Assembly (NCBI GenBank): GCA_963681965.1
Contig: OY820579.1
Location: forward strand, 1,056,001 to 1,120,000
DNA: 64,000 nt
Reading direction: 5' to 3'
From: a bacterium
Lineage (GTDB): Bacteria > Electryoneota > JAOADG01
Position numbers and translations under genes: made by a program
Shown here: positions 1 through 64,000 of the stretch, piece by piece
Numbering within the stretch: the stretch's first letter is position 1
How the letters are laid out: each line of letters opens with the position of its first letter
The notes under the pieces: generated by a model
What the model saw: the letters and a program-made list of their open reading frames with translations, nothing else
Told to the model about the DNA's origin: nothing
Database searches by the model: none

Positions 1-2
1 GT

Positions 3-2804
3 AATACGGGAATCCAATCGTTGATCGTGCAACATTCCGGCAATCGACCATTGCTGAATGGTCACTGGATCAATATCAATGGTCCATTTCGTGTAACACC
101 CAACGAGATTCAACAGTTATTAGAAGGAAGCGCGAATACTTTCAATCTTTTGTTCGAACCGTTGGCACCCGGTTTCTACTACGGCGCGGTAGCATTGGTA
201 TCGAATGCAATCAATGGCGATACGCTTGTCATTCCGTGTCGTGGAATTTCACCTTCTATCAACTTAACTAGTCACAATGTTAGCGATACGCTCGTCGTTG
301 GCTTCCCCGATACGATTCGATGGACAAGTCAATTTCTAGGTGAAACAGTACGGATCGAAATCAATCGCAATTTCCCGAGTGAAAATTGGTCGACGATCGT
401 CGATAACCTTGAAAACACCGGTCAAGCAGTATGGTATGTGTCGGAACCGAGTTCGAATACGGTTCGATTTCGGATTTCCTGTTCGACAAATCCGACAATA
501 TTCGATCTTTCAGATACCAATTCAACAATTATTACGCCACTGAAAATTCTACATCCAATCGCTTCCGACTTGTGGCGGATCAATGCTCTCGATACGATAC
601 TTTGGCAACCAACCGGGATTAGCGGGACCGTACGAATCGACTTGAATCGAAATTATCCTACCGGAAGTTGGGAGACAATTGTCGTTTCCGTTCCCAATGA
701 TGGACAGTTTCTCTGGTGGCATGTGACGGGTCCAGCTACAAGCACTGCACGGATTCGAATTTCTTCAAATGAATCTGCGGGTATCGCGTCACTCTCGCCG
801 GGAACGTTCCAAATTTATGCACCCTTGCAGCATCCGAATGGTGGTGAAACTCTACTGGTCGGTACTCCCGACAGTGTTCGATGGCAATATACCGACATCA
901 CTGGAACACTAACGATAAAGTTGAATCGATATTTCCCTCGAGGTACATGGCAGACGATCACCTCATCTGCTCCGATAGAGACCGGATGGTTTCCTTGGAT
1001 ACCGAATGAACCGGTATCATCCGAAGCAAGAATCGCGATCATTCCGAATTCGGATAATACTGCTGCCGATACATCCGACGCGAATTTTATCATTCAGCAA
1101 CGATCATTGTCGATTATTCGACCGATCGGTAACGAACAATTTCTTGCGACTCGCGCCGATACTATTTGGTGGAATTGTTCCTATCCCACCTTGCTAACGA
1201 TTGTCTTGAATCGAAATGGGCGAATATTCAATACACCGGAAACACTGGCAACCAACGTGAACTCGTTGTTGGGTATGTACCACTGGATTCCCACGTTACC
1301 GGCAACCGATAGTGCATTTATCCAAATCATCGATCAATTGTCACCAACAATCACTGGATCTCTTAATCCATTCCGGATCAGGAATGCAGTTGTCGCATTG
1401 ACCAAACCAGCAGTCGGGGATGCGTTCTATTTTGGGGTTCCCGATACAATCCGGTGGATCGGTACTTCAAATTTAACAGGCGCATTAAATATCGAAATTC
1501 AACGAATCCCCGGTGGACCGTGGGTACCGTTAATTAGTAGTTCCGAAAACAATGGCGCTTATGTTTGGTCACCCGATGGCACGGAAAGCCAATTCTGTCG
1601 AATGCGAGTTCGATCGTTAATGAATACGGCAATTTCCGATTCCAATAATTTCGAATTTCCGGTGAGATATTGGAGTTGGTCGATGCAGCCTTATGTAGCA
1701 CGCAATCCGAATCGATTGACGAGTGTTCAAGAATCGTGGTCGCCGGCATTTCCCTTCGATCCCGGAACCGCATATAAACCGCCGGTTGAAATCATCTACA
1801 CACCGCAAATGGGTACACGACACAATCCCGATTCGGTGCGAGTAACCTATACTCCGTTTTCTACCGACGATTTGACCGATGCAACGACGATCAATCGAAT
1901 ATGGACGATTGTTCCGAGTAGCGAGGAATTTGAAGACGCGACTCTAAAACTTCGATTTACCGAGACTCAAGTACCGATCGGAATTCCCGATCCGACAACG
2001 GCAGACCCCGAATTCTACAGTATCAAATCTGAAGATGAGGGGATGACATGGATTTATGTCCCGGGTGGTAGTTTCTACCACGATCCATCGGCTCCTACCG
2101 CATTCATCTATGAAATTCCTGGATTGGATAAATTCTCGACATGGACAATCACCAATAGTGGATTCCAGCCGGAAGTTTCATATCCCGATGGTGGAGAGAA
2201 TTTAATCGTTGGACAGACCGACACAATTCGTTGGGGAAACAGTATTAGTGGCGGCAATGTCACCATCGAACTTAATCGGGAATATCCTGTCGGGGAGTGG
2301 GAAACTCTGTTTGCTTCGACACCAAACGATAGTGCCGAAGCATGGGTTGTTACGGAACCGATCACGTCACAGGCACGAATCCGGATCGTTTCCGATTGGT
2401 TCAGTACCGATGGCGATACGTCAACGTCGAATTTCACGATCAAACCTACAGTAGATTCTTCACCGAAATCGCTTACTTCGCTAACCGTTCTACCGGATAG
2501 TACTTCAATGGTGCTTAATTGGAACCGGGTGGATAGCACTGTCAGCGGATTGCGGATGATTATCGATGGCTATAAAGTCTATTATAGCTCAACCTGGAAC
2601 ACTGCGACCACTTTGTTGTCGACATTGTCGAACTGGCGCGATACAGTTTATACCGACACGAACGTCTGCAGTGGTACTACACAACGGTATTACATCGTAA
2701 AAGCCTTTATGGGGGCGAGTAGCACTTCGGTTTCACGTCCACTTGAAACCGCCCGCAGAAGTTATCTGCAACCCCGATATCGGAGTCGATTTTACAAGCG
2801 ATAA
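3..2804 (+). CDS. Large surface/secreted protein (5' truncated by window edge): ASH/choice-of-anchor-D-like Ig segment, six Kre9/KNH-like Ig repeats, C-terminal FN3-like domain
   Basis: The frame is open from the window edge, so the TTG at 21 is not a credible start. Six repeats of the type PxGGE..VGxPDTIRW...IELNRxYPxGxW...NxGxxxW.. are present. The C-terminus LNW..GYKVY..YTD..YYIVKA is FN3-like. Confidence 0.7.
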   Translation, partial: NTGIQSLIVQHSGNRPLLNGHWININGPFRVTPNEIQQLLEGSANTFNLLFEPLAPGFYYGAVALVSNAINGDTLVIPCRGISPSINLTSHNVSDTLVVGFPDTIRWTSQFLGETVRIEINRNFPSENWSTIVDNLENTGQAVWYVSEPSSNTVRFRISCSTNPTIFDLSDTNSTIITPLKILHPIASDLWRINALDTILWQPTGISGTVRIDLNRNYPTGSWETIVVSVPNDGQFLWWHVTGPATSTARIRISSNESAGIASLSPGTFQIYAPLQHPNGGETLLVGTPDSVRWQYTDITGTLTIKLNRYFPRGTWQTITSSAPIETGWFPWIPNEPVSSEARIAIIPNSDNTAADTSDANFIIQQRSLSIIRPIGNEQFLATRADTIWWNCSYPTLLTIVLNRNGRIFNTPETLATNVNSLLGMYHWIPTLPATDSAFIQIIDQLSPTITGSLNPFRIRNAVVALTKPAVGDAFYFGVPDTIRWIGTSNLTGALNIEIQRIPGGPWVPLISSSENNGAYVWSPDGTESQFCRMRVRSLMNTAISDSNNFEFPVRYWSWSMQPYVARNPNRLTSVQESWSPAFPFDPGTAYKPPVEIIYTPQMGTRHNPDSVRVTYTPFSTDDLTDATTINRIWTIVPSSEEFEDATLKLRFTETQVPIGIPDPTTADPEFYSIKSEDEGMTWIYVPGGSFYHDPSAPTAFIYEIPGLDKFSTWTITNSGFQPEVSYPDGGENLIVGQTDTIRWGNSISGGNVTIELNREYPVGEWETLFASTPNDSAEAWVVTEPITSQARIRIVSDWFSTDGDTSTSNFTIKPTVDSSPKSLTSLTVLPDSTSMVLNWNRVDSTVSGLRMIIDGYKVYYSSTWNTATTLLSTLSNWRDTVYTDTNVCSGTTQRYYIVKAFMGASSTSVSRPLETARRSYLQPRYRSRFYKR

Positions 2805-2837
2805 CTCAATTAAATTCTTTAGTCAAAGGATTTCATC

Positions 2838-5800
2838 ATGTCGGACAATTGGCTGTCGTCCATCACTGAAGATATCGAGAAACTGGCACAATTAATTGCG
2901 CCAATCGAAACAAAATCGCTCAATTTCATTGAGGGTGAGCGCCGTGAGGTTGCGATTCTCTTTCTGGATCTTCAGGGTTTTACTACAATGTCCGAATCGA
3001 TGGATCACGAACAACTTCACAAACTGATTTTTGGTGTAATGAGAACACTGGCAACGGTGATCGAACAACATGGAGGATACGTCGATAAATTCGAGGGAGA
3101 CTTGGTGATGGCGCTTTTTGGCGCGCAGCACGCCTCGGAAAACGATAGTATCCGCTGTGTTCAGTGCGGACTCCGGTTGTTTCAAGCACTCGAAGATATC
3201 AATCGACTGTTAAAAGAAAAATTGGGATTTACCCTTGGGGCGCGGATCGGTATCAATTTCGGATGGGTTACGGTAGCTCCCGATCCTTCTGGACATCTGA
3301 CTGCGATCGGCGATGATGTTAATCTCGCTTCCCGGATGGAATCATCAGCGACTGTTAACACCATACAAGTGACGGATTCAGTTGTAAAGCAGTGTGGCGA
3401 GTATTTTGTTTGGCAGGATTTAGGACAAATTTCGGTTCGCGGTAAACATGAACCGATTCATGTTTATCGTCCCATCGGGTTTGGCAAGACTGTGATCGAG
3501 CGCTGGGATCGCTCTAAGCGGGTTCAGCAAGTTCCTTATGTCGGTCGGCAGTTATGGTTGGATCGTCTACTCGAAATTTGGTCTACAAGATCGGTGATCG
3601 AAAATCCACGTAGTTCGCCAAAGCACTACTGGGTTGGTATTCACGGCGAAGCCGGTATCGGAAAATCGCGACTGGCGTTTGAATCCGATCAGTCGATTCG
3701 GAAATCAGATCCCGAGTGTATGATCATCAAAGGGCAAACTACCGCGATTGCGCAACCGCCATTTTGGCTGTGGATTACATTACTGAAAAGTTATTTCAAA
3801 TTCAACGACGCGACTCCCGATTCGGTCCAATTTGCGCAAGGGATTTCCCGTTTAAGATCGATAAATCGTACACTCGAACCGGCAACCTTCGATCGAATGG
3901 TCTTGTTGTTGGATTACATTTTGTCGCTTTCCAGTCCCGATGCAAGCATAAAAGCGATGGATGAAAAATCGCGGCGAACCGAAATTACGCTCGCAATTCG
4001 GGATTTTATCCGGTTGATAGCCCAATCGGTAAACCAGTTAGTTCTGATTTTAGACGACTTGCAATGGCTCGACAGCGGTTCGCGAGAAGTGCTAGAATTC
4101 ATCGTATCAAACTGCGAAACCGAAATGCCGATTTTTTTTGTTGGGTGTTACCGTACCGATCGCGACGACGGTCAACCAGTATCATTTACGATGAACGATC
4201 AGTATCTGATCAGCGAAACGATACGATTGAATTACTTGCCCGAACCGGAAATAAAACAATTAATCAACAACATTCTGACCTGCTCAGATCCGTCAACGAT
4301 TGCAATTCCCGATCAAATTGTCGACCAATTGACCAAGTATTCGCAAGGTAACCCGTTTTATCTGGAAGAACTGCTGCTCGATTGGATTGAAACGGGTAAA
4401 TTAACTGTTAGCGATGGCAAATGGATCGTCGAACAACCCATCTCGGATTTTGGAATTCCTACTAGTATCGCCAGCTTGATTCGTGCTCGCATGGATCGCT
4501 TATCGAAACAAGAGCGCGGTGCTTTGCAGCAGTGTTCGGTACTCGGCTTTGAATTTACACAAACACTCTTTCGTAAAGTTAAAGAAAAAATCGCCGAGAA
4601 GTATGCCGAAGATGTTGTACTGAAAGAGTTGGAGTTTCGAAAATTTTTAAGAAGTCTGGTCAATCTGGAAAATCTATTTTACCGGTTCAGGTTGACGACC
4701 ACCCGCGTTGTCGCGTATGAAACCTTGCTAATGCACAACCGGAAAATCCTTCACCACTTGACTGCAGAGACGATGGAAGAGATGTTCAAGGATGAATTGG
4801 ATATTGTATCCGAGATGCTCTCGATTCATTGGGAATTATCTGAAGAGTGGGATAAATCGATTGAAAGTGGTATTCGTGGATTGACATTTTTGTATCAATC
4901 CTACCAGAACCGGGAAGGATATTTTCTCGCAGAGCGGTTGTTGGAGTTGCTCCACAATAATTCCAACAAAGTCTCCGATTCAAAAGCATCTGAAATTGCG
5001 ATTCTATTTGCGATGGAGCGATTCTGCAATTTTCAGGGAATGCGCGATCGTCAGCAATCGATATTAAATCGCCTATTGGAATTGGTAGATGTTAATTCCG
5101 AACAATTTGTCGACGCGAAGGTCCGAGAAGGCAACCGCTATTTATTGACCGGCGAATATCGCAAAGCTGACGAGATTTATAACGAAGTACTTCCGATCGC
5201 CGATCGGCTCGAGCTAAAACAATTCGTCGCTTCATGCAAAGGGAATATTGGATTACTGCAGATATTCGATAAAAAGTATTCGATAGCCGAAAAATTGCTG
5301 ATTGAAGCAGTTGAAATCTTTCGGTCGATCGGCATGAAAGCTTACGAATCGTCATTTTTAATGAATCTCGGCGGTCTGTTGGCATCGCAACGTCGGATAA
5401 ATGAAGCAATTCCCTGTGTCGAAGCGGCGATTATTAATTTTGAGGCAATGCAAAACCGCCACGCTATCGCAAATGCGATGTCAAATTTATCTTTTCTAAG
5501 AATGCATCAACATCAGATCGATGATGCAATCGATCTGGCAACGAAAGCGCAGACAATTTTTTATGAAGTCGGGGATCGAAAAGCGGAAGGAGTTACGCTA
5601 TCTAACTTAGGTCACTTGAATCTGAGAATTTCGAAATTCAGTGAAAGTGAACACTATTTGAAACAAGCGCTCAAAGTGTTAACCGAGGTAAACGATCTAC
5701 CTACGATTGCCTCTGTGTATATCAATCTGATCGATCTGTTCGAACAACAAGCACGAAAAATCGATGCAATTGCAATCGTTGAATCCGCTATTCCACTTTT

Positions 5801-5867
5801 CGAAAAGTTGGGTCGGGCGGATGATGTTGGCGAACTGAAAAAGAAGCTAGTTTCGCTATCTTCTTAA
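2838..5867 (+). CDS. Class III adenylate/guanylate cyclase fused to STAND-type AAA ATPase and TPR repeats
   Basis: Cyclase motifs AILFLDLQGFT, DKFEGD (adenine-specifying Lys) and IGDDVNLASRME. Walker A GEAGIGKS, Walker B LILDDLQW, GNPFYLEE, then C-terminal TPR-like helices. RBS AAGGA upstream. Confidence 0.92.
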   Translation: MSDNWLSSITEDIEKLAQLIAPIETKSLNFIEGERREVAILFLDLQGFTTMSESMDHEQLHKLIFGVMRTLATVIEQHGGYVDKFEGDLVMALFGAQHASENDSIRCVQCGLRLFQALEDINRLLKEKLGFTLGARIGINFGWVTVAPDPSGHLTAIGDDVNLASRMESSATVNTIQVTDSVVKQCGEYFVWQDLGQISVRGKHEPIHVYRPIGFGKTVIERWDRSKRVQQVPYVGRQLWLDRLLEIWSTRSVIENPRSSPKHYWVGIHGEAGIGKSRLAFESDQSIRKSDPECMIIKGQTTAIAQPPFWLWITLLKSYFKFNDATPDSVQFAQGISRLRSINRTLEPATFDRMVLLLDYILSLSSPDASIKAMDEKSRRTEITLAIRDFIRLIAQSVNQLVLILDDLQWLDSGSREVLEFIVSNCETEMPIFFVGCYRTDRDDGQPVSFTMNDQYLISETIRLNYLPEPEIKQLINNILTCSDPSTIAIPDQIVDQLTKYSQGNPFYLEELLLDWIETGKLTVSDGKWIVEQPISDFGIPTSIASLIRARMDRLSKQERGALQQCSVLGFEFTQTLFRKVKEKIAEKYAEDVVLKELEFRKFLRSLVNLENLFYRFRLTTTRVVAYETLLMHNRKILHHLTAETMEEMFKDELDIVSEMLSIHWELSEEWDKSIESGIRGLTFLYQSYQNREGYFLAERLLELLHNNSNKVSDSKASEIAILFAMERFCNFQGMRDRQQSILNRLLELVDVNSEQFVDAKVREGNRYLLTGEYRKADEIYNEVLPIADRLELKQFVASCKGNIGLLQIFDKKYSIAEKLLIEAVEIFRSIGMKAYESSFLMNLGGLLASQRRINEAIPCVEAAIINFEAMQNRHAIANAMSNLSFLRMHQHQIDDAIDLATKAQTIFYEVGDRKAEGVTLSNLGHLNLRISKFSESEHYLKQALKVLTEVNDLPTIASVYINLIDLFEQQARKIDAIAIVESAIPLFEKLGRADDVGELKKKLVSLSS

Positions 5868-6151
5868 AACTCACTGACATGAGAGTCATGTATTGTAAGG
5901 GAAATTTTGGTAAGTGTAATCGCGCACAAACCGTAATAATTTATTGTGTGTTAAGTTGTAATAGCAACATGTAATAATATTAACAGGGTAAATATTCATC
6001 TAAGAATTATATGTATCTATATTATAATGAGATATAGATATTTTAGCATTCACAGTATTGGCGATCAGAACTAAATTACATTTTCTCGACTTCTCCAATT
6101 GTAAATCACACGTAATTCACTTACCATAATAGTGTAAAGAATGCGGACAAT

Positions 6152-6176
6152 GAATTGTTAAGTGTCTTAACAATTC
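6152..6176. promoter_or_regulatory. Perfect 11-bp inverted repeat, candidate operator/enhancer
   Basis: GAATTGTTAAG-tgt-CTTAACAATTC in the AT-rich spacer, about 90 bp upstream of the sigma54 activator gene. Confidence 0.45.
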
Positions 6177-6262
6177 GAAGTGCTACTATCGGTTCAATTG
6201 ATCGTAGATATTGACTGCGTACTTCCTGCCCGTGACTAGATTTCCATAGAAGATTCGCGTGA

Positions 6263-9200
6263 TTGAATATGACAAATTCAAACTTAACGTTTCCGGACTA
6301 TTTTGCACATCGATACCGAGTTGAAAGAATATTGGGTAGTGGTGAAAACGGAACCGTATTTCTTGTCCGCGATATTTTGCAGCATGATCGATTACTAGCC
6401 CTCAAACGATTCCATCCCGGATCAATATCCGAAAGCGCTTTTCATTCGACAGCCAAACATCTCCGAGCTATCCAGAAATTGAAATGCGATGGTTTACTCA
6501 CTGCCATCGAGTTCGGCTTCGATCAACATAGTCAATTCTTTTATACTTCGGAGTATTGCGCCCACCCATCGCTGGAAGAAGAGTGGTGGAACCTTACTAA
6601 CCCAGAAAAGATAATTGTGTTATACGATCTTGCTGACATCATGCTTTCTCTTCATGATCATCAGGCACTTCATTATCATTTACACCCACGCAATGTTTTC
6701 ATCAATTTGTCAAACTTACGTAGTGACAATCGTCAGGGAAAAACGGTTCTGATCGGAGATTACTGCTTTCTGCCGGAAGAAAAAATCAGTGGCGGTTGTG
6801 CCGGGTATCGAGCACCGGAATTTGTCAATGATCAAAAATTCGACCACAAATCGGACATCTTCTCGTTCGGCGTGATCGGGTATTCTCTGTTAATGCAGCT
6901 TCCTCCGGACTTATCAACTTTAGCTGATAATATTAACAGTTTTTCGACCTCAGATGCTGAGATGGTTTCGAATAATATGATTGATAATTTATCGAAACTG
7001 CTGGTATCGCAACTTTTCCGCTGTATGAACCCCGTACCTAACTTTCGCCCCTACGATTTTCGCGAAATAATTTCGATTTTTCAGTATTCTCGTCAACGAC
7101 CTGATTGTAACGAAAAGTTGATTGTATCATTTCCATTTACCGGTCGAAGCGGTGAATTAAGGTTTTTAGGATCGATACTACACGATACGAAACAAGGCGA
7201 GCAATGGGCAGTAAATATTTTCGGTAGTAAGGGTGTTGGAAAGAGTCGATTGATTGACGAGTTTGCTTTCAATTATCAATTTAATGGTGGAATCGCTCTG
7301 TTTGTCGGCTCATCACTGATCGATACGCTTAAACGCTTCAATCCCAATCTATCGAGTAGCGAAACGGATCGTCAACTGACTAATCAGGCGATGCATCAGC
7401 ATTTTAGTGACACACTAATTTCTATTACTGACCACAAACCGATCGTAATCTGCTGGAATCAATTCGATCGTGCGGATACCGCATCCATAACTCTATTCAA
7501 AGAATTGCTGCTGCTTTATCCATCGCTACCAATTTTCTGGTTGTTGGAGAGTGAGTTGCCGGCACTGAGTCTCGATGGATTAGGTTTTACCGATCGGGTT
7601 ATTCGTCGCGAATTATTGCCGTTTTCTATGGAAGAAGTTGAAAAACTACTTCAGAACGTATTTCCTCGAACCGAGCATACTGGTAATTTAGCAAAATTAT
7701 TGAGTACACATTTCGGGACTCGACCGGGTTGGTTTGAATATGCAATAAATCGATTGATATCAAACCGCGCGATCAGTAACAACTTTGGTCGATGGGAAAT
7801 CGATATCGGATTAACCCAAAAGCTACTGCACGAAGATGGGGAATTAGTTCGAGTCGACCTTAGCAAGCTTTCGCAAGACGCTCAAACATTACTGGAGTGG
7901 ATGGCAGGACGGTCGAAACCGTGTCGAAAAGAAGAACTGCAATCGGCTATTAGCTTGACGGAGAGTGGATACTTTTCGGCAACGAATCAGTTGTTAAAGA
8001 TCGGGTTAATTGAGATTCATGGACCCGTGTTGAATATCCGATATTCGGCAGTGCGCGATGAAATCATCCGCTGCCTTTCGGAAAATAAGCGCAAAGTACT
8101 ACACAGTTGGATCGGTCGCTGGTTGGAAGAAAATATTTCGAATACTCCGAAACAATCCGAACTGTGGGAGATCGTTAAACATTATTATGAAGGCAGCGAC
8201 CGGTCATCATTCTTGAGAGTAATCGAAGAGTTGATTGCGAGATTTTATCGAAAACCGTCTTTGATCATTGACACGGAAATAATTCTGAAAGCGCTGTTAG
8301 AGCAGGATAGTCCGCTTCAGATGGAAAACCAATATCGCGGGTATTATCTGCTAGGTTTGTTGTATATCTTTACCGAAAAATTTGAGAAAGCGGTATGGGT
8401 ATATCGAACGGTATTAAGTACGAAAGCCTTCAAACCATACTACACTCTCTACTGGGCGCACAATATGTTGGGGCAGGCACTTTATGCCATGCAGGATTTT
8501 GCGAGTGCCGATCGAAATTTCCGACTTGCCATACGGTTGAATAAATCGCAATCGATCGATGAATTACCGCAATCGTTGCGAGCGCTGGCAACAATTTGTC
8601 ACAACCGAGCCAAGTACGACGCTGGGATCGAGTACATCGAAAAATACTATCAATCGATTCAACAAATTGAAGATTTAAATCGGAAGTACGACGAATTGTT
8701 CCGGTGTGGGCGCCTCTACTACATGTACAATATTCGCGAAAAAGCGGTCGAGCTTCTTCAGGAAGTTTACAATTGTACTCAATATACATCCAGTTTCATG
8801 AGACACATATCGTATGACACTATTATCAAAATTACGATGATGAAAGGTGAATTTCGTCTTGCCCTGCAAATGCTACAAAAGTATTTAATGCAACATAACG
8901 ATCCGCTACCTAGTAATCTGCAGTATAAGTTCGACTACACGAGAATTTTGTGTTATATCTCAACTGGGAAAGCCGACCAATGTTGGTTGCTGGTAGATAC
9001 TTATCAAGTACAAATTAAAATCTATCTCAATGTTTCAAGTCGCTTGCTCATTTCCATCGATTTAGTGCAACTTTTTTATTATTTCGGAAAGTTTCAATCG
9101 GGTTTGAAAGTTTTGCGGGAAGTCTTCTTATTATTCCGGGTGAGCAAACATCATTCGAATCTGCCGATATATTTAGCTTGGGTAGCGCAGTATTTCTATT

Positions 9201-11278
9201 TGATCAAACCGTCGAAACCGAAATTCTACGAACTCATCGATCGATACTTGATCAAAAATAAATCCCAAACCACGGCTACTTTCGGAAATCAGATCATGTA
9301 CGATCTTTATTGCGATCTGAATCAACCGATCCGGGCAAAAGCCGCACTAGAGCGAATCCCTAGAAAAGTCGGAATGAAGGATGTCGATATTCCCGATGAA
9401 TTGATAGTTGCGATGCAGTTCCGGATGGAAATCGAGTTGACTAAACCGCAATCGATCGACGAACCGAAATATAGTGAAATAGAAAAAAGTGTTCGAAACT
9501 TAGCTGATGTTTTCAATCAAGTACAGCTCTATCGCGAATTGATGAATGCCGCAATTGTGCAAACCGCGATTTCGTTGGCTGATCGATATTTCCATCGAGC
9601 ACTTGAATTGTTATTGTATGTTAAAGCTGACCTGTTAATTGCTCAATTGTATGAGAAATATGGATCGGCATTATATCGCTGGAATCGATCGCCAGTTGGA
9701 GCCGATTATCTGTCCAAGGCAAAGCGAATACTGATCGGATTGGGAATGCCCTATCGCGGAATCGACCCACAAAATATCGAAAATATCTCAGTGAATGGAG
9801 ATGACGAAATGAGTCGAATGATCGAACCATTGCGAATGATAACCAGATTAGTCGAGCGATTCAATGAGTTGGACGACCCAAGAACAATTATGCGACAACT
9901 GCTGGAAACGACTGTTACCGGTTTGAATGCAAAAATTGGGTGGGTTATTCAACTGAACAAAAATAATCAATTGTCGAAAAACGGAATGATTGCTACCGAC
10001 TCGGGGGCTTTACACGACGACTTATTGGAGTTGGGATCGAAAACTCTAAATCTTAATGAAGCAAAATACATCGAGCAGTTTACCAGAATTAATGATCGTA
10101 GCGATTCGACGTCAAATTACGGTATCTGTTTACTACCGATTTCGACTCGGGGAATTCGATCGGGAGTACTCTTGGTCGAATTCGCACAGATTCATGAATT
10201 CAATTCTGAGGAAAAGTGCGTTCTGGAACTCGTAGCTCAGATTTTCGGATCGATGTTCACTTTTGAAAACCAACTCGAGATGACTAGAAAAGATACTTCG
10301 CTAACACAAAGCGTGTTACTGAACGATGGGTACAGCGAATTAAAAGGGAATTCCCCGGCAATGCAAGAGGTTTACCGAATTCTGGCATTGCTTCGTAAAC
10401 AGGATTTACCGGTACTAATTCTTGGTGAAAGTGGAACTGGAAAGGAGTTGGTCGCGAATATTATGTATCGGCAGAGCAATCGGTCCGATAAACCGTTCTA
10501 TGCATTGAATTGTGCTGCTTTCCCCGATACACTGATCGAGAGTCAGTTGTTTGGTCACGTCAAAGGCGCTTTCAGTGGCGCAATGTCGAATCACGATGGG
10601 TTTTTCAAAACAGCCGAAGTAGGAACAATCTTTCTGGATGAAGTAAACCACATGAGTCCGATGATGCAAGGGAAGTTGCTTCGTGTGTTGCAGGAAGGCG
10701 AGTATTTTCCCGTCGGTTCGACGAAAGTTCAAAAGACCAATGCACGAATCATTTGTGCAGCCAAAAACACATTACCCGAGATGTTGCGAAGCGGGCAATT
10801 TCGCGAAGATTTATTTTACCGCATCAATGTGATCGAGGTTAAAATCCCGCCGTTACGCGATCGAAAAGAGGATATTAAAATCCTCGCCGAATATTTTATC
10901 CAAAAATTCAATAAACAATTTTCGGCATCGGTAAAAGGGATTCGGAACACAGCCATGCAGTCATTACAGAGTTATTCTTGGCCGGGAAACGTTCGGCAGT
11001 TGGAGAACGCAATTCGACACTCATTTTTATTTGTTAAGAAAAACACTTGGATCGACGCATCGCACCTTCCTCAAGAAGTCGTACAAAACACACTTCCACT
11101 AATTGATCAATCGATCTCGCTGACCAAAAAGATTGAAGACCTTGAACGGCAATATCTTTTACAGGCACTTGAACTGTCTCATTGGAATAATTCCGAAGCC
11201 GCGAGAATCCTGGGAGTCAGCCGACAAACGGTGATTCAAAAAATCAAACGGTACGGATTGTCCCAATCGAACACATAG
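6263..11278 (+). CDS. Multidomain sigma54-dependent enhancer-binding protein: degenerate Ser/Thr kinase + STAND ATPase + TPR + GAF-like + AAA+ sigma54 activator + Fis-type HTH
   Basis: Kinase GSGENG, ALK, RAPE and SDIFSFG. Second P-loop GSKGVGKS. bEBP motifs GESGTGKE, ESQLFGH..GAFSGA, IFLDEV, FREDLFYR and WPGNVRQLEN. C-terminal SEAARILGVSRQT HTH. True start may be the ATG at 6269. Confidence 0.9.
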   Translation: MNMTNSNLTFPDYFAHRYRVERILGSGENGTVFLVRDILQHDRLLALKRFHPGSISESAFHSTAKHLRAIQKLKCDGLLTAIEFGFDQHSQFFYTSEYCAHPSLEEEWWNLTNPEKIIVLYDLADIMLSLHDHQALHYHLHPRNVFINLSNLRSDNRQGKTVLIGDYCFLPEEKISGGCAGYRAPEFVNDQKFDHKSDIFSFGVIGYSLLMQLPPDLSTLADNINSFSTSDAEMVSNNMIDNLSKLLVSQLFRCMNPVPNFRPYDFREIISIFQYSRQRPDCNEKLIVSFPFTGRSGELRFLGSILHDTKQGEQWAVNIFGSKGVGKSRLIDEFAFNYQFNGGIALFVGSSLIDTLKRFNPNLSSSETDRQLTNQAMHQHFSDTLISITDHKPIVICWNQFDRADTASITLFKELLLLYPSLPIFWLLESELPALSLDGLGFTDRVIRRELLPFSMEEVEKLLQNVFPRTEHTGNLAKLLSTHFGTRPGWFEYAINRLISNRAISNNFGRWEIDIGLTQKLLHEDGELVRVDLSKLSQDAQTLLEWMAGRSKPCRKEELQSAISLTESGYFSATNQLLKIGLIEIHGPVLNIRYSAVRDEIIRCLSENKRKVLHSWIGRWLEENISNTPKQSELWEIVKHYYEGSDRSSFLRVIEELIARFYRKPSLIIDTEIILKALLEQDSPLQMENQYRGYYLLGLLYIFTEKFEKAVWVYRTVLSTKAFKPYYTLYWAHNMLGQALYAMQDFASADRNFRLAIRLNKSQSIDELPQSLRALATICHNRAKYDAGIEYIEKYYQSIQQIEDLNRKYDELFRCGRLYYMYNIREKAVELLQEVYNCTQYTSSFMRHISYDTIIKITMMKGEFRLALQMLQKYLMQHNDPLPSNLQYKFDYTRILCYISTGKADQCWLLVDTYQVQIKIYLNVSSRLLISIDLVQLFYYFGKFQSGLKVLREVFLLFRVSKHHSNLPIYLAWVAQYFYLIKPSKPKFYELIDRYLIKNKSQTTATFGNQIMYDLYCDLNQPIRAKAALERIPRKVGMKDVDIPDELIVAMQFRMEIELTKPQSIDEPKYSEIEKSVRNLADVFNQVQLYRELMNAAIVQTAISLADRYFHRALELLLYVKADLLIAQLYEKYGSALYRWNRSPVGADYLSKAKRILIGLGMPYRGIDPQNIENISVNGDDEMSRMIEPLRMITRLVERFNELDDPRTIMRQLLETTVTGLNAKIGWVIQLNKNNQLSKNGMIATDSGALHDDLLELGSKTLNLNEAKYIEQFTRINDRSDSTSNYGICLLPISTRGIRSGVLLVEFAQIHEFNSEEKCVLELVAQIFGSMFTFENQLEMTRKDTSLTQSVLLNDGYSELKGNSPAMQEVYRILALLRKQDLPVLILGESGTGKELVANIMYRQSNRSDKPFYALNCAAFPDTLIESQLFGHVKGAFSGAMSNHDGFFKTAEVGTIFLDEVNHMSPMMQGKLLRVLQEGEYFPVGSTKVQKTNARIICAAKNTLPEMLRSGQFREDLFYRINVIEVKIPPLRDRKEDIKILAEYFIQKFNKQFSASVKGIRNTAMQSLQSYSWPGNVRQLENAIRHSFLFVKKNTWIDASHLPQEVVQNTLPLIDQSISLTKKIEDLERQYLLQALELSHWNNSEAARILGVSRQTVIQKIKRYGLSQSNT

Positions 11279-11453
11279 TTTTTCGATCTCCAACACGATC
11301 CTGCATACAACTTAACTTATTAATAATCAATAAGCGTTTGAGATCTGTATAGATATCGATCAAAACGTTGATGCTGGATTCCGTCTAATAATATAGTTGT
11401 TGCCGAAAAGATTATATAAGCATTATTTATATATAATTACGGTATGTATTTTC

Positions 11454-11470
11454 TTGGCACATATAATGCT
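11454..11470 (+). promoter_or_regulatory. Sigma54 (-24/-12) promoter
   Basis: TTGGCAC-ATATA-ATGCT: GG at 11456-57 and GC at 11468-69 with exact 10-nt spacing. Intergenic, about 60 bp before the ATG at 11530, and adjacent to a bEBP gene. Confidence 0.8.
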
Positions 11471-11529
11471 TCTCTACATGTGAAAGTAGGATCCAAAATT
11501 TCTAACGTTCACAATCGGGAGAATCCATT

Positions 11530-11820
11530 ATGAAATCGCAGTTTAAAGCTTTGATTTGTATCGCCGTAATTCTCTGCCTTTCAATACTACCGAAAATAGG
11601 TTTTTGTGCTTGGGAATTTCAAGATGAGACTGGTGATGCGATTGTTCTCACTCGTACCGATCAAGTGAAGCATGAGATCAATAAAGGGATTTATTGCTTT
11701 TATGATGCCGGTGTAAACAAATGGATTACCATTTTGGATTTTTCACAATCACCCTACCCACTAGTGTCGATTCCGGGTTACACCCTGGTTTGGAAACCAG
11801 ATTCAAATTACGATTTCTAA
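11530..11820 (+). CDS. Small hypothetical secreted protein (96 aa)
   Basis: RBS GGGAGA. N-terminal signal peptide MKSQFKALICIAVILCLSILPKIGFCA. Short beta-rich mature part. Confidence 0.7.
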   Translation: MKSQFKALICIAVILCLSILPKIGFCAWEFQDETGDAIVLTRTDQVKHEINKGIYCFYDAGVNKWITILDFSQSPYPLVSIPGYTLVWKPDSNYDF

Positions 11821-11888
11821 CATTCGGTGACGTTCATTTTATGCTTTCATTTTGTGTCGTCGAGTCAATATGTCAGTGAGAAACGAAT

Positions 11889-12200
11889 ATGATCAATACT
11901 CGTCAAGCCGTACCTGATCAAGTCCAAGCGATTTGGGATCGTCTCTTGAATGAAGAAAATGTTATGGGAATGCGCAACCGAAGACCGGCAAATGCACGTT
12001 ATGCGATCTTTCGTGCAAAAGAGTTGCTCCCGATCGAATTCAATAATTTAAGATCGGCATTTGATCGATCACCAATCAATTTTGAGGAAAACGAAGAAGA
12101 TCAGTATCAACACCTGTCGTATTTGGCAAATATATCCTATTATGTCGTATTTCGCATTATTGAACATTCGGAATATAGTGCAGATGCCGTATTGAATTAA
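11889..12200 (+). CDS. Hypothetical protein (103 aa)
   Basis: Co-oriented ORF between neighbours with a GAGA RBS-like motif and a 13-bp gap to the next gene. No recognisable motif. Confidence 0.55.
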   Translation: MINTRQAVPDQVQAIWDRLLNEENVMGMRNRRPANARYAIFRAKELLPIEFNNLRSAFDRSPINFEENEEDQYQHLSYLANISYYVVFRIIEHSEYSADAVLN

Positions 12201-12213
12201 TTCTGGGACAAAT

Positions 12214-13104
12214 ATGGAAACCCAATTGTTGGAATTAACCAAGAAAATAAAAAAAATGCCGGATGGTGATTTTCGCTCTCAATTGCATCTTACGATACCG
12301 AAAGAGAACAAGCGAAATCAGTCATCGCAAAAGCGAATTCTTTACAGTTTTCCGGAAGAACCTCGGCTGCAGGTTCAACAATTGGGATATCTCATTAATA
12401 TTCTTCACCAGCATCTTCTGGGGAGTACTATTGAAAGTCACCGCGATTCAATCATTTCGATTCGATCTTATGGTGTTTATTATCTGATCAGTGAACTGTT
12501 GGAAAAAGTCGCAGCGGATGTAATCTCGGATCAAGAGCTTAATGTGAATTCGATTGCCTGGTGGGTGGGTGCGCTGCTTGACGACCAAATTGACTGGAAT
12601 ACTTCCTTTGATCGGATGTTGCAGCTCATTTATTATCCAGTTGATAATGGGTTAAATGACGTTGAATATTTGAAACAGAACTCCCCAATCTCGATTTTTC
12701 TTTCAGATGTTTTTAATAACAACATTTTAGGATCGACTTCCGTTGCATACTCTACTACTCCAATCCAATTTATTACCTCTGGAATATTGTGTGACAATGA
12801 ATTAATGTATTTTTACCGAAAATTGTCGAGCTGGCACAAAAATGGTATTCATCCGTGGATTAACTTATTGGATTACCGCTCTTTGGTGAAATGTGCAATT
12901 AGCTGCTATCAAATTCAACGATATCTTGAAATCCATTCGGGTTGGAAATGGCAGAAGATCGCGGAGGTGTTGAATGATATCCGAGCGATAAGGATCAGTT
13001 TAACAACGGAAGCCGTCACGTTAATTACTCGCCCGAATGTTGAACAAATGGAATTGTTCTACCGGCTAGATATACCCCCGCCAAAATCTGTGATAACCGA
13101 TTAA
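12214..13104 (+). CDS. IS1634-family transposase-derived protein, internally shortened and apparently lacking the DDE catalytic core
   Basis: The N-terminus KKMPDG..RILYSF..LGYLINILHQHL..SIRSYGVYYLISELLEK and the C-terminus RYLEIHSGWKWQKIAEVLNDI..ITRPNVEQMELFYRLDIPPP resemble IS1634 Tnp termini (recalled family pattern). Only 296 aa long. Confidence 0.55.
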   Translation: METQLLELTKKIKKMPDGDFRSQLHLTIPKENKRNQSSQKRILYSFPEEPRLQVQQLGYLINILHQHLLGSTIESHRDSIISIRSYGVYYLISELLEKVAADVISDQELNVNSIAWWVGALLDDQIDWNTSFDRMLQLIYYPVDNGLNDVEYLKQNSPISIFLSDVFNNNILGSTSVAYSTTPIQFITSGILCDNELMYFYRKLSSWHKNGIHPWINLLDYRSLVKCAISCYQIQRYLEIHSGWKWQKIAEVLNDIRAIRISLTTEAVTLITRPNVEQMELFYRLDIPPPKSVITD

Positions 13105-13489
13105 CACTTTTTACTCGCTTTAAATCACATCAAATTTCTTAATGCTTGAATTTGTTAGCATTAATCTCCCCTTAGCGAACTTGTCGTCTGTCAGTTGTAT
13201 CGAAATTCGAGATAAATTTTTAAATAAGTGACTGTTGCGTGGTGCTTTCAGATGTAAGCTGAATTGTTTTTCGTGTGAAAATATAACGACATAATGCAAT
13301 ATATTTGTAAATCTAAATAATTTACTCCAACAACTTCGATGAAAGAGATGGTTGGACGATTGGCGTTGAGAATACAAAAAAAATAATTTTTTCCCCCGCG
13401 AACTGTAGAAGCTCCTGTTTTCTTCCTATATTGGTTAAGTTCTTGAGTGCAACGATTCAACAACATCATTTAATGAGAATCATCGATAT

Positions 13490-13864
13490 ATGCATACTTC
13501 CAAAAGCGTCATTCCGGTGCTGAAACTATTCGATTATTTGATCGTTACGATCCAAATCGATATGGACGATCTAACCGCCAATCTCTTTCGAAACGACATT
13601 CTTAAGCAAATCGAAAAAACCAATGCAAAAGGTGTATTGATCGATATTTCGGTGATCGATTTAGTAGACAGTTATCTCGGTCGGGTTTTAGGCGACACGG
13701 CACGAATGGCAAAATTAATGGATTGCGAAGTCGTTCTGGTCGGTATGCAACCTGCAGTAGCATTGACTTTGGTCGAATTAGGCTTAAGTCTTGAATCGGT
13801 TCACACTTGTTTAAATCTGGAAGCCGGTCTAAAACTGTTGAACCGGTTAACCAAGGATCGATAA
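13490..13864 (+). CDS. rsbS: Stressosome STAS protein RsbS
   Basis: Single STAS domain with DISVIDLVDSYLGR (conserved phospho-Ser) and GMQPAVALTLVELG. Confidence 0.92.
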   Translation: MHTSKSVIPVLKLFDYLIVTIQIDMDDLTANLFRNDILKQIEKTNAKGVLIDISVIDLVDSYLGRVLGDTARMAKLMDCEVVLVGMQPAVALTLVELGLSLESVHTCLNLEAGLKLLNRLTKDR

Positions 13865-14274
13865 TGGATCCCACTATTATCGAAATCATAGAAGAAAAAG
13901 ACATTGTAGTCTGTCGTCAGGAATGCCGCAATCAAGCGCGGTTGCTGGGCTTTTCCTTAGTCGATCAGACGCGAATTACCACTGCCGCCAGTGAACTCGC
14001 CCGAAATATTTACGAATACGCCAAGAAGGGCGAAGTGCGGATTGAAAAGATTCAATCGTCGAACGGTATCGGATTGAAAATGTCGTTTATCGATCACGGT
14101 AAGGGTATCGAGAATGTCGACCTAGTGATGAAAGACGGGTGGAGTTCCCATCAAGGTATGGGAATGGGATTACCCGGATCGAAACGATTGATGGATGAAT
14201 TCTCGATTCAGTCTGAAATCGGAAAAGGAACGACTGTAGTAGCTGTGAAGTGGTTGCACAAGGTTTTGATTTAG
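13864..14274 (+). CDS. rsbT: Stressosome Ser/Thr kinase RsbT
   Basis: The start overlaps the rsbS stop (TAATG). Motifs QTRITTAASELARNIYEYA, DHGKGI, GMGMGLPGSKRLMDEF and GKGTTV. Confidence 0.93.
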   Translation: MDPTIIEIIEEKDIVVCRQECRNQARLLGFSLVDQTRITTAASELARNIYEYAKKGEVRIEKIQSSNGIGLKMSFIDHGKGIENVDLVMKDGWSSHQGMGMGLPGSKRLMDEFSIQSEIGKGTTVVAVKWLHKVLI

Positions 14275-14287
14275 AGAAAGGACAACG

Positions 14288-15280
14288 ATGGAAGCGAAAT
14301 TGGGATCACTAGAAAATCTAAAAGGGTTAATGGATGCAACAACCGGATTTTTGCGTGTAACCGATATCAATCAATTGTGTCAATTGACGGCGGATTCAAT
14401 TATCAAGTTTTCACCATTTCAGCGGTGCGTTGTTTCTGTATCTGAAACCGATGGAACATTCCGTCGAGTAGGCTTCAGTGGAATCAACAAAGCGCAAATC
14501 GATGAACTACTCAATATGCCCCGCCGCAAATTGTCCGAAACACAATCGCAACTGCAGGAACGCTTTCTAATCAGTCGATCCTATTATATTCCTCACGATG
14601 TTTCGAATTTGGTTGGTTTGAAAAGTACGATTACTTACGATACCAAAGCCGAATGGCATCCGGACGACTTCCTGTTCATTCCGTTGTACAATCCCGATAA
14701 TTCGATCGTCGGTTTAATCAACGTTGACGATCCATCGGACGGTCTCCGACCCACGGTTGCCAAATTATTGCCGTTGGAGATTTTTGCCAACCAAACGGCT
14801 GCAGCGTTGGAAAATATTCGCGGGATCCAGAAACAGCAGGAATTAATTCAACGGTTGCGCGATCAACAAAATGTCGTGCTGGAATTATCAACTCCGGTAA
14901 TTCAAATCACCGATCAAATATTGGCGCTACCGTTAATCGGAGCTGTGGACAGTGCCCGTGCGCAACAAATAATGGAAAATATTCTGATCCGGATTACCGA
15001 AACGGAAAGTGCTGTCATCATTATCGATATTACCGGAGTACCGATTATCGATACTTTAGTCGCTTCGCACTTGATCAAGACGGTCGCTGCGGCGAAACTG
15101 CTTGGTACGGAAGCGATTATCTCGGGAATTAATCCGGAAATAGCTCAAACGTTGATTCATCTTGGAGTTGATTTGACGAAGATTACAACGAAATCCAAAT
15201 TGTCCCGGGCATTGGATACGGCGTTGAAAATGACAAATCGAAAAATCGCTCCACTATTTGTTGAAAAAGAGAATGATTAA
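14288..15280 (+). CDS. rsbR: RsbR-family stressosome sensor with N-terminal GAF domain and C-terminal STAS
   Basis: GAF-like WHPDDFLFIPL..GLINVDDP. STAS motifs ELSTPVIQI, PLIGAVDSARA and DITGVPIIDTLVA. Confidence 0.88.
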   Translation: MEAKLGSLENLKGLMDATTGFLRVTDINQLCQLTADSIIKFSPFQRCVVSVSETDGTFRRVGFSGINKAQIDELLNMPRRKLSETQSQLQERFLISRSYYIPHDVSNLVGLKSTITYDTKAEWHPDDFLFIPLYNPDNSIVGLINVDDPSDGLRPTVAKLLPLEIFANQTAAALENIRGIQKQQELIQRLRDQQNVVLELSTPVIQITDQILALPLIGAVDSARAQQIMENILIRITETESAVIIIDITGVPIIDTLVASHLIKTVAAAKLLGTEAIISGINPEIAQTLIHLGVDLTKITTKSKLSRALDTALKMTNRKIAPLFVEKEND

Positions 15281-16347
15281 TGGCACTTGAAGGTTTGTCG
15301 CCCGATATCTTTTCAGTATCGGTGGCGCCGGGCGAGAAACTGAGGGTGATATCGTATCAATCGTCGTACGATTCATCATCGATTATCGCTGTAGCTTGTG
15401 GATTTGGGATTCAATTCGGATTTGTCGAACGCGACATTCAGGAACTTGAGATCGTAGTTCGCGAGTTGCTTGCAAATATTTCACGTCATGGAGGTGGAGA
15501 AGGCACGATCGTTTTTTATTCACGGGAATTGGCGGATCGTCTACCGACGTTGATTATTGATTTTATGGATAATGGTCCCGGTTTTCCCGATTACGATCTT
15601 TCGCTTCACGATAATACAATCAGTGGATTTACACCGGGAGGCGGATTACCATCGGCTCGACGGTTTTGTGATCGTGTCGAACTAATGCCGAATTCACCGA
15701 AAGGCGCAATTGTTCGAATCACGAAATCCAGCAGTCGGTCGAATCCACACCGTATCGGTTCGTTTGTTGTTTTGTCGAAACCGCATCTGGGTGAAACGCA
15801 CAATGGCGATCAGGCGACAGTAATTCACACCAATAATTTTACATTGGTCGCACTGGTTGATGGATTGGGTCACGGTTTAGTTGCTTTTCAAGCGGCAAAA
15901 TCCGCGATCACGATCATCGAACAAAATTATCAAGTACCACTTGATCAATTGATCAAAATTATGCATATCGAATTGATGAAAACGCGGGGTGCAGCGGTTT
16001 CGCTGGCAAAGATCAATTACGATCCACAGACGATCGATTATCTGGGTATTGGAAATGTAAATACGGCACTGATTTCCAATACAGCGAATCACTTAGTGAA
16101 TTACAACGGTACTGTCGGGCTTGATATTTCCCGGTCGCATGTTGTAACATACAAATATGAATTGGGCATGCGATTGATTATGTATACTGACGGTTTGGCG
16201 AGTAATTGGATGAAAAATCAAGATTTGAACATTGAGTGCGATGCCTTGCAACAGGCACACACCATTTTGTCCAGTCATGCCCGACCAACCGATGACGCAA
16301 CGCTGGTATTGGGTAAATTGATGCTTTGGACTCCGGAAAATGGATGA
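15280..16347 (+). CDS. HATPase_c (RsbT/RsbW-like) fused to SpoIIE/RsbX-type PP2C phosphatase
   Basis: HATPase motifs ELLANISRHGGG, DNGPG and GGGLPSARRFCD. PP2C motifs NGD, VDGLGHG, YTDG and TDDAT. Coupled to rsbR by TAATG. Confidence 0.85.
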   Translation: MALEGLSPDIFSVSVAPGEKLRVISYQSSYDSSSIIAVACGFGIQFGFVERDIQELEIVVRELLANISRHGGGEGTIVFYSRELADRLPTLIIDFMDNGPGFPDYDLSLHDNTISGFTPGGGLPSARRFCDRVELMPNSPKGAIVRITKSSSRSNPHRIGSFVVLSKPHLGETHNGDQATVIHTNNFTLVALVDGLGHGLVAFQAAKSAITIIEQNYQVPLDQLIKIMHIELMKTRGAAVSLAKINYDPQTIDYLGIGNVNTALISNTANHLVNYNGTVGLDISRSHVVTYKYELGMRLIMYTDGLASNWMKNQDLNIECDALQQAHTILSSHARPTDDATLVLGKLMLWTPENG

Positions 16348-16834
16348 GAACGATCAAATCATTGCCGGTCTGAAAAACGATATTCAATCGCTCCGCGACG
16401 AATTGGCTGAAACCAATCGAGGAGTAATTGCACTATACTCCGAAATTGAAGACGCCAATCTTCAATTACAACAACAGCGAAACGAATTGAAAGCTAAAAA
16501 CGATCTCCTTGAAGCAACGATGGTGCAGTTGGAAGAGGCGAATCGCGAAATCTCCAAACGTGAACGTAATGCCGCCATCGGACAAATGGTCATTACCTAC
16601 AATCACGAAATCAACAACCCGCTCTTTGTCATCCAAGGGACACTAAGTTTGATGCAAAAATTCCCGCCCAAGGATGAGGAAAAGTTGAAAGAAAAAATTC
16701 GTATTATCCTTGATAATTGCGATCGAATCAGTCGCGTCCTACTTCGGATCAGAGAATTTGACAATCTCTTGCCGAAGAAGTATTTGAATAGCGAGTTGCT
16801 TGATCTCAAATTAACTAAAGATTTAACAACCTGA
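16340..16834 (+). CDS. Coiled-coil + HisKA/DHp phosphoacceptor protein without ATP-binding domain
   Basis: ELAETNRGVIALYSEI coil and H-box TYNHEINNPL. The protein ends about 70 aa later with no N/G1/F/G2 boxes. Confidence 0.75.
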   Translation: MDENDQIIAGLKNDIQSLRDELAETNRGVIALYSEIEDANLQLQQQRNELKAKNDLLEATMVQLEEANREISKRERNAAIGQMVITYNHEINNPLFVIQGTLSLMQKFPPKDEEKLKEKIRIILDNCDRISRVLLRIREFDNLLPKKYLNSELLDLKLTKDLTT

Positions 16835-16853
16835 TCGATGTTCGATAGAAATA

Positions 16854-16883
16854 AAAAAACCGGCTTATGCAAGCCGGTTTTTT
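16854..16883. terminator. Bidirectional intrinsic terminator
   Basis: AAAAAACCGGCTT-atgc-AAGCCGGTTTTTT between convergent genes. Confidence 0.9.
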
Positions 16884-16893
16884 CGTTAACCAA

Positions 16894-19800
16894 TTACGGT
16901 CGCAACCAGTAATCGCTGGGGTATACCGTGTATACCGGTAAATTGGGTTCGAATTTTGCGATTTCGGTAGCAAGCGATTCGAATTGTGTTTTTGGTCCAA
17001 TCACAAAGAAATTGGGATCCACTGCATTGACCTTCGAATTCCCCATCCCGACGATCACCGAGCCATATACTCGATCGATTCGCTTATACAATTCAGGGAT
17101 TAAATTAGGTGTTTTACTCACTGTCAAAATTTGTTTCCGGAAAGAGGCAACTCGTTCCGGTGTGATACCATCCGCTAAATTTGCGGCAATCTTATAACCA
17201 CGCGATTCGTAACGGTCGGCAGCTTGACTGTCGACAAAATACTGTGCGACGATATAATCGGAAAGTGATGAGTCAACCGCGGTTTTACTTGCCTTTAAGT
17301 AATCTGCTACAAATCGAATCGTCGCAGCGATATCCGGACATCGTTCGGCATAATAACTAGCTCGCCCCTTCGATTCGCCGATGCGAAAACCGTTACTGTA
17401 GGCTAATCCGGAGCCCCATGTCTTCATGAATAGACCGTGAGCGCCACTACCGCCGAATAGACCACCAGTGAGGTAATCCATTGCGGCTTCGCGGCTGCTG
17501 TCCCATGGTGCAGTTAATTTGCATGTGAGCATCAGAACGCCGTTCCGCGAATTTTCATTCAACAACCCCACATACACCGGTTTCTTCAGACCGGGATTGC
17601 GGTCGCAAATCCGTTGTTCGATTCTTCGAATGTTGGAGTAATGCTGTTCGATCGGTTGTTTGTTCTCCAAGCATGAAACTAAATGTTCAATTTTTGGAAG
17701 CATTGCTTCACGATCGATGCGACTGGAAACTAGATACATTCGTGCATTACCGGAATTCCGCAGCGAGGCGAGAATCTGACGGAAATCGGCGAGTGTGCGA
17801 TCGGGACCATAAGCTAGATCGGATTTTACTAGCTGGCACAGAGCGATAAAATCGGAAGCGGCGGTTTCCGTAGGTAAATCGCCGATCATCGAACCAAGTT
17901 CTTTCGACAGAATCTTGATAATATCGGATGCTGAAGAAGTCAATTGCTTCGGTTCTGAGCGATCAAGTAATGTCGTTAAGTTTTCACGACTCATACCTGC
18001 AGAATGCGAAATTAGATCGTCAAGATACTGATAAACTTCCGATCGTGCCTGACTCTTTTCGATTTCTGTGAAACGGCACTTCAAGCGAAACATACACGCT
18101 TTTTGCGTTAAAAATGAGTTGCAGACCAGAAACAATGGTTTGTTTTGGAGATAGTAAGAGATCGAGGGATTGCGTACCCAATTCTCTTCCTTTCCAGTCA
18201 TCGAATTTCGTAAACCGTCTAATTCTTCATCGATGACATCGCGAATTCGAGGAAGATTCTCGTGTGCGAGATAGGGTGAAGTTAATCCCAGTTCCATCCA
18301 CTTTGCCGAATTTTCGAATTCGGTGCGATTACCGCCCATTCCTGTCAACAGTAATTCAAACCGATCCGCGACTTCGCTGACATCTAGCGAAGCACCGAAA
18401 TGTAATACTTCTTCGTGGAGACGCTTCTCCATCTCTTCGTAACTGACCGGTTTACCATTATCGACGACTCCGATCTGATTGATTATCGATGGGAGCAAAG
18501 GAACGTAAAACAGCAGCGACTCGGGTATGACCGAAAGCCGTAACGACAGACCGGTTGTGATTGACGTGATATTATCGAATGTAGACGCAACCACCGGTAC
18601 ACCATTCGATAACTTGATTGTTTCATAATTCAGCAGAGGATCGGGTGTCAGTGGCGGATTTTCGACAAATTTCGGAAGCTTCAATCCAACATATTGCTGA
18701 TCGATTTGTTTGGTTGTTTCGTTGTAATCGCGTTCGAACAACACTAACGCTGAATCGGTAGAAGAAGCGTGGTATTTGGACTTCAGCTTATTCAATGCTT
18801 TTGCCAAACGCGCCTCTTTTTCGGCAACTGCCGTCTTAGCCAATGTCGTATTCGGAACCGAAGCAAAGGCAAATGGTGGTCGCTTAAGTAGTTTGCTACG
18901 ATCGATCAACGACCTCCAGATATTCTTCCCGCTCTTTACTTTGGCTTCAAGTGCATCGATATCCGATTTCATTGCGAGCGATTTACTGAATGAATTGCTG
19001 GATTTTTCAAGTTGCGATAGATAATAGTACCAATTGGAAGCACCGCCACCACCGCGTTCACCGAATCCGGGAGGTGAATTGAGATAATACCGGATACCTT
19101 TCCGGAATTGCTGAATTCGTGACAAAACATCTTTATTGAATTCGATCAACTCAGGCGAACCGTCCGGATAAGAAGACAGCCGTTGCAATTCGGTCGAAAC
19201 AATTAACCGGAGCGAATCTATCATCGTTTGATTGATTTTATTACGGGCAATTCCCGTAAAGATAAAGCCGAGCGAATTTCCCGGATCGGAGTTGATGTAA
19301 CCTGATACGCTTGCAGCGCCAGTTTCGATAACACGAGTTTTCGATCCGATAATTTTTTGGTGTAAAGGGGATGATTGTGAATTGACGAATGAATTGATAA
19401 AATATTGCATTAATAGATACGTGTCGAATGAAAACTCATTATCCGCTGGATACAAAAAGTAAACTTCGCAGCGATCGTTTGGGTTATCGCTCGGATACTC
19501 GACAGGTATCAATTTACCTGAAGGAGATGCCGGATGAATTGTCGGCAAATTGGGTTTTGTCATTCCGTTGACAATGCCGGTATGTCCATTTGGTTCGATT
19601 CGATCCAATATCTCGGATAAACGAGATAGACTTGCTTCGATTGGAACATCGGCAGGTAATGCTACGATCGCGCCCATCTTGTCCAGTCGGTAATTGTCGG
19701 AATGGAATCGTCGAATATCGTCGGTTGTCATCGTACGATTGGCAGGAGGATAACCGCCTGTCTCACTCGATAGCGGGTGATCTTTACCATAGATGTGGTA

Positions 19801-20430
19801 ATTCGCCATTTGAAACAATAGCGAATTGGGTTTTTCAAAAGCACTGAGCATTTCGGTATAGATCGTGCCCTTTTCTTCCAAAACTCGCTTCCCGGTTTTC
19901 GAGTCGATACTTACACCTAAATGATAATCTTCTCTGACTTGTTCTGCATCGGAAAAGTCGGGGTGAAGCAGAGCATCCAATTTCAAATCGAAGAGACGGT
20001 AAAAGGATCCCGTGTCGGCATTCGTGTTGAAATGATAAGCAGTATAAAGTTGCGAAGTATAGGCGGTACTCGTGGCAAGCGTCATATCTTCGAAAACGGA
20101 GATAATCTTTCCCTTCTTGCCTTTACCGAGAACTAGATGCTCGATCGAATGCGGTTCGCCTTTTTCACTGCTTGTTCGCGTGTTTACCCAGATAAAAGCT
20201 TGAGGTACCGATTGAATTGGCAGTAAGTCGAGAATGAAACTATGCTTGATGCTTTGAAATCGTGCACCGATACGCACATCGGCATCGTTCGTATATACAT
20301 TCTCAACTTTAAATCCAGCGATGATATCGCCTTCACGAAATTGATCGAGCCGATTAGTAGATTCGGCGATGGATATTGTACAGAAGATTGCCAAGAGGAG
20401 CAGGATGGAAATTCTTTGATAAATGCGCAT
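16894..20430 (-). CDS. Secreted M16 (M16C/presequence-protease-like) zinc metallopeptidase
   Basis: Inverted zinc motif HSIEH, EKGTIYTEM and GLAYS. Signal peptide from MRIYQRISILLLLAIFCTISIA, with an AAGGA RBS before the ATG at 20430. Confidence 0.8.
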   Translation of the reverse strand: MRIYQRISILLLLAIFCTISIAESTNRLDQFREGDIIAGFKVENVYTNDADVRIGARFQSIKHSFILDLLPIQSVPQAFIWVNTRTSSEKGEPHSIEHLVLGKGKKGKIISVFEDMTLATSTAYTSQLYTAYHFNTNADTGSFYRLFDLKLDALLHPDFSDAEQVREDYHLGVSIDSKTGKRVLEEKGTIYTEMLSAFEKPNSLLFQMANYHIYGKDHPLSSETGGYPPANRTMTTDDIRRFHSDNYRLDKMGAIVALPADVPIEASLSRLSEILDRIEPNGHTGIVNGMTKPNLPTIHPASPSGKLIPVEYPSDNPNDRCEVYFLYPADNEFSFDTYLLMQYFINSFVNSQSSPLHQKIIGSKTRVIETGAASVSGYINSDPGNSLGFIFTGIARNKINQTMIDSLRLIVSTELQRLSSYPDGSPELIEFNKDVLSRIQQFRKGIRYYLNSPPGFGERGGGGASNWYYYLSQLEKSSNSFSKSLAMKSDIDALEAKVKSGKNIWRSLIDRSKLLKRPPFAFASVPNTTLAKTAVAEKEARLAKALNKLKSKYHASSTDSALVLFERDYNETTKQIDQQYVGLKLPKFVENPPLTPDPLLNYETIKLSNGVPVVASTFDNITSITTGLSLRLSVIPESLLFYVPLLPSIINQIGVVDNGKPVSYEEMEKRLHEEVLHFGASLDVSEVADRFELLLTGMGGNRTEFENSAKWMELGLTSPYLAHENLPRIRDVIDEELDGLRNSMTGKEENWVRNPSISYYLQNKPLFLVCNSFLTQKACMFRLKCRFTEIEKSQARSEVYQYLDDLISHSAGMSRENLTTLLDRSEPKQLTSSASDIIKILSKELGSMIGDLPTETAASDFIALCQLVKSDLAYGPDRTLADFRQILASLRNSGNARMYLVSSRIDREAMLPKIEHLVSCLENKQPIEQHYSNIRRIEQRICDRNPGLKKPVYVGLLNENSRNGVLMLTCKLTAPWDSSREAAMDYLTGGLFGGSGAHGLFMKTWGSGLAYSNGFRIGESKGRASYYAERCPDIAATIRFVADYLKASKTAVDSSLSDYIVAQYFVDSQAADRYESRGYKIAANLADGITPERVASFRKQILTVSKTPNLIPELYKRIDRVYGSVIVGMGNSKVNAVDPNFFVIGPKTQFESLATEIAKFEPNLPVYTVYPSDYWLRP

Positions 20431-20665
20431 AGGAATCCTTTCAGTCAAGAAATTCATCGATGAATGTCGCTTACAAGAGACAATTTAACCAAAATCAACG
20501 TAGTTTCAACCAATCGTACAGTTTGTGATTGACGCAATCGAAAGGGTTGCAGTCGCATCATTCGGTGTGTGTTTCGATACAAAACAGTCACAAAATGAAG
20601 TGATGAATTACGCAACACTTCATTCGATTGTGTTTAACAATTGTGCAGATGGAAGGGATGTTCTG

Positions 20666-22480
20666 TTATTTTGGAAATAAGCTGAATGAGTTGCGGTCTC
20701 GAATCAGTGAAATTATCGTTTCCGAGCCGGGGTCGAGTGGCGGTAAATTGATAACATATTGAGAATAATCCCCAGAACCCTGAATCCCGTCTTTCGAAGC
20801 GTTCAATTTAATCTTGGATTTCCGATAACTTCGTGGGAGTTGGAAATTTAGTGCTAAGTTTTCAGAAAGAGTCGCGTGTTTATTGTTAATTGTTATTTGA
20901 AAAGCCGTGTCCAATTCAACTGTTTTGATTTGCAAGTCGTTTCGTTCGAGTACCCATGATGAGATTTCTGCCAGTGTCGCGATCCAACTATTTTCTTTGG
21001 TGATATGCGCCAAAGCAACATCGACCGAACCGATGAATTCCGCTTTCGCAATGTATTGACTGTGATAGTTGAATTTATAAAGTCCACCGCAGTCGGCAAT
21101 CAGGTCGTAATTGGCAATTGCCATCTCGCCCATTCGTTGTGCATCGGTTAGCCCGAATCTAGCCATCAGATCGTAATCGTCTAACTCACATTTTGGATAA
21201 ACTACAATATTGCCATCTTGCAATCGAGCGCTGTCGTACGGAATAACTCTGGGATAAAATTGATTGGGGTCTTCATCGGCGGCAACATAAATCAGATTGC
21301 ACGCTTTCGCAGCGAGCAATGTATTGCGATCGTATGAAATCGTCGGCGGTCGAAGTCCTACCGGGCGCGGTCCAAACCGTTCAATAAAATCTTGAGCTGC
21401 GGTGATGCGGTTGATTTGAACCTCGATTGGTTGTCCACCGAATGCGTCATGAACATCGCCATGAATTCCCAATTCACTCCCGATCGCCTTCATCTGATTG
21501 ATGACATCCGGAAATTTTGCACCTAAACAGACCAACACATTGAACGTCGTCTTGATGTGATATTTGTTAATGATCGGGAAGATATTGGTTACTTCATCGA
21601 ATTGATCTTCTATGTCACCATGAATCAAAATGCCGGCTTTCTTGCCATTAGGCCAAGGCATCACACCACTGACTCCATGACCGGACAGCCAATAAATCTG
21701 GTCGCGGATCATCGTTTGAGCAAAGGATTTGTTCCGCGGATCGTCGCTAAAATCGAGAAGGTCGGCGCCAAACCAGATGACGCGTCCACCGTCGGAATTT
21801 TCGCGGTAGATCATTCCAGTGAGACGGGGCATCGAAAATGGGTCGGACTCGACATATTCCACTTCTTCCGCCCAATATCCGATCGGTTTCGTTTTAGATG
21901 ACGTATTGAGAAACAGCACATGTTTCGAGGGTGTGAAGGTCATCATCAAACCCGGGGGAATATTAAGTGTGCCCGGAACACCATAGCGCAAGAGAATCGA
22001 TGTGGAGATATCCGGAACCATATCGCTCAGTTCGGGCTTCTCGCCGATTAACTTCGAAAGTCCGTTGTAATTGGTAAACTTCCCGTGTACATCGTAGCAA
22101 CCGATTTCACCGGCAAGATAAAGACCACCGCCGTCCTCGACGAATTGTGACAATGCATTCAGTTGGGTTGGAAGCAGATATGCGGCATAATTGACAACCA
22201 CTACATCGATATTTTTCTTTACTTCTCGAAAGGTCGATTCCCGGGTGTACTCATACTTAATCGGAATACTGGAAATCTCACTTGGGGGGTAGAGATGAAA
22301 TGGATTTGCATTTGCCGGAATTGTCGCACCATTCGTGCGCCATTCGGTGACGTCTGGCTCGATAATCAGTACCCGAATTTCGGAATTCGCTGCCGCGAAT
22401 ACAACGCATGGCAATACCAGTCCTACCATGACCAGTAGACCAAAGATGAATATTCTAGATTGCAATTGTTTTCGTTTCAT
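20666..22480 (-). CDS. Secreted polysaccharide deacetylase (NodB/CE4-like) with N-terminal glutamine-amidotransferase-like domain
   Basis: Signal peptide. LSQFVEDGGGL (GATase-like/trimerisation domain). WPNGKKAGILIHGDIED, ELGIHGDVH and GLRPP CE4-type motifs. Confidence 0.8.
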   Translation of the reverse strand: MKRKQLQSRIFIFGLLVMVGLVLPCVVFAAANSEIRVLIIEPDVTEWRTNGATIPANANPFHLYPPSEISSIPIKYEYTRESTFREVKKNIDVVVVNYAAYLLPTQLNALSQFVEDGGGLYLAGEIGCYDVHGKFTNYNGLSKLIGEKPELSDMVPDISTSILLRYGVPGTLNIPPGLMMTFTPSKHVLFLNTSSKTKPIGYWAEEVEYVESDPFSMPRLTGMIYRENSDGGRVIWFGADLLDFSDDPRNKSFAQTMIRDQIYWLSGHGVSGVMPWPNGKKAGILIHGDIEDQFDEVTNIFPIINKYHIKTTFNVLVCLGAKFPDVINQMKAIGSELGIHGDVHDAFGGQPIEVQINRITAAQDFIERFGPRPVGLRPPTISYDRNTLLAAKACNLIYVAADEDPNQFYPRVIPYDSARLQDGNIVVYPKCELDDYDLMARFGLTDAQRMGEMAIANYDLIADCGGLYKFNYHSQYIAKAEFIGSVDVALAHITKENSWIATLAEISSWVLERNDLQIKTVELDTAFQITINNKHATLSENLALNFQLPRSYRKSKIKLNASKDGIQGSGDYSQYVINLPPLDPGSETIISLIRDRNSFSLFPK

Positions 22481-22494
22481 TTCGATAATACCGA

Positions 22495-25400
22495 TTACCA
22501 GTTCAGTCGGATATTGGCTGATGCGGTTCGTGCGATATAGATTTCGGTGTTGTGCAACGATTCTGAATAGATATAATTGAGACTAACTGCTACAGTCGAT
22601 CCGAAGCGATATTCGCACTCCACATCGCAAGATCGTTCGACCGAAGAAGTATGAAGTACTGCACCATATAAACTGCGAATGGAATAATCGAACCGATCGG
22701 AATACCCTGCAACGGTCAAGACTCCTGAGTACGTATCGTATTCGCGAATAGCCCAGTAATCAGTCGATGGTTGAATAAATCGAATCGACTCCCGACGTCC
22801 GCCAATTGTCAACCACGAAAATAGATCGACACCTAACTCGCCCCACATCTGATCGCGATGATTTTTATCCGATAGATCGCAATAGGAATAGTCACCTTCT
22901 ACCGATACGATACTTTTTGTGAGTTTTACGTGACTACCGGCAGTGCAGGCAACTAACTTGGATTTCAATGTTCGTAGACTGTCGGTTGAACCTACTTCGA
23001 AATAACCATCCCGCGCAGAACCGTAGATCGATAGTTTTAAAGAATTCAAACCGATCGATCGGGAGGTTTCAAAGGCAATTTCGGTCGATCCGTTGAATGC
23101 TGCACGATTGCGCCAACTGTACAAAGATACGGTAGAATAATTCCACAGATTGGAAACGATCTTTAGGTCTGTTGCAGCCGAGATAAATTTACCTTCTTCG
23201 ACTTTGGAGTTTTGCCTGATACTGTTTACACCGAATTCGATACGATATTTATGAATCATCGATAATCCGAGTTCGATCGACCCTTTATAGATACGCTCTC
23301 CAAGGTGCTCATTATTCTCGGTGAATTGGTTAGAAGATGTTGTCGATCGAATCGTCGATCCCTTGATATCGTGCAGCGCTTGAGTTGCCGGTAGATAATC
23401 GGGATATTGACGGAGGATATTGTTGTAGGCTGAAACCGCGCGCGCAATCTCGCCGTTTTGATAATACATTTCCGCAATATTAAGCAAACACTCGGTCGCA
23501 TCCGGTTTCAACGCGATAGCTTTTTCATATTCCATGATTGTCGCATCGTCGTTATCGAATTGGCTCATCGTCTCGGCATAGCGAAATCGATATTCGTAGT
23601 TTGTCGGGTAGGCTTCGACCATTTTCTTGTAGATCGCCAACGCTTGTTCGTATTGGTGATCCAACAAATAAACCGACGCAAGTGCCAGCGTTAAAGTAGG
23701 ATCGTTGGGTTTCATACTGAGACCAATCTGATACTGCTCGATGGCTCCGGCGTAATCTTCCTGACCGCAAAGAAAATTAGCCAATTGAAGACGCGCGTCG
23801 ATATTTTCCGGGTTATTCTCGAGATTCGTGCGTGTAGTATTGTATTCGTTGTATTGCCATCCGCGTTTTCGGCGTTCGAGTTGGTGAAGAGAATTGGCAG
23901 CAACCCCATCATCCGGATTCAATTTAACCAATCGACGATATGCCTGTTCAGCCTCTACGTATAGTTTAGCTTTTACCAGTCCTGCTGCAAGATCCGACAA
24001 TGCCGTAGTATCGTCAGGATCGTCTTTCAGCCGGTCTTCGGCATTCTTGATTAAGGGACCGAAATCCTCAGTCATATAACTCAAAATGAAGGGTACCCAT
24101 TTATTCGATGAATCGGCTTCCAGTATTTGATTGTAAATTTCTCGCGCTTCGCTATATCGACCTTGGAGACGAATCGATTCCCCGAGTCGAAGCAGCACAG
24201 TCTGATCTTCCGGATCAATTTCGTTCGCTTTCCGGTAGATTTTTTCGGCTAATTTGATATCATGCTGCGTTCGCAACAATGCTTCTGCGAGATCCAACTG
24301 GACATTAAGACTTTCCGGGTAAAGAGAGTTCATAAACAATAAATACTTTTCGGCAGCATTGAATTTCCCTGCCCAAAGCAGTGTGTGTACATAATCGCTT
24401 TGAGCTTGGTAGTCGTTCGGACGCTTCGCCAAATATTGTTCGTAAATTCGCGAAGCGATCACAACTGAATCGGGATACTGAGCCATTAATTGTGCGTAGT
24501 AAAGTAAAACTTCCGGATTATTGGGATCGTTTAAGTACTGCTGTCGTGTTTTAACAAATTCGGAAAAGATGCGGTCATTCCTTCGAACTTTCAACAGTGA
24601 ATCGAATTGAATGGCTTGTGGATCGAGCGATGTGTACGATAAACGAACCCGAACCAACGAATCGGCAAGATCGTCTTGATTCTGCTCAATCAATCGTTCG
24701 ACTAGCTCCATTCCGATTTTTCCGGTAGGATCGGCTTTTGCGCGAGTATATAAATCGAGTTCATGCATTCCGGGCGTTTGCAACAATCGATTGATCTTAG
24801 TATGTAATTCCGTTGGATTTTTTGCGAGTTTTGCGCCGTGACGATATGCTGCCAATGATTTAATATCGTTTCCACTCCAATGTTCGATATCGCCTAATAC
24901 ACTGTATACATCGGAATTCTTCGGGTCTTTAAAAATTAATTTTTGACACTCTCTTCGACCGGCATCGTATTGTTTTGTCCAGGAATAAAGGCGCGCTAGT
25001 TCCAATCGCGCTTGATCGTCGCGCTCGCGAACCGATAAATACAGTGAGTAGACTTCAATCGATCGCTGCAATTTATTGGTTGATGTTAAATATCGACCGT
25101 ATTCAATCAACATGTCCGGAGTAATAGTACCGTTGGTGATCGACGCTTCGTATTCACGCGCCTTAACTTCGTTGTAGTTAACCTTTTCTTGGGCTTTCTG
25201 AGCCGATTGCGGAAGTTTGATCTGAAGAAGTCGAGGATCTTTGGGTGTTTTCGATTTTATGAATTCTATATGTTCGGGTATTTCGTCGTAACGTCGGAGT
25301 TTCTGAAGCAATTCGATTAAAATCCAGCGAGTTTCAAGATCGTCTGGACATAAATTTAAATATTCTTTGTAATTAATGGCAGCTTCGAGTAACACACCTT

Positions 25401-25605
25401 GGTCGTGGAGTGTTTTCGCTTTAAAGAGAATTTTATCCGATTTGAGTGTTACTGCGTGAGTTACATTTACGATTTGGATGAAACCGCAGGCGTAAAACAA
25501 AATCACAATCAGTAGTCGTAGTCGGCGCAGAAGATCCCCACACTTCTTGAGTAAATCTAGGAAATACATTGGTAGTTTAAATATACCGGATAATATCCAT
25601 CGCAA
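22495..25605 (-). CDS. TPR-rich outer-membrane protein with C-terminal beta-barrel (PgaA/BcsC/PelB-like exporter architecture)
   Basis: Many TPR repeats (ARLELARLYSW, LAEALL, ARLQLANFL). The last ~280 aa are amphipathic beta-strands ending in NIRLNW. Start codon uncertain. Confidence 0.7.
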   Translation of the reverse strand: MRWILSGIFKLPMYFLDLLKKCGDLLRRLRLLIVILFYACGFIQIVNVTHAVTLKSDKILFKAKTLHDQGVLLEAAINYKEYLNLCPDDLETRWILIELLQKLRRYDEIPEHIEFIKSKTPKDPRLLQIKLPQSAQKAQEKVNYNEVKAREYEASITNGTITPDMLIEYGRYLTSTNKLQRSIEVYSLYLSVRERDDQARLELARLYSWTKQYDAGRRECQKLIFKDPKNSDVYSVLGDIEHWSGNDIKSLAAYRHGAKLAKNPTELHTKINRLLQTPGMHELDLYTRAKADPTGKIGMELVERLIEQNQDDLADSLVRVRLSYTSLDPQAIQFDSLLKVRRNDRIFSEFVKTRQQYLNDPNNPEVLLYYAQLMAQYPDSVVIASRIYEQYLAKRPNDYQAQSDYVHTLLWAGKFNAAEKYLLFMNSLYPESLNVQLDLAEALLRTQHDIKLAEKIYRKANEIDPEDQTVLLRLGESIRLQGRYSEAREIYNQILEADSSNKWVPFILSYMTEDFGPLIKNAEDRLKDDPDDTTALSDLAAGLVKAKLYVEAEQAYRRLVKLNPDDGVAANSLHQLERRKRGWQYNEYNTTRTNLENNPENIDARLQLANFLCGQEDYAGAIEQYQIGLSMKPNDPTLTLALASVYLLDHQYEQALAIYKKMVEAYPTNYEYRFRYAETMSQFDNDDATIMEYEKAIALKPDATECLLNIAEMYYQNGEIARAVSAYNNILRQYPDYLPATQALHDIKGSTIRSTTSSNQFTENNEHLGERIYKGSIELGLSMIHKYRIEFGVNSIRQNSKVEEGKFISAATDLKIVSNLWNYSTVSLYSWRNRAAFNGSTEIAFETSRSIGLNSLKLSIYGSARDGYFEVGSTDSLRTLKSKLVACTAGSHVKLTKSIVSVEGDYSYCDLSDKNHRDQMWGELGVDLFSWLTIGGRRESIRFIQPSTDYWAIREYDTYSGVLTVAGYSDRFDYSIRSLYGAVLHTSSVERSCDVECEYRFGSTVAVSLNYIYSESLHNTEIYIARTASANIRLNW

Positions 25606-25848
25606 TCCTAATGATACATTTTCAAACAGTATTTTTCAAACAATTTCCTCCGGAAATGAGAGCTGTCGATCGGTCCAAAAGATCGCGAAGGTCGCTAAGA
25701 TAACCGAAAGAACTCGACAGACGATTATATCAATAGAAAATTGCTTTCAAGTAACTGCTGTTATTATATCTATATGATTAAATAATAATTATTTGTAATT
25801 AGGTGCTGTAATGTAACGATAGTCGCCAGATCGCTATCGTATATTGCG

Positions 25849-28800
25849 ATGATGACGACGATGCGATTCAAAACGAAGATCGGATTGACCCGAGGAATCA
25901 TCAACCGTGCTTGGTTCAGTTGGTTGTTCCTACTCGCGATTGTCGGAATTACCCACATTGCCCGTGCTTCTGACCTATTCGATGTTTCCGAACGCGCCCT
26001 CATTAATGGAATTGGACGTCCACTCCCGGTTGGAGAGTTGATTAATCTTAAGCGCTCTCCGATAGTACTGCCGAATCCACCACAAATAGAAGCAGGAAAA
26101 TTAGTTTTTGCCGATCCAGCACAACGAATCGCTCTTCGGTGGCGGGTCGAACTCGATGAAAATCTTTCGATCATATTGAAACGAGCGACTCAAGAGGCGA
26201 TCGCAATCGAGAACCAATCGAAAGCGAGTGATTTAGCACACTCGGCTTTGTTACTTGCACTCACCTCGATCGCATATAGCGATTCAATAGCTGCCAATGA
26301 AGCATGGACTCGATTGCAATCGCTTCCACCCGTTCCTAAAAGTGGAGGACCTTCCGAGAACGACTCCGGACAACCGTGGGGCGATTTGCTGGATGGATCG
26401 TCGGCGTTGGCAAATGCAGCATTGGCATTCGATATCCTCCGCGACCGAAGACCATCACTCGAACAAGTCGCATTTTCCCGAACAATAGTTGCAGGTGCCG
26501 AGCGGATTCGAAATGGTATTGAATTTATCGGACCGAATAATCACGCATCGTCTACGGGAGCCAATCTAGCCGTAGCGCTTTGCGCAATATCGACCGAGGA
26601 GTGGAAAAATTATCCCGGAAAGCGTTTGCAATTATGGCGTATCGCCGAACGCCTGCTGCAAATCGGTTTGGCTCAAATAGGATCCGACGGGGTTTATCGC
26701 GAAGGTCCTGGATATGCGCAACTGGTATTACGGGATCTTTCCCGTCTATCGTTGATCCTTCAAAGCAAGGGGCTGGGTAATCTGCTCGCAGAAGCTCCAC
26801 TTCGTAGATTTGCTAAAGTGACTGCACAATTGTCGGGCAATCGAGGTGAACCACTACCCTTTGACGATTCGAATCCGATCGGTGGAAATCTGTGGCAGCA
26901 GGTTGCGCAATTACTACCGAACGAAACAGAAATATCTCAGTATGCTCGCGCACCGGTTACTCTAGCGAATTCGGATGCATTGCTCGAAATAGCGCGTTAT
27001 ACTTCACCTCCTAACTCGGTAAAATTGCTCAATCGATCAACTGCGGCGTTATATCGTGACGGTGGAATGGCGCTTCTCCGGCATGCCGGATCATCACCTT
27101 GGTTATTCGTGGTGGCTGGTGAACCGCAAAATCGCTGGACAGGACGGCATGAACAGATTGATCCCGGTAACATCGTCTGTCAGGTTGGATCGAGTAATCT
27201 GATAACATCCGGAGGTTACGGTCCGGGTGGGGTGAATGATCGGGATCGCGCTTATTGGATGTCGGGGAACGCACAAAGCGGATTTCTGGTCGATGGCGAC
27301 CCGCTTCACCTATCGATCGATGATAATCCCGATGAGTGTTCTCCTACATGGGATGGAGTCGTATGGAATGCCAGTGAATTGTATGCGCGTGCAACTTGGA
27401 TGCAGAGTGGAGTGAGAATTTCGCGGTCGGTAATCAGTGTTGGTGAGCGCGTAATTCTATTCGATCGAATATTTTTCAATCCCGGTATTGCTAGCAAGCA
27501 TATCGAAGCGCAATTCCAATTGCAGGGAAGGGTTGAGACGATTCAGTCGGGTAAATGGCGGGTCATTGGATCAAATGGTCGGGATACTCTCCAACTATCT
27601 TCATTCCCCGAGACTTTTGGCGAGCAATTTCGGGGAAAAGCTTCACGTGATGTATTCGGAACTGAACCGATTGTATCGCTTCGATTACCCATCCAATCGT
27701 TTCGCGCAACAATTCTAACACCCGGTGAGACCCATACTCGATCACTGATTTCAGTGAAAACCGATTCATCCGATAAACTTCAGTGGGAAGATTCGGATGG
27801 AACCAATTGGTCTTTACATTTGATCTATACTTTCGGAAAACAGAAAATTGAAATCTCGGGTCGGCATCCCGATGGAAGCGAACAACATTTCATGGAGTTG
27901 ATTGAGAGTGATTCGTCGCCAACTCGACAATTGCATCTTCGCGATATGTTTGGTGAAGCGTTGTACCCGGTACCCGCTTCACTTGATTCTAGGGGAGTGT
28001 TGGCTGATTCGGTAGAATTATTGACCTATCGATCAGTCCCCGTATCATCAGATAATCGTGCGGATTCTTTATCGCATCATTATCTCCCAACCGACGATCG
28101 AGATGGTTGGTTCGTTGTTGGTTCACCTCGGTTTCATCTGCAGGAAACACTTTCACCACCGCTTCAATCGCGACTCGAGCGATTAACAACGACCCCTTCC
28201 CATGAATCGATGTCTCGTCGGCTAGCGACGTGGAATCGCGAAGACCGCGCTGCGCTCGAAGCCGAAATCGCCGATTCGCTTGCGAATAATCTAAGCCGCG
28301 GTGTCGATTCACTCGGAATCGGACGTCCGCTATCGATCGCAATAGCAGCGATTGATGCGACAACCGACGGATTTGCACCGGGTAAATTTAGAATTCCATT
28401 TGATCTCGATGAAACGATCACTGGTTTCAATCAATCGGATGCTCGAATCCGCGCCAAAGGGCGATGGGGGAGTGGGCTATCACTCGATCGATTGCGGTTC
28501 GATCAAGCGAGTGATCAATCTGATTGGGCAATCGAGCGATCTGCCCCTTTTATGGGATATGAACGATATCGTGTTGAGTGGAATAATCGAATCTGGTCAA
28601 TTCGAGGAAATCATTCCGATGGTGTTCAATCAGATCTTGCTGCCGATTATCGCGATTCTACCTGGACTATTGGTTCGACACTGCAACGAACACGAGATGA
28701 TCATTATGCGCTGCAATCGATTGGTTCCGGGCGTGTATGGGCGTATGCTGGACGAGGATCCGATTCGTTAATAAATCTGCAGGGTCAAATTAGGCTCGCA

Positions 28801-29589
28801 AATCGATTAGGAACATCTTCATTCGGTGGAGCGGTTTCACATCGGACTCAGCAAAATTCTGCTTCTGCCGATGGATGGTGCGACATCGCAATTAACCAGA
28901 ATACTCGAATTTGGTATCTGGAAAATGGGATCGAAGTGAAGGGTCGCACGATCAGGATAGTTCGAAATTTATCCCCACTGAATTACTGGTCAGTGCAATA
29001 TCGATCATTTGATTTTCAGACCGGTGATTTTTGGATGAGGGGTGGGTTGCCTGCAGCGACTCCATTGTTAGACCCCGATGCATTTCAATTATCTGCGCAG
29101 TGGCAAGAAAAAAGTAATCCTTGGATTCAAGCAATGCGCGTTCAACTTGCCAATAAAAAACATGGAATCTGGTCGTTCTTCACCGAAAAATCGGTTCATC
29201 GGATTTGGGGTAGCGAATGGCGAAACAAGCTGTTTGGAATAATGATTTCAAGTCGTTTGGCAGCGACTGATCGGATCGACCGCGGAAACCTATCGCTCGG
29301 ATACATTCAAAATAGATTTTCCGGATTATGGGAAGGATATCGAGATCCTGAAATTGGTGGTACTACACTCTCAATCGGGTACTTTTCTGAAAGTGGATCT
29401 TATTGGCGTATTTCTTCTGGGTGGGAACAACCGACAAATTGTTGGTTTCAAACACCTGCAAGAGGAGTGACATACGGCACAATTGAGTGTCAAAACAATA
29501 AGTCATCGTTTTATTCTCAAAGACTTGTATGGAGAATTGGTCAGGATTTAGACAAATCTGCCGAAGGAGGAATTACCTTACGCTGGTGA
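25849..29589 (+). CDS. Heparinase II/III-like polysaccharide lyase with long C-terminal beta-strand-rich extension
   Basis: Signal peptide ending THIARA. PNNH, DGVYREGPGYA, PFDDS and RHEQIDPGN lyase-type motifs. The C-terminal ~400 aa are rich in Trp/Gly beta-strands and end GITLRW. Start uncertain. Confidence 0.62.
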   Translation: MMTTMRFKTKIGLTRGIINRAWFSWLFLLAIVGITHIARASDLFDVSERALINGIGRPLPVGELINLKRSPIVLPNPPQIEAGKLVFADPAQRIALRWRVELDENLSIILKRATQEAIAIENQSKASDLAHSALLLALTSIAYSDSIAANEAWTRLQSLPPVPKSGGPSENDSGQPWGDLLDGSSALANAALAFDILRDRRPSLEQVAFSRTIVAGAERIRNGIEFIGPNNHASSTGANLAVALCAISTEEWKNYPGKRLQLWRIAERLLQIGLAQIGSDGVYREGPGYAQLVLRDLSRLSLILQSKGLGNLLAEAPLRRFAKVTAQLSGNRGEPLPFDDSNPIGGNLWQQVAQLLPNETEISQYARAPVTLANSDALLEIARYTSPPNSVKLLNRSTAALYRDGGMALLRHAGSSPWLFVVAGEPQNRWTGRHEQIDPGNIVCQVGSSNLITSGGYGPGGVNDRDRAYWMSGNAQSGFLVDGDPLHLSIDDNPDECSPTWDGVVWNASELYARATWMQSGVRISRSVISVGERVILFDRIFFNPGIASKHIEAQFQLQGRVETIQSGKWRVIGSNGRDTLQLSSFPETFGEQFRGKASRDVFGTEPIVSLRLPIQSFRATILTPGETHTRSLISVKTDSSDKLQWEDSDGTNWSLHLIYTFGKQKIEISGRHPDGSEQHFMELIESDSSPTRQLHLRDMFGEALYPVPASLDSRGVLADSVELLTYRSVPVSSDNRADSLSHHYLPTDDRDGWFVVGSPRFHLQETLSPPLQSRLERLTTTPSHESMSRRLATWNREDRAALEAEIADSLANNLSRGVDSLGIGRPLSIAIAAIDATTDGFAPGKFRIPFDLDETITGFNQSDARIRAKGRWGSGLSLDRLRFDQASDQSDWAIERSAPFMGYERYRVEWNNRIWSIRGNHSDGVQSDLAADYRDSTWTIGSTLQRTRDDHYALQSIGSGRVWAYAGRGSDSLINLQGQIRLANRLGTSSFGGAVSHRTQQNSASADGWCDIAINQNTRIWYLENGIEVKGRTIRIVRNLSPLNYWSVQYRSFDFQTGDFWMRGGLPAATPLLDPDAFQLSAQWQEKSNPWIQAMRVQLANKKHGIWSFFTEKSVHRIWGSEWRNKLFGIMISSRLAATDRIDRGNLSLGYIQNRFSGLWEGYRDPEIGGTTLSIGYFSESGSYWRISSGWEQPTNCWFQTPARGVTYGTIECQNNKSSFYSQRLVWRIGQDLDKSAEGGITLRW

Positions 29590-29683
29590 CTCAACATCGT
29601 CCATCTTTATTCGATATATTATGAATAGATTCACCTTCCTCGCTTTTGAACAAATCAATGGTTACACATTTTGGAGCTTTCCC

Positions 29684-31753
29684 ATGATGAAATGGTATTC
29701 AATAATCATTCTCTTCTTCACAATCGCTACACTTGCAGTTGCTCAACCGATTTGGGAACCGACCAACGGTCCGTACGGGGGGGATATCAATGCAATAACA
29801 AGAGCTGAAGATGGTCGTCTCTTCGCCGGTACTTTTCTCGGTGGGTTGTATCTGTCGAATGATTCCGGATTGACTTGGTCGTATCAGAATTTTCGAGGAG
29901 AACCGATCAATGCATTGGCGATTTCGTTCGATGCCCAAGTCTTAGTTGGAACCCAATCACACGGTTTGCTCTACCAGCCCAACGGTCGAGAATGGGTAAA
30001 CATGATCGGCTCTTTGACCTACCAGAATGTCAGTGGAATTGCCGTCAATCAGGATAACGGTACGATTTACATCCTCGCTGGCGACCAGTACATGATTTCT
30101 TTCTCGGTTTATCAATCGACGGATTTCGGGGTGACATGGACTGCAATATCTCAGGGTCTGTCCAATGCATATTATTTTCAGGGACTCAGTATTGCTCCTA
30201 ACGGCGACCTGTATGGTGGTGGATTCGGTGAAATCTACCGACGCGCGAATAATGGCAGTACTTGGACGACTCAACGCTTAACACCGGCATCGGCTACAAT
30301 TGATTGTTTCGCATTTCAGGGCACTTCGATTTATGCCGGTGGTACCAGAGTATTTGCATCAACTAACAATGGCACCTCTTGGGTAGAGCGCGACACGATC
30401 ACTGGACGACCGATGGTGTACGCTTTGTCGGTAACACCATCGAACGAATTGTATGCCGCAACCAATCGTGGAGTGCATCGAAAACTCGCCACAACTGGTT
30501 GGAGCGGATCGCTAACCGATCACGGATTCTATGCACTCTATGCGCAAAATGCGGGCTGGATGGTTGCTGGAAGCCGAGCTGATGGTATCTTTCGTTCGAT
30601 CAACGGAAACACTTGGACAATGTCTCCCGGAATAACCGCAAATTCACCATTTACGATCGAATATCGAGGAACAAACGGATTGTATTTAGGAGCGACCAAT
30701 GGTGTGTTCCGATCGACCAACGATGGTGGTTCGTGGGCGCGAATTAGTTCACCGACGAAGGATATAAACTGCTTTGATGCTGCGGGAAGCGGTACACTGT
30801 ATGCCGGCTTTTCTTATGATGGGCTTTATCAATCTGCCGATAATGGCACGAGTTGGACTCGCGCAGGATTGGTCGATAGTAATCTGACCTTCGTCGTTAC
30901 TGCTCCGATGGGGAATCTGTATGCATCAACCGGGCGTACAATTTTGCGTTCATCCAACGGCGGAACATCTTGGACCACCTTTACCAATACAGTCTCTAGT
31001 GTTTACACCATTTACGTTGTACCGTCGTTGATTCCCGAATCGTGGGGATTGTTGATTGGAACAAATGCCGGTATCTATAGCTGTTTGGAAGATGGGCGGA
31101 ATTGGGCTTTCTCCGGCTTGCAAACGGTGGCAGCATATCAAATTACGATGAATGGTGAAATGAATTTATTCGCTGCCACATCTCAAGGTGTTTTTCGATC
31201 GACTAATGGCGGTCAGAGTTGGAGTCAGACACCATTTCACCAGGCATCGACAAGAATTGTCGGTACGCAAGAAGGAGTACTCTTCTTTAATAGTGACTCT
31301 GGCGTCTACCGCTCGGCAGATAACTGCGCGACTTGGTCACTGATGAATCAGGGATTGAGTTCGCATGGAATTTCTACGATGTGTATCACTCCGACGGGAA
31401 GATTATTTGCAGGAATCATCGGTGAACCGGTCTATCGTACCCAAGGATCGGCTGTTGGTGTTCCGGAACCTGCTCTTACAGAATTACCAACTCGCGCAAT
31501 TCTCCGTCCGAATTATCCCAATCCATTTAACTCGACAACAATGATTTCTTACGATCTACCGCAAGCGAGCATTACTCAGTTGGAAATATTCAACGCGAAC
31601 GGTCAGTTGGTGACGACGCTTCATGCCGGAATGCAAACCGCTGGCACACATGAGATTGCGTGGCACGCGACCAATCTCTCTAGTGGGATTTATTGGTCGA
31701 AATTGACGGTAGGAAGCAACAGCTATTCACGGAAAGTATTATTATTAAAGTAG
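29684..31753 (+). CDS. Secreted BNR/Asp-box beta-propeller protein with C-terminal sorting (T9SS-type/FlgD-Ig) domain
   Basis: GGAG RBS before ATG 29684 and a signal peptide. Repeated SxDxGxxW Asp-boxes. C-terminal NYPNPFNSTTMISYDLP..LSSGIY..KVLLLK. Confidence 0.85.
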   Translation: MMKWYSIIILFFTIATLAVAQPIWEPTNGPYGGDINAITRAEDGRLFAGTFLGGLYLSNDSGLTWSYQNFRGEPINALAISFDAQVLVGTQSHGLLYQPNGREWVNMIGSLTYQNVSGIAVNQDNGTIYILAGDQYMISFSVYQSTDFGVTWTAISQGLSNAYYFQGLSIAPNGDLYGGGFGEIYRRANNGSTWTTQRLTPASATIDCFAFQGTSIYAGGTRVFASTNNGTSWVERDTITGRPMVYALSVTPSNELYAATNRGVHRKLATTGWSGSLTDHGFYALYAQNAGWMVAGSRADGIFRSINGNTWTMSPGITANSPFTIEYRGTNGLYLGATNGVFRSTNDGGSWARISSPTKDINCFDAAGSGTLYAGFSYDGLYQSADNGTSWTRAGLVDSNLTFVVTAPMGNLYASTGRTILRSSNGGTSWTTFTNTVSSVYTIYVVPSLIPESWGLLIGTNAGIYSCLEDGRNWAFSGLQTVAAYQITMNGEMNLFAATSQGVFRSTNGGQSWSQTPFHQASTRIVGTQEGVLFFNSDSGVYRSADNCATWSLMNQGLSSHGISTMCITPTGRLFAGIIGEPVYRTQGSAVGVPEPALTELPTRAILRPNYPNPFNSTTMISYDLPQASITQLEIFNANGQLVTTLHAGMQTAGTHEIAWHATNLSSGIYWSKLTVGSNSYSRKVLLLK

Positions 31754-31830
31754 TAATCACTTTAAAAAATATCTTGCGATTGAACCCCGAGTGTTCTATA
31801 GTGGTTCTTGAATATTAGTTGTTATCGGTA

Positions 31831-31950
31831 GTAGGGGCGGATCCCCGCATCCGCCCGCAGGTCAGGCGAAGCCTGACACCAAATCGTGTCAAATTATTTT
31901 CATGAGTTTCATCTCGCAGGGGTAGTGTCGATCTCCGAATCGGCGATTTT
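31831..31950. repeat. Cluster of GTAG-type REP-like palindromes
   Basis: GTAG-GGGCGGAT-ccccgc-ATCCGCCC (31831-31856), GTCAGGC-gaa-GCCTGAC (31861-31877) and an imperfect GTAG-TGTCGAT-ctccga-ATCGGCG (from 31922). Confidence 0.55.
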
Positions 31951-32107
31951 CCCTTTTCCCTAGCTTGAAAATCGATACTTTAATAACAGCGATCTTCAGA
32001 AGTCTCCGACTATGCAATCATCAACAGCCTTTTACAAACACTTGATTATTTATGAGATTTCATATACATTGATTTTACAATAAACAATCCTCATGATAAG
32101 GTGATAA

Positions 32108-32728
32108 ATGACAAATACTGATCAAAACGCTCCTAACAGTCCTCTTCGGCAAGAGTATACATGCGAACGGAACTTATATATCCAACTTATGAGTGAGCAG
32201 TCCAAACTATTTGATAATTCCATTTTAACAATATCCTCAGCAGCCATCGGTATTGGTTTTCTCCTAATTAAAGATCTCCAATTCCGAAGCTCGATGTGGC
32301 TTATTTGGGTTAGTTTAGTACTCTTTGTTGTGTGCATAATACTAGTACTTTATTCTTTCCAAACAAGTCAATCTTGGTTGAGCCAACGAATTAACAATCT
32401 TGATAGGAGACTAGAGAATGATAAAGAACTGCCAGAAAGTGAAGGCATTACAGATCTATTGAATAAAATATGTTGGAGAATATTTATTATAGCCGTTTTG
32501 CTGGAATGCTTTTTTGTTTACGTAAACGTAGGAGAGAAAATGTCGAATGAACCAAAGCCCGAATCGATATCTAAGGTTATATCAAATGATCTTAATCGAG
32601 GGCTACCACAATTTCCAAAACAGGTTCCACCCAGTCCTTCTACAACCACTACCGCAACTACCACTACACCAACACAAAACACGAACTCCCCTTCGAGTTC
32701 TCCACAGGGAGATACACCCAAGAAATAA
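32108..32728 (+). CDS. Hypothetical membrane protein (three hydrophobic segments, Pro/Thr-rich tail)
   Basis: AAGGTG RBS and three TM-like stretches. Visibly more AT-rich than flanking genes. Confidence 0.7.
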   Translation: MTNTDQNAPNSPLRQEYTCERNLYIQLMSEQSKLFDNSILTISSAAIGIGFLLIKDLQFRSSMWLIWVSLVLFVVCIILVLYSFQTSQSWLSQRINNLDRRLENDKELPESEGITDLLNKICWRIFIIAVLLECFFVYVNVGEKMSNEPKPESISKVISNDLNRGLPQFPKQVPPSPSTTTTATTTTPTQNTNSPSSSPQGDTPKK

Positions 32729-32768
32729 TCATAGTTAACTGAATTTCTAACTCCACTTCTAAAACAGA

Positions 32769-32793
32769 ACTACCCGTGAAAATCACGGGTAGT
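32769..32793. terminator. Hairpin between convergent genes, probable terminator
   Basis: Perfect 11-bp stem ACTACCCGTGA-aaa-TCACGGGTAGT. Confidence 0.7.
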
Positions 32794-32818
32794 ATTGTAA
32801 AAGTGTCCGGAGGTTGAA

Positions 32819-33157
32819 TTAGAACCGTCGTCCACCACCGCCGCCGCCGCCGAAGCCGCCGCCGCCGCCAGGACGACGATGTCCGCCGCCACTGCCGCCA
32901 CCACGAGGTGCTTCACTACGCGGGCGTGCTTCGTTGACGATCAACGAGCGACCCATGTGCTCTGCGCCATTCATATCTCGGATTGCATTAATTGCTTCCG
33001 TCTTACCCGGCATTTCCACGAACCCGAAACCACGGGATTCGCCACTATACCGATCCTTTACTACTGTAGCCGAACTGACGGTTCCGAATGGCTCAAAGGC
33101 CGCTCGTAAATCGTCATCCGTCGCGCTGTGCGACAGATTCCCAACATAAATATTAAT
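32819..33157 (-). CDS. RRM RNA-binding protein with Gly/Arg-rich tail; probable ATT start
   Basis: RNP2 IYVGNL, RNP1 RGFGFVEM and VNEARPR. AAAGGAG RBS 6 nt before the ATT that aligns with the family Met (MNIYVGNL). Confidence 0.9.
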   Translation of the reverse strand: MNIYVGNLSHSATDDDLRAAFEPFGTVSSATVVKDRYSGESRGFGFVEMPGKTEAINAIRDMNGAEHMGRSLIVNEARPRSEAPRGGGSGGGHRRPGGGGGFGGGGGGGRRF

Positions 33158-33320
33158 ATCGATCTCCTTTATCGATTCAATCCGCTCACCGTTGAGCGGC
33201 GATAAAGCAAGGTACAATGATTTTCATCGATTCCAAATTGTAACTCAAAAGAACAATTTTCGCCTCCGATTGGAGTAGAACATTGTGATCAATTCACAGT
33301 TTTGTGAAGTTTGTCACGAT

Positions 33321-33617
33321 TTAGGCGTTCACCCAAACGGCTAAAAGGGGCTGAAACTTGACCGGATTGAACTCTACAATCCGATGAAATGCCACATTTT
33401 GAATAGCATACGGATCATTTTTGAAGTAATCCTCGATTTGCTCGAAGTTTTGTGATCTTCCGATCACAATTCCGCCGTCACGAGGGTTCTTTGGTCCGGA
33501 ACAGAGCAGAATCCCCTTTTGATAACCAATATCCAAAAAAGCACGATGTTCGGCGATAACTGGTTCAACTTCATCGAATGGAACAGTAAACGTTATTTCA
33601 ATCAGAAAGTGTTTCAT
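33321..33617 (-). CDS. YciI-family protein
   Basis: EHRAFLD..G..L.SGP..PRDGG..DPY pattern. GGGAGA RBS. Confidence 0.85.
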   Translation of the reverse strand: MKHFLIEITFTVPFDEVEPVIAEHRAFLDIGYQKGILLCSGPKNPRDGGIVIGRSQNFEQIEDYFKNDPYAIQNVAFHRIVEFNPVKFQPLLAVWVNA

Positions 33618-33685
33618 TGGGTTCTCCCGAAAAAAGGCGCGATTAAACGCGCCTGAATAAAACTATCAACATTTTTTTTGAGTAT

Positions 33686-34522
33686 TTACCACTTGATGTC
33701 CTCGGCATAACTGAGCGCGACCGATCGATCTGGACTCGAGATGCCGTTCCGATTGCCCAATACATCCTTGCATTCGAACTGGATATAAATCTTATTAATA
33801 GCCCAACGTAATCCCAAATTCAAATATCCTTTACCGCGTCCGAGTGAGACAAACTGACCATTGTTTTTCTTGTTATCGTCGAGTGCGGCATTGTATTCAA
33901 CCAATGCAATCAACTCTTCGTTCAACGAGATATCGGCACCGAGTGATCCGGTCAAACCGCGATCGTCATTGGTTTCGACGCTGTTCCAGTTGACTGTGGC
34001 ATGTATTCCAAAATTACGATCGGTACCAAATTTGAAGTTCTTCGATGCCGCGATAAACAGTCCGGGTGCCTTGTATTCGTAACGACTCAAAGAATCGCTC
34101 CAGCGACCGCTTCCCTGATTGTCGTACCCCAATGCGAAGGCAGGTAGAGGTTCGGTTTCTTCCCAGATCCGATACTTTACCAAGACGCCGGGTTGCTTGT
34201 TACCGGTGATTTTACCGCGTCCAACGACATTCGTCCCGCCGTAGGATAAACCGAACATGGTTCGGCGAAAGAGACCGATACCCATGTGGAGTTGAATACC
34301 ACCTTCGGGATACACTCGCAGATCGGTATTGAATTCCGAGCGGTGATTGAGTCCCGCAGTTGGCATGTCGATCACCCGCAGTGGTTCGCGTTGCGCCGCT
34401 TCCGGGGCTTGAGCAAAGGCAGGGATCGTGACCATGAAAGCAGTGGCGAGAATTATCCAAAAGAAATAAACGGATCGAATTGGCGATAGTCCGATCGCAA
34501 GGTTCCGATTCGAAGCAGTCAT
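33686..34522 (-). CDS. YjbH-like outer-membrane beta-barrel protein
   Basis: Signal peptide. IDMPTAG, PAFALG, SKNF and GYLNLGLRW. Terminal Trp. Confidence 0.65.
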   Translation of the reverse strand: MTASNRNLAIGLSPIRSVYFFWIILATAFMVTIPAFAQAPEAAQREPLRVIDMPTAGLNHRSEFNTDLRVYPEGGIQLHMGIGLFRRTMFGLSYGGTNVVGRGKITGNKQPGVLVKYRIWEETEPLPAFALGYDNQGSGRWSDSLSRYEYKAPGLFIAASKNFKFGTDRNFGIHATVNWNSVETNDDRGLTGSLGADISLNEELIALVEYNAALDDNKKNNGQFVSLGRGKGYLNLGLRWAINKIYIQFECKDVLGNRNGISSPDRSVALSYAEDIKW

Positions 34523-34693
34523 CCCGTCTCCTGTGATTAGAATAGAAAAAGCTACGGATTTCGCAGAGAGCTGTCAAGAGCAGATCGTTCGTTTTTTTGT
34601 GAAAATCAGGCTTTCTGGTCAATATTTGAGATTGAACCTGCTCCTTACTACTTTGTTGGGGAGAGCTAACCAGAGGAAAGTTGCGGAGTCATC

Positions 34694-35473
34694 ATGATTT
34701 CTTTGAAAGACAAGATCGTATTTATCACCGGCGCCTCGGCGGGTATCGGAGAAAGCTGTGCTCGGGTATTTGCCCGTGAAGGGGCGAAACTACTGCTTAC
34801 CGCCCGTCGAATCGAACGATTGAAGAAACTCGAACCCGAGTTGCTCGCACTCGGAGCAACCGCGGTTCATTCCTTTGCGCTTGATGTTCGAAATTGGAAC
34901 AGTGTTTCAAAAGTACTCGATGGACTCCCGGAAGCATGGCGATCGATCGACATCCTCTTGAACAATGCCGGACTATCACGCGGTCTTGACAAAATCCACG
35001 AAGGAGATCTACAAGATTGGGAAGAGATGATCGACACCAATATTAAAGGTCTTTTGTATGTGACGCGTAAAATAACTCCGGGAATGGTGGAGCGTGGTTC
35101 CGGACATGTTATTCATATTGGCAGTATCTCCGGTACGGAAGTATATCCCGGTGGGAACGTCTATTGCGCGACAAAATTCGGTGTCCGAGCCCTGACGATG
35201 GGTATGCGCGTCGACCTGCTTGGTACCGGTGTCCGGGTCAGCAGTGTCGATCCCGGTCTGGTCGAAACTGAGTTTGCCACCGTTCGCTATCATGGCGATA
35301 CCGCTCGCGCGAAAACAACCTATAATGGAATGATCCCGCTGAATGGTGACGATGTCGCCGAAACTGTACTATTTGTCGCAACACGCCCGCCACATGTCAA
35401 CATCAACTTCTTGAATGTCATGCCTACCGATCAAGCTGGCGTCGCATTCGTTTATCGTGGACGGAGCGCATAG
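34694..35473 (+). CDS. Short-chain dehydrogenase/reductase, YdfG-like NADP-dependent 3-hydroxy acid dehydrogenase
   Basis: TGASAGIG, NNAG, YCATK and PGLVETEF. Confidence 0.9.
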   Translation: MISLKDKIVFITGASAGIGESCARVFAREGAKLLLTARRIERLKKLEPELLALGATAVHSFALDVRNWNSVSKVLDGLPEAWRSIDILLNNAGLSRGLDKIHEGDLQDWEEMIDTNIKGLLYVTRKITPGMVERGSGHVIHIGSISGTEVYPGGNVYCATKFGVRALTMGMRVDLLGTGVRVSSVDPGLVETEFATVRYHGDTARAKTTYNGMIPLNGDDVAETVLFVATRPPHVNINFLNVMPTDQAGVAFVYRGRSA

Positions 35474-35477
35474 CAGA

Positions 35478-37343
35478 ATGCCAACCTACGACCAGGAACT
35501 CGTTGATCGGATTCTGGCTGCCACCGACATTGTGGCGCTAGTCGGCTCGGTCGTACCGTTGACCAAACGGAGCGGGGATAACCTGTTCGGTCGCTGTCCA
35601 TTCCATAAAGAAAAAACCGCATCGTTTTCGGTAAATCGACGCAAGCAAATTTTCCACTGTTTCGGTTGCGGTGTCGGTGGCGATGCCATCGGTTGGTTGA
35701 TGCGGTATGAGAAAATCAACTTTCCCGAAGCGGTACGTCGTCTTGCCGAACAAGCCAAGATTGATCTCCCGCGTTACCGACCTAGCGGCGAAGACTCGCT
35801 CAACGAATCCCTATTTCGGCTTCATGAGGTTGCTCAGAAATTATTTTTAGAGCGACTTCGCGATTCCTCCAACACCAAAGCACAATCGGCGATGGATTAT
35901 TTACTCGGACGGGGACTGACCCCGGAGACCATCGATAGCTGTGGAATCGGACTTGCGCCGGATAGTTGGGATACTTTTGCGCTGCTGGCAATGCGGGAAG
36001 GATTTCGGATCGAGCAACTGTTGGGATCGGGTTTGTGCGGCAGGAACGATTCCGGCAATGTCTACGATCGGTTTCGAGATCGCATCACTTTCCCAATCCA
36101 GAATCTCTCGAATCGCATTGTCGGATTTGGCGCTCGTGTTCTTCCCGGAAAAGACGACGGCGCGAAATATCTTAACTCGCCCGAGACTGCAATCTACAAG
36201 AAGAGTGAAATCCTCTACGGTCTTCCATGGGCGCGAGATGAAATTCGGAAGCAGGATTCAGTCATTGTCGTCGAAGGGTATCTCGATCTGATTTCATTGC
36301 ATCAATTCGGAGTACAGAATGTTGTCGCAACCAGTGGAACCGCTCTGACCAACCGCCAAGCACGTCTCCTTCACCGCTTCTCGCCGAAAGTATTTTTAGT
36401 GTACGATGGCGACGAAGCCGGACGGCGAGCTTCGTTGCGCGGTGGTGACGTAATGATTGCCGAAGGACTCGATGTACATGTCGCCTTTCTTCCTGAAGGT
36501 GAGGATCCCGATACTTACGTTCAGAAATTCGGTGCCGAAGCATTTCATGGGTTACTGCTTCAAGGACAGGGATGGTTGGAGCATCAGTATGCTCACTTTG
36601 TGAGACTCGGAGCACTCAACTCACCTTCCGATACGGTTGCCGCTTTGCGAGAATTGATTCGGGTGTTGCGCGAGATGTCCGACTCGACGATTCAAAATTT
36701 CTGGGTGAAAAGAATCGCACAGCGGTTTCAGATCGCTGAATCGGTCGTGCGTCACGAATTGTCTCGCGGAACAATTGCTACCCGAAACGATGATGATGAG
36801 ACCGTCGATACACAGACTGAATGGAATGAAGACGAAGCGCAAATCATCGCATTTCTAGTAAAGTATCGCGAAACTCCGGAAGATTTCGAGTATCATAAAC
36901 GGATTCACCGCTGGCTAAAACCGGATATCTTCACAACACCTCCACTACGAGCGCTGTACGACTTGTTCGTTCGCAAATGGCTTGAAGAAAACGAATTCCC
37001 CGAGATCAGCGATTTAATAGCAACAGCGAAACTATTTCCCCAGCTTGAGGATTGGGTCAATTCGGTGCTGATGCAGAAGCTTTCGAAGATTCCCCATCAA
37101 CCAAACCCCTCGGTTATCGATGAAATCGACTTTTTTGAACACGATTTGGCAATGACCGAGGAAAAGATCCGTGTGCTGATGGTCCCGGTTTACGAGCGTC
37201 AAATTGAAGAGATTGAGTTTAAAATTGTGCGAGCATCGCAACAGGAATTACCAGAACTATTCCAATCGAAACATCAAGTGAACCGGATTATTAAACAACT
37301 TCAAAAAACAGGATTTTTGGCTATCTCGACCTCGGATCTTTAA
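35478..37343 (+). CDS. dnaG: DNA primase
   Basis: CHC2 zinc finger CPFH..CFGCG, DRFRDRITFPI, KYLNSPET and TOPRIM EGYLD/YDGD. Start moved to ATG 35478, just after the SDR stop. Confidence 0.96.
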   Translation: MPTYDQELVDRILAATDIVALVGSVVPLTKRSGDNLFGRCPFHKEKTASFSVNRRKQIFHCFGCGVGGDAIGWLMRYEKINFPEAVRRLAEQAKIDLPRYRPSGEDSLNESLFRLHEVAQKLFLERLRDSSNTKAQSAMDYLLGRGLTPETIDSCGIGLAPDSWDTFALLAMREGFRIEQLLGSGLCGRNDSGNVYDRFRDRITFPIQNLSNRIVGFGARVLPGKDDGAKYLNSPETAIYKKSEILYGLPWARDEIRKQDSVIVVEGYLDLISLHQFGVQNVVATSGTALTNRQARLLHRFSPKVFLVYDGDEAGRRASLRGGDVMIAEGLDVHVAFLPEGEDPDTYVQKFGAEAFHGLLLQGQGWLEHQYAHFVRLGALNSPSDTVAALRELIRVLREMSDSTIQNFWVKRIAQRFQIAESVVRHELSRGTIATRNDDDETVDTQTEWNEDEAQIIAFLVKYRETPEDFEYHKRIHRWLKPDIFTTPPLRALYDLFVRKWLEENEFPEISDLIATAKLFPQLEDWVNSVLMQKLSKIPHQPNPSVIDEIDFFEHDLAMTEEKIRVLMVPVYERQIEEIEFKIVRASQQELPELFQSKHQVNRIIKQLQKTGFLAISTSDL

Positions 37344-37373
37344 TCCTACCTCTTCCTATCGTATTTTCTTCTG

Positions 37374-39839
37374 ATGCACTCACTCGACACCAACTGCGCT
37401 CATTGCGGGCGACCGGTTCCCCAAAATCTACTGGGAACGTTCAACCCCAAGCAGGCAAATCATTCGCCCGATTCGACGCGACTGGAATTTTGTTGCTCCG
37501 GTTGCGCAACCGTCTACGCCATTTTACATGAATGCAATTTGGATGATTACTACCGATTACGAGCTGAATTGAGCGATTCCAATCCTCAACCGGCAAAAGT
37601 TTCGGACAAGGATTATCGCGGATACGATGATCCAATATTTCTCGATCAAACCGCTCGTAAATTAGCGGGTGGATTACTGGAAGTTGAATTGTATGTCGAA
37701 GGGACTCATTGTATCGCATGTGCGTGGTTGATCGAAAAGATTTTGGTCGAACGTGCCGGGGCAATTACCGCACGCCTTGACCTTGGTCGAAGTGTCGTTT
37801 CCCTAACATTCGATCCGGTGAAAACACCGTTAAGTCATCTTGCACGGCAACTTGACCGTATCGGTTACCCGCCGCATCCCCTCTTCGATACTGCTCAGAA
37901 AGGATTGCTGAAATCCGAGCGGACGCTTTTGACCCGAATTGGCGTTGCCGCTGCTGGCGCGGGAAACATCATGCTGTTGGCATTCGCTTTGTATGCCGGC
38001 GAGTATTCGGGAATGGAGCAGCAGTATACTTCACTATTTCGCTGGGTTAGTTTAGTACTGACCCTTCCGGTACTGTTATACTCGGCTTTTCCTTTTTATC
38101 AAGGTGCTTACCACAGTATTCGCAATCGAGTGGCAGCCATCGATCTGCCGATCGCACTCGGTATAACGATTAGTTTTCTTGCTAGTACCATTGCGACGAT
38201 CTTTCACCGTTCCGAAGTCTACTTTGATAGTATCACCAGCCTGATTTTCTTATTGCTGGTTGGAAGGTTTGTGTTGGCACGAGCCAATCGGTGGGCAAAT
38301 GAAGCGAGTGTGTCGCTGTTGGGAAATGTCCCGAAGTTGGTGCGAGTGCTTCGCGGGGAAAGCGAGATTGAGCTACCCATACAAGAATTGACAACCGGAG
38401 AGATTATTCTTCTGAAACCGGGTGATGTTGTTCCGGTCGATGGAATTGTTCTGGATCACCCAGCAACAGTTTCCGAAGCTTCGTTGACGGGTGAAGCAAC
38501 AATTCAATGGAAGCAACCTGGAACTATAATATACGCGGCTAATCAGGTTGTCGAGCGATCGCTGAAACTCCGCACCGAAGCTGTTGGCGTAGCGACACGA
38601 CTCGGACGCCTGACTGAGATGATGCGTGCGGCAAAATCCGACCGTGCGCCGATGACGATTATGACCGACCGTATCGCTGGATGGTTTGTGATCGGTGTTA
38701 TCGCGCTAGCGATTGTAACGATCGCAATATGGTGGCATATCGATCCGATGAAGGCACTCTGGTTTACGACAGCCATGATGGTAGTTACTTGCCCTTGTGC
38801 GTTGGGTATTGCGGTTCCTGCCACCTATGCGTCGGCAATCGGTTTTGCCGCGAAACATGGGATTTACATCCGCGGTGCCAGTGTTCTGGAAAAAGCCGCT
38901 TCAGTAAATACAATTCTGCTCGATAAGACCGGTACACTGACGATGGGTGAGCCCGTACTTCGAGAAATTGAAATGATCGCAAACGTGTCGAGCAACATCG
39001 ACCGCGAAATGCTGTTACGAAAAATTTCGGCAGTAGAACGACAGTCGAATCATCATTACCGGAAATCGTTGCTCCGGGATGATGATCGCGAGTTTACAAT
39101 CGACGATTTTATTCAAGTTCCCGGTGCTGGAATTTCAGGTCGGATCACAGCAAATGGAATTGTTGAACGAATCACGATCGGAACCGAGCAATATGTTACC
39201 GGTATCATTTCGACACCGGAACCTCACGCAAAACATCTCGATTCTACACCAATTTGGGTTGCAATTGATAGTACTGCGGTTGCCAAAATATGGCTTCACG
39301 ATCCTATCCGTCCTGAAGCTAAGACCGTGATTGAAGAATTGAAGTCGCTCGGCATGAAATTGGAAATTGTTTCGGGCGACGCATTCGAACCGGTATCATC
39401 GGTGGCAAAAAGTCTGGAGATTTCGAATTTCTTTAGTCGAATGACACCCGAAGCAAAATTGGAACATGTAGCCAACATGTCGAAGACTGCTCATGCATGT
39501 GTATTGATGGTTGGCGATGGTGTAAATGATGCGGCTGCACTGGGTATTGTCGATGTCGGTATTAGTCCCGCCGGTAGTGCTGAAGTGACTCGCGAAGCCG
39601 CTGCGGTGTTTCTTGTGAATCCCGGTATCGAACCGGTGGTATCATTACTTCGACTTGCACGACGAACTTCAAATCGAATTCGGTTGAATTTAGCGATTGC
39701 CTTCTTGTATAATATTCTAGGAGCAATTCTTGCAATTACTGGACACGTAACACCACTAGTCGCAGCGGTTCTAATGCCAATAAGTAGCCTGACATCGCTC
39801 TATATTGCAACTCGGAGAGGGTTTTTACAGTGGAAATAA
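37374..39839 (+). CDS. ccoI: P1B-type copper ATPase for cbb3 oxidase assembly (CcoI/FixI)
   Basis: N-terminal CAHC..FCCSGC, HMA-like HCIAC, TGE, CPC, DKTGT and GDGVND. Followed by ccoS. Confidence 0.88.
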   Translation: MHSLDTNCAHCGRPVPQNLLGTFNPKQANHSPDSTRLEFCCSGCATVYAILHECNLDDYYRLRAELSDSNPQPAKVSDKDYRGYDDPIFLDQTARKLAGGLLEVELYVEGTHCIACAWLIEKILVERAGAITARLDLGRSVVSLTFDPVKTPLSHLARQLDRIGYPPHPLFDTAQKGLLKSERTLLTRIGVAAAGAGNIMLLAFALYAGEYSGMEQQYTSLFRWVSLVLTLPVLLYSAFPFYQGAYHSIRNRVAAIDLPIALGITISFLASTIATIFHRSEVYFDSITSLIFLLLVGRFVLARANRWANEASVSLLGNVPKLVRVLRGESEIELPIQELTTGEIILLKPGDVVPVDGIVLDHPATVSEASLTGEATIQWKQPGTIIYAANQVVERSLKLRTEAVGVATRLGRLTEMMRAAKSDRAPMTIMTDRIAGWFVIGVIALAIVTIAIWWHIDPMKALWFTTAMMVVTCPCALGIAVPATYASAIGFAAKHGIYIRGASVLEKAASVNTILLDKTGTLTMGEPVLREIEMIANVSSNIDREMLLRKISAVERQSNHHYRKSLLRDDDREFTIDDFIQVPGAGISGRITANGIVERITIGTEQYVTGIISTPEPHAKHLDSTPIWVAIDSTAVAKIWLHDPIRPEAKTVIEELKSLGMKLEIVSGDAFEPVSSVAKSLEISNFFSRMTPEAKLEHVANMSKTAHACVLMVGDGVNDAAALGIVDVGISPAGSAEVTREAAAVFLVNPGIEPVVSLLRLARRTSNRIRLNLAIAFLYNILGAILAITGHVTPLVAAVLMPISSLTSLYIATRRGFLQWK

Positions 39840-40000
39840 TTTACCTGCTCTTACCACTGTCACTGGGATTGGCATTAGTCGCCGTGGCGGGATTTCTCTG
39901 GGCAAATAAAAACAAGCAATTCGATGATATGGAAACTCCGGCAAAGAGAATCCTGCTTGACGATGAACGTGTTGAACCAAAACCCGAACCGAAACCGTAA
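39830..40000 (+). CDS. ccoS: cbb3-type oxidase maturation protein CcoS (56 aa, absent from ORF track)
   Basis: GTG start overlapping the ccoI end. Translation MEIIYLLLPLSLGLALVAVAGFLWANKNKQFDDMETPAKRILLDD carries the W..QFDD..P..RIL signature. Confidence 0.9.
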   Translation: MEIIYLLLPLSLGLALVAVAGFLWANKNKQFDDMETPAKRILLDDERVEPKPEPKP

Positions 40001-40024
40001 GTTGCCTTTTATGTTTTTCAATGT

Positions 40025-40056
40025 AAAAACCGGAGTGCAATACACTCCGGTTTTTT
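40025..40056. terminator. Bidirectional intrinsic terminator
   Basis: AAAAACCGGAGTG-caata-CACTCCGGTTTTTT. Confidence 0.9.
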
Positions 40057-40082
40057 GTTATCATCTGTAAAAAATCACCGTT

Positions 40083-40937
40083 TCATTTTGTCAACTGCAT
40101 TCTCCGTACTTGCACATCGTGTCCGGATTCCAACCGATAAAAATAGGTTCCCGAGGAAAGCGCGTTTCCATCGAATGTGACAGTATATTCGCCGGCTGGT
40201 TGTTGTCGATCTACCAACGTTTGAATTTTGCGACCGGTCACATCGAAGACTGATAGATTGACGGGTGCGGAATGATGTAACGAGTATGATATTGTCGTCG
40301 TCGGATTGAATGGATTGGGATAATTCGCTGCCAGTCGGAATGAGTGAAGCAGCTCTCCCCGTGGCGAAATTACTGGTGTTTGTCGCATACCGAGGTACTC
40401 GGCAGTATGCATGTCGATAATATGATCTTGATAAATCGTGTCGATTCCGATCGAAGCAACGTAGGACACAATACATAGCCTTCGACTCGGATTCGCAGGA
40501 ACTGCTCCAAAAGTTGCATATGCTACGTAAGTCCTCACATCGAAGTGCGATGATACAAATGCAGTTCCACCATGAGCACTGGCGATCCAAATTGCAGTAT
40601 CGCTATTCACAAACGGAGCAGTCAGGATGTTATACTGCGATGGGAGTCTTTGCGAGAATGGAGTACTCACGACGATGTCGCGGACTTCGTCGCAGAGCGC
40701 TGCAACCAAGGTGAAGTTATTTGAGAATGGAGAGTAGTACACATAATTCCAACCACTACAGCTCCCATCGCTGGAAACCGGACCATTGCTGATGATGTAA
40801 TGAAGTTCATTGGAATTGTCGAGGCTATCGGCGTAATCGCTCACTTGACTAAAACGATCGAATGAATGAACTTGAGCAAACCCTACCGATGCGACAAGAA
40901 GCGAAACGAATATCGCTAAAATTTTTCTATATGACAT
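40083..40937 (-). CDS. Secreted protein with C-terminal sorting (T9SS-type/FlgD-Ig) domain
   Basis: GGAGG RBS and a signal peptide. C-terminal NYPNPFNPTTTISYSL..LSSGTYFYRL..MQLTK. Confidence 0.85.
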   Translation of the reverse strand: MSYRKILAIFVSLLVASVGFAQVHSFDRFSQVSDYADSLDNSNELHYIISNGPVSSDGSCSGWNYVYYSPFSNNFTLVAALCDEVRDIVVSTPFSQRLPSQYNILTAPFVNSDTAIWIASAHGGTAFVSSHFDVRTYVAYATFGAVPANPSRRLCIVSYVASIGIDTIYQDHIIDMHTAEYLGMRQTPVISPRGELLHSFRLAANYPNPFNPTTTISYSLHHSAPVNLSVFDVTGRKIQTLVDRQQPAGEYTVTFDGNALSSGTYFYRLESGHDVQVRRMQLTK

Positions 40938-41391
40938 ATTGCCTCCAGAGCAACTTGCGTCGAGAATGAATCATCGAATGATAATGTATTCGAATGAATG
41001 GAAAGTCAGTTGTTGTCACTTCCGATCGGTCTTATATCGGTAGGACGCAATGTCGCTGGTTGAAGTTGCAGTAGGGTTTTGGCGAGTTATTTAAAACGAT
41101 ACACAATGTACAGATCTGTATCATTGGGTTGTGTGACGAATAGAAAAGTGTCTGAATTTAGTACACAAATTTCTACGGTATTTACTTTGAAAAAACGAGA
41201 TCAATTCGTGTAGTAATATTATCAAAGATATAACTCGAACTCCGAAGAGGCTTTCAGAGTAGTCCAGTAAAATTGCTCTGTTTTAATCGGGTTAATCGAT
41301 ATCACTCTGGGATAGAATCGGATAGATGTACCGATCTTCGGCAATTGTGAGGAATTGCCGTCAGTGCTAAGGGTGTATTTGCTTGAGCGAT

Positions 41392-41847
41392 TTAGTTGGA
41401 CAATCGTCGCTGACTGATCGATTCCATCATTAGCGCAGTGGTACGATAATGATTGCTCGCAGCAATATCGCCTTTTTTCTGGATCGCACTCGCCAATACC
41501 GAAAATGCTTTCGGTAAGATCGGAACCTGTTCGAGCGAACTCTCAATCACGGTTTCAATACATTGAATCGATTTTTCAATGTCACCCATCGCTAAGTATG
41601 TATTTGCTAACGCGATGCGAATCTCCACTCGTTGAGGTTTTAAAGCGAGAGCTTTTTGATAATTGACAGCCGCTAAATCGAATTGGTGTTTGCGAAAGTA
41701 AATGTTTCCAAGGTGTAAATAGGCAAGTAAATAATCGGGATCGAGGGTCAATGATCGTTGATAAAATTCGATTGCAAGATCAACATCACCATTTGCAACC
41801 GCTTGGTCACCCTTGACCGTATACATTTCGGGCCAGACATGCCACAT
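41392..41847 (-). CDS. Tetratricopeptide repeat protein
   Basis: AGGAGG RBS. TPR repeats AYLHLGNIY..YQKALALKP. Confidence 0.8.
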   Translation of the reverse strand: MWHVWPEMYTVKGDQAVANGDVDLAIEFYQRSLTLDPDYLLAYLHLGNIYFRKHQFDLAAVNYQKALALKPQRVEIRIALANTYLAMGDIEKSIQCIETVIESSLEQVPILPKAFSVLASAIQKKGDIAASNHYRTTALMMESISQRRLSN

Positions 41848-42277
41848 GATAGCCTCCTGGAATGGTTGTGTCAGTTGTTAATCGAAGTACACTGTTGTAT
41901 GGTTGTCATGATAACGCACGATTGTAATACTCGCAAGTATGTTTTGAAATATTATTGTAAATTCCGTGAAACCAATTTTATTCCTAACTTAGACGATTGT
42001 TTTGTTCTATTATAAACAACGCTTTAAATGTTTTTTATTGTTATGGCTGTTTGGTCAGTTTTATCACTCGCAGCGAGCGAGAGTCGGTTTATTATGGCAC
42101 TTACGTAAATATGTAAGAGGGGATTAGAGAGCTGAAAATCAAAGAAATCAAATTTCTTGTCTTTTCAGTTCTTGTGTCGTAAGTAACGCTATATATTTAA
42201 CAATTCAGTAACAATTGCTTCAATTGCACTACATCTTCGGACAATAACCCGTTTGAGAATCTGATTCGGAGTTCGGT

Positions 42278-44407
42278 ATGGATACCTTCCGCTACGATGA
42301 TGCAATCGTTCGGAAATTTGTAATTGCCACTGTGTTCTGGGGCATCGTGGGGATGCTGGTCGGATTGGTTGTCGCTACAGAATTGGCGTTCTGGCAAGTC
42401 AACGCCGGCATTGCGCAGATTACCTTCGGTCGGCTTCGCGCACTTCACACCAATGCAGTAATCTTTGCCTTTGCTGGAAATGCAATCTTTGCTGCAGTCT
42501 ATTATTCAGCACAGCGGTTGTTGAAGGCGCGCATGTTCAGCGACACCCTGTCGAAGTTGCACTTCTGGGGTTGGCAGCTCATTATCGTTGCTGCGGCATT
42601 GACACTTGTCTCGGGTTATTCTGTCGGTAAGGAGTATGCCGAGTTGGAATGGCCGATCGATTTGGCGATTGCCGTTGTCTGGGTAATCTTCATTATCAAT
42701 TTCTTCGGTACTATTTTCAAACGCCGCGAACCACATCTCTATATCTCGATGTGGTATTACATTGCCAGTATTCTCGCGATCGCGATCCTTCATATCGTCA
42801 ATTCCATTGAAATTCCTGTCAGTTTCCTGAAGAGCTATCCGGTATACGCCGGTGTTCAAGATGCGATGGTGCAGTGGTGGTACGGTCACAATGCCGTGGG
42901 TTTCTTGCTCACTACCCCCTTTCTGGGGATGATGTATTATTTTGTCCCGAAACAAGCGCAACGCCCAATTTTCAGCTATCGTCTGGGTATTGTCAGTTTC
43001 TGGGCACTGATCTTCATCTATATGTGGGCAGGCCCGCACCATTTGCTCTATACCGCCCTGCCGGAATGGTCGCAAACTCTCGGTATGATCTTCAGTTTGA
43101 TGTTGCTCCCCCCGTCATGGGGCTCGATGGTCAATGGGTTGTTGACGCTGCGTGGCGCTTGGGACAAACTCAAGACCGATCCAATTCTCAAATTTCTTGC
43201 AGTCAGTGTGACTTTCTACGGGATGTCGACGTTTGAAGGTCCGATGATGGCGATCAAGTCACTCAATTCGATCACCCACTATACAGATTATACTGTCGGA
43301 CACGTTCACAGCGGTGCCCTTGGCTGGGTTGGGTTTATGGTGTTTGCGGCACTTTATTTCATGATTCCCCGACTTTGGCGTCGACCGTTGCACAGCAAAC
43401 AGCTTGCCGAGACTCACTTCTGGTTCGGTACAATCGGTATCATCCTGTATTACATCCCGATCATCACTGCCGGTATCATTCAGAGTTTGATGTGGAAGGC
43501 GTTCGATGCCGAAGGGCTGTTGAAGTATCCGAATTGGATGGAAACTGTCAATGCGATCATGCCGTTGTATTATCTCCGTATTTTTGGCGGGACGGCTTAT
43601 CTGATCGGTGTCTTTTTGATGGGCTTTAACCTTTGGAAAACAGCTCGCGGCGTAACCAAAGTAGAGCTAGCCGATGAACTGGTTCAAGCACAACCCATGC
43701 CGCAACAAGTCGATATTAAGAAGGGATCGTTTTTCCATAATTTCATCGAGACGGCTCCGATCACTTTGACTTTAATTGCAGCCGTACTCGTCAGTATCGG
43801 TGGAATCGTTCAGATTACACCACTCTTAATTAATTCCAAACCTCAACCGGTCTTCCAAAGTATTGTAAAACCGTATACATCACTCGAGTTAACGGGACGG
43901 GATATTTACATTTCAGAAGGGTGCTACAATTGTCACAGTCAGATGGTCCGACCATTACGCGATGAATTGATCCGATATGGTGAATACTCGCGTCAGGAAG
44001 AATCCATTTACGATCACCCATTCCAATGGGGAAGCCGGCGAATTGGACCCGATCTAGCTCGTGTCGGAGGAAAATATCCGGATAATTGGCATTACTTACA
44101 TATGAAGGATCCGCGTGCCATCACACCCGGTTCGATCATGCCGCCTTATCCATGGTTGTTGAAAGAAAAATTTGATCTCTCCATGATCAACCGGAAAATG
44201 GCAGTGTTGCGAATCGAAGGGGTACCTTACTCCGAAAGCGATATCGAACAAGCGATCCCCACGGCAAAGATTCAATCCGGTGAAATTGCGGCGAAGCTTG
44301 CGAAAGATGGACACCAGAACACGCAAGACAAAAAGATCGTTGCTCTAATTGCATATTTGCAACGATTGGGAATGGATTTCCGGAATCTTCGGGTAGCTGA
44401 GAAATAA
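42278..44407 (+). CDS. ccoN: cbb3-type cytochrome c oxidase fused subunits I/II (CcoNO)
   Basis: GRLRALHTN, WWYGHNAVGF, WAGPHHL and GHVHSG. CcoO part EGCYNCHSQMVRP, WGSRRIGPDL and SIMP. Confidence 0.97.
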   Translation: MDTFRYDDAIVRKFVIATVFWGIVGMLVGLVVATELAFWQVNAGIAQITFGRLRALHTNAVIFAFAGNAIFAAVYYSAQRLLKARMFSDTLSKLHFWGWQLIIVAAALTLVSGYSVGKEYAELEWPIDLAIAVVWVIFIINFFGTIFKRREPHLYISMWYYIASILAIAILHIVNSIEIPVSFLKSYPVYAGVQDAMVQWWYGHNAVGFLLTTPFLGMMYYFVPKQAQRPIFSYRLGIVSFWALIFIYMWAGPHHLLYTALPEWSQTLGMIFSLMLLPPSWGSMVNGLLTLRGAWDKLKTDPILKFLAVSVTFYGMSTFEGPMMAIKSLNSITHYTDYTVGHVHSGALGWVGFMVFAALYFMIPRLWRRPLHSKQLAETHFWFGTIGIILYYIPIITAGIIQSLMWKAFDAEGLLKYPNWMETVNAIMPLYYLRIFGGTAYLIGVFLMGFNLWKTARGVTKVELADELVQAQPMPQQVDIKKGSFFHNFIETAPITLTLIAAVLVSIGGIVQITPLLINSKPQPVFQSIVKPYTSLELTGRDIYISEGCYNCHSQMVRPLRDELIRYGEYSRQEESIYDHPFQWGSRRIGPDLARVGGKYPDNWHYLHMKDPRAITPGSIMPPYPWLLKEKFDLSMINRKMAVLRIEGVPYSESDIEQAIPTAKIQSGEIAAKLAKDGHQNTQDKKIVALIAYLQRLGMDFRNLRVAEK

Positions 44408-44462
44408 CGATTTGTTCCGAAAGTTTTTTAGTGATTGCTTCAACTAGAAATTGGGATAATCA

Positions 44463-44636
44463 GTGCTGCAACAGATAGCATCGAAAATCGATCCGATCTA
44501 TGGTATCATAAGCTTGATACTCTGTTTCATTGCCTTTGTGGTCGTGCTGATTCAATTGTTTTTGGTTCGCAAAGAACGATGGGATCAGCAGGCATTGTTA
44601 GCACTAGATGAAACCGAACGGCAGCAAACCGAGTAA
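44463..44636 (+). CDS. ccoQ: cbb3-type oxidase subunit CcoQ (57 aa, absent from ORF track)
   Basis: GTG start with GGGA RBS. MLQQIASKIDPIYGIISLILCFIAFVVVLIQLFLVRKERWDQQALLALDE has a single TM and sits between ccoNO and ccoP. Confidence 0.75.
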   Translation: MLQQIASKIDPIYGIISLILCFIAFVVVLIQLFLVRKERWDQQALLALDETERQQTE

Positions 44637-44743
44637 AGCAAATTTGTGATTCGCACCGATCGACAGAGACGTCTAAGTCTGTTTGATCTTGACACTGTTA
44701 GACAATTCACTGAATATTAAACCATTCATATGAAAATTCGATT

Positions 44744-45448
44744 ATGAAAAACACCACAAACCCCAATGAACCGGAACAGCATTCGGAAGAACACCTTCCG
44801 GTTTTCGACGACGATGTGACCGAAGCGGATAACCCGATTCCACGCTGGTGGCTGGCTTTTTTCTTTACCATGATCGCAGTCGCGGTATTTTATTTCGGGT
44901 ACTATCAGATTTTTGCCGTCGGGTATTCGCTTGAGGATGAATTGCGCATTGATGTTCAGCAAGCGAAAATCGAGCAGGATATTCGCGATCGCGAACTGCA
45001 AGCCAAAATGGAATCGACGATGGCTCCGGAAGCGATCGGAAAGAAGTATTTCAAGACCTTCTGTGCGAGTTGTCATGGTGCCGAAGGTGAAGGCAATATC
45101 GGACCGAACTTCCATGATAACAGTTGGATTCATGAACCGACGCAAGCCTCGCTGATCAATGTTGTGACCAATGGTGTTGCAGCCAAGGGAATGCCGACTT
45201 GGGGTCCGATTCTCGGCGATAAGAAAATCAAGTCGTTGATTGCCTATGTGATGTCACTGCGTAATGAAACATTAACTGTTGCCGGAAAAGCTCCGGAAGG
45301 AAACGTGTATTCCAAAGAACAACTGGAAGCGTTAATGACCGGTAAAGCTGTCGAAATGGCGACCAATACTTCACCGAGCCGCGATAAACCGGCAGCAGAA
45401 AAAGCGAAATCAACATCGAAACCGAAAGGGAAGAAAGGGAAGAAGTAA
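44744..45448 (+). CDS. ccoP: cbb3-type oxidase subunit III CcoP (single heme)
   Basis: EADNPIPRWW N-terminal motif, one CASCH, IGPN and GMPTW. Confidence 0.9.
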   Translation: MKNTTNPNEPEQHSEEHLPVFDDDVTEADNPIPRWWLAFFFTMIAVAVFYFGYYQIFAVGYSLEDELRIDVQQAKIEQDIRDRELQAKMESTMAPEAIGKKYFKTFCASCHGAEGEGNIGPNFHDNSWIHEPTQASLINVVTNGVAAKGMPTWGPILGDKKIKSLIAYVMSLRNETLTVAGKAPEGNVYSKEQLEALMTGKAVEMATNTSPSRDKPAAEKAKSTSKPKGKKGKK

Positions 45449-45504
45449 CATATACCGATCGAACATAAACATATCGATCTGTCTCAAATGAAATTGTAAA
45501 TCGC

Positions 45505-46908
45505 ATGGCACAATACAACACGGACCAATCTGTTCACGGTTCCCTCATCTTAGGCGGGAAACGAAAACGGCAGTATCCCGATCGTGTTCCCGGGCGATGG
45601 ACCATCCGACGAGAGACCGTTGGTTATTTCTTAATGTTTCTGTTTTTGGTTTTACCTTGGATTAATATTGCTGGTAAACAAGCAATATTGTTTGATATCG
45701 CTGACCGAAAATTCACTATTCTCGGATCGACTTTCATACCGGAAGACTTCTTTCTACTTGCCTTATTTCTCTTGTTAAGTACTCTTGCCTTGTTTCTTTT
45801 CAGTGCACTATTTGGTCGGATCTGGTGTGGGTGGGCATGTCCGCAAACGGTCTTCATGGAGAGTGTTTACCGTCAGGTTGAGCGATTCATCGAGGGCAAT
45901 TCCCGCAAGATGTTGGTGCGCGATCAAGCCAAATCTGCCGGGACACCGCCGAAAGATTATTATCCCGTAAAGATAATAAAACACCTTGTGTTCATCGGAA
46001 TGTCCGGTTTTTTTGCACTCAACTTTATGACCTATTTTCTCGGTCGCAAACAAGGATTTCAATTACTATCAATCCCGACCGATACCCATCCTTACGGCTT
46101 TGTCGCATTTCTAATTCTAGCGGCGTTCATGTATTTCGTCGGTGCGTTTTTCCGCGAAATGGCGTGTACCTTCGTTTGTCCGTATGCGAGATTTCAATCG
46201 GTATTACTGGATCGACATAGTATCGTTGTCGGTTACGATAAAGTGCGCGGAGAACCCCGCGAAAAAATCACCCGGAACGTCGAACGTACGGCTGGTGATT
46301 GTATCGATTGCAACCGATGCGTTCAGGTATGTCCTACCGGAATCGATATCCGCAATGGTCTCCAACTCGAGTGCGTCAATTGCACTGCTTGTATCGATGC
46401 TTGCGACGAAGTAATGGTTCGTGTTGGTAAACCGAAAGGGTTAATTCGATACGATTCAACTGCTGCGTTGGAAGGGGAAAAGCGCCGAAAAATATTTCGA
46501 ACCAGAACGATTATTTATCTGGTGCTATTTACAGTTATTGTTGTCCTTTCCGGACTGCAATTGCACCGTCGGGGCGATGTACAAGCCAGTGTCCTCCGCG
46601 CTCCGGGAATGCCATATATCAAACAAGCGGACAATCGTGTTCGAAATGCCTTTATCGTGAAGTTGGAAAATCGGAGTAACACCCCGCAATCTATTTCAAT
46701 CCGACCGGATGGGCTTCCCGGTGCGGAGTGGATCATCGCAGGCGATCCATTTTCGCTCATACCCGAGAGTGAATTGCGCGTGAATGTATACGGCGTTGTA
46801 CTACAAACGAGTGTCAAACAGGAAGAAATACCGATTCAATTCCACATAATCCAGAATAATCGGGAGATCATGATTCTGAAGGCTAAGTTTCTCGGACCCG
46901 AAGAATAG
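45505..46908 (+). CDS. ccoG: Cytochrome c oxidase accessory Fe-S protein CcoG/FixG
   Basis: GRIWCGWACPQT, CPYARFQ, CIDCNRCVQVCPTGIDIR and CVNCTACIDAC. Confidence 0.95.
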   Translation: MAQYNTDQSVHGSLILGGKRKRQYPDRVPGRWTIRRETVGYFLMFLFLVLPWINIAGKQAILFDIADRKFTILGSTFIPEDFFLLALFLLLSTLALFLFSALFGRIWCGWACPQTVFMESVYRQVERFIEGNSRKMLVRDQAKSAGTPPKDYYPVKIIKHLVFIGMSGFFALNFMTYFLGRKQGFQLLSIPTDTHPYGFVAFLILAAFMYFVGAFFREMACTFVCPYARFQSVLLDRHSIVVGYDKVRGEPREKITRNVERTAGDCIDCNRCVQVCPTGIDIRNGLQLECVNCTACIDACDEVMVRVGKPKGLIRYDSTAALEGEKRRKIFRTRTIIYLVLFTVIVVLSGLQLHRRGDVQASVLRAPGMPYIKQADNRVRNAFIVKLENRSNTPQSISIRPDGLPGAEWIIAGDPFSLIPESELRVNVYGVVLQTSVKQEEIPIQFHIIQNNREIMILKAKFLGPEE

Positions 46909-46912
46909 TATC

Positions 46913-47437
46913 ATGACCGAACCCACTCATCCTCCCAAGAAAATGCCGCTAGGTTTTAAAATCCTGATTGGAATTTTGATTGGGAATGTGTTATTGATGA
47001 TCGGTTTAGTTCTACTATCGGAACAAAACAAACCGGAATTGGTCGATGAAAATTATTACATAAACGGTAATCTTGATTCGGTAAAATTGACCGCTCGCGA
47101 GAATGCGAAAAGTGGTTGGAAACCAATTATTCAATGTAACGGAGTTGATTCCGGAGCGACTGAAATTCGGATCTGGTTGAACGTTTCCCCAGCCGATACG
47201 GCATCGATGCTCGGTGTCACGGGAACGATTGCTTTGTTCCGCCCATCGGGAAAACAGTGGGACCGAAGATCGATCTTACTTAAACCGGATCGACGATGGT
47301 TTTTTACGGCACACTTCGAACCTGAACTCGAACACGGTCGGTGGCTGGCTCAGTTGGATTTGCGATCAACTACCGGAAAACACTTCAAAGATCAGATCGC
47401 TTTTGAATACAAGCCCTCTGCTCTCGGTAATAAATAG
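46913..47437 (+). CDS. ccoH: FixH/CcoH-family protein
   Basis: N-terminal TM, ELVDENYY, LFRPS..D and GRW. Located after ccoG. Confidence 0.8.
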   Translation: MTEPTHPPKKMPLGFKILIGILIGNVLLMIGLVLLSEQNKPELVDENYYINGNLDSVKLTARENAKSGWKPIIQCNGVDSGATEIRIWLNVSPADTASMLGVTGTIALFRPSGKQWDRRSILLKPDRRWFFTAHFEPELEHGRWLAQLDLRSTTGKHFKDQIAFEYKPSALGNK

Positions 47438-47478
47438 CAATTTTAATTCTAATGGATCGAGACCGTGGAAAAGTGACA

Positions 47479-47976
47479 ATGTCGAATATATCTCTTTCCT
47501 CTCAACCAGCTTCGATTACAATCTCACTTGCAACAACGCAGCACAATATTGCAATTGCACGAACACTATTTATCGAATATGCCCAGAGCCTCCATTTCAA
47601 TCTCTGTTTTCAAAACTTCGATTCCGAACTGGCACGGTTACCCGGTGAATATGCGCCACCATCGGGTCGACTCTATTTGGCGAGATTTCAACGTAAAGTT
47701 GCTGGGTGTGTTGCGTTGCATGCATTCGATCGGGATATCTGTGAAATGAAGCGATTGTATGTTCGACCGAATTTTCGTGGATTTCATTTAGGTCGCCTCC
47801 TCGCGGAGAAAATCCTACAAGACGCGAAAACCATCGGGTATCGCTCAATGAGGTTGGATACGATCGATACAATGGTGGAAGCGATCCGATTGTACGAACG
47901 GATGGGATTTCAACGGATTCACCCATATCGCCCCAATCCGATACCGGGTGCAGTGTTCATGGAAATCACGTTATAA
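47479..47976 (+). CDS. GNAT-family N-acetyltransferase
   Basis: LCFQNFDSELARLPGEY, CEMKRLYVRPNFRGFHLGR, MRLDT and LYERMGF. Start could be 47452. Confidence 0.9.
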   Translation: MSNISLSSQPASITISLATTQHNIAIARTLFIEYAQSLHFNLCFQNFDSELARLPGEYAPPSGRLYLARFQRKVAGCVALHAFDRDICEMKRLYVRPNFRGFHLGRLLAEKILQDAKTIGYRSMRLDTIDTMVEAIRLYERMGFQRIHPYRPNPIPGAVFMEITL

Positions 47977-48239
47977 ACACAATTTGAATTATATATATTG
48001 AATGTAAAAATTTATTCTCGTGAAATGGTTTTGTTCAGAAGACAAGAATGAATAAATTAACTCCATTATTTTAGCGAACTCAGTTAATACACGAATGTGA
48101 ATGATTGAAAACCCGTTTCACAGCATCGATTTGACACTCAAACCTGAAACGGATCATCACTCGCATTTGAATCATACCTTTCGCACATCAGAGTATCGGT
48201 CGAATTCCGGATCTCGATCGAGTTCAATTTGGATTTCGC

Positions 48240-49637
48240 ATGAATGATGTTGAATATCAAGATCAAGCAATTACGGTTGCTGATTTAGTGAATACTTCCC
48301 CCGACGATTTCTCAGCGTCGAAATCAGCAGTGGAACCGGGATTTTACGGTGGAGCTGCGGTTTCGGAGATTTTAAAGCGCGTTCAACGCCATACCCTGAA
48401 GAACGGGATGACATTGCTGATGGTCGAGGATCATCAGGCACCTGTCGTGACCGTCCAATTCTGGGTGAAAACGGGAAGCCGGAACGAACGACCTGGAATT
48501 ACCGGAATAAGTCACCTGTTCGAACACATGATGTTCCGTGGATCGATTAAGTATGGGCCGGATGAACATGCGAATTTAGTCAAGCGTCACGGTGGTGTGC
48601 TCAACGCTTACACTTCCTTCGATCATACCGTCTACTACGAGACAATTTCCAGCGATCAGTTGGAGTTAGTATTGCATCTTGAGGCGGAACGGTTTGCCAA
48701 TCTCAGACTTAATCCTACCGTGTTGCGCGAAGAAAAGAAAGTCGTTGCCGAAGAACGTCGGATGCGTTACGACAACAGTGTCCAAGGTGCATCACAGGAA
48801 CAGTTGATTATCAATAGCTATCGCTCGACTCCATACAGTTGGATGGTGATCGGATGGATGCACGATATTCAAAACTACACTCTCGCCGATGTTCAGGAAT
48901 ATTACCGGTTGCACTATGCGCCTAATAATATTGTCGGAGTTATCGTCGGTGATTTCGAATCCTCGAAAGCACTCCGGTTGGTGCGAAAATATTGGGGCAA
49001 AATCCCTCCGCAACCCACACCTCCAGCCCCACCAATGATTGAGATCGAACAAAAGGGTGAACGTCGGATTGAGTTCAAGTATCCTTCCGAATTGCCGATG
49101 ATCTATGCCAGTTTCCGAATGCCGCCGTTCGATCATCCCGATATCGTTCCGCTGAATGTCGTTGCCCGCGTCTTGTCGCGCGGACAATCTAGCCGTTTTT
49201 ACCAACGATTGGTATATCAGGATCGCATGGCATTATTCGCCGAGGGGGATATTCTCTCGTTGATCGGACCTGGACTCTTTATTTTCTCACTCGGTATGAC
49301 CCCGGGATATGAGCTGGCACAAGGGGAACGAGCGATGTGGGAAGAAGTCGAGCGGGTTCGTGCGGAAGGAATATCCGAGGCTGAGTTGCAAAAAGCCAAG
49401 AATCAATTGGAAACTGAAATGGTCGGTGAATTGGTAACTTCACGCGGTATTGCTTCCGAATTGGGACGGTACGAAGCAGATGGCGGCGATTACCGTAAAG
49501 CAACGGCTTATTTGGACGGGATCAGACGCGTGACGAATAAGGACGTAATTCGAGTTGCTCAGAAATATCTAAACCCCGATCTTCGAACAGTCGTATTGGT
49601 AATTCCGACTAAAAACGGAACCGGAGGTGAACAATGA
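48240..49637 (+). CDS. M16B zinc peptidase, catalytic subunit
   Basis: GSRNE..GISHLFEHMMFRG, NAYTSFD and HYAPNN. Confidence 0.92.
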   Translation: MNDVEYQDQAITVADLVNTSPDDFSASKSAVEPGFYGGAAVSEILKRVQRHTLKNGMTLLMVEDHQAPVVTVQFWVKTGSRNERPGITGISHLFEHMMFRGSIKYGPDEHANLVKRHGGVLNAYTSFDHTVYYETISSDQLELVLHLEAERFANLRLNPTVLREEKKVVAEERRMRYDNSVQGASQEQLIINSYRSTPYSWMVIGWMHDIQNYTLADVQEYYRLHYAPNNIVGVIVGDFESSKALRLVRKYWGKIPPQPTPPAPPMIEIEQKGERRIEFKYPSELPMIYASFRMPPFDHPDIVPLNVVARVLSRGQSSRFYQRLVYQDRMALFAEGDILSLIGPGLFIFSLGMTPGYELAQGERAMWEEVERVRAEGISEAELQKAKNQLETEMVGELVTSRGIASELGRYEADGGDYRKATAYLDGIRRVTNKDVIRVAQKYLNPDLRTVVLVIPTKNGTGGEQ

Positions 49638-51115
49638 ACCGCTCCAAATCCAATGCTACTGCTGCCAAAAAGATCGCTAAACCGGTAGTGAAGAAAACGA
49701 AGAAAAGCACTATTGCAAGTAAACCATCTGGCGAATCGAAGGCTGATCACGTTCCCGCATTCAATCCAAAGAATGCGTTGAAAACGCTTCCTGTAAACGT
49801 ACCGGACTATTCGACTTACGATTTACCAAATGGAATGCGAATTTTGCTGTTGCCGCGTAAGCGCATCCCGTTGTTCGAAGCGATCTTGATGATTAAAAAT
49901 GGCGGTCAACACGATCCTTCAGGTGCGGCTGGCTGCTCCTATTTAACCGGAGAATTGCTGACAGCCGGAGTCGAATTTAATGGGCAAAAGCTCTCGAAAA
50001 TCGATATTGCCGAACGGATCGATTCAATTGGTGGAGCTCTGAGTGTTGGAGTTACGCATAGTCGCCTTCAAATTACCGCCTCGGGTTTATCGAAACACGC
50101 TCATACGTTGCTTGAACTCTTGACCGCGATTGTCCGCTATCCTCTGTTTCCCGAGGAAGAATTGGAACGTGAACGGCAGCAGATGCTGGCGTCGCTGGTA
50201 GCAAAACGGGATCAACCCAGTTGGGTCGCGAACGATGTTTTGATGAAGACGATTTACCCGGATCATCCTTTTGGGGAGCCGATCGACGGGACAATGGAAT
50301 CAATCACTGCGATCGATCGCGATCTGATCCTTCGCCAATGGGATGCTCTGGCAAAACCGAATGGGATAACACTTGCCATAGTTGGTGATTTCAGTGCCCG
50401 AGATATCCGGCATAAAATCGATCTGCTGTTTGCCGATTGGCAGGCGGGTTCTCTTCTTCCGCAAATCCCGGATTGCGATCGAATACCTGCTGGTAATCAA
50501 GTTGTAATCGTGGAAAAATCGGGTGCTGTACAAGCGAATATTCAATTGGGTCACTTTGGCGTTGCGCGAACGCATCCCGATTATTATCCATTATTAATTC
50601 TCGAACAAATTTTGTTTATCGGGATGTCGAGCCGGTTCTATCGAGTGATTAGAGCGGAACGGGGTTTGACTTATTCCATTGGTGGTGGTTTCCAAATGGG
50701 TAAGCAAGCCGGTCCGCTGGTAATTCACACGTCGACAATGAGTGAACGAACAGGGTATATGCTTGCCAGTATCTTTGAAGTGATTGAGAAGTTTCTGGAT
50801 CAAGGACCTACTGTTAAGGAATTGGCAGACGCAAAATCGTATTTGAACGGTAGCTATCCCCTTCGCTTCGAATCGAGCAGTTCGATTGCCGCAGTGCTGC
50901 TGGGTCTCGATCTGATGGAATTACCCGATTCGACGATTTCGGAATATCGACAACGGATTGCAGAAGTGTCTCGACAAGATGTCTTGCGAGTCGCTAAGGA
51001 ACATTTGCATCCATCGCAATTGCAAATGGTCGTTGTCGGTGAATCCAAAGCAATCGAACCGCAACTGAAGGAAATTCCTCGAAAGATTTCCGTGAAGATT
51101 GTCGAGAACGTTTAG
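49634..51115 (+). CDS. M16B peptidase non-catalytic partner subunit
   Basis: M16 fold without HXXEH but with the RAERGLTY R/Y pair. ATGA overlap with the upstream subunit. Confidence 0.88.
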   Translation: MNRSKSNATAAKKIAKPVVKKTKKSTIASKPSGESKADHVPAFNPKNALKTLPVNVPDYSTYDLPNGMRILLLPRKRIPLFEAILMIKNGGQHDPSGAAGCSYLTGELLTAGVEFNGQKLSKIDIAERIDSIGGALSVGVTHSRLQITASGLSKHAHTLLELLTAIVRYPLFPEEELERERQQMLASLVAKRDQPSWVANDVLMKTIYPDHPFGEPIDGTMESITAIDRDLILRQWDALAKPNGITLAIVGDFSARDIRHKIDLLFADWQAGSLLPQIPDCDRIPAGNQVVIVEKSGAVQANIQLGHFGVARTHPDYYPLLILEQILFIGMSSRFYRVIRAERGLTYSIGGGFQMGKQAGPLVIHTSTMSERTGYMLASIFEVIEKFLDQGPTVKELADAKSYLNGSYPLRFESSSSIAAVLLGLDLMELPDSTISEYRQRIAEVSRQDVLRVAKEHLHPSQLQMVVVGESKAIEPQLKEIPRKISVKIVENV

Positions 51116-51162
51116 GCTGAATTTGTTTTCAATTCAGTAGTTAATCGGTAAGGAAGTATAGT

Positions 51163-51696
51163 ATGACGATGCAGGAACAAGTACTGGCAATTTGGCCGGA
51201 AATTGATTGGATCCAGAATCCCGAATTACGAAAGAAAACGTTGGACGCGTGGGTATATGCGATTGAAAACAGCGTTTTATCTCCGGAAGATCTTGAAAAA
51301 ATTCCGTTCTCGTTGTTGATAAAACAGTACGTTTCATTCATGAATCACAAGCGTACTTGCGTTCATCTTTCAGTCGATATGGCAAAACGGATGCTGGCGA
51401 ATTTCGGTGAAGCCATCAAAATCGATATGGATATCCTGATTTCTGGAGCGATCCTCATCGATGTCGGTAAACTGTTCGAGTACGATCTCGTCGATGGAAA
51501 ATTGACAACGAGCAATGCCGGAAAATTGCTTCGTCATCCTTTTAGTGGAGTCGCGATTGCCGGTCGGTTCGATTTACCCCCGGAAGTGCTACATATAATC
51601 GCCACGCACTCTAAAGAAGGCGATCTCGGGGCAAGATCAGTCGAATCGATTATTGTTCATCATGCCGATTTTGTTAGTTTTGAACCGTTTAAATAA
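51163..51696 (+). CDS. HD/HDIG-superfamily phosphohydrolase-like protein (HD doublet reads ID)
   Basis: NHKRT..SGAILIDVGKL..RHPFSG..HIIATHS..IVHHAD. AAGGA RBS. Confidence 0.8.
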   Translation: MTMQEQVLAIWPEIDWIQNPELRKKTLDAWVYAIENSVLSPEDLEKIPFSLLIKQYVSFMNHKRTCVHLSVDMAKRMLANFGEAIKIDMDILISGAILIDVGKLFEYDLVDGKLTTSNAGKLLRHPFSGVAIAGRFDLPPEVLHIIATHSKEGDLGARSVESIIVHHADFVSFEPFK

Positions 51697-51790
51697 CGAA
51701 TTTCGAAGGTAGTTAGCGAAAATTAGGTTTGAATAACAATATAATAACCAGTTTTCAATGACTTCAGTAATGTTTATCGCATATTTTGAC

Positions 51791-51819
51791 TTGCACTCGC
51801 TTGAGAAACACTCTACTTT
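51791..51819 (+). promoter_or_regulatory. Candidate sigma70 promoter for ppiD
   Basis: TTGCAC-N17-TACTTT. Confidence 0.4.
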
Positions 51820-51948
51820 TCAAAGTTGCGTAAACTTCACTTTGCACTTCCGATTGGTTTCGGTTCGTGCAAAAGTGGTCATTTTTTTATTTAGTTACTT
51901 GTATAGTAAGAATTAACCTACAATTGTTTTGTCAGAGGGCGTTTCGCT

Positions 51949-53799
51949 ATGATGCAGACGATGCGCGAGAACACGAAGAAAATTCTTTGGATAGTAATCC
52001 TCGCGTTCTTGGCTACGATTATTTTCGCTTGGGGTAAGGGTGGTTTCGACCGTAACGGTCGGTACAGTGCCGGTGTGTTGGCTTCCGTCAACGGTCACAA
52101 AATCTTCCAAGATCAGTTCGACCGTCGTGTTGAACAACGGGTTACGCAGGAACGCGAGAAGAACAAGGGTCAGGAACTCGACGAGAACAAAGTTCGAAGC
52201 CTTCGCACCGAAATTTGGGATCAGGCAGTCAATGAAGTACTGCTTTCCGATGAGTTGGATCGACTCGGTATCAAAATCGGTTCCCGCGAAATCGCCTATG
52301 AAATTCGCAATAATCCTCCGGAATTCGTTCAGCAGGCGGAATATTTCAAGAATAACGGGCAATTCGATCAACAGAAATACGAAGATTTTCTGAAGAATCC
52401 GCAGGCTGTTAACGAAGTGATCATGCTCGAACAGGATACTGAAGCGCGTCTTCGACAACAGCGGTTGATCGATCAAGTCACCGCTGCTGCTGTTGTTTCG
52501 CCACGCGAATTGTGGGATGAATTTACCGATCGGAACACAACGATTAAATTGAAATTCGTTCGATTTCCGGTCGAAGTACTTCCCGCCGACACCACACTGG
52601 TGACACAAGAAGAGATCGAGAAAGATTATAAAGCGCGGTCTAAAGAATTCGAAGACCCCGAGCAGCGGAAAGTATGGTTTGTCACTTTTAAGGAAGTGCC
52701 TACCGCGGCTGATAGCGCTCACGCCAAGGAAATGGCTGACGAAATTTATACCCGTGCGAAACACGGTGAAGATTTCTCCGAATTGGCTCGCACTTACTCC
52801 GAAGATAATAGTGCACAGAATGGTGGCTCGGTCGGATATTTTTCCCGTGGTCGAATGGTCAAATCGTTTGAAGAGACCGCCTTCAATACCCCGATCGACA
52901 GCGTTGCTCGCCCGGTTTTATCGCAGTTTGGCTGGCACGTAATCAAAGTAACCGGACACAAAGCTACGGTTGCCGCGAAGAAGGGGAAGAAGGGGCAACC
53001 CGACACTCCGGCTCAGGAAGAGCAGGTTGAGGCTTCACACGTATTGTTTAAGTTCGCTCCGTCGGTTGAGACCAAGGACAATATTCGCGAACGAGCGAAA
53101 GAATTTGCTACTCGCGTTCAAGCCAAACCGAATGATGTGCAGGCAATCGCCAAAGAGTACAATGTAAAACCCGACACCAGTGGGTTCTTTAAACTTGAGG
53201 GTGGTTCGATTTCGAAACTGGGTCGTACAGTTGTCGGTGTTGGCTTTGCTTTTGACAATAAATTGCATGCGATCTCATTCCCCTATTATATCCGCAATAG
53301 CTGGGTAATCCTTGGGGTCAATGAAATCAAGAAGAGCGGTCTGCGACCGTTAGCTGAAGTACGACGAACGATTCAGGATAACCTCGTTCGCGAAAAGAAA
53401 ATCGATAAGGCATTGGAAAAGGCAAAGGGCGCTCGTGGTATGGGCGTGACGTTGGAGCAGATTGCCGGTGCGGTAGGTCTGAAAGTCGACACTACCGGGA
53501 TGATTCGTGCGAACGACTACCTTCCTCAATTAGGTCGTGAACCCGATCTTACTCGCACTGCGAAAGATGCCCCATTGAATACTTTACTCGGTCCGGCACG
53601 GGGTCGATCCGGTGCGTTCTTGTTCACAGTTGTCGATCGGGCAAAAGCGGATTCGACGCAATTCAATTCGCAGATGACGCAGCAAATGAATCAGACGATG
53701 CAACGCCGTCAACAACAACTGTACAATGACTACTTGGCGAAGCTGAAGAAGAATGCGAAAATTCAGGATTTCCGATACGTGATGTACAGCGACTTTTAA
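51949..53799 (+). CDS. ppiD: PpiD/SurA-type periplasmic chaperone with parvulin PPIase domain
   Basis: MMQTMRE + TM anchor and a SurA-N-like region. FSELARTYSED..GGSVG..MVKSFEETAF..SQFGWHVIKV. Confidence 0.88.
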   Translation: MMQTMRENTKKILWIVILAFLATIIFAWGKGGFDRNGRYSAGVLASVNGHKIFQDQFDRRVEQRVTQEREKNKGQELDENKVRSLRTEIWDQAVNEVLLSDELDRLGIKIGSREIAYEIRNNPPEFVQQAEYFKNNGQFDQQKYEDFLKNPQAVNEVIMLEQDTEARLRQQRLIDQVTAAAVVSPRELWDEFTDRNTTIKLKFVRFPVEVLPADTTLVTQEEIEKDYKARSKEFEDPEQRKVWFVTFKEVPTAADSAHAKEMADEIYTRAKHGEDFSELARTYSEDNSAQNGGSVGYFSRGRMVKSFEETAFNTPIDSVARPVLSQFGWHVIKVTGHKATVAAKKGKKGQPDTPAQEEQVEASHVLFKFAPSVETKDNIRERAKEFATRVQAKPNDVQAIAKEYNVKPDTSGFFKLEGGSISKLGRTVVGVGFAFDNKLHAISFPYYIRNSWVILGVNEIKKSGLRPLAEVRRTIQDNLVREKKIDKALEKAKGARGMGVTLEQIAGAVGLKVDTTGMIRANDYLPQLGREPDLTRTAKDAPLNTLLGPARGRSGAFLFTVVDRAKADSTQFNSQMTQQMNQTMQRRQQQLYNDYLAKLKKNAKIQDFRYVMYSDF

Positions 53800-53818
53800 T
53801 CTATTCGCGTTTAGAATG

Positions 53819-53846
53819 AAGGGCACCTTTTCGGTGCCCTTTTTTT
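53819..53846 (+). terminator. Intrinsic terminator
   Basis: AAGGGCACC-ttttc-GGTGCCCTT followed by a T-run. Confidence 0.9.
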
Positions 53847-53961
53847 CTTGTTTAACCAGAACGGGATCGCACGAATGACAATTGAGAAGGACAACGTACA
53901 TTTTTGCTTGTTTCTTTCTACTTGAACCGATACCTTATACAATTACCGAATTGCAGCTTTT

Positions 53962-55845
53962 ATGACAAACCGAATCGATTCACCTTTGCTCAGAATATTT
54001 ACTAAATACATGATCCTGATTGGGATCGTTATTGCTGCGCATACAATTGTGATTTCCAAGGGTTGGGCACAAGGATCGGTCGTTCCGTTAGGCTCCCCTG
54101 CTTATCGATTATTGGAACGAGCTGACAATTTAGGACTACTCCAAACACCATTTCCTCAACTTCGACCACTTTCTCGTAAGACTATTGCATTGTATCTATT
54201 TCAACTCGATTCCGTGAAAATGTCCCTCTCAGTTAGCGATCGTAACCGGCTGCATGAACTTCTCCGCGAGTTCACCTTTGAACATTCCGGAACGCTCTTA
54301 TCGAATTCCGATACGCGTGTGAATTGGGTTCGAAGCAAAGCATTCAAATGGTTGCCGAATTGGATCTATCGAAATGGAGATGATCTCTCGCAATATCGGG
54401 AAGATGATTTTACCCTTCGAATCAATCCCAAATTCCGGTACGATGTCGGTCAAAGCCCGATTGAATCTTGGAATGGTTTACGTCGGATGGGGTTTGGATG
54501 GTCGATTCAAGCCGATTGGCAACAAAAATTAGGTATAAATTTCAGGTATATCGATCATTTCGATGCTGCCAACAGCTCTAGTTTCAATCACACTTTTCAC
54601 GATTGGCAGACCATCAGCAGCTCTGATTTATTGGTATCAGGTGAGTCACCCAGCAGCATTACTCGAAACCCGGGTGATTCTGCCAAGCCAAAGACCAGCG
54701 ATGAATATATTGTCTCCGAAACATCGCTTAGTTATCAAGTCGGTCGATTACATATCCTGTTAGGTCGTGAACCCATTTCATGGGGACCGGGTGTTTGTCA
54801 GCAACTGACGCTAGGTCGTCAAACAGCACCAATGGACCAAATCCGCCTGGACTTTGAACTCTCGCGCCATTTCCGGTTTATGTATATCCATGGGTGGCTA
54901 TATGCTCAACCACAGGTAGTGGATTCGATCTATGACCCGAACGATGCACATCCACGGAAACTCGATCGTCCGAAATACGTTGCTGCACATCGCGTGGAAT
55001 GGACGCCTAATAAACGAGTGACGATTGGAATTTCCGAATCGGTTATTTACGGCGATCGAGCACCGGATTTACCTTACCTAATTCCAATCAATTTATTCTT
55101 TGCCTCGGAAGAAAATCGCGGTGACAACGATAATAAGAGTCTAACTGTCGATTTTAAATTCAGACCGATCGATCGCGTTACTACCTATGGCGGGGTATGG
55201 GTTGATGACCTGACTTTCGGTAAAGTTGGAACCGGTTTTTTACAGAATAAATTCGGATATCTTGCTGGAGCGGTTACCGACGATCCGTTCCGTCTTTCCG
55301 GAACTCGATGGCTATGCGAATATACGCGAATGGACCCCTATGCCGGTGGACATTTTTACGCGATCAACCGGTACGATCATTGGGGACGCCCGCTAGGACT
55401 GGATTTGCCGCCAGATGCCGATCGTCTGACATTGAGATCCGAGTACACGCCAACAGCTCGATGGCAACTGGCGATCGAATCGCAAACCGCACGACATATC
55501 GATTTTGCTTATATTGATAGTATCTTAGTATATCCGGGCAGTATTCTCAGAATGTATCCCTACAGTGTTCAAGAGCGATCGTTGTCTTGGGGAAGTGGTG
55601 CTGGAAGCTTTCAACAGGTTATTTCGCTGACAGCGCGCTATGAATTTCTGGAGCACTTTTGGGTTTCATTTGCATGGCAACAGAACCGTACCGGAACGTT
55701 TATTTCGCAATCGGAATTCCGAAAGGATTTTCCGAAGGGGTATAATTCGCAAGCGCGCCCCGGCTTGTTTGATTGGGCAAGCAAGAAGTTCGACAATACT
55801 TCTACTTTGTGGACGCTATCGGTGATGGTTAATCCGGATCGATAG
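53962..55845 (+). CDS. Capsule assembly Wzi-family outer-membrane protein
   Basis: Signal peptide. LRPLSR, LGREPISWGPG, AAHRVEW and IGISESVIY. Confidence 0.72.
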   Translation: MTNRIDSPLLRIFTKYMILIGIVIAAHTIVISKGWAQGSVVPLGSPAYRLLERADNLGLLQTPFPQLRPLSRKTIALYLFQLDSVKMSLSVSDRNRLHELLREFTFEHSGTLLSNSDTRVNWVRSKAFKWLPNWIYRNGDDLSQYREDDFTLRINPKFRYDVGQSPIESWNGLRRMGFGWSIQADWQQKLGINFRYIDHFDAANSSSFNHTFHDWQTISSSDLLVSGESPSSITRNPGDSAKPKTSDEYIVSETSLSYQVGRLHILLGREPISWGPGVCQQLTLGRQTAPMDQIRLDFELSRHFRFMYIHGWLYAQPQVVDSIYDPNDAHPRKLDRPKYVAAHRVEWTPNKRVTIGISESVIYGDRAPDLPYLIPINLFFASEENRGDNDNKSLTVDFKFRPIDRVTTYGGVWVDDLTFGKVGTGFLQNKFGYLAGAVTDDPFRLSGTRWLCEYTRMDPYAGGHFYAINRYDHWGRPLGLDLPPDADRLTLRSEYTPTARWQLAIESQTARHIDFAYIDSILVYPGSILRMYPYSVQERSLSWGSGAGSFQQVISLTARYEFLEHFWVSFAWQQNRTGTFISQSEFRKDFPKGYNSQARPGLFDWASKKFDNTSTLWTLSVMVNPDR

Positions 55846-56113
55846 CTGTTTGATCACTTCATGCTTCAAAATTATGAATTCCGTCGATATTATTGATAAT
55901 GCAATACTTGTCGGTGGTAATTCAGTTCAGCCCCCATTGCATATTATTGCAATCCTGATTTAAATCGCTAGTAAGACCATTTGGATGGTTCGACATCTTG
56001 AAGGTGTCGAATTACGATAGATCTCAACTCCGAGACCGTAACGGGTGGAATATGTTTCCGGTACGTCTTTGTGGAAAACATCACAAACTTGAACCATGTT
56101 GGTAGGACAATCT

Positions 56114-57430
56114 ATGCGTTGGTTGGAATCATACAATCGTAAGAAGATGACTGCAGAAGAAGCAGTTCGGCTGATCAAAAGTGGAGATCGGGTTTACCTG
56201 CATCCGGGGTGTGCTGTTCCTGAATTGTTGGTAGATGCGATGGTCGCTCGGGCGAGCGAATTGCACGATGTCGAAGTGGTTCACATTCTTAATATGGGTA
56301 AAGCACAATACGCTACTCCCGAAATGGAAGGTCACTTCCGGCACAACGCATTGTTCATCGGAACGAATGTTCGCCAGGCAGTCAATGAGGGTCGTGCCGA
56401 CTGGACGCCAGTATTTCTCTCCGAGATCCCGGAATTGTTTCGAAATGGTACTTTACCGATCGATGTGGCGATGGTACAGGTCTCACCACCGGATGAACAC
56501 GGTTTTTGTTCTTTCGGGTTGGGAGTTGAAATTACCAAACCTGCCGCCGAACACTCGCGGATCGTAATTGCCATGGTTAATCCGCGAATGCCGCGTGCTT
56601 TGGGCGACTGTTTTATTCACATCAACAAGATCACCGCTATCGTCGAAGCGGATATGCCGTTATTCGAATTGCCGCAATTCCGCTCCAATTCGGAAAACGA
56701 AGAATACAAAATCGCGCAAAAGATCGGCCAGCATATTGCCGGTTTGATCGAAGATGGCTCGACGCTGCAAATGGGAATTGGTATGATTCCCGATGCAGTA
56801 TTGAATTTCCTTGAGACCAAACGCGATTTGGGAATTCATACCGAAATGTTTTCAGACGGTGTCGTCGAACTGGTAGAACGCGGTATCATCAATAATGAAA
56901 AGAAAACCCTACACCGTGGAAAAATCGTTGCTTCGTTTGTGTTGGGTAGTAAGCGTACGTACGATTTCCTCGACAACAACCCACTGTGCGATTTCCATCC
57001 ATCGGATTATGTGAACGATATTTTTATTATCTCGCAACACGAGAAGATGGTCGCAATCAATTCGGCAATCGAAGTCGATTTAACCGGGCAGGTTTGCTCG
57101 GACAGTATCGGATTTCGGCTGTTCAGCGGGTTTGGTGGACAAGTCGACTTTATCCGGGGATCGGCACGATCGAAAGGTGGCAAACCGATTATAGCGTTAC
57201 CCAGCACAACCCTGAATGGTAAAATTTCCCGGATTTGTACGCGACTGAAAGACGGCGCCGGTGTTGTAACAAATCGCGCCGATGTCCATTACGTTGTGAC
57301 TGAATTTGGTGTTGCCTCGTTGCACGGTCGTACAATTCGAGAACGTGCGAGATCGCTGATTAATATCGCACATCCGGATTTTCGTGAGGAGCTGGAAAAA
57401 TTTGCTTTTGAACGGCGCTGGTTTAAATAG
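56114..57430 (+). CDS. Acetyl-CoA hydrolase/transferase family (4-hydroxybutyrate CoA-transferase-like)
   Basis: TAEEAV..IKSG, SPPDEHG, LQMGIG, HTEM and SGFGGQVDF. AGGA RBS before ATG 56114. Confidence 0.92.
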   Translation: MRWLESYNRKKMTAEEAVRLIKSGDRVYLHPGCAVPELLVDAMVARASELHDVEVVHILNMGKAQYATPEMEGHFRHNALFIGTNVRQAVNEGRADWTPVFLSEIPELFRNGTLPIDVAMVQVSPPDEHGFCSFGLGVEITKPAAEHSRIVIAMVNPRMPRALGDCFIHINKITAIVEADMPLFELPQFRSNSENEEYKIAQKIGQHIAGLIEDGSTLQMGIGMIPDAVLNFLETKRDLGIHTEMFSDGVVELVERGIINNEKKTLHRGKIVASFVLGSKRTYDFLDNNPLCDFHPSDYVNDIFIISQHEKMVAINSAIEVDLTGQVCSDSIGFRLFSGFGGQVDFIRGSARSKGGKPIIALPSTTLNGKISRICTRLKDGAGVVTNRADVHYVVTEFGVASLHGRTIRERARSLINIAHPDFREELEKFAFERRWFK

Positions 57431-57448
57431 AAAAATTATAGTACACAA

Positions 57449-57483
57449 AAAAAAACGGGGCGCCAGAAGCGTCCCGTTTTTTT
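57449..57483. terminator. Bidirectional intrinsic terminator
   Basis: A-run, CGGGGCGC-cagaa-GCGTCCCG, T-run, between convergent genes. Confidence 0.85.
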
Positions 57484-57496
57484 GTAAGAAATCGAT

Positions 57497-59173
57497 TTAT
57501 TGTCGATTAGGCGTAACAACCATTCCAAAAATCTGAGATAATACTGCACGATTGTATACTGCAAGATTGCCGTCGTCGCGAACAGCGATCATGAGACCCC
57601 AAGGATAATCGGCGATCGGATTATGGCACATGATAACTTCCTGAACTTTCGCGTAGATACCGGTTTGAAGCATCGTTGCAAGCGGACGGAAGGTAACGCG
57701 ATCGAATACGCGAATATTGTTGAATTCGTCTAATGCGATTAGATAGCCACCCTGTGCATTGTCCCAGAGTGAAAGTGCCGTAACAGGCGACTCGAACAGA
57801 TCTTTTCCTAGGGAAGTAATGAATGAACCGTCGATACCATACACGTCGACCCGACCGTACTGCTTGTCGATTAATGAAGTATAGATTCGGTGGTGGCGAG
57901 GATCGTATGCGATGTCGGTGATTTTGTCGGCATTCTTTAAATTACTCGAAGCAAAAGCGATTGGTGTCGATCCCGAGATTTTATTCTCGTTCCAAATCAG
58001 ATCAATCGATTTGATCGATGCGTTAGTCGTTCCAAAATTGTCAAGAACCCATGCCGAATTTTCCCCGACGGCAATAACATAAGGCGCCTGCAATGCGCCA
58101 TTGCCAAGATACCCAACTAGTTTCAATCCGGGAAGTGTCATTACGCAAATACGCTTGGTTCCGGAAGAGGCAACGAACAAATAATCTTTGCCTTCATGTT
58201 TTACTACTGCAATGCTCCGCGGATGATCCACTACGACTACTTGCTCGAGATCGGCTTTAATTTTAACTCTGATCGAATCGCAAGTAGAACGCTGTGTTGG
58301 TAGGGGTTTACCTTCGTCGGTCGCTTTGGCAAGTTTTTGTTCCGAAGCGGAAGCAATCATTTGTAACGAGGTAACAACTGGATCGATTTCCGGCAACCTT
58401 GTCCGTTTCGTATCGTAAATCGGTTGCGTTTCAGTGACGACTTTTTGCGCTTGAGCAATCTGGGCATTCAATAGCGGAATTTGCTCTTGACTTTTTTTAA
58501 GCACGACTTTGATCGAATCGAGCGATTTCTTCGTGGCAATTATTTTCCCGTCAGCTTTCCATTTCACCGAATTTTTCTTGGCGGTATCCACAATCTGGGT
58601 TTGCTCTTTGATGATATTCTTGAACTCGGCGATGGAGGCTTCGGCGCTGGAGATTTGGTCTTGTGTCTTTGCCAATAATTCCGTTTGAGACTTAACGCTT
58701 GCCTGATTATCGGCAATCCGTTTTTCTAGAACAGGAGTTTCTTGAACAAGAGTTGTCTTTTCAGCTTGAAGGCGCACGATCACCTTCTTTGCAGAATCGG
58801 CGCGGCTCGATTCATCGAGTTTGAGCTGTTCGAGTTGAGCGATATGCGAGTTAATTTCTGCTATTTGGGAGGAAAGTTCGGCATCGCGACGATACACTCT
58901 GATTGATTCCGCTTGGAATTGCTCGATTCCAACGAAAGGAAGCGTTGACAACGTCTTTCCAGTTACCGGATCGATCGCGATCAACGAATTTTTTTCCGGA
59001 TCGGTCAGAAGAATCTGAGTGGTTGAATCGTTTACACTCCAAGTCGTTCCGGAAACGGGATGAATTGGGAGCTTTAAAGTATTGCTCGGTTGGATTTGAG
59101 TTTGCGCCCAAGTCATAGTTGCCAACAACATAACCCAAAGAAGTATTAAACGTGTCACGGACAAACGGTTCAT
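57497..59173 (-). CDS. Secreted beta-propeller (phytase/NHL-like) protein with a long inserted coiled coil
   Basis: GGAGG RBS before ATG 59173 and a signal peptide. Propeller blades flank about 230 aa of heptad-rich helix. C-terminal VFDR..P.G...AVRDDGN resembles beta-propeller phytases. Confidence 0.6.
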   Translation of the reverse strand: MNRLSVTRLILLWVMLLATMTWAQTQIQPSNTLKLPIHPVSGTTWSVNDSTTQILLTDPEKNSLIAIDPVTGKTLSTLPFVGIEQFQAESIRVYRRDAELSSQIAEINSHIAQLEQLKLDESSRADSAKKVIVRLQAEKTTLVQETPVLEKRIADNQASVKSQTELLAKTQDQISSAEASIAEFKNIIKEQTQIVDTAKKNSVKWKADGKIIATKKSLDSIKVVLKKSQEQIPLLNAQIAQAQKVVTETQPIYDTKRTRLPEIDPVVTSLQMIASASEQKLAKATDEGKPLPTQRSTCDSIRVKIKADLEQVVVVDHPRSIAVVKHEGKDYLFVASSGTKRICVMTLPGLKLVGYLGNGALQAPYVIAVGENSAWVLDNFGTTNASIKSIDLIWNENKISGSTPIAFASSNLKNADKITDIAYDPRHHRIYTSLIDKQYGRVDVYGIDGSFITSLGKDLFESPVTALSLWDNAQGGYLIALDEFNNIRVFDRVTFRPLATMLQTGIYAKVQEVIMCHNPIADYPWGLMIAVRDDGNLAVYNRAVLSQIFGMVVTPNRQ

Positions 59174-59431
59174 ATTTTCCTCCACTGTATCAAGGAATTT
59201 GTTGCTAAAAAAGCTGATGTTCAAGCGAATGAGAAAGATACTACGGATTTTTTTACCCTGATCTATCGCTACTGCCTCAGTTGATAAAAGAAAAAGAGCC
59301 AACTGCTTTAAATTTAGGGGCAAACTGAACAAAAACAATGCAATAATGATTATGTACAATATAGATACGAAACTTGGAGTATCAGCTACCCTATTCTTGC
59401 TTCTCGGAGTCAGCCAAGAAGTTTTAGACTG

Positions 59432-61840
59432 TTATTGTTTTTTCAACGTTACGATCGTGGCACCCCCTGAACCTTCGCCATATAGTCCAACTCGCCACTC
59501 AGCAACAAAAGAACACTTCTTGAGAAACTCCGCGGTCGCTTCCTTTAGTACACCCATCCCTTTCCCGTGAATGATCTCAACTCGGGACCACCCTTCGGCG
59601 GCTGCATCGGCAATGTAAGTTTCGAGGGTTTCCAGCGCTTCTTCTCGCAACATACCTCTTAAATCGACGCGATTTCCAACGCCAGTTGATGTACTACGGG
59701 CAGAAGTTGTCGCGGCTGGGCGAGCCACCCCTTTTCCGGGAAGAATACTGTCGAAGGAGAGGCGTATTTTAACGTTTCCAGCTTCTACCTGCACATAATC
59801 ATCGCCAATTGCCGTCACCATAGCTTCGTTTCCACTGTCGCGTAATTTGACCAAATCGCCGACCCGAAGCTCTCGAGCCGGTTCGACAGGTTGAACATGA
59901 ATCGGTGTTGGCGTTGCTGAAGCGTTATTTGGTGTTGGCGAAATAGTACTGATCGATCTCTTTTTGGGTGAACTATTCGTTTTGCTGCGCAATTCGTCGC
60001 GTATTGCATCGATTGTTGCATGGGCTTGTCGAATTGCTTCGGGAGTCGCTTGTGTTTCACGCAATTGACGAACTTCAGCTTCGATCCGTTTGTTCGCGTC
60101 TCGTAAAATCCCCTCGGCAAGGGTCGATGCTTCCCGTTTGGCGTGTAGTAATTCTGCCTTTGCGGTTTCCCGGTCGGTTTTCGCGGCTTCAGCCTGACGG
60201 TCAATCTCGGATTTTTCTTTTAACGTTTCCCGTTGAAGGCGCTGAGTCTCCTCTCGAATCGTTGAAATCTCTTCCAGTAGCCGTTCGATTTGCACCGTTC
60301 GATCGCCTAATAGCGATTTTGCCCGATCAAGCACGTTGACGGGAATATTGACCTTCGCAGCGATTTCCAGTGCATAACTGGATCCCGGTACGCCCAATCG
60401 GAATCGAAAAGTCGGATGAAGACCATGCTCGTCAAAAGTCATCGACCCATTAATCATTCCCGGTTCTTCTTGTACGAATAGCTTTAGTGATGATTGGTGC
60501 GTCGTACAAACCACAAAGCAGCCATCGTCACGCCACCGTTCCAGCAATGCGCGCGATAGCGCACTCCCTTCGGTGGGATCGGTTCCACTACAGATTTCAT
60601 CGACCAGTATCAGCTTATTCGATTGTCGGCTTTGAAGAGTTCGGACTAAACCCGTCAGGTGAGCACTGAAAGTCGAGAGGTCAGTCTCGATCGATTGATC
60701 GTCGCCGATGATGGCAAATAGTTCGGTAAGGAACGGTATTTCCGCTACATCGCAACATACCGGAAGACCGGAAAGCGCCATTGCCAGAGTTAAACCAACA
60801 GTCTTCAGAGTAACGGTTTTACCGCCGGCATTGGGTCCGGAGATCAACAACACGCGACCGTCCTGCTCGGTTAAATCGAGATCGAGCGGAACCACATGGT
60901 CTCTACCGATTCGTAACTGGAGCAAAGGGTGTCGTGCGCCGCGCAGACGTAATTCTCGAGTCGGTGACAGCGTGGGAAGACACCCATTGACGGCTTTACC
61001 GAAAAATACCCGTGCCGATAGGTGATCGAGTTGAATGGCTGCAGCGACCGACTCTTCGATTTGGACGATTTCTGGCTGGATTTGATTCGCCAGCACCTTG
61101 AGGATTCGTCGAATTTCTTCTTCTTCCTCGTGTAACGTGGCTCGCATACGATTGCCCAACTCAATCACTGCGATCGGTTCGACGTAAACGGTATTGCCGC
61201 TTTGGCTAGTATCCTGAGCTACGCCACGGACGCGATTTTTAAAATTGACCAACACCGGAATGACATAATGACCATCGCGAATCGTGACGAGTTCGTCCTG
61301 CAGATACCCCTTACTCGCCCAGTCTTTCAGAGAAGATTCGAGTGAATCGCGAATCAACGATTCGAATTTTGCCAGTTCGCGGCGGATTTTCCGAAGTTCG
61401 ACCGAGGCATCGTCGCGTACCCGACCATTAGGGTCAATGATGTCGTCGATCGCTTCTTCGAGATCGGGACGCGCTTGAATTCGATCGACGATCGCTTTTA
61501 ATTCGGTCGATCGGTTTCCGCGATCGGTAAACCATTTGCGAACAACTCGCAACCCGTGGAGTGAATGCTGTAACTGGAGAAATTCATCGGTATCGAGACT
61601 GGCATCGATCGACTGCAAACGTTCAAGTACTTTCCGCGGATCGCCGATTTCGAAAAACGGAGGAGATCCCTCTTCGAGTAAATACCAGAGTCGTTCTAAC
61701 CAAACTAATTCGCCAGCGAGAAACTCCTCATCGGTGTGAGGGGTTAACCTGCGGAGCAAATCTTCTGCAATCGGCGTTCCGGCATAATGCGCAACGGCGT
61801 CGAGGAGTCTGCGAAATTCTAGGGAATCGGGAATGTTCAT
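59432..61840 (-). CDS. mutS2: Endonuclease MutS2
   Basis: SQSGNTVYVEP, ISGPNAGGKT, IGDDQSI..LSTFSAH, DEICSGTDP and Smr domain IIHGKG..GGAT. Confidence 0.96.
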   Translation of the reverse strand: MNIPDSLEFRRLLDAVAHYAGTPIAEDLLRRLTPHTDEEFLAGELVWLERLWYLLEEGSPPFFEIGDPRKVLERLQSIDASLDTDEFLQLQHSLHGLRVVRKWFTDRGNRSTELKAIVDRIQARPDLEEAIDDIIDPNGRVRDDASVELRKIRRELAKFESLIRDSLESSLKDWASKGYLQDELVTIRDGHYVIPVLVNFKNRVRGVAQDTSQSGNTVYVEPIAVIELGNRMRATLHEEEEEIRRILKVLANQIQPEIVQIEESVAAAIQLDHLSARVFFGKAVNGCLPTLSPTRELRLRGARHPLLQLRIGRDHVVPLDLDLTEQDGRVLLISGPNAGGKTVTLKTVGLTLAMALSGLPVCCDVAEIPFLTELFAIIGDDQSIETDLSTFSAHLTGLVRTLQSRQSNKLILVDEICSGTDPTEGSALSRALLERWRDDGCFVVCTTHQSSLKLFVQEEPGMINGSMTFDEHGLHPTFRFRLGVPGSSYALEIAAKVNIPVNVLDRAKSLLGDRTVQIERLLEEISTIREETQRLQRETLKEKSEIDRQAEAAKTDRETAKAELLHAKREASTLAEGILRDANKRIEAEVRQLRETQATPEAIRQAHATIDAIRDELRSKTNSSPKKRSISTISPTPNNASATPTPIHVQPVEPARELRVGDLVKLRDSGNEAMVTAIGDDYVQVEAGNVKIRLSFDSILPGKGVARPAATTSARSTSTGVGNRVDLRGMLREEALETLETYIADAAAEGWSRVEIIHGKGMGVLKEATAEFLKKCSFVAEWRVGLYGEGSGGATIVTLKKQ

Positions 61841-62625
61841 TTGAATCGAGGATCGGGACGAACTTCAGGTGTTACAGCCCGTTGGTATTCTTGTTTCGAG
61901 ACAATTAGTTGCCAAATTTTCTGCGATTTTTTCTCATTACTCAGAGAATCGGTGGCAACTACCACTTTGATTTGGTCATATAGTGAATTATCGACTGGTA
62001 TGGCAACACCAGGTGTCGGTCTAGTTTCACCCTGTTTGATTAATTCCTGCATCAGCTCCGGGTTGCCGAACAGCTTGTCGATTGCCGAATGGCTAACGCC
62101 CCATTTCAAGAGCATCGATGATAGTTGGCGAGTGATTTCGTCGGTAAAGGTGCGCGCGCGATTGGCTAGTAATTCCGAACCGGAAGTAATCATCGGGGCA
62201 TAAGTACCTTCATTTGCCCAGATTTTGAACCGCTCCGATGAGGGACTCAGAAGACCGATCATGACGAGCAAAATGAGTAGAACAATCCCTTGCACTACAC
62301 CAAAGAAAAAACCGAAGACGCGATCCATTCCTCCGAGCATTGTAATTTCTGCACCTTTGTGAATCATCGCGCCGATAATTTTAACGATAACATAGCCGAT
62401 GAGAAAAAGTGCGATGAACATTAGGCTGCATCGAGAAAGATAGGAGAGTGGAATCATGTCGGCTTGAATTGCCGATTCGCGAAAGAGAAATGTTGCTAAA
62501 AGAAAGCCACCGATCACCGCCAACACTCCGAACAGCGAGCGCATGAACCCCTTAACCACTCCTCGAATTCCGAAGGCGCAAAGTAACACCAAAAAAATTG
62601 TATCGGCGGACGACCAATTCTCCAT
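61837..62625 (-). CDS. cvpA: CvpA-family (colicin V production) membrane protein
   Basis: D..GIRGVVKGF and DRVFGFFFG. Overlaps the mutS2 start, a common synteny. Confidence 0.85.
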   Translation of the reverse strand: MENWSSADTIFLVLLCAFGIRGVVKGFMRSLFGVLAVIGGFLLATFLFRESAIQADMIPLSYLSRCSLMFIALFLIGYVIVKIIGAMIHKGAEITMLGGMDRVFGFFFGVVQGIVLLILLVMIGLLSPSSERFKIWANEGTYAPMITSGSELLANRARTFTDEITRQLSSMLLKWGVSHSAIDKLFGNPELMQELIKQGETRPTPGVAIPVDNSLYDQIKVVVATDSLSNEKKSQKIWQLIVSKQEYQRAVTPEVRPDPRFK

Positions 62626-62769
62626 GAATAATTTCTCTCGAATGATTAGTCAATAAACGATCGAATGAAGGACGATCGGTTCTTTTCAAGGCATAATTTA
62701 CGACAGGCAATGAGCCATGTAAAACACGATTCTCGTGGTTTGATCAGTTAGACGCGATCAAAGGAACAT

Positions 62770-63120
62770 TTACGAGAGCAAACTTTCACCCGGAGAATAG
62801 CGCAAAACATTGACTTTCTCCAGTGTGACCAAACCTTCGTTGAGCATTTCGTCGAGTTGTGGGAGAATTCGGTCGATATTCTCCTTGGAATCGACGACTT
62901 CAATTACCAGTGGTAAATCGCCACTTAACCGGAGGATGTGATCGGTATGCAGATGACTCTTTGCACCGAAACCCATAATTCCGCGTACAACCGTTGCACC
63001 GGCGATGTGTTCGCGTTTGAGAAATTCGACAATTGCCTGATATAATGGTTGTTTATTGTATCGATCGGATTCGCCAATAAAGATTCGCATCAGAAAATGA
63101 TCGCCACTCAAAGTGCGCAT
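62770..63120 (-). CDS. DUF190 (PII-like) protein
   Basis: RIFIGESD..PLY..AGATVVRGIMGFG..LRLSGDLPLVIEVVD. GGAGG RBS before ATG 63120. Adjacent to crcB. Confidence 0.9.
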   Translation of the reverse strand: MRTLSGDHFLMRIFIGESDRYNKQPLYQAIVEFLKREHIAGATVVRGIMGFGAKSHLHTDHILRLSGDLPLVIEVVDSKENIDRILPQLDEMLNEGLVTLEKVNVLRYSPGESLLS

Positions 63121-63121
63121 C

Positions 63122-63511
63122 TCAGTTTCCTCCCAACAGTGCTTTAGCCGCCACAATTCCGAGCCAACAAGCCAGTAAACACCCCAATAGATTTGCCGAG
63201 GAGTTCAACAATGCGGTATTCCACATTCGGGTTTCCAACAATTTTACGGTCTCGTAGCTGAAGGTGGAAAAAGTAGTGAAAGCACCCAGAAAACCAATCG
63301 TTGCTGCGACTCGGACCGTTCGGGGGAGCAGTGTTGTCGCCGTTCCCACTTGCATGATGAAGCCAATCGCAAAACTGCCGAGAACATTGACAACCAGTGT
63401 CCCGAGTGGAAACTGATCGGAATCGACAATTTTGTATACAAATCCGGTCAACCCGTATCGGCAGAGTGTACCGAGTACACCGGCGATACTAACCCAGAGA
63501 ACTTCAGTCAT
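63122..63511 (-). CDS. crcB: Fluoride channel CrcB/Fluc
   Basis: GTLCRY, FPLGTLVVNVLGSF and GFLGAFTTFSTFSYE. Confidence 0.95.
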   Translation of the reverse strand: MTEVLWVSIAGVLGTLCRYGLTGFVYKIVDSDQFPLGTLVVNVLGSFAIGFIMQVGTATTLLPRTVRVAATIGFLGAFTTFSTFSYETVKLLETRMWNTALLNSSANLLGCLLACWLGIVAAKALLGGN

Positions 63512-63541
63512 AGTAAAATATGCTCTGTTACCAATTTAGAA

Positions 63542-63997
63542 CTACGCACCAAGTGATGTTTTGACGAGTGTTGCGATTTTTCCGGCATCGAATCGACCTT
63601 TGGTCTGAGGCTGCACGATTCCCATCACTTTACCCATTTCTTTGATCGACGTTGCACCAGTCTGAGTGACCGCATCGGCGATAATTTGTTTGACCTCTTC
63701 TTCGGTCAAGGGAGTGGGGAGGTACGATTTAATGATTTCGATTTCAGCCTGTTCGCGTTCGACCATATCGGCACGATTCGCCTTCTGATACAGAACAATC
63801 GATTCTTCGCGCTGTTTTTTGGCTTTTTCCAATACCGTCAACTCTTCGGTGGGACCGAACCCTTTTCCCATCGAATCGATCCGAGCTTTTTTGACGGCTG
63901 CAAGAATCGTGGTTAAAATTTCACGGCGACGGGCATCGTGGTTCTTTAACGCTTCTTGAGCGTCATGTGTCAAGCGTTGTTCCAAGGTTTCAGACAT
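63542..63997 (-). CDS. GatB/YqeY domain protein
   Basis: KQREESI..Y..ANR..E.AEIEII.SYLP and KEMGKVMG. Confidence 0.9.
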   Translation of the reverse strand: MSETLEQRLTHDAQEALKNHDARRREILTTILAAVKKARIDSMGKGFGPTEELTVLEKAKKQREESIVLYQKANRADMVEREQAEIEIIKSYLPTPLTEEEVKQIIADAVTQTGATSIKEMGKVMGIVQPQTKGRFDAGKIATLVKTSLGA

Positions 63998-64000
63998 GTT

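Follow-up and report, generated by a model that had tools for sequence, protein, structure and literature searches.

A giant STAND-type sigma-54 activator travels with a candidate target promoter and with genes for a small secreted protein and a transposase derivative in a few Calditrichota genomes

The 64-kb stretch of DNA analysed here (the window) encodes a giant sigma-54 activator which is followed by a sigma-54 promoter motif, a gene for a small secreted protein and a gene derived from an IS1634 transposase. These elements travel together in a few Calditrichota genomes, and this points to a regulatory circuit that has not been described. It is rather likely that a ligand-gated sigma-54 switch drives the secreted protein together with a transposase relic that has been exapted as a DNA-binding protein. 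The features are:

6263..11278, + strand: giant bacterial enhancer-binding protein (the activator), 1671 aa (Pfam, NCBIfam)
Activator aa 18-262: degenerate Hanks-type kinase domain (Pkinase, Pfam)
Activator aa 291-425: STAND-type P-loop NTPase AAA_16 (E 7.1e-13)
Activator aa ~690-1180: long TPR/helical sensor region (weak TPR matches)
Activator aa ~1190-1340: GAF-like region (orthologues align to Pfam GAF)
Activator aa 1361-1526: Sigma54_activat AAA+ domain (PF00158, E 5.3e-63)
Activator aa 1532-1610: AAA lid
Activator aa 1624-1664: Fis-type HTH_8 (E 5.7e-13)
11455..11470, + strand: sigma-54 (-24/-12) promoter motif TGGCACATATAATGCT, with GG at 11456-11457 and GC at 11468-11469
11530..11820, + strand: small secreted protein, 96 aa, with an N-terminal signal-type hydrophobic helix
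11889..12200, + strand: orphan ORF, 103 aa, with coding-like codon usage
12127..12148, + strand: left arm of a 22-nt inverted repeat (19/22 complementary)
12214..13104, + strand: DDE-less IS1634-transposase derivative, 296 aa (hhalign, family HMM)
13286..13307, + strand: right arm of the 22-nt inverted repeat, 182 nt past the stop codon of the transposase-derived gene

The 1671-aa enhancer-binding protein claimed in the preliminary description was confirmed at 6263-11278, and all of its domains were found with Pfam and NCBIfam. The length of 1671 aa is counted from a TTG start; the database form starts from the ATG at 6269 and has 1669 aa. The protein aligns with its orthologues collinearly over the full length at 27-32% identity. 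The sigma-54 AAA+ module is intact (Walker A GESGTGKE, Walker B IFLDEV, a GAFSGA loop and REDLFYR); GESGTGKE and IFLDEV are conserved in all eight activator orthologues, and the sigma-54 contact loop, GAFSGA in the window, reads G[AS]FTGA, GGFTGA or GAFTDA in the orthologues. The activator thus combines an AAA+ domain carrying Walker A and B, a GAFTGA-type loop and a C-terminal HTH, as enhancer-binding proteins do, and sigma-54 itself is encoded in the genome (rpoN, Sigma54_DBD 162.7 bits at G000:C1:3768983-3769453). It also has the STAND arrangement of an AAA_16-kind P-loop followed by a repeat sensor, with the Walker A GxxxxGKS kept in seven of eight proteins. The TPR_8, TPR_14 and TPR_2 matches of the window protein fall under the Pfam cut-offs, while the repeats are clearer in the orthologues (TPR_12, TPR_MalT).

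The kinase head had been taken for a pseudokinase, which is correct for the window protein and incorrect for the family. In the window the catalytic loop reads HYHLHPRN, so that both the HRD-Asp and the loop Lys are replaced by His, and the DFG motif reads DYC; the signature of an active Hanks-type Ser/Thr kinase (Asp and Lys of HRDLKxxN, DFG) is therefore missing, while the VAIK Lys and APE are retained. The Pkinase score is 60.9 bits compared to 116-132 bits in the orthologues. In six of the eight orthologous activators both catalytic residues, Asp and Lys, are present (H-x-D-L-K-P-x-N; five with DFG, one with NFG), and the pseudokinase state is for this reason lineage-specific.

A sigma-54 promoter had been proposed about 180 bp past the activator, and the motif was verified at 11455-11470, 177 nt past the activator stop codon and 60 nt ahead of the next ATG, from which a transcription start at about 11480 would be expected. 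The motif alone is not convincing, because the 25 matches with two or fewer mismatches to TGGCAC-N5-TTGCW in the 64-kb window do not exceed the shuffles (mean 21.9), even if TGGCACATATAATGCT is the only one of the 25 that has a single mismatch and keeps both GG and GC. It is conservation that takes the promoter beyond chance: the motif is rare genome-wide, and yet there is one per equivalent spacer in seven of eight loci. The stringent form, TGGCAC-N5-WTGC, has 22 sites in the 4.24-Mb genome, TGGCACATATAATGCT among them. The relaxed form, TGGYAY-N7-GC, has a frequency of 0.061 per kb per strand in the genome and is found exactly once in the equivalent spacer, 45-75 nt upstream of the small gene, in the seven loci, where about 0.12 would be expected by chance across 1.95 kb (six spacers scanned). 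The eighth locus, in G001, carries TGGCACGGAAATTGTC, a GT variant with T instead of C at -12. Between 11200 and 13600 there are eight sigma-70 promoter-like sites (8.2 in shuffles), and a terminator scan of the same region gave none.

Synteny in relatives was the check set beforehand, and it held: in seven of eight loci the activator is followed by the sigma-54 promoter and then by the genes for the small secreted protein and the ~300-aa protein, the remaining contig being too short to show this. The activator, the secreted protein and the transposase-like families occur in exactly the same seven of 79 Calditrichota genomes, the activator being counted by the central, family-specific STAND-TPR part of the protein. 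The transposase-like family is found in the cassette genomes only at these loci, as one gene or a tandem pair, and G027 has a second activator paralogue away from the cassette. Outer flanking genes differ between loci while the cassette order stays, and in G039 a type III restriction gene adjoins the cassette. Scans with single proteins gave no further locus in genome contigs, none in a first metagenome scan and one in a second. In the transposase-like tree the two host families are separated (99/97 support), and the activator tree is consistent with this split (86/90 and 94/97 support). These comparisons support the view that the activator, its neighbouring promoter and the secreted and transposase-like proteins belong to one conserved unit, and judged from the trees and the distribution the cassette looks vertically inherited and is restricted to Calditrichota.

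It is conceivable that the adjacency is incidental, i.e., that another enhancer-binding protein serves the promoter and that the giant activator acts elsewhere. The genome encodes nine clear sigma-54 activators, this one alone being giant, and no inverted or other upstream repeat that could be a binding site for the activator is common to the six spacers compared. This explanation is nevertheless distinctly improbable, as the STAND-TPR part is confined to the same seven genomes as both downstream families and the activator lies directly upstream in seven of eight loci though the outer flanks differ. We therefore retain the reading in which the activator probably serves the promoter at 11455-11470.

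Behind the promoter, three co-oriented ORFs had been claimed, and they are present on the + strand (11530-11820, 11889-12200 and 12214-13104). A three-ORF output did not survive the comparison: a search of the other loci and of 78 further Calditrichota genomes found no counterpart of the 103-aa ORF, and the conserved outputs therefore number two, not three. Its codon-frame score of 0.23 compares with a mean of 0.19 in real genes. In G039 and G001 this position is occupied by ORFs paralogous to the secreted protein, and on sequence comparison the 103-aa ORF is a lineage-specific orphan outside the conserved cassette.

The secreted-protein family is confined to the cassette loci, with no copy elsewhere in the seven genomes, and the hydrophobic N-terminus is present in all eight aligned homologues. 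In the AF2 model of the 96-aa protein (pLDDT 82.8) a mature domain of ~70 aa folds into five beta strands; that of the 296-aa protein is of mediocre quality (pLDDT 68) and has no clear structural relative. Structure prediction followed by Foldseek, as the preliminary description had suggested, thus delivered models of both proteins, but their best Foldseek matches reached E values of only 0.25 and 0.21, respectively. The best VIA-align Z scores were 2.8 for the 96-aa model and 5.1 for the 296-aa model, the latter over the N-terminal 78 aa only. Against PDB sequence profiles the secreted family gave chance-level matches only and the transposase-like family none, and the ESM Atlas returned no usable result for the 96-aa and 103-aa proteins.

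Immune systems often use STAND NTPases that carry TPR sensors, and the cassette could accordingly be an anti-phage or conflict system in which the triggered STAND sensor induces effectors. The patchy distribution over seven of 79 genomes and the restriction gene beside the cassette in G039 would fit. On the other hand PADLOC 2.0 gave nothing at system level, found no family for the 96-, 103- and 296-aa proteins and recognised the activator only through its generic AAA+ and kinase domains, the outputs have no recognisable nuclease, toxin, pore or NADase domain, the flanks at the other loci are not defence genes, and inheritance looks vertical within the two families. The defence role raised in the preliminary description consequently finds nothing in its support and is quite improbable, and a regulatory circuit with the secreted protein and the transposase derivative as outputs is preferred.

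That the last gene is a domesticated IS1634 transposase is borne out by profile comparison. When the family was compared to a four-sequence profile of IS1634 transposases, hhalign gave a probability of 99.1 and an E value of 1.9e-18, with family positions 6-283 spanning transposase positions 1-538 and matching the two ends, 1-170 and 428-538. A single alignment gap (transposase ~171-427, about 257 aa) removes the DDE core with both catalytic Asp, and a short variable linker stands in its place between the retained N-terminal ~160-165 aa and C-terminal ~110 aa. In the 30-sequence family alignment no acidic residue is invariant, and the position that aligns with the Glu is not kept acidic. Pfam found no DDE domain in the protein or its family, the DDE_Tnp_1 core being absent. 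The library model alone would have left the homology in doubt, as the 296-aa protein reaches 11.6 bits on NCBIfam NF033559, whose cut-off is 100 bits, with E 0.1 and a match confined to the C-terminal 58 aa, and four of six family members give weak matches (best E 0.0052). The family HMM, run against 1.84 billion proteins, reached four full-length IS1634 transposases with E values from 3.9e-11 to 3.1e-5, and these score 380-412 bits on NF033559. It took the four-sequence profile to reveal the homology: with a single sequence, the IS1634 transposase resident in G039, hhalign reached no better than E 0.01, in the C-terminal tail only; a word-index search with the 296-aa query returned the self-match only. 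By these profiles the 296-aa protein is a genuine derivative of an IS1634 transposase without the DDE core. It shares the N-terminal and C-terminal parts with the IS1634-family (IS4-related) DDE transposases and differs from them by the deletion, the single copy, the fixed position and the inheritance with host families.

A decaying IS1634 remnant, i.e., a pseudogene with no host function, would also lack the catalytic core, and both the 22-nt inverted repeat, which flanks the gene in the window alone, and the fast evolution of the family (tree end branches of 2-3 changes per site) could be taken in this sense. The same deletion architecture is however present in uninterrupted ORFs of 285-343 aa, in nine genomic copies and about 28 database clusters, and the persistence of nine intact copies at 20-27% identity speaks for selection. 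Moreover, the position of the derivative is constant in eight of eight loci, the gene is single copy in the genome and coding-like in its codon usage, and its phylogeny tracks the host families, all of which makes a pseudogene very unlikely. The Tn5 inhibitor, IS1 InsA and IS911 OrfA are products of active elements that control their own transposition, and the derivative, likewise a non-catalytic protein built of transposase parts, might act in trans to inhibit or regulate IS1634 elements resident in the genome, its retained parts likely mediating end recognition and multimerisation; this is highly improbable, as the complete window genome has no IS1634 transposase (the only match being the 296-aa gene itself, 11.7 bits), such a transposase is present in only one of five cassette-bearing relatives searched, and the gene has no parent element in the genome and sits in a host sigma-54 cassette.

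In the preferred reading, a sigma-54 switch with an exapted transposase relic among its outputs, the activator would be a cytoplasmic protein in which the kinase-like domain is followed by the STAND P-loop as a switch, by the TPR and GAF-like regions as a sensor, and by the sigma-54 AAA+ module and its Fis-type HTH. A signal would cause it to oligomerise and to remodel sigma-54 RNA polymerase at the promoter 177 nt past its own gene. Of the two outputs, the secreted beta-sheet protein of ~70 aa would come first and is probably the main one, while the transposase derivative would be made by read-through or from a separate start. Stable hairpins lie 3' of the small gene in G027, G047, G045 and G039, and the transposase-like gene may therefore lie outside the sigma-54 transcript. 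The IS1634 N-terminal region is assumed to be the DNA-binding part, and the catalytically dead derivative may serve as a second-tier regulator that is coupled, in most relatives, to a PAS/histidine kinase encoded directly downstream. The kinase gene directly follows the transposase-like gene in five relatives, so that the unit is not closed at this gene. In the window the histidine kinase is absent, and a STAS/RsbW/PP2C partner-switching cluster follows after a gap of 385 nt.

Enhancer-binding proteins with an adjacent sigma-54 target promoter are well known, e.g., PspF/pspA, NorR/norVW and RtcR/rtcBA. The activator resembles these in its Sigma54_activat AAA+ domain, GAFTGA-type loop, C-terminal Fis-type HTH and neighbouring -24/-12 promoter, and its best partial NCBIfam matches (NtrC, NifA, PrdR, NorR) cover aa ~1350-1666 only, far under the cut-offs. 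It differs from them in having a regulatory part of ~1350 aa that is kinase-like/STAND/TPR/GAF-like instead of a receiver, GAF, V4R or CARF domain, and in having a secreted mini-protein and a transposase relic as probable targets. MalT and the SARP/AfsR-type regulators combine an AAA_16-type P-loop NTPase and a TPR sensor with a LuxR or SARP DNA-binding output; the order of NTPase and sensor, and presumably the ligand-driven oligomerisation, are shared, while the sigma-54 AAA+ motor as output and the added kinase or pseudokinase head are not. The same kinase-AAA_16-TPR-GAF-Sigma54_activat order is found in 1400-2020-aa metagenome proteins of other lineages (P0058, P0060, P0067, P0070 and P0094), named "sigma 54-interacting transcriptional regulator", and the architecture itself is therefore already in databases. 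These proteins differ in having 20-26% identity to the activator, over part of the N-terminal 700 aa only, and orthologues at about 30% identity are few (three by database search in addition to the loci found here). The listings and abstract openings returned by full-text literature searches held no publication on the kinase-STAND-sigma-54 activator architecture and no described bacterial parallel for a domesticated IS1634 transposase; neither these nor the passages seen of PMC7159879 described the cassette. The cassette links an unstudied giant activator to a probable target promoter that is precisely located and phylogenetically footprinted, and to an output of two genes. An anonymous "sigma 54-interacting regulator" thereby becomes part of a circuit open to testing by reporter fusion. 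It also contains a host-fixed bacterial DDE transposase derivative with a deleted catalytic core, vertical across two Calditrichota families. The immediate impact is limited by Calditrichota being little studied and hard to manipulate.

It is tempting to go one step further and to regard the derivative as a regulator that binds DNA sequence-specifically and has kept the ability to recognise end-like inverted repeats, e.g., the 22-nt pair, and that together with the secreted mini-protein and the histidine kinase makes up an intercellular signalling or developmental circuit gated by the STAND-type sigma-54 activator. This is rather unlikely to be true as a whole; if it were, a DDE transposase would have been exapted in bacteria to become a transcription factor of its host. 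At six of eight other gene copies the flanking repeats are at chance level with no comparable pair, while in the window none of 200 flank shuffles reached 19/22. Two direct copies of TGTCGTATTT are located at 12115 and 12143.

The features of the cassette and its surroundings are as follows, in window positions.

2838–5867, plus strand: cyclase-STAND gene directly upstream of the activator (adenylate/guanylate cyclase, AAA_16, TPR; 1009 aa)
6263–11278, plus strand: activator ORF, 1671 aa, with Pfam Pkinase (aa 18–262, E 1.6e-16), AAA_16 (aa 291–425, E 7e-13), TPR (matches under their cut-offs), Sigma54_activat (aa 1361–1526, E 5e-63), AAA_lid_14 (match) and HTH_8 (aa 1624–1664)
11455–11470, plus strand: sigma-54 promoter motif TGGCACATATAATGCT, from a consensus scan and conservation across loci
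11530–11820, plus strand: small secreted-protein ORF, 96 aa
11889–12200, plus strand: 103-aa ORF
12127–12148 and 13286–13307: arms of a 22-nt inverted repeat flanking the transposase-like gene, 19/22 complementary
12214–13104, plus strand: transposase-like ORF, 296 aa
13490–16834, plus strand: partner-switching cluster (STAS, RsbW-like HATPase, GAF-STAS, HATPase-PP2C (SpoIIE), 164-aa HisKA-only ORF)

Three queries (profiles of the transposase-like and small proteins, and the central STAND-TPR part of the activator) were run against 79 Calditrichota species genomes, and each returned the identical seven: the window's own genome (complete, a single contig of 4.24 Mb), two of the three others of its family and 4 of the 16 of a second family (relatives are given G-numbers below). 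The share is 5/51 when only genomes of ≥90% completeness are counted, and no copy of the small-protein gene was found outside the cassette in the 79. The synteny proposed as a check in the preliminary description holds in 7/8 loci for the activator, promoter, small gene(s) and transposase-like gene(s), in that order, and fails for the 103-aa ORF; in G001 the contig stops short of the activator, pieces of which lie on other contigs. The transposase-like tree sets the two host families apart (support 99/97) and the activator tree agrees with this split (86/90 and 94/97), both trees having few rows and long branches. The outer flanks vary: the window has the cyclase-STAND gene, G039 a restriction enzyme and G045 a T9SS-sorted protein. 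The PADLOC PycC matches of the cyclase-STAND gene are at the level of the cyclase domain only, and this gene was not found beside the cassette in other loci. That the cassette is a defence system is an improbable alternative.

The database form of the activator has 1669 aa and starts from the ATG at 6269. Orthologues from five other sources can be aligned with it collinearly over the full length (27–32% identity). The sigma-54 module is intact, with Walker A GESGTGKE, Walker B IFLDEV, the contact loop GAFSGA and REDLFYR conserved; NCBIfam matches (NtrC, NifA, NorR and others) are confined to the last ~320 aa and fall far under their cut-offs. The STAND Walker A (GxxxxGKS) is retained in 7/8 aligned activators. 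The window protein had been described as a pseudokinase, which is correct for this protein (loop HYHLHPRN, DYC in place of DFG) and does not extend to the family, as 6/8 orthologous activators keep H-[YLF]-D-L-K-P-x-N, five of them with DFG and G045 with NFG; the pseudokinase is therefore a derived, lineage-specific state. P0057, an orthologue from the protein database, has HRRIHSNN and DTG at these places. The region of about aa 1190–1340 in the window activator, which aligns to the GAF domains of the orthologues, has no Pfam GAF score left. A second paralogue of the STAND-TPR part lies on a different contig of G027 (C7:80538–83627, 1351-aa ORF).

A loose sigma-54 consensus scan of the 64-kb window gave 25 matches vs 21.9 in shuffles, i.e., no excess, the site at 11455 being the sole one-mismatch match keeping both GG and GC. 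Genome-wide there are 22 sites of TGGCAC-N5-WTGC, and TGGYAY-N7-GC occurs at 0.061 per kb per strand. The spacer between activator and small gene holds exactly one GG-N10-GC site in each of six loci, all of the TGGYAY type, against an expectation of about 0.12 over the 1.95 kb scanned; the motifs are TGGCACATATAATGCT (window), TGGTATGGAATTTGCC (G039), TGGCATGATTAATGCG (G027), TGGCACGAAAGTTGCT (G002), TGGCATAAAATTAGCT (G047) and TGGCATGAAATCTGCA (G045), with TGGCACCATTTGTGCT in a metagenome locus. The eighth locus, on the 2.6-kb contig of G001, has TGGCACGGAAATTGTC, in which the -12 element carries T for C and departs from the strict pattern. The motif in G045 revealed that the ORF start listed there is too far upstream, the true start of the small gene being 50 nt downstream, after GGAGG. 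No shared upstream inverted repeat that could be a candidate activator-binding site was found among six spacers compared. The longer G039 spacer (520 nt) is explained by two inverted repeats between activator and promoter, one with 58-nt arms (84% complementary; 9024–9156 of its locus L009) and one perfect with 26-nt arms (8887–8972), which look like small inserted repeat elements. An activator gene beside its own target promoter is a textbook arrangement. The genome encodes sigma-54 and nine clear Sigma54_activat proteins, among which the window activator is the only giant; that one of the others serves the promoter is an improbable alternative.

The small-protein family (eight homologues aligned) has a hydrophobic signal-type N-terminus and a mature part of ~70 aa with conserved W, R-x-D, H-E, G-x-Y-G-[YF] and W-[VI]-P-G-P. 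The AF2 model of the 96-aa protein (pLDDT 82.8) predicts a signal helix followed by a five-strand beta domain. Structure searches yielded no convincing relative (best values E 0.25 in Foldseek and Z 2.8 in VIA), and Pfam, NCBIfam, PADLOC, PDB and Atlas gave no lead. The gene is present as two tandem copies in G039, and the G027 protein has an acidic, Trp-rich C-terminal extension. In G027, G047 and G045 the small gene has a stable hairpin with a 12–14-bp stem on its 3' side, in G039 a shorter one (6-bp G+C-rich stem) and in the window only a weak one; the transposase-like gene may therefore lie outside the sigma-54 transcript.

Three co-oriented ORFs had been proposed downstream of the promoter, and all three are present; the 103-aa ORF, however, has no homologue among 78 other Calditrichota genomes and nothing usable in Atlas. 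Its codon usage is gene-like (frame score 0.23 vs 0.19 ± 0.07 for real genes). At the same position G039 and G001 carry a paralogue of the secreted protein and no homologue of the ORF, and the spacer between small and transposase-like genes is 393 nt in the window vs 59–192 nt elsewhere. By these comparisons the ORF is a lineage-specific addition within an enlarged spacer.

On library models alone the transposase call would be unsupported, as the 296-aa protein has no Pfam match and scores 11.6 bits on NF033559, the NCBIfam IS1634 model (cut-off 100), with a weak C-terminal match in 4/6 family members. Searching 1.84 billion representatives with a six-member profile of the family yielded 50 proteins at E ≤ 0.001, ~28 of them full-length relatives (285–343 aa), and at lower ranks several fragments and four full-length IS1634 transposases (530–555 aa; E 3.9e-11 to 3.1e-5; 380–412 bits on NF033559), the match falling after their DDE_Tnp_1 domain. 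Aligning a profile of 30 family members to one of the four transposases together gave probability 99.1 and E 1.9e-18; without realignment, one alignment joins family positions 6–283 to transposase positions 1–538 with one gap over ~171–427, which holds both catalytic Asp motifs, and the 30-member alignment has no invariant acidic residue. Homology at both ends with the catalytic Asp motifs lost thus upholds the suggested reading as a domesticated IS1634 transposase, the protein being a descendant unable to catalyse transposition. Its structure model is of middling confidence (pLDDT 68). G027 has two tandem transposase-like genes.

Two further explanations, both of low probability, concern this gene. 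It could be an inhibitor of IS1634 transposition; an IS1634 transposase occurs in 1/5 cassette-bearing relatives searched and none was found in the window's genome, where the transposase-like gene is single-copy. It could also be a dead IS remnant, to be considered with the flanking repeat, whose score was reached by 0/200 flank shuffles and 1/60 whole-region shuffles. Weaker repeats (17/22) in G045 and in the gene copy at L023 were matched by 3/200 and 9/200 shuffles, six other copies are at chance level, and the arms are dissimilar from locus to locus. Beside the left arm lie two direct copies of TGTCGTATTT (at 12115 and 12143, 28 nt apart; 12 genome-wide). The repeat is possibly a relic of element ends or, alternatively, a pair of binding sites.

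We consider it most likely, with moderate confidence, that the cassette is a STAND/TPR/GAF-gated sigma-54 switch producing a secreted protein and a transposase-relic regulator. The STAND/TPR/GAF part would block the AAA+ module as long as a cytoplasmic signal is lacking; the signal would bring about oligomerisation, and the oligomer would open the sigma-54 complex at 11455–11470. The main product would be the small secreted protein, and the relic would be carried on that transcript or on a read-through one. The non-catalytic ends that the relic retains presumably serve DNA recognition and multimerisation; it may bind DNA as a regulator of the second tier and, in most relatives, be coupled to the histidine kinase encoded beside it. 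The domain order is already present in uncharacterised kinase-AAA_16-TPR-GAF-sigma-54 proteins of other lineages. What was not found in print, as judged from listings and abstract openings and from passages of PMC7159879, is the conserved output pair, above all an IS1634 transposase that has lost its core and become fixed in a sigma-54 cassette of the host.

A PAS and/or HisKA-HATPase(-receiver) gene comes after the transposase-like gene in G002, G027, G039, G045 and G047; three of the gaps measure 7, 17 and 61 nt, and the other two 146–164 nt. In the window a 385-nt gap is followed by the partner-switching cluster, which sits where the relatives carry the PAS/histidine kinase. Farther out, a 927-aa ORF (21–2804, plus strand) matches none of the Pfam families at E ≤ 0.001, and a 1187-aa protein (16894–20457, minus strand) has an inactive M16 peptidase as its only domain.

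Follow-up and report, generated by a model that had tools for sequence, protein, structure and literature searches.

Tn5 Inh is an inhibitor of transposition that originates from the transposase gene of the active element; it is a truncated transposase that lacks only the N-terminus. Transposase domestication is well known from eukaryotes, and almost all cases in the literature searched are eukaryotic. The bacterial precedent found there consists of repressors derived from TnpB (bioRxiv 10.1101/2023.11.30.569447). Publications matching both "IS1634" and "domesticated" contain neither term in their titles or abstracts. The IS1634 transposases (NCBIfam family NF033559), an IS4-related group of DDE enzymes, are described in one study as occurring in many bacterial phyla and in archaea (PMC4549789).

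The protein described here is very probably derived from such a transposase and maintained by selection as a non-catalytic host gene. It is encoded by an ORF of 296 aa on the forward strand (12214..13104) of the window, i.e., the entire stretch of 64,000 nt that was analysed, and belongs to a family of ~300-aa proteins with homology to IS1634 transposases that lack the DDE core. The ORF starts with ATG and, as stated in the initial annotation, contains no internal stop codon. The ribosome-binding site claimed there is represented by the sequence GGGAC, which is present 8–12 nt upstream of the start codon but is a weak one. Judging from the sequence, a TTG at position 12229 may be the actual start, because the resulting N-terminus would fit the register of the family better. 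With 296 aa, the protein has indeed only about half the usual length, as genuine IS1634 transposases of the same phylum comprise 491–606 aa. The local GC content at the locus is 38–39%.

Homology to IS1634 transposases is evident at both ends of the protein. The N-terminal block (residues 4–145; 12223..12648, forward strand) aligns with residues 1–143 of the transposase, which precede the DDE domain (hhalign; probability 90.3, P = 1.5e-6, 142 columns), and the C-terminal block (residues 222–293; 12877..13092, forward strand) aligns with residues 465–541 of 544 (probability 94.6–97.3, P = 7e-8 to 2.6e-11). Profile–profile alignment thereby reproduced, in co-linear order, the N- and C-terminal parallels that had initially been recognized by eye. 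Mismatched pairings (N-terminal block with the core or the C-terminus, C-terminal block with the N-terminus or the core) yielded probabilities of at most 0.6, and the null set of reversed and 30 column-shuffled profiles scored no higher than 18 overall and 16 for the N-terminal block, compared to observed scores of 45–62. Identity between the family and IS1634 transposases in the aligned profile columns is 13–15%. Reciprocally, the HMM of the family matches a 562-aa protein of genome G021, a genuine IS1634 transposase (391 bits to NF033559), at its N-terminus with family positions 1–97 and at its C-terminus with positions 206–277; the two matches share one frame and are separated by ~370 aa.

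At the level of single sequences, the only NCBIfam match of the ORF protein is again NF033559 (11.6 bits, E = 0.1, model positions 419–482 of 483), which falls below the curated cut-off of 100 bits required for membership and is not significant on its own; the same model is matched by four of the five family members tested (best E = 0.0052). An ESM Atlas search returned, among others, rows named "IS4-like transposase", with a best score of 0.85 that stays below the 0.9 level and provides a lead only. The lack of significant single-sequence E-values and of fold evidence would be expected if the resemblance were due to chance or convergence, or if the direction were reversed and IS1634 transposases had acquired their ends from a host protein of this kind. 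Nevertheless, both possibilities are highly improbable given two separate, co-linear blocks that each reach P ≤ 1e-5 with clean nulls, and given that the family HMM finds both ends in a genuine transposase. Moreover, the family occurs in only 7 of the 79 genomes of the phylum that were searched, whereas IS1634 is widespread, which makes the short protein the derivative of the long one.

The region between the two blocks has no detectable counterpart in the transposase. In a 544-aa reference transposase, the DDE_Tnp_1 domain spans residues 193–477, the stretch that is missing from the family. Genuine IS1634 transposases match this domain at 1e-11 to 1e-16, whereas a Pfam search of the ORF protein returned nothing at E ≤ 10, DDE_Tnp_1 included. 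The catalytic core of ~320 aa is replaced by a family-specific linker (residues 146–221; 12649..12876, forward strand) with a conserved K203 and W207, which has no similarity to the core detectable by alignment with the full transposase (hhalign probability 0.6). The same deletion is common to all members of the family. The proposal that the segment LMYFYRKLS corresponds to the catalytic VExAFRxLK could not be upheld, as hhalign extends to this segment only in greedy mode, where the column confidence is zero and the register differs by one residue from the proposed one.

Predictions of the fold add little detail. The single-sequence AlphaFold2 model is unusable (pLDDT 35.7), and the confidence of the predicted structure is low across residues 141–190. 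A sequence search of the PDB with the ORF protein returned only three rows of thioesterases (E = 1.9), the same search with the family profile returned none, and Foldseek found nothing in the PDB at E ≤ 1e-3. Among the 48161 chains compared with VIA-align, the best Z score was 5.2 and none reached 5.3; small matches to residues 1–78 resemble Pur-alpha, PC4, and COMMD. The Pur-alpha- and PC4-like matches to residues 1–73 (Z 3.9–5.2) represent nucleic-acid-binding folds and may be considered a weak lead.

The family comprises 24 representatives at E ≤ 1e-3 among 1.84 billion proteins; 23 of them have lengths of 285–343 aa, and the remaining one is a fragment of 151 aa. The absence of longer forms among 7998 candidates is weak evidence that the family is uniformly short. 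A search for related loci with a narrower family alignment recovered two already known genomes and three metagenome contigs, and a word-indexed homolog search returned only the ORF protein itself. All public names of family members seen were "hypothetical protein", so the family is currently unannotated; PADLOC matched no family, and PHROGs yielded only noise (E ~0.2).

Features of a mobile element, such as terminal inverted repeats, several copies, and a variable context, were not found for the ORF gene. It is present as a single copy in the closed 4.24-Mb genome, where its flanks are also unique, and the gene order around it is the same in the genome of the window, in genomes G001, G002, G039, G027, G045, and G047, and in contigs L039 and L040. 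Such fixed synteny across seven genomes and metagenome contigs contradicts the possibility that homologs exist only as variable IS remnants. The initial statement that there are no obvious terminal inverted repeats holds in the sense of IS ends, but it overlooked an imperfect inverted repeat of 22 nt (12127..12148 and 13286..13307) that brackets the gene with 19 of 22 positions matched, a value reached by none of 100 shuffles. The repeat is unique in the genome. A derivation from former IS termini was rejected, because the copies of seven relatives do not have it and it does not resemble the 16-bp repeat at the ends of a genuine IS1634 element in genome G052 (best 14/22 on scanning).

The distribution of intact elements also bears on the suggestion, made at the outset, that the protein is a dominant-negative inhibitor that poisons or titrates an active IS1634 transposase. 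The protein has lost catalysis and has kept those regions that would be expected to contact the clamp and the ends of a transposon, and IS1634 is active elsewhere in the phylum (at least eight intact copies in G052). Nonetheless, an inhibitor is very unlikely, as the closed genome of the window contains no IS1634 transposase and only one of the seven family-bearing genomes (G039) encodes one above the family cut-off. In addition, the gene resides in a conserved host operon, neither inside nor beside an IS, and at 13–15% identity an assembly of both proteins into the same complex would hardly be expected.

There is evidence for purifying selection in the family. The dN/dS ratios of the five closest ortholog pairs, which consist of other family members rather than the lineage of the window, are 0.13–0.29 and not near 1, at dS values (1.1–3.2) that are near saturation; for distant members, each of the 28 pairs had either a saturated dS or none that could be calculated. 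Despite saturated dS, all eight genomic copies have remained open, and three metagenome copies are also intact frames of ~300 aa. The family protein diverges in parallel with its neighbours. The nearest relative of the protein in the window is only 26–29% identical, although it stems from the same genus and the DnaN proteins are 86% identical.

The very low similarity to transposases, the low local GC content, and the rearrangement of the locus, which contains an orphan ORF and in which an inverted repeat surrounds the gene, might point to a decaying IS1634 remnant whose frame is open by chance. Such decay is extremely improbable in view of the dN/dS ratios, the 11 intact copies with saturated synonymous sites, the conserved blocks and synteny, and a core deletion that is common to all members. 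The initial interpretation as an exaptation rather than simple decay is therefore supported by several observations: the homology of both ends without the core, the reciprocal HMM match, the single copy, the fixed context, and the low dN/dS. Descent from a transposase, an immobile orthologous position across taxa, and purifying selection (in pairs of other members), which characterize domesticated transposases, are all found in this family.

The conserved gene order consists of a bEBP, a small protein with a signal peptide, the family protein, and a histidine kinase, the last being usual but not universal. The small protein (96 aa; 11530..11820, forward strand) has a signal-peptide-like N-terminus, as seen in an alignment of 10 homologs, and is an obligate upstream partner: in the 79 genomes, both genes are found together in 7, never one without the other, and are adjacent every time. 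Directly upstream of the pair, a protein of 1671 aa (6263..11278, forward strand) combines, according to Pfam, a Ser/Thr kinase, AAA_16, a sigma-54 activator domain, and HTH_8; the same bEBP architecture is present in G039, G047, G027, and G045, and its C-terminal part in G002. Among the loci examined, that of the window is the most rearranged, with no histidine kinase directly downstream and a spacer between the paired genes that measures 393 nt, compared to 62–195 nt in the relatives. This spacer contains an orphan ORF of 103 aa (11889..12200, forward strand), whose status as a real gene is doubtful; a search of 40 relatives found no homolog of it (best E = 0.022), it has no Pfam or NCBIfam match, and it was rejected as a conserved member of the module. 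The protein of the window also has the lowest HMM score in the family and a short tail, with 19 residues after the glutamine of its C-terminal motif versus 43–63 in the others.

A sigma-54-type –24/–12 element (TGGCAC-N5-ATGC; 11455..11469, forward strand) ends 60 nt before the start codon of the small protein. A motif scan of the window found two such elements against 2.74 expected, and a lone match is not significant; the weight of the element stems from its conserved position, as an equivalent is located ~30–75 nt upstream in all seven loci (with GT at –12 in G001). The genome of the window encodes rpoN (339 bits), so that the element, the sigma factor, and an adjacent bEBP, as expected for a sigma-54-dependent operon, are all present. 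No terminator was found between the –24/–12 box and the end of the ORF, and a scan for sigma-70 promoters remained at chance level (8 found, 8.2 expected). Together, the arrangement suggests that the bEBP may control transcription of the pair.

The strict pairing with the small secreted protein, in a module that as a whole evolves fast and in step, is compatible with a domesticated derivative of the same origin that acts by protein contacts, either as an adaptor or modulator of the bEBP or the histidine kinase or as a partner in the making or export of the small protein. Such a role would also agree with the lack of a confident DNA-binding fold in the Foldseek and VIA-align searches and of conserved inverted-repeat sites flanking the gene in relatives. 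We nevertheless consider it rather unlikely. The two proteins probably differ in compartment, because a signal-peptide-like N-terminus is present in the small protein but not in the family protein, and the weak fold matches of the first 73 residues are to nucleic-acid-binding proteins. Moreover, the N-terminal part of DDE transposases, which is retained here, generally holds the DNA-binding region that recognizes the ends of the element. For this reason, we tentatively propose that the family protein may act by binding DNA.

A second retained element is the motif QMELF (residues 278–282; 13045..13059, forward strand), which is followed by 14 residues to the C-terminus. It conforms to the pattern Q-h-x-h-F, and 20 of 27 family rows have the glutamine together with a hydrophobic residue in both the fourth and the fifth position. 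IS1634 transposases are reported in the study cited above to bind the beta sliding clamp via a C-terminal Q-L-x-L-F-like motif (PMC4549789), whose position is aligned with that of QMELF in our own alignment, on which the equivalence rests. The sequence motif suggests that the family protein may bind the clamp in the same manner. However, QMELF is located in a confidently predicted helix (H276–284) rather than in a flexible tail, so that it may be conserved for folding alone. A predicted complex of the family protein with the DnaN of its own genome, run without controls, received a score of 0.00 and a mark of 0.32, values that carry no weight on either side.

The best explanation overall is that the gene encodes a domesticated derivative of an IS1634 transposase that likely serves as a non-catalytic DNA-binding factor of a signalling module. 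An ancestral transposase would have lost its whole DDE catalytic domain (~320 aa) and retained ~145 aa at the N-terminus and ~75 aa with the Q-h-x-h-F motif at the C-terminus, joined by a new linker of ~75 aa. The product should be unable to cut or join DNA, and the gene, no longer mobile, would have become permanently established in the hosts, which belong to two families within a single phylum. Here, it would follow the gene of the small secreted protein, and the two would form a unit. This unit is presumably transcribed from the sigma-54 promoter, whose control most likely lies with the giant kinase/bEBP next to it, and its neighbour is usually what appears to be a cytoplasmic histidine kinase. 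In this position, the protein would most probably be a sequence-specific DNA-binding factor that represents the output or a modulator of the signalling module and is possibly tethered to the clamp. A more far-reaching version, which is speculative and rather improbable, sees in it a bacterial transcription factor or chromosome-associated factor that arose when a DDE transposase cleanly lost its catalytic domain; keeping both the end-recognition domain and the clamp tether, it would provide the DNA-level output of a sigma-54/Ser-Thr-kinase/histidine-kinase circuit that exports a small protein. If true, such a circuit would link a secreted signal to DNA binding associated with the replication fork.

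The taming of a transposase by bacteria is a rare case, and the family would be a clear example of domestication of a DDE (IS4-related) transposase in this domain. Its anatomy is unusual in that nothing of the catalytic domain is left and the regions on either side of it have been kept and are conserved. The system bears on the questions of which parts of a transposase can be reused by hosts, whether a clamp-binding motif survives domestication, and what role is played by the paired small secreted protein and the giant kinase/sigma-54 activator.

The family resembles IS1634 transposases in the co-linear homology of both ends and in the Q-h-x-h-F motif at the aligned position. It differs in the absence of DDE_Tnp_1, a length of 296 instead of 491–606 aa, and a score of only 11.6 bits where 100 are required, and in being a single-copy gene that lacks IS ends and is fixed in a host operon. 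Tn5 Inh likewise is related to a transposase but shorter and inactive in transposition, whereas the protein described here is encoded by a separate, ancient gene, misses the core, and occurs in genomes that mostly lack the element. In the nuclease-dead TnpB transcription factors (TldR), catalysis was reportedly abolished because the RuvC domain was mutated or truncated, whereas this family has lost an entire internal catalytic domain and kept the two ends. TldR belong to the RNA-guided TnpB class and not to the DDE enzymes, and no guide RNA is known for the ORF family; they are likewise reported to be bacterial transposon proteins without catalysis that are kept as regulators of a host or phage (bioRxiv 10.1101/2023.11.30.569447). 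The IS1634 transposase of Acidiphilium sp. PM is reported to bind the beta clamp (PMC4549789), whereas the family described here has only the motif, in a predicted helix. The domesticated DDE transposases ALP1/ALP2 and PGBD1 are likewise reported to have lost mobility, to evolve under purifying selection, and to have been co-opted for host regulation, but they are eukaryotic and mostly keep an inactive catalytic fold, whereas the family described here is bacterial and has dispensed with that fold altogether.

The 296-codon frame at 12214..13104 (+) opens with ATG, runs without interruption, and very probably represents a transposase-derived, non-catalytic host gene under selection, with selection measured on other members of its family. 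The open frame of the initial annotation was confirmed, and its ribosome-binding site corresponds at best to a weak GGGAC 8–12 nt upstream of the ATG. An alternative TTG start at 12229 would bring the N-terminus into better register with the first residues of the family. The local GC content of 38–39% lies at the bottom of the 38–52% span of the window.

Database searches with the protein gave no Pfam match at E<=10 and a single NCBIfam row, NF033559 (IS1634 family transposase; E 0.1, 11.6 bits, cut-off 100), in which residues 231–288 align with the last positions of the model (419–482 of 483). Taken alone, this match is only a lead, but it lies exactly where the initial annotation had pointed, and four of five single homologs tested also match the model (best E 0.0052). 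PDB sequence searches with the protein and with the family gave nothing useful, and a word-indexed homolog search retrieved only the protein itself. HMMER, run exhaustively over 1.84 billion representatives, returned 24 proteins at E<=1e-3 (13 at <=1e-10), all of 285–343 aa except one fragment of 151 aa, with 22–33% identity to the query; a search for longer proteins with the family alignment, rated weak evidence by the tool, yielded none among 7998 candidates. Only three of ten clusters carry public names, all ‘hypothetical protein’, and one is labelled Calditrichota bacterium. Whole-genome searches located open-frame members in G001 (same genus), G002 (same family), G039, G027 (two tandem copies), G045, and G047, so that the family occurs in 7 of the 79 genomes of the phylum, confined to two of its nine families; the family profile found no member in the other 72. 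The tandem duplication is present on contigs L033 (G027; 8024–10320) and L039 (713–3067), with 36% identity between the two copies. A literature search under IS1634 and transposase-domestication topics, outside subscription journals, found no paper on such a family.

The 27-row family alignment contains three conserved blocks: the first third of the protein has RD-I--S-SYG--YLI, its middle the motif K-L--W, and its C-terminal end TG--W--I---L-EL--I-VE------LTTRPT--QL-IFYRL-I--PP. It was compared by hhalign with an alignment of seven genuine IS1634 transposases of the same phylum (491–606 aa, 233–393 bits to NF033559). As a whole, the family matched with a probability of 94.6 (E 7.3e-8; window residues 225–293 versus transposase residues 468–541 of 544). 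Separately, its N block matched the transposase N-terminus (probability 90.3, P 1.5e-6, 142 columns; residues 4–145 versus 1–143) and its C block the transposase C-terminus (probability 96.3, P 2e-9), whereas four mismatched pairings reached only 0.1–0.6 and the middle block had no match of its own (0.6). Chance resemblance to IS1634 transposases is very unlikely: no reversed alignment and none of the 30 column shuffles run for each comparison scored above 18, whereas the observed scores were 45–62. Conversely, the family HMM, run over the 79 genomes, matched a genuine 562-aa transposase of G021 twice in one frame, about 370 aa apart, with family positions 1–97 at its start (E 3.2e-4) and 206–277 at its end (E 2.5e-4). 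The proposal that the protein combines the two ends of an IS1634 transposase is thus borne out by co-linear profile similarity.

The catalytic core is missing. Pfam domain DDE_Tnp_1 spans residues 193–477 of the 544-aa reference transposase, which means that the family retains the parts outside the catalytic domain and carries about 75 unrelated residues instead. The invariant columns D200, D279, and E441, which we take from their sequence context to be the DDE triad, all fall inside the stretch that the family lacks. The reading of LMYFYRKLS as the segment of the catalytic glutamate found no support, although the spacing is compatible: confident alignment starts at window residue 222 (transposase residue 465), about 24 residues past E441, and MYFYRKL is paired with VEYAFRDIK by greedy hhalign extension alone, with zero column confidence. 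Structure prediction without an alignment was useless (pLDDT 35.7), but the family alignment gave a model (pLDDT 79.8, pTM 0.75) in which three strands and a long helix make up the N-terminal part, the middle is helical, and a hairpin and a helix form the C-terminal part; confidence is low at residues 141–190. Foldseek found no match at E<=1e-3; the best VIA-align matches were Pur-alpha (residues 1–73, Z 5.2), followed by PC4-type and COMMD rows (Z 3.7–4.8), all under the level that the tool deems meaningful.

Simple decay of an IS1634 remnant is very unlikely. The frames are open in all eight genomic and three metagenome copies, and the gene neighborhood is fixed. Among distant members, none of the 28 pairs gave a usable dS, which was saturated or could not be computed, but five closer pairs (50–61% amino acid identity; dN 0.26–0.41, dS 1.1–3.2) gave omega values of 0.13–0.22 (NG86, three computable), 0.19–0.29 (LWL85, all five), and 0.20–0.25 (YN00, two computable), which, because dS is near saturation, are if anything overestimated. 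These results favor exaptation, as initially proposed. The divergence of the family protein parallels that of its neighbors: with G039 as the reference, the family protein is 50, 37, and 29% identical in G047, G027, and G045, the upstream activator 54, 49, and 35%, and the downstream kinase 62, 52, and 43%. The module as a whole evolves fast, and the family protein is its fastest-evolving member.

The ORF is immobile. In the closed 4.24-Mb genome, its protein matches only itself, the IS1634 model finds nothing beyond its weak C-terminal match (E 0.23), and blastn detects no second copy of the ORF, of either flanking gap, or of the arms of an inverted repeat that brackets the gene. This imperfect 22-nt repeat (19/22; 12127–12148 and 13286–13307) was reached by none of 100 shuffles, whereas the best pairs around seven relatives' copies (15–17/22) were equalled by 4 to 97 of 100. 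The repeat is absent from these relatives, bears no likeness to the perfect 16-bp end repeat of an IS1634 element in G052, and may serve as a binding site or mark a past local rearrangement; the reported lack of obvious terminal inverted repeats holds for IS1634-like ends but overlooks this pair. The G052 element (~1.98 kb; L060–L063) is present with at least eight intact transposase copies of 568–593 aa, of which four compared are 99–100% identical, and is apparently active. A role as dominant-negative transposition inhibitor, also suggested initially, is disfavored, because the window genome lacks IS1634 and only one of the seven family-bearing genomes encodes an IS1634 transposase over the cut-off.

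The window locus is the most altered among those examined. Its copy and that of G001 (L003 1076–2029, on a 2.6-kb contig) share only 26% identity in the family protein and 34% in the adjacent small protein, compared with 86% in DnaN; this gap would reflect either replacement of the module in one of the lineages or unusually rapid divergence. The 393-nt spacer upstream of the gene (62–195 nt in relatives) holds an orphan 103-aa ORF (11889–12200, +) without a homolog in 40 related genomes or a Pfam or NCBIfam match, and the C-terminal tail, counted from the Q of the motif discussed below, measures 19 residues instead of the 43–63 of the other members.

Ten loci were examined for context. A small protein whose N-terminus resembles a signal peptide (96 aa, 11530..11820, + in the window) is encoded directly upstream of the family gene in all nine loci with at least 300 nt of upstream sequence; ten such proteins can be aligned as a single family in which R, G, Y, and W are invariant. 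It occurs in exactly the seven genomes with the family protein, always adjoining it, although its profile was made from these same genomes and distant solo copies could escape. G039 has two tandem small-protein genes. Farther upstream lies a ~1700-aa protein (6263..11278, + in the window) with Pkinase, AAA_16, TPR, GAF (where scored), Sigma54_activat, and HTH_8 domains, confirmed by Pfam in 6/6 loci that reach far enough (the G002 copy is cut by a contig end) and recognized by eye on L040. In G039, a long near-perfect hairpin immediately follows its stop codon (L031 6381–6480). Directly downstream of the family gene, Pfam identified a cytoplasmic HisKA-HATPase kinase, which may also carry PAS and REC, in G002, G039, G047, G027, and G045; by its likeness to the G027 gene, the L039 gene probably encodes such a kinase too. 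In G047, it consists of two overlapping ORFs (L032 6324–7899, −; 165-aa PAS and 390-aa HisKA-HATPase-REC), so the gene may be genuinely split, frameshifted, or misassembled. No histidine kinase lies directly downstream in the window or G001, and none is visible in the 545 nt of L040. In its place, the window has a stressosome-like run (13490–16834, +). Its products are a STAS protein of 124 aa, a HATPase kinase-like protein of 155 aa, a 330-aa protein ending in a STAS domain, a 355-aa HATPase_c_2 and SpoIIE phosphatase, and a 164-aa HisKA-only protein.

A sigma-54-type −24/−12 element is located ~30–75 nt upstream of the small gene in 7/7 loci, which are related and hence non-independent; it reads TGGCAC-N5-ATGC in the window (11455–11469), is a perfect consensus in G002, and has GT at −12 in G001. 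A single match in the window is no better than chance (2 found, 2.74 expected), and 20 occur at that stringency over 101 kb on both strands; since ~0.01 would be expected per 100-nt target, the weight of the element lies in its conserved position. The second family copy of G027 has its own box at L033 8973. The genome encodes RpoN, and no terminator-like site was found between 11200 and 13600, which would be consistent with a single sigma-54-dependent transcription unit that starts with the small gene, includes the ORF, and is driven by the adjoining activator. The small gene and the ORF would then form a strictly paired two-gene unit, controlled by sigma-54 within a kinase-rich signaling module, with the ORF product as the cytoplasmic partner.

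Ranked first among the mechanisms, if only tentatively, and ahead of its main but improbable rival, a protein-adaptor role within the module, is a non-catalytic DNA-binding factor that may be tethered to the beta sliding clamp. As shown in PMC4549789, an IS1634 transposase of Acidiphilium binds the clamp via a C-terminal motif with the weak consensus Q-L-x-L-F, and mutations of Q1 and F5 abolish binding. The sole such position near the C-terminus of the seven transposases, with Q in four of them, aligns with the best-conserved motif of the family, in which Q and hydrophobic residues 4 and 5 occur in 20 of 27 rows and the hydrophobic pair in all 27. In the window protein, the motif is QMELF (residues 278–282), inside a confidently predicted helix, so its conservation could stem from folding alone.
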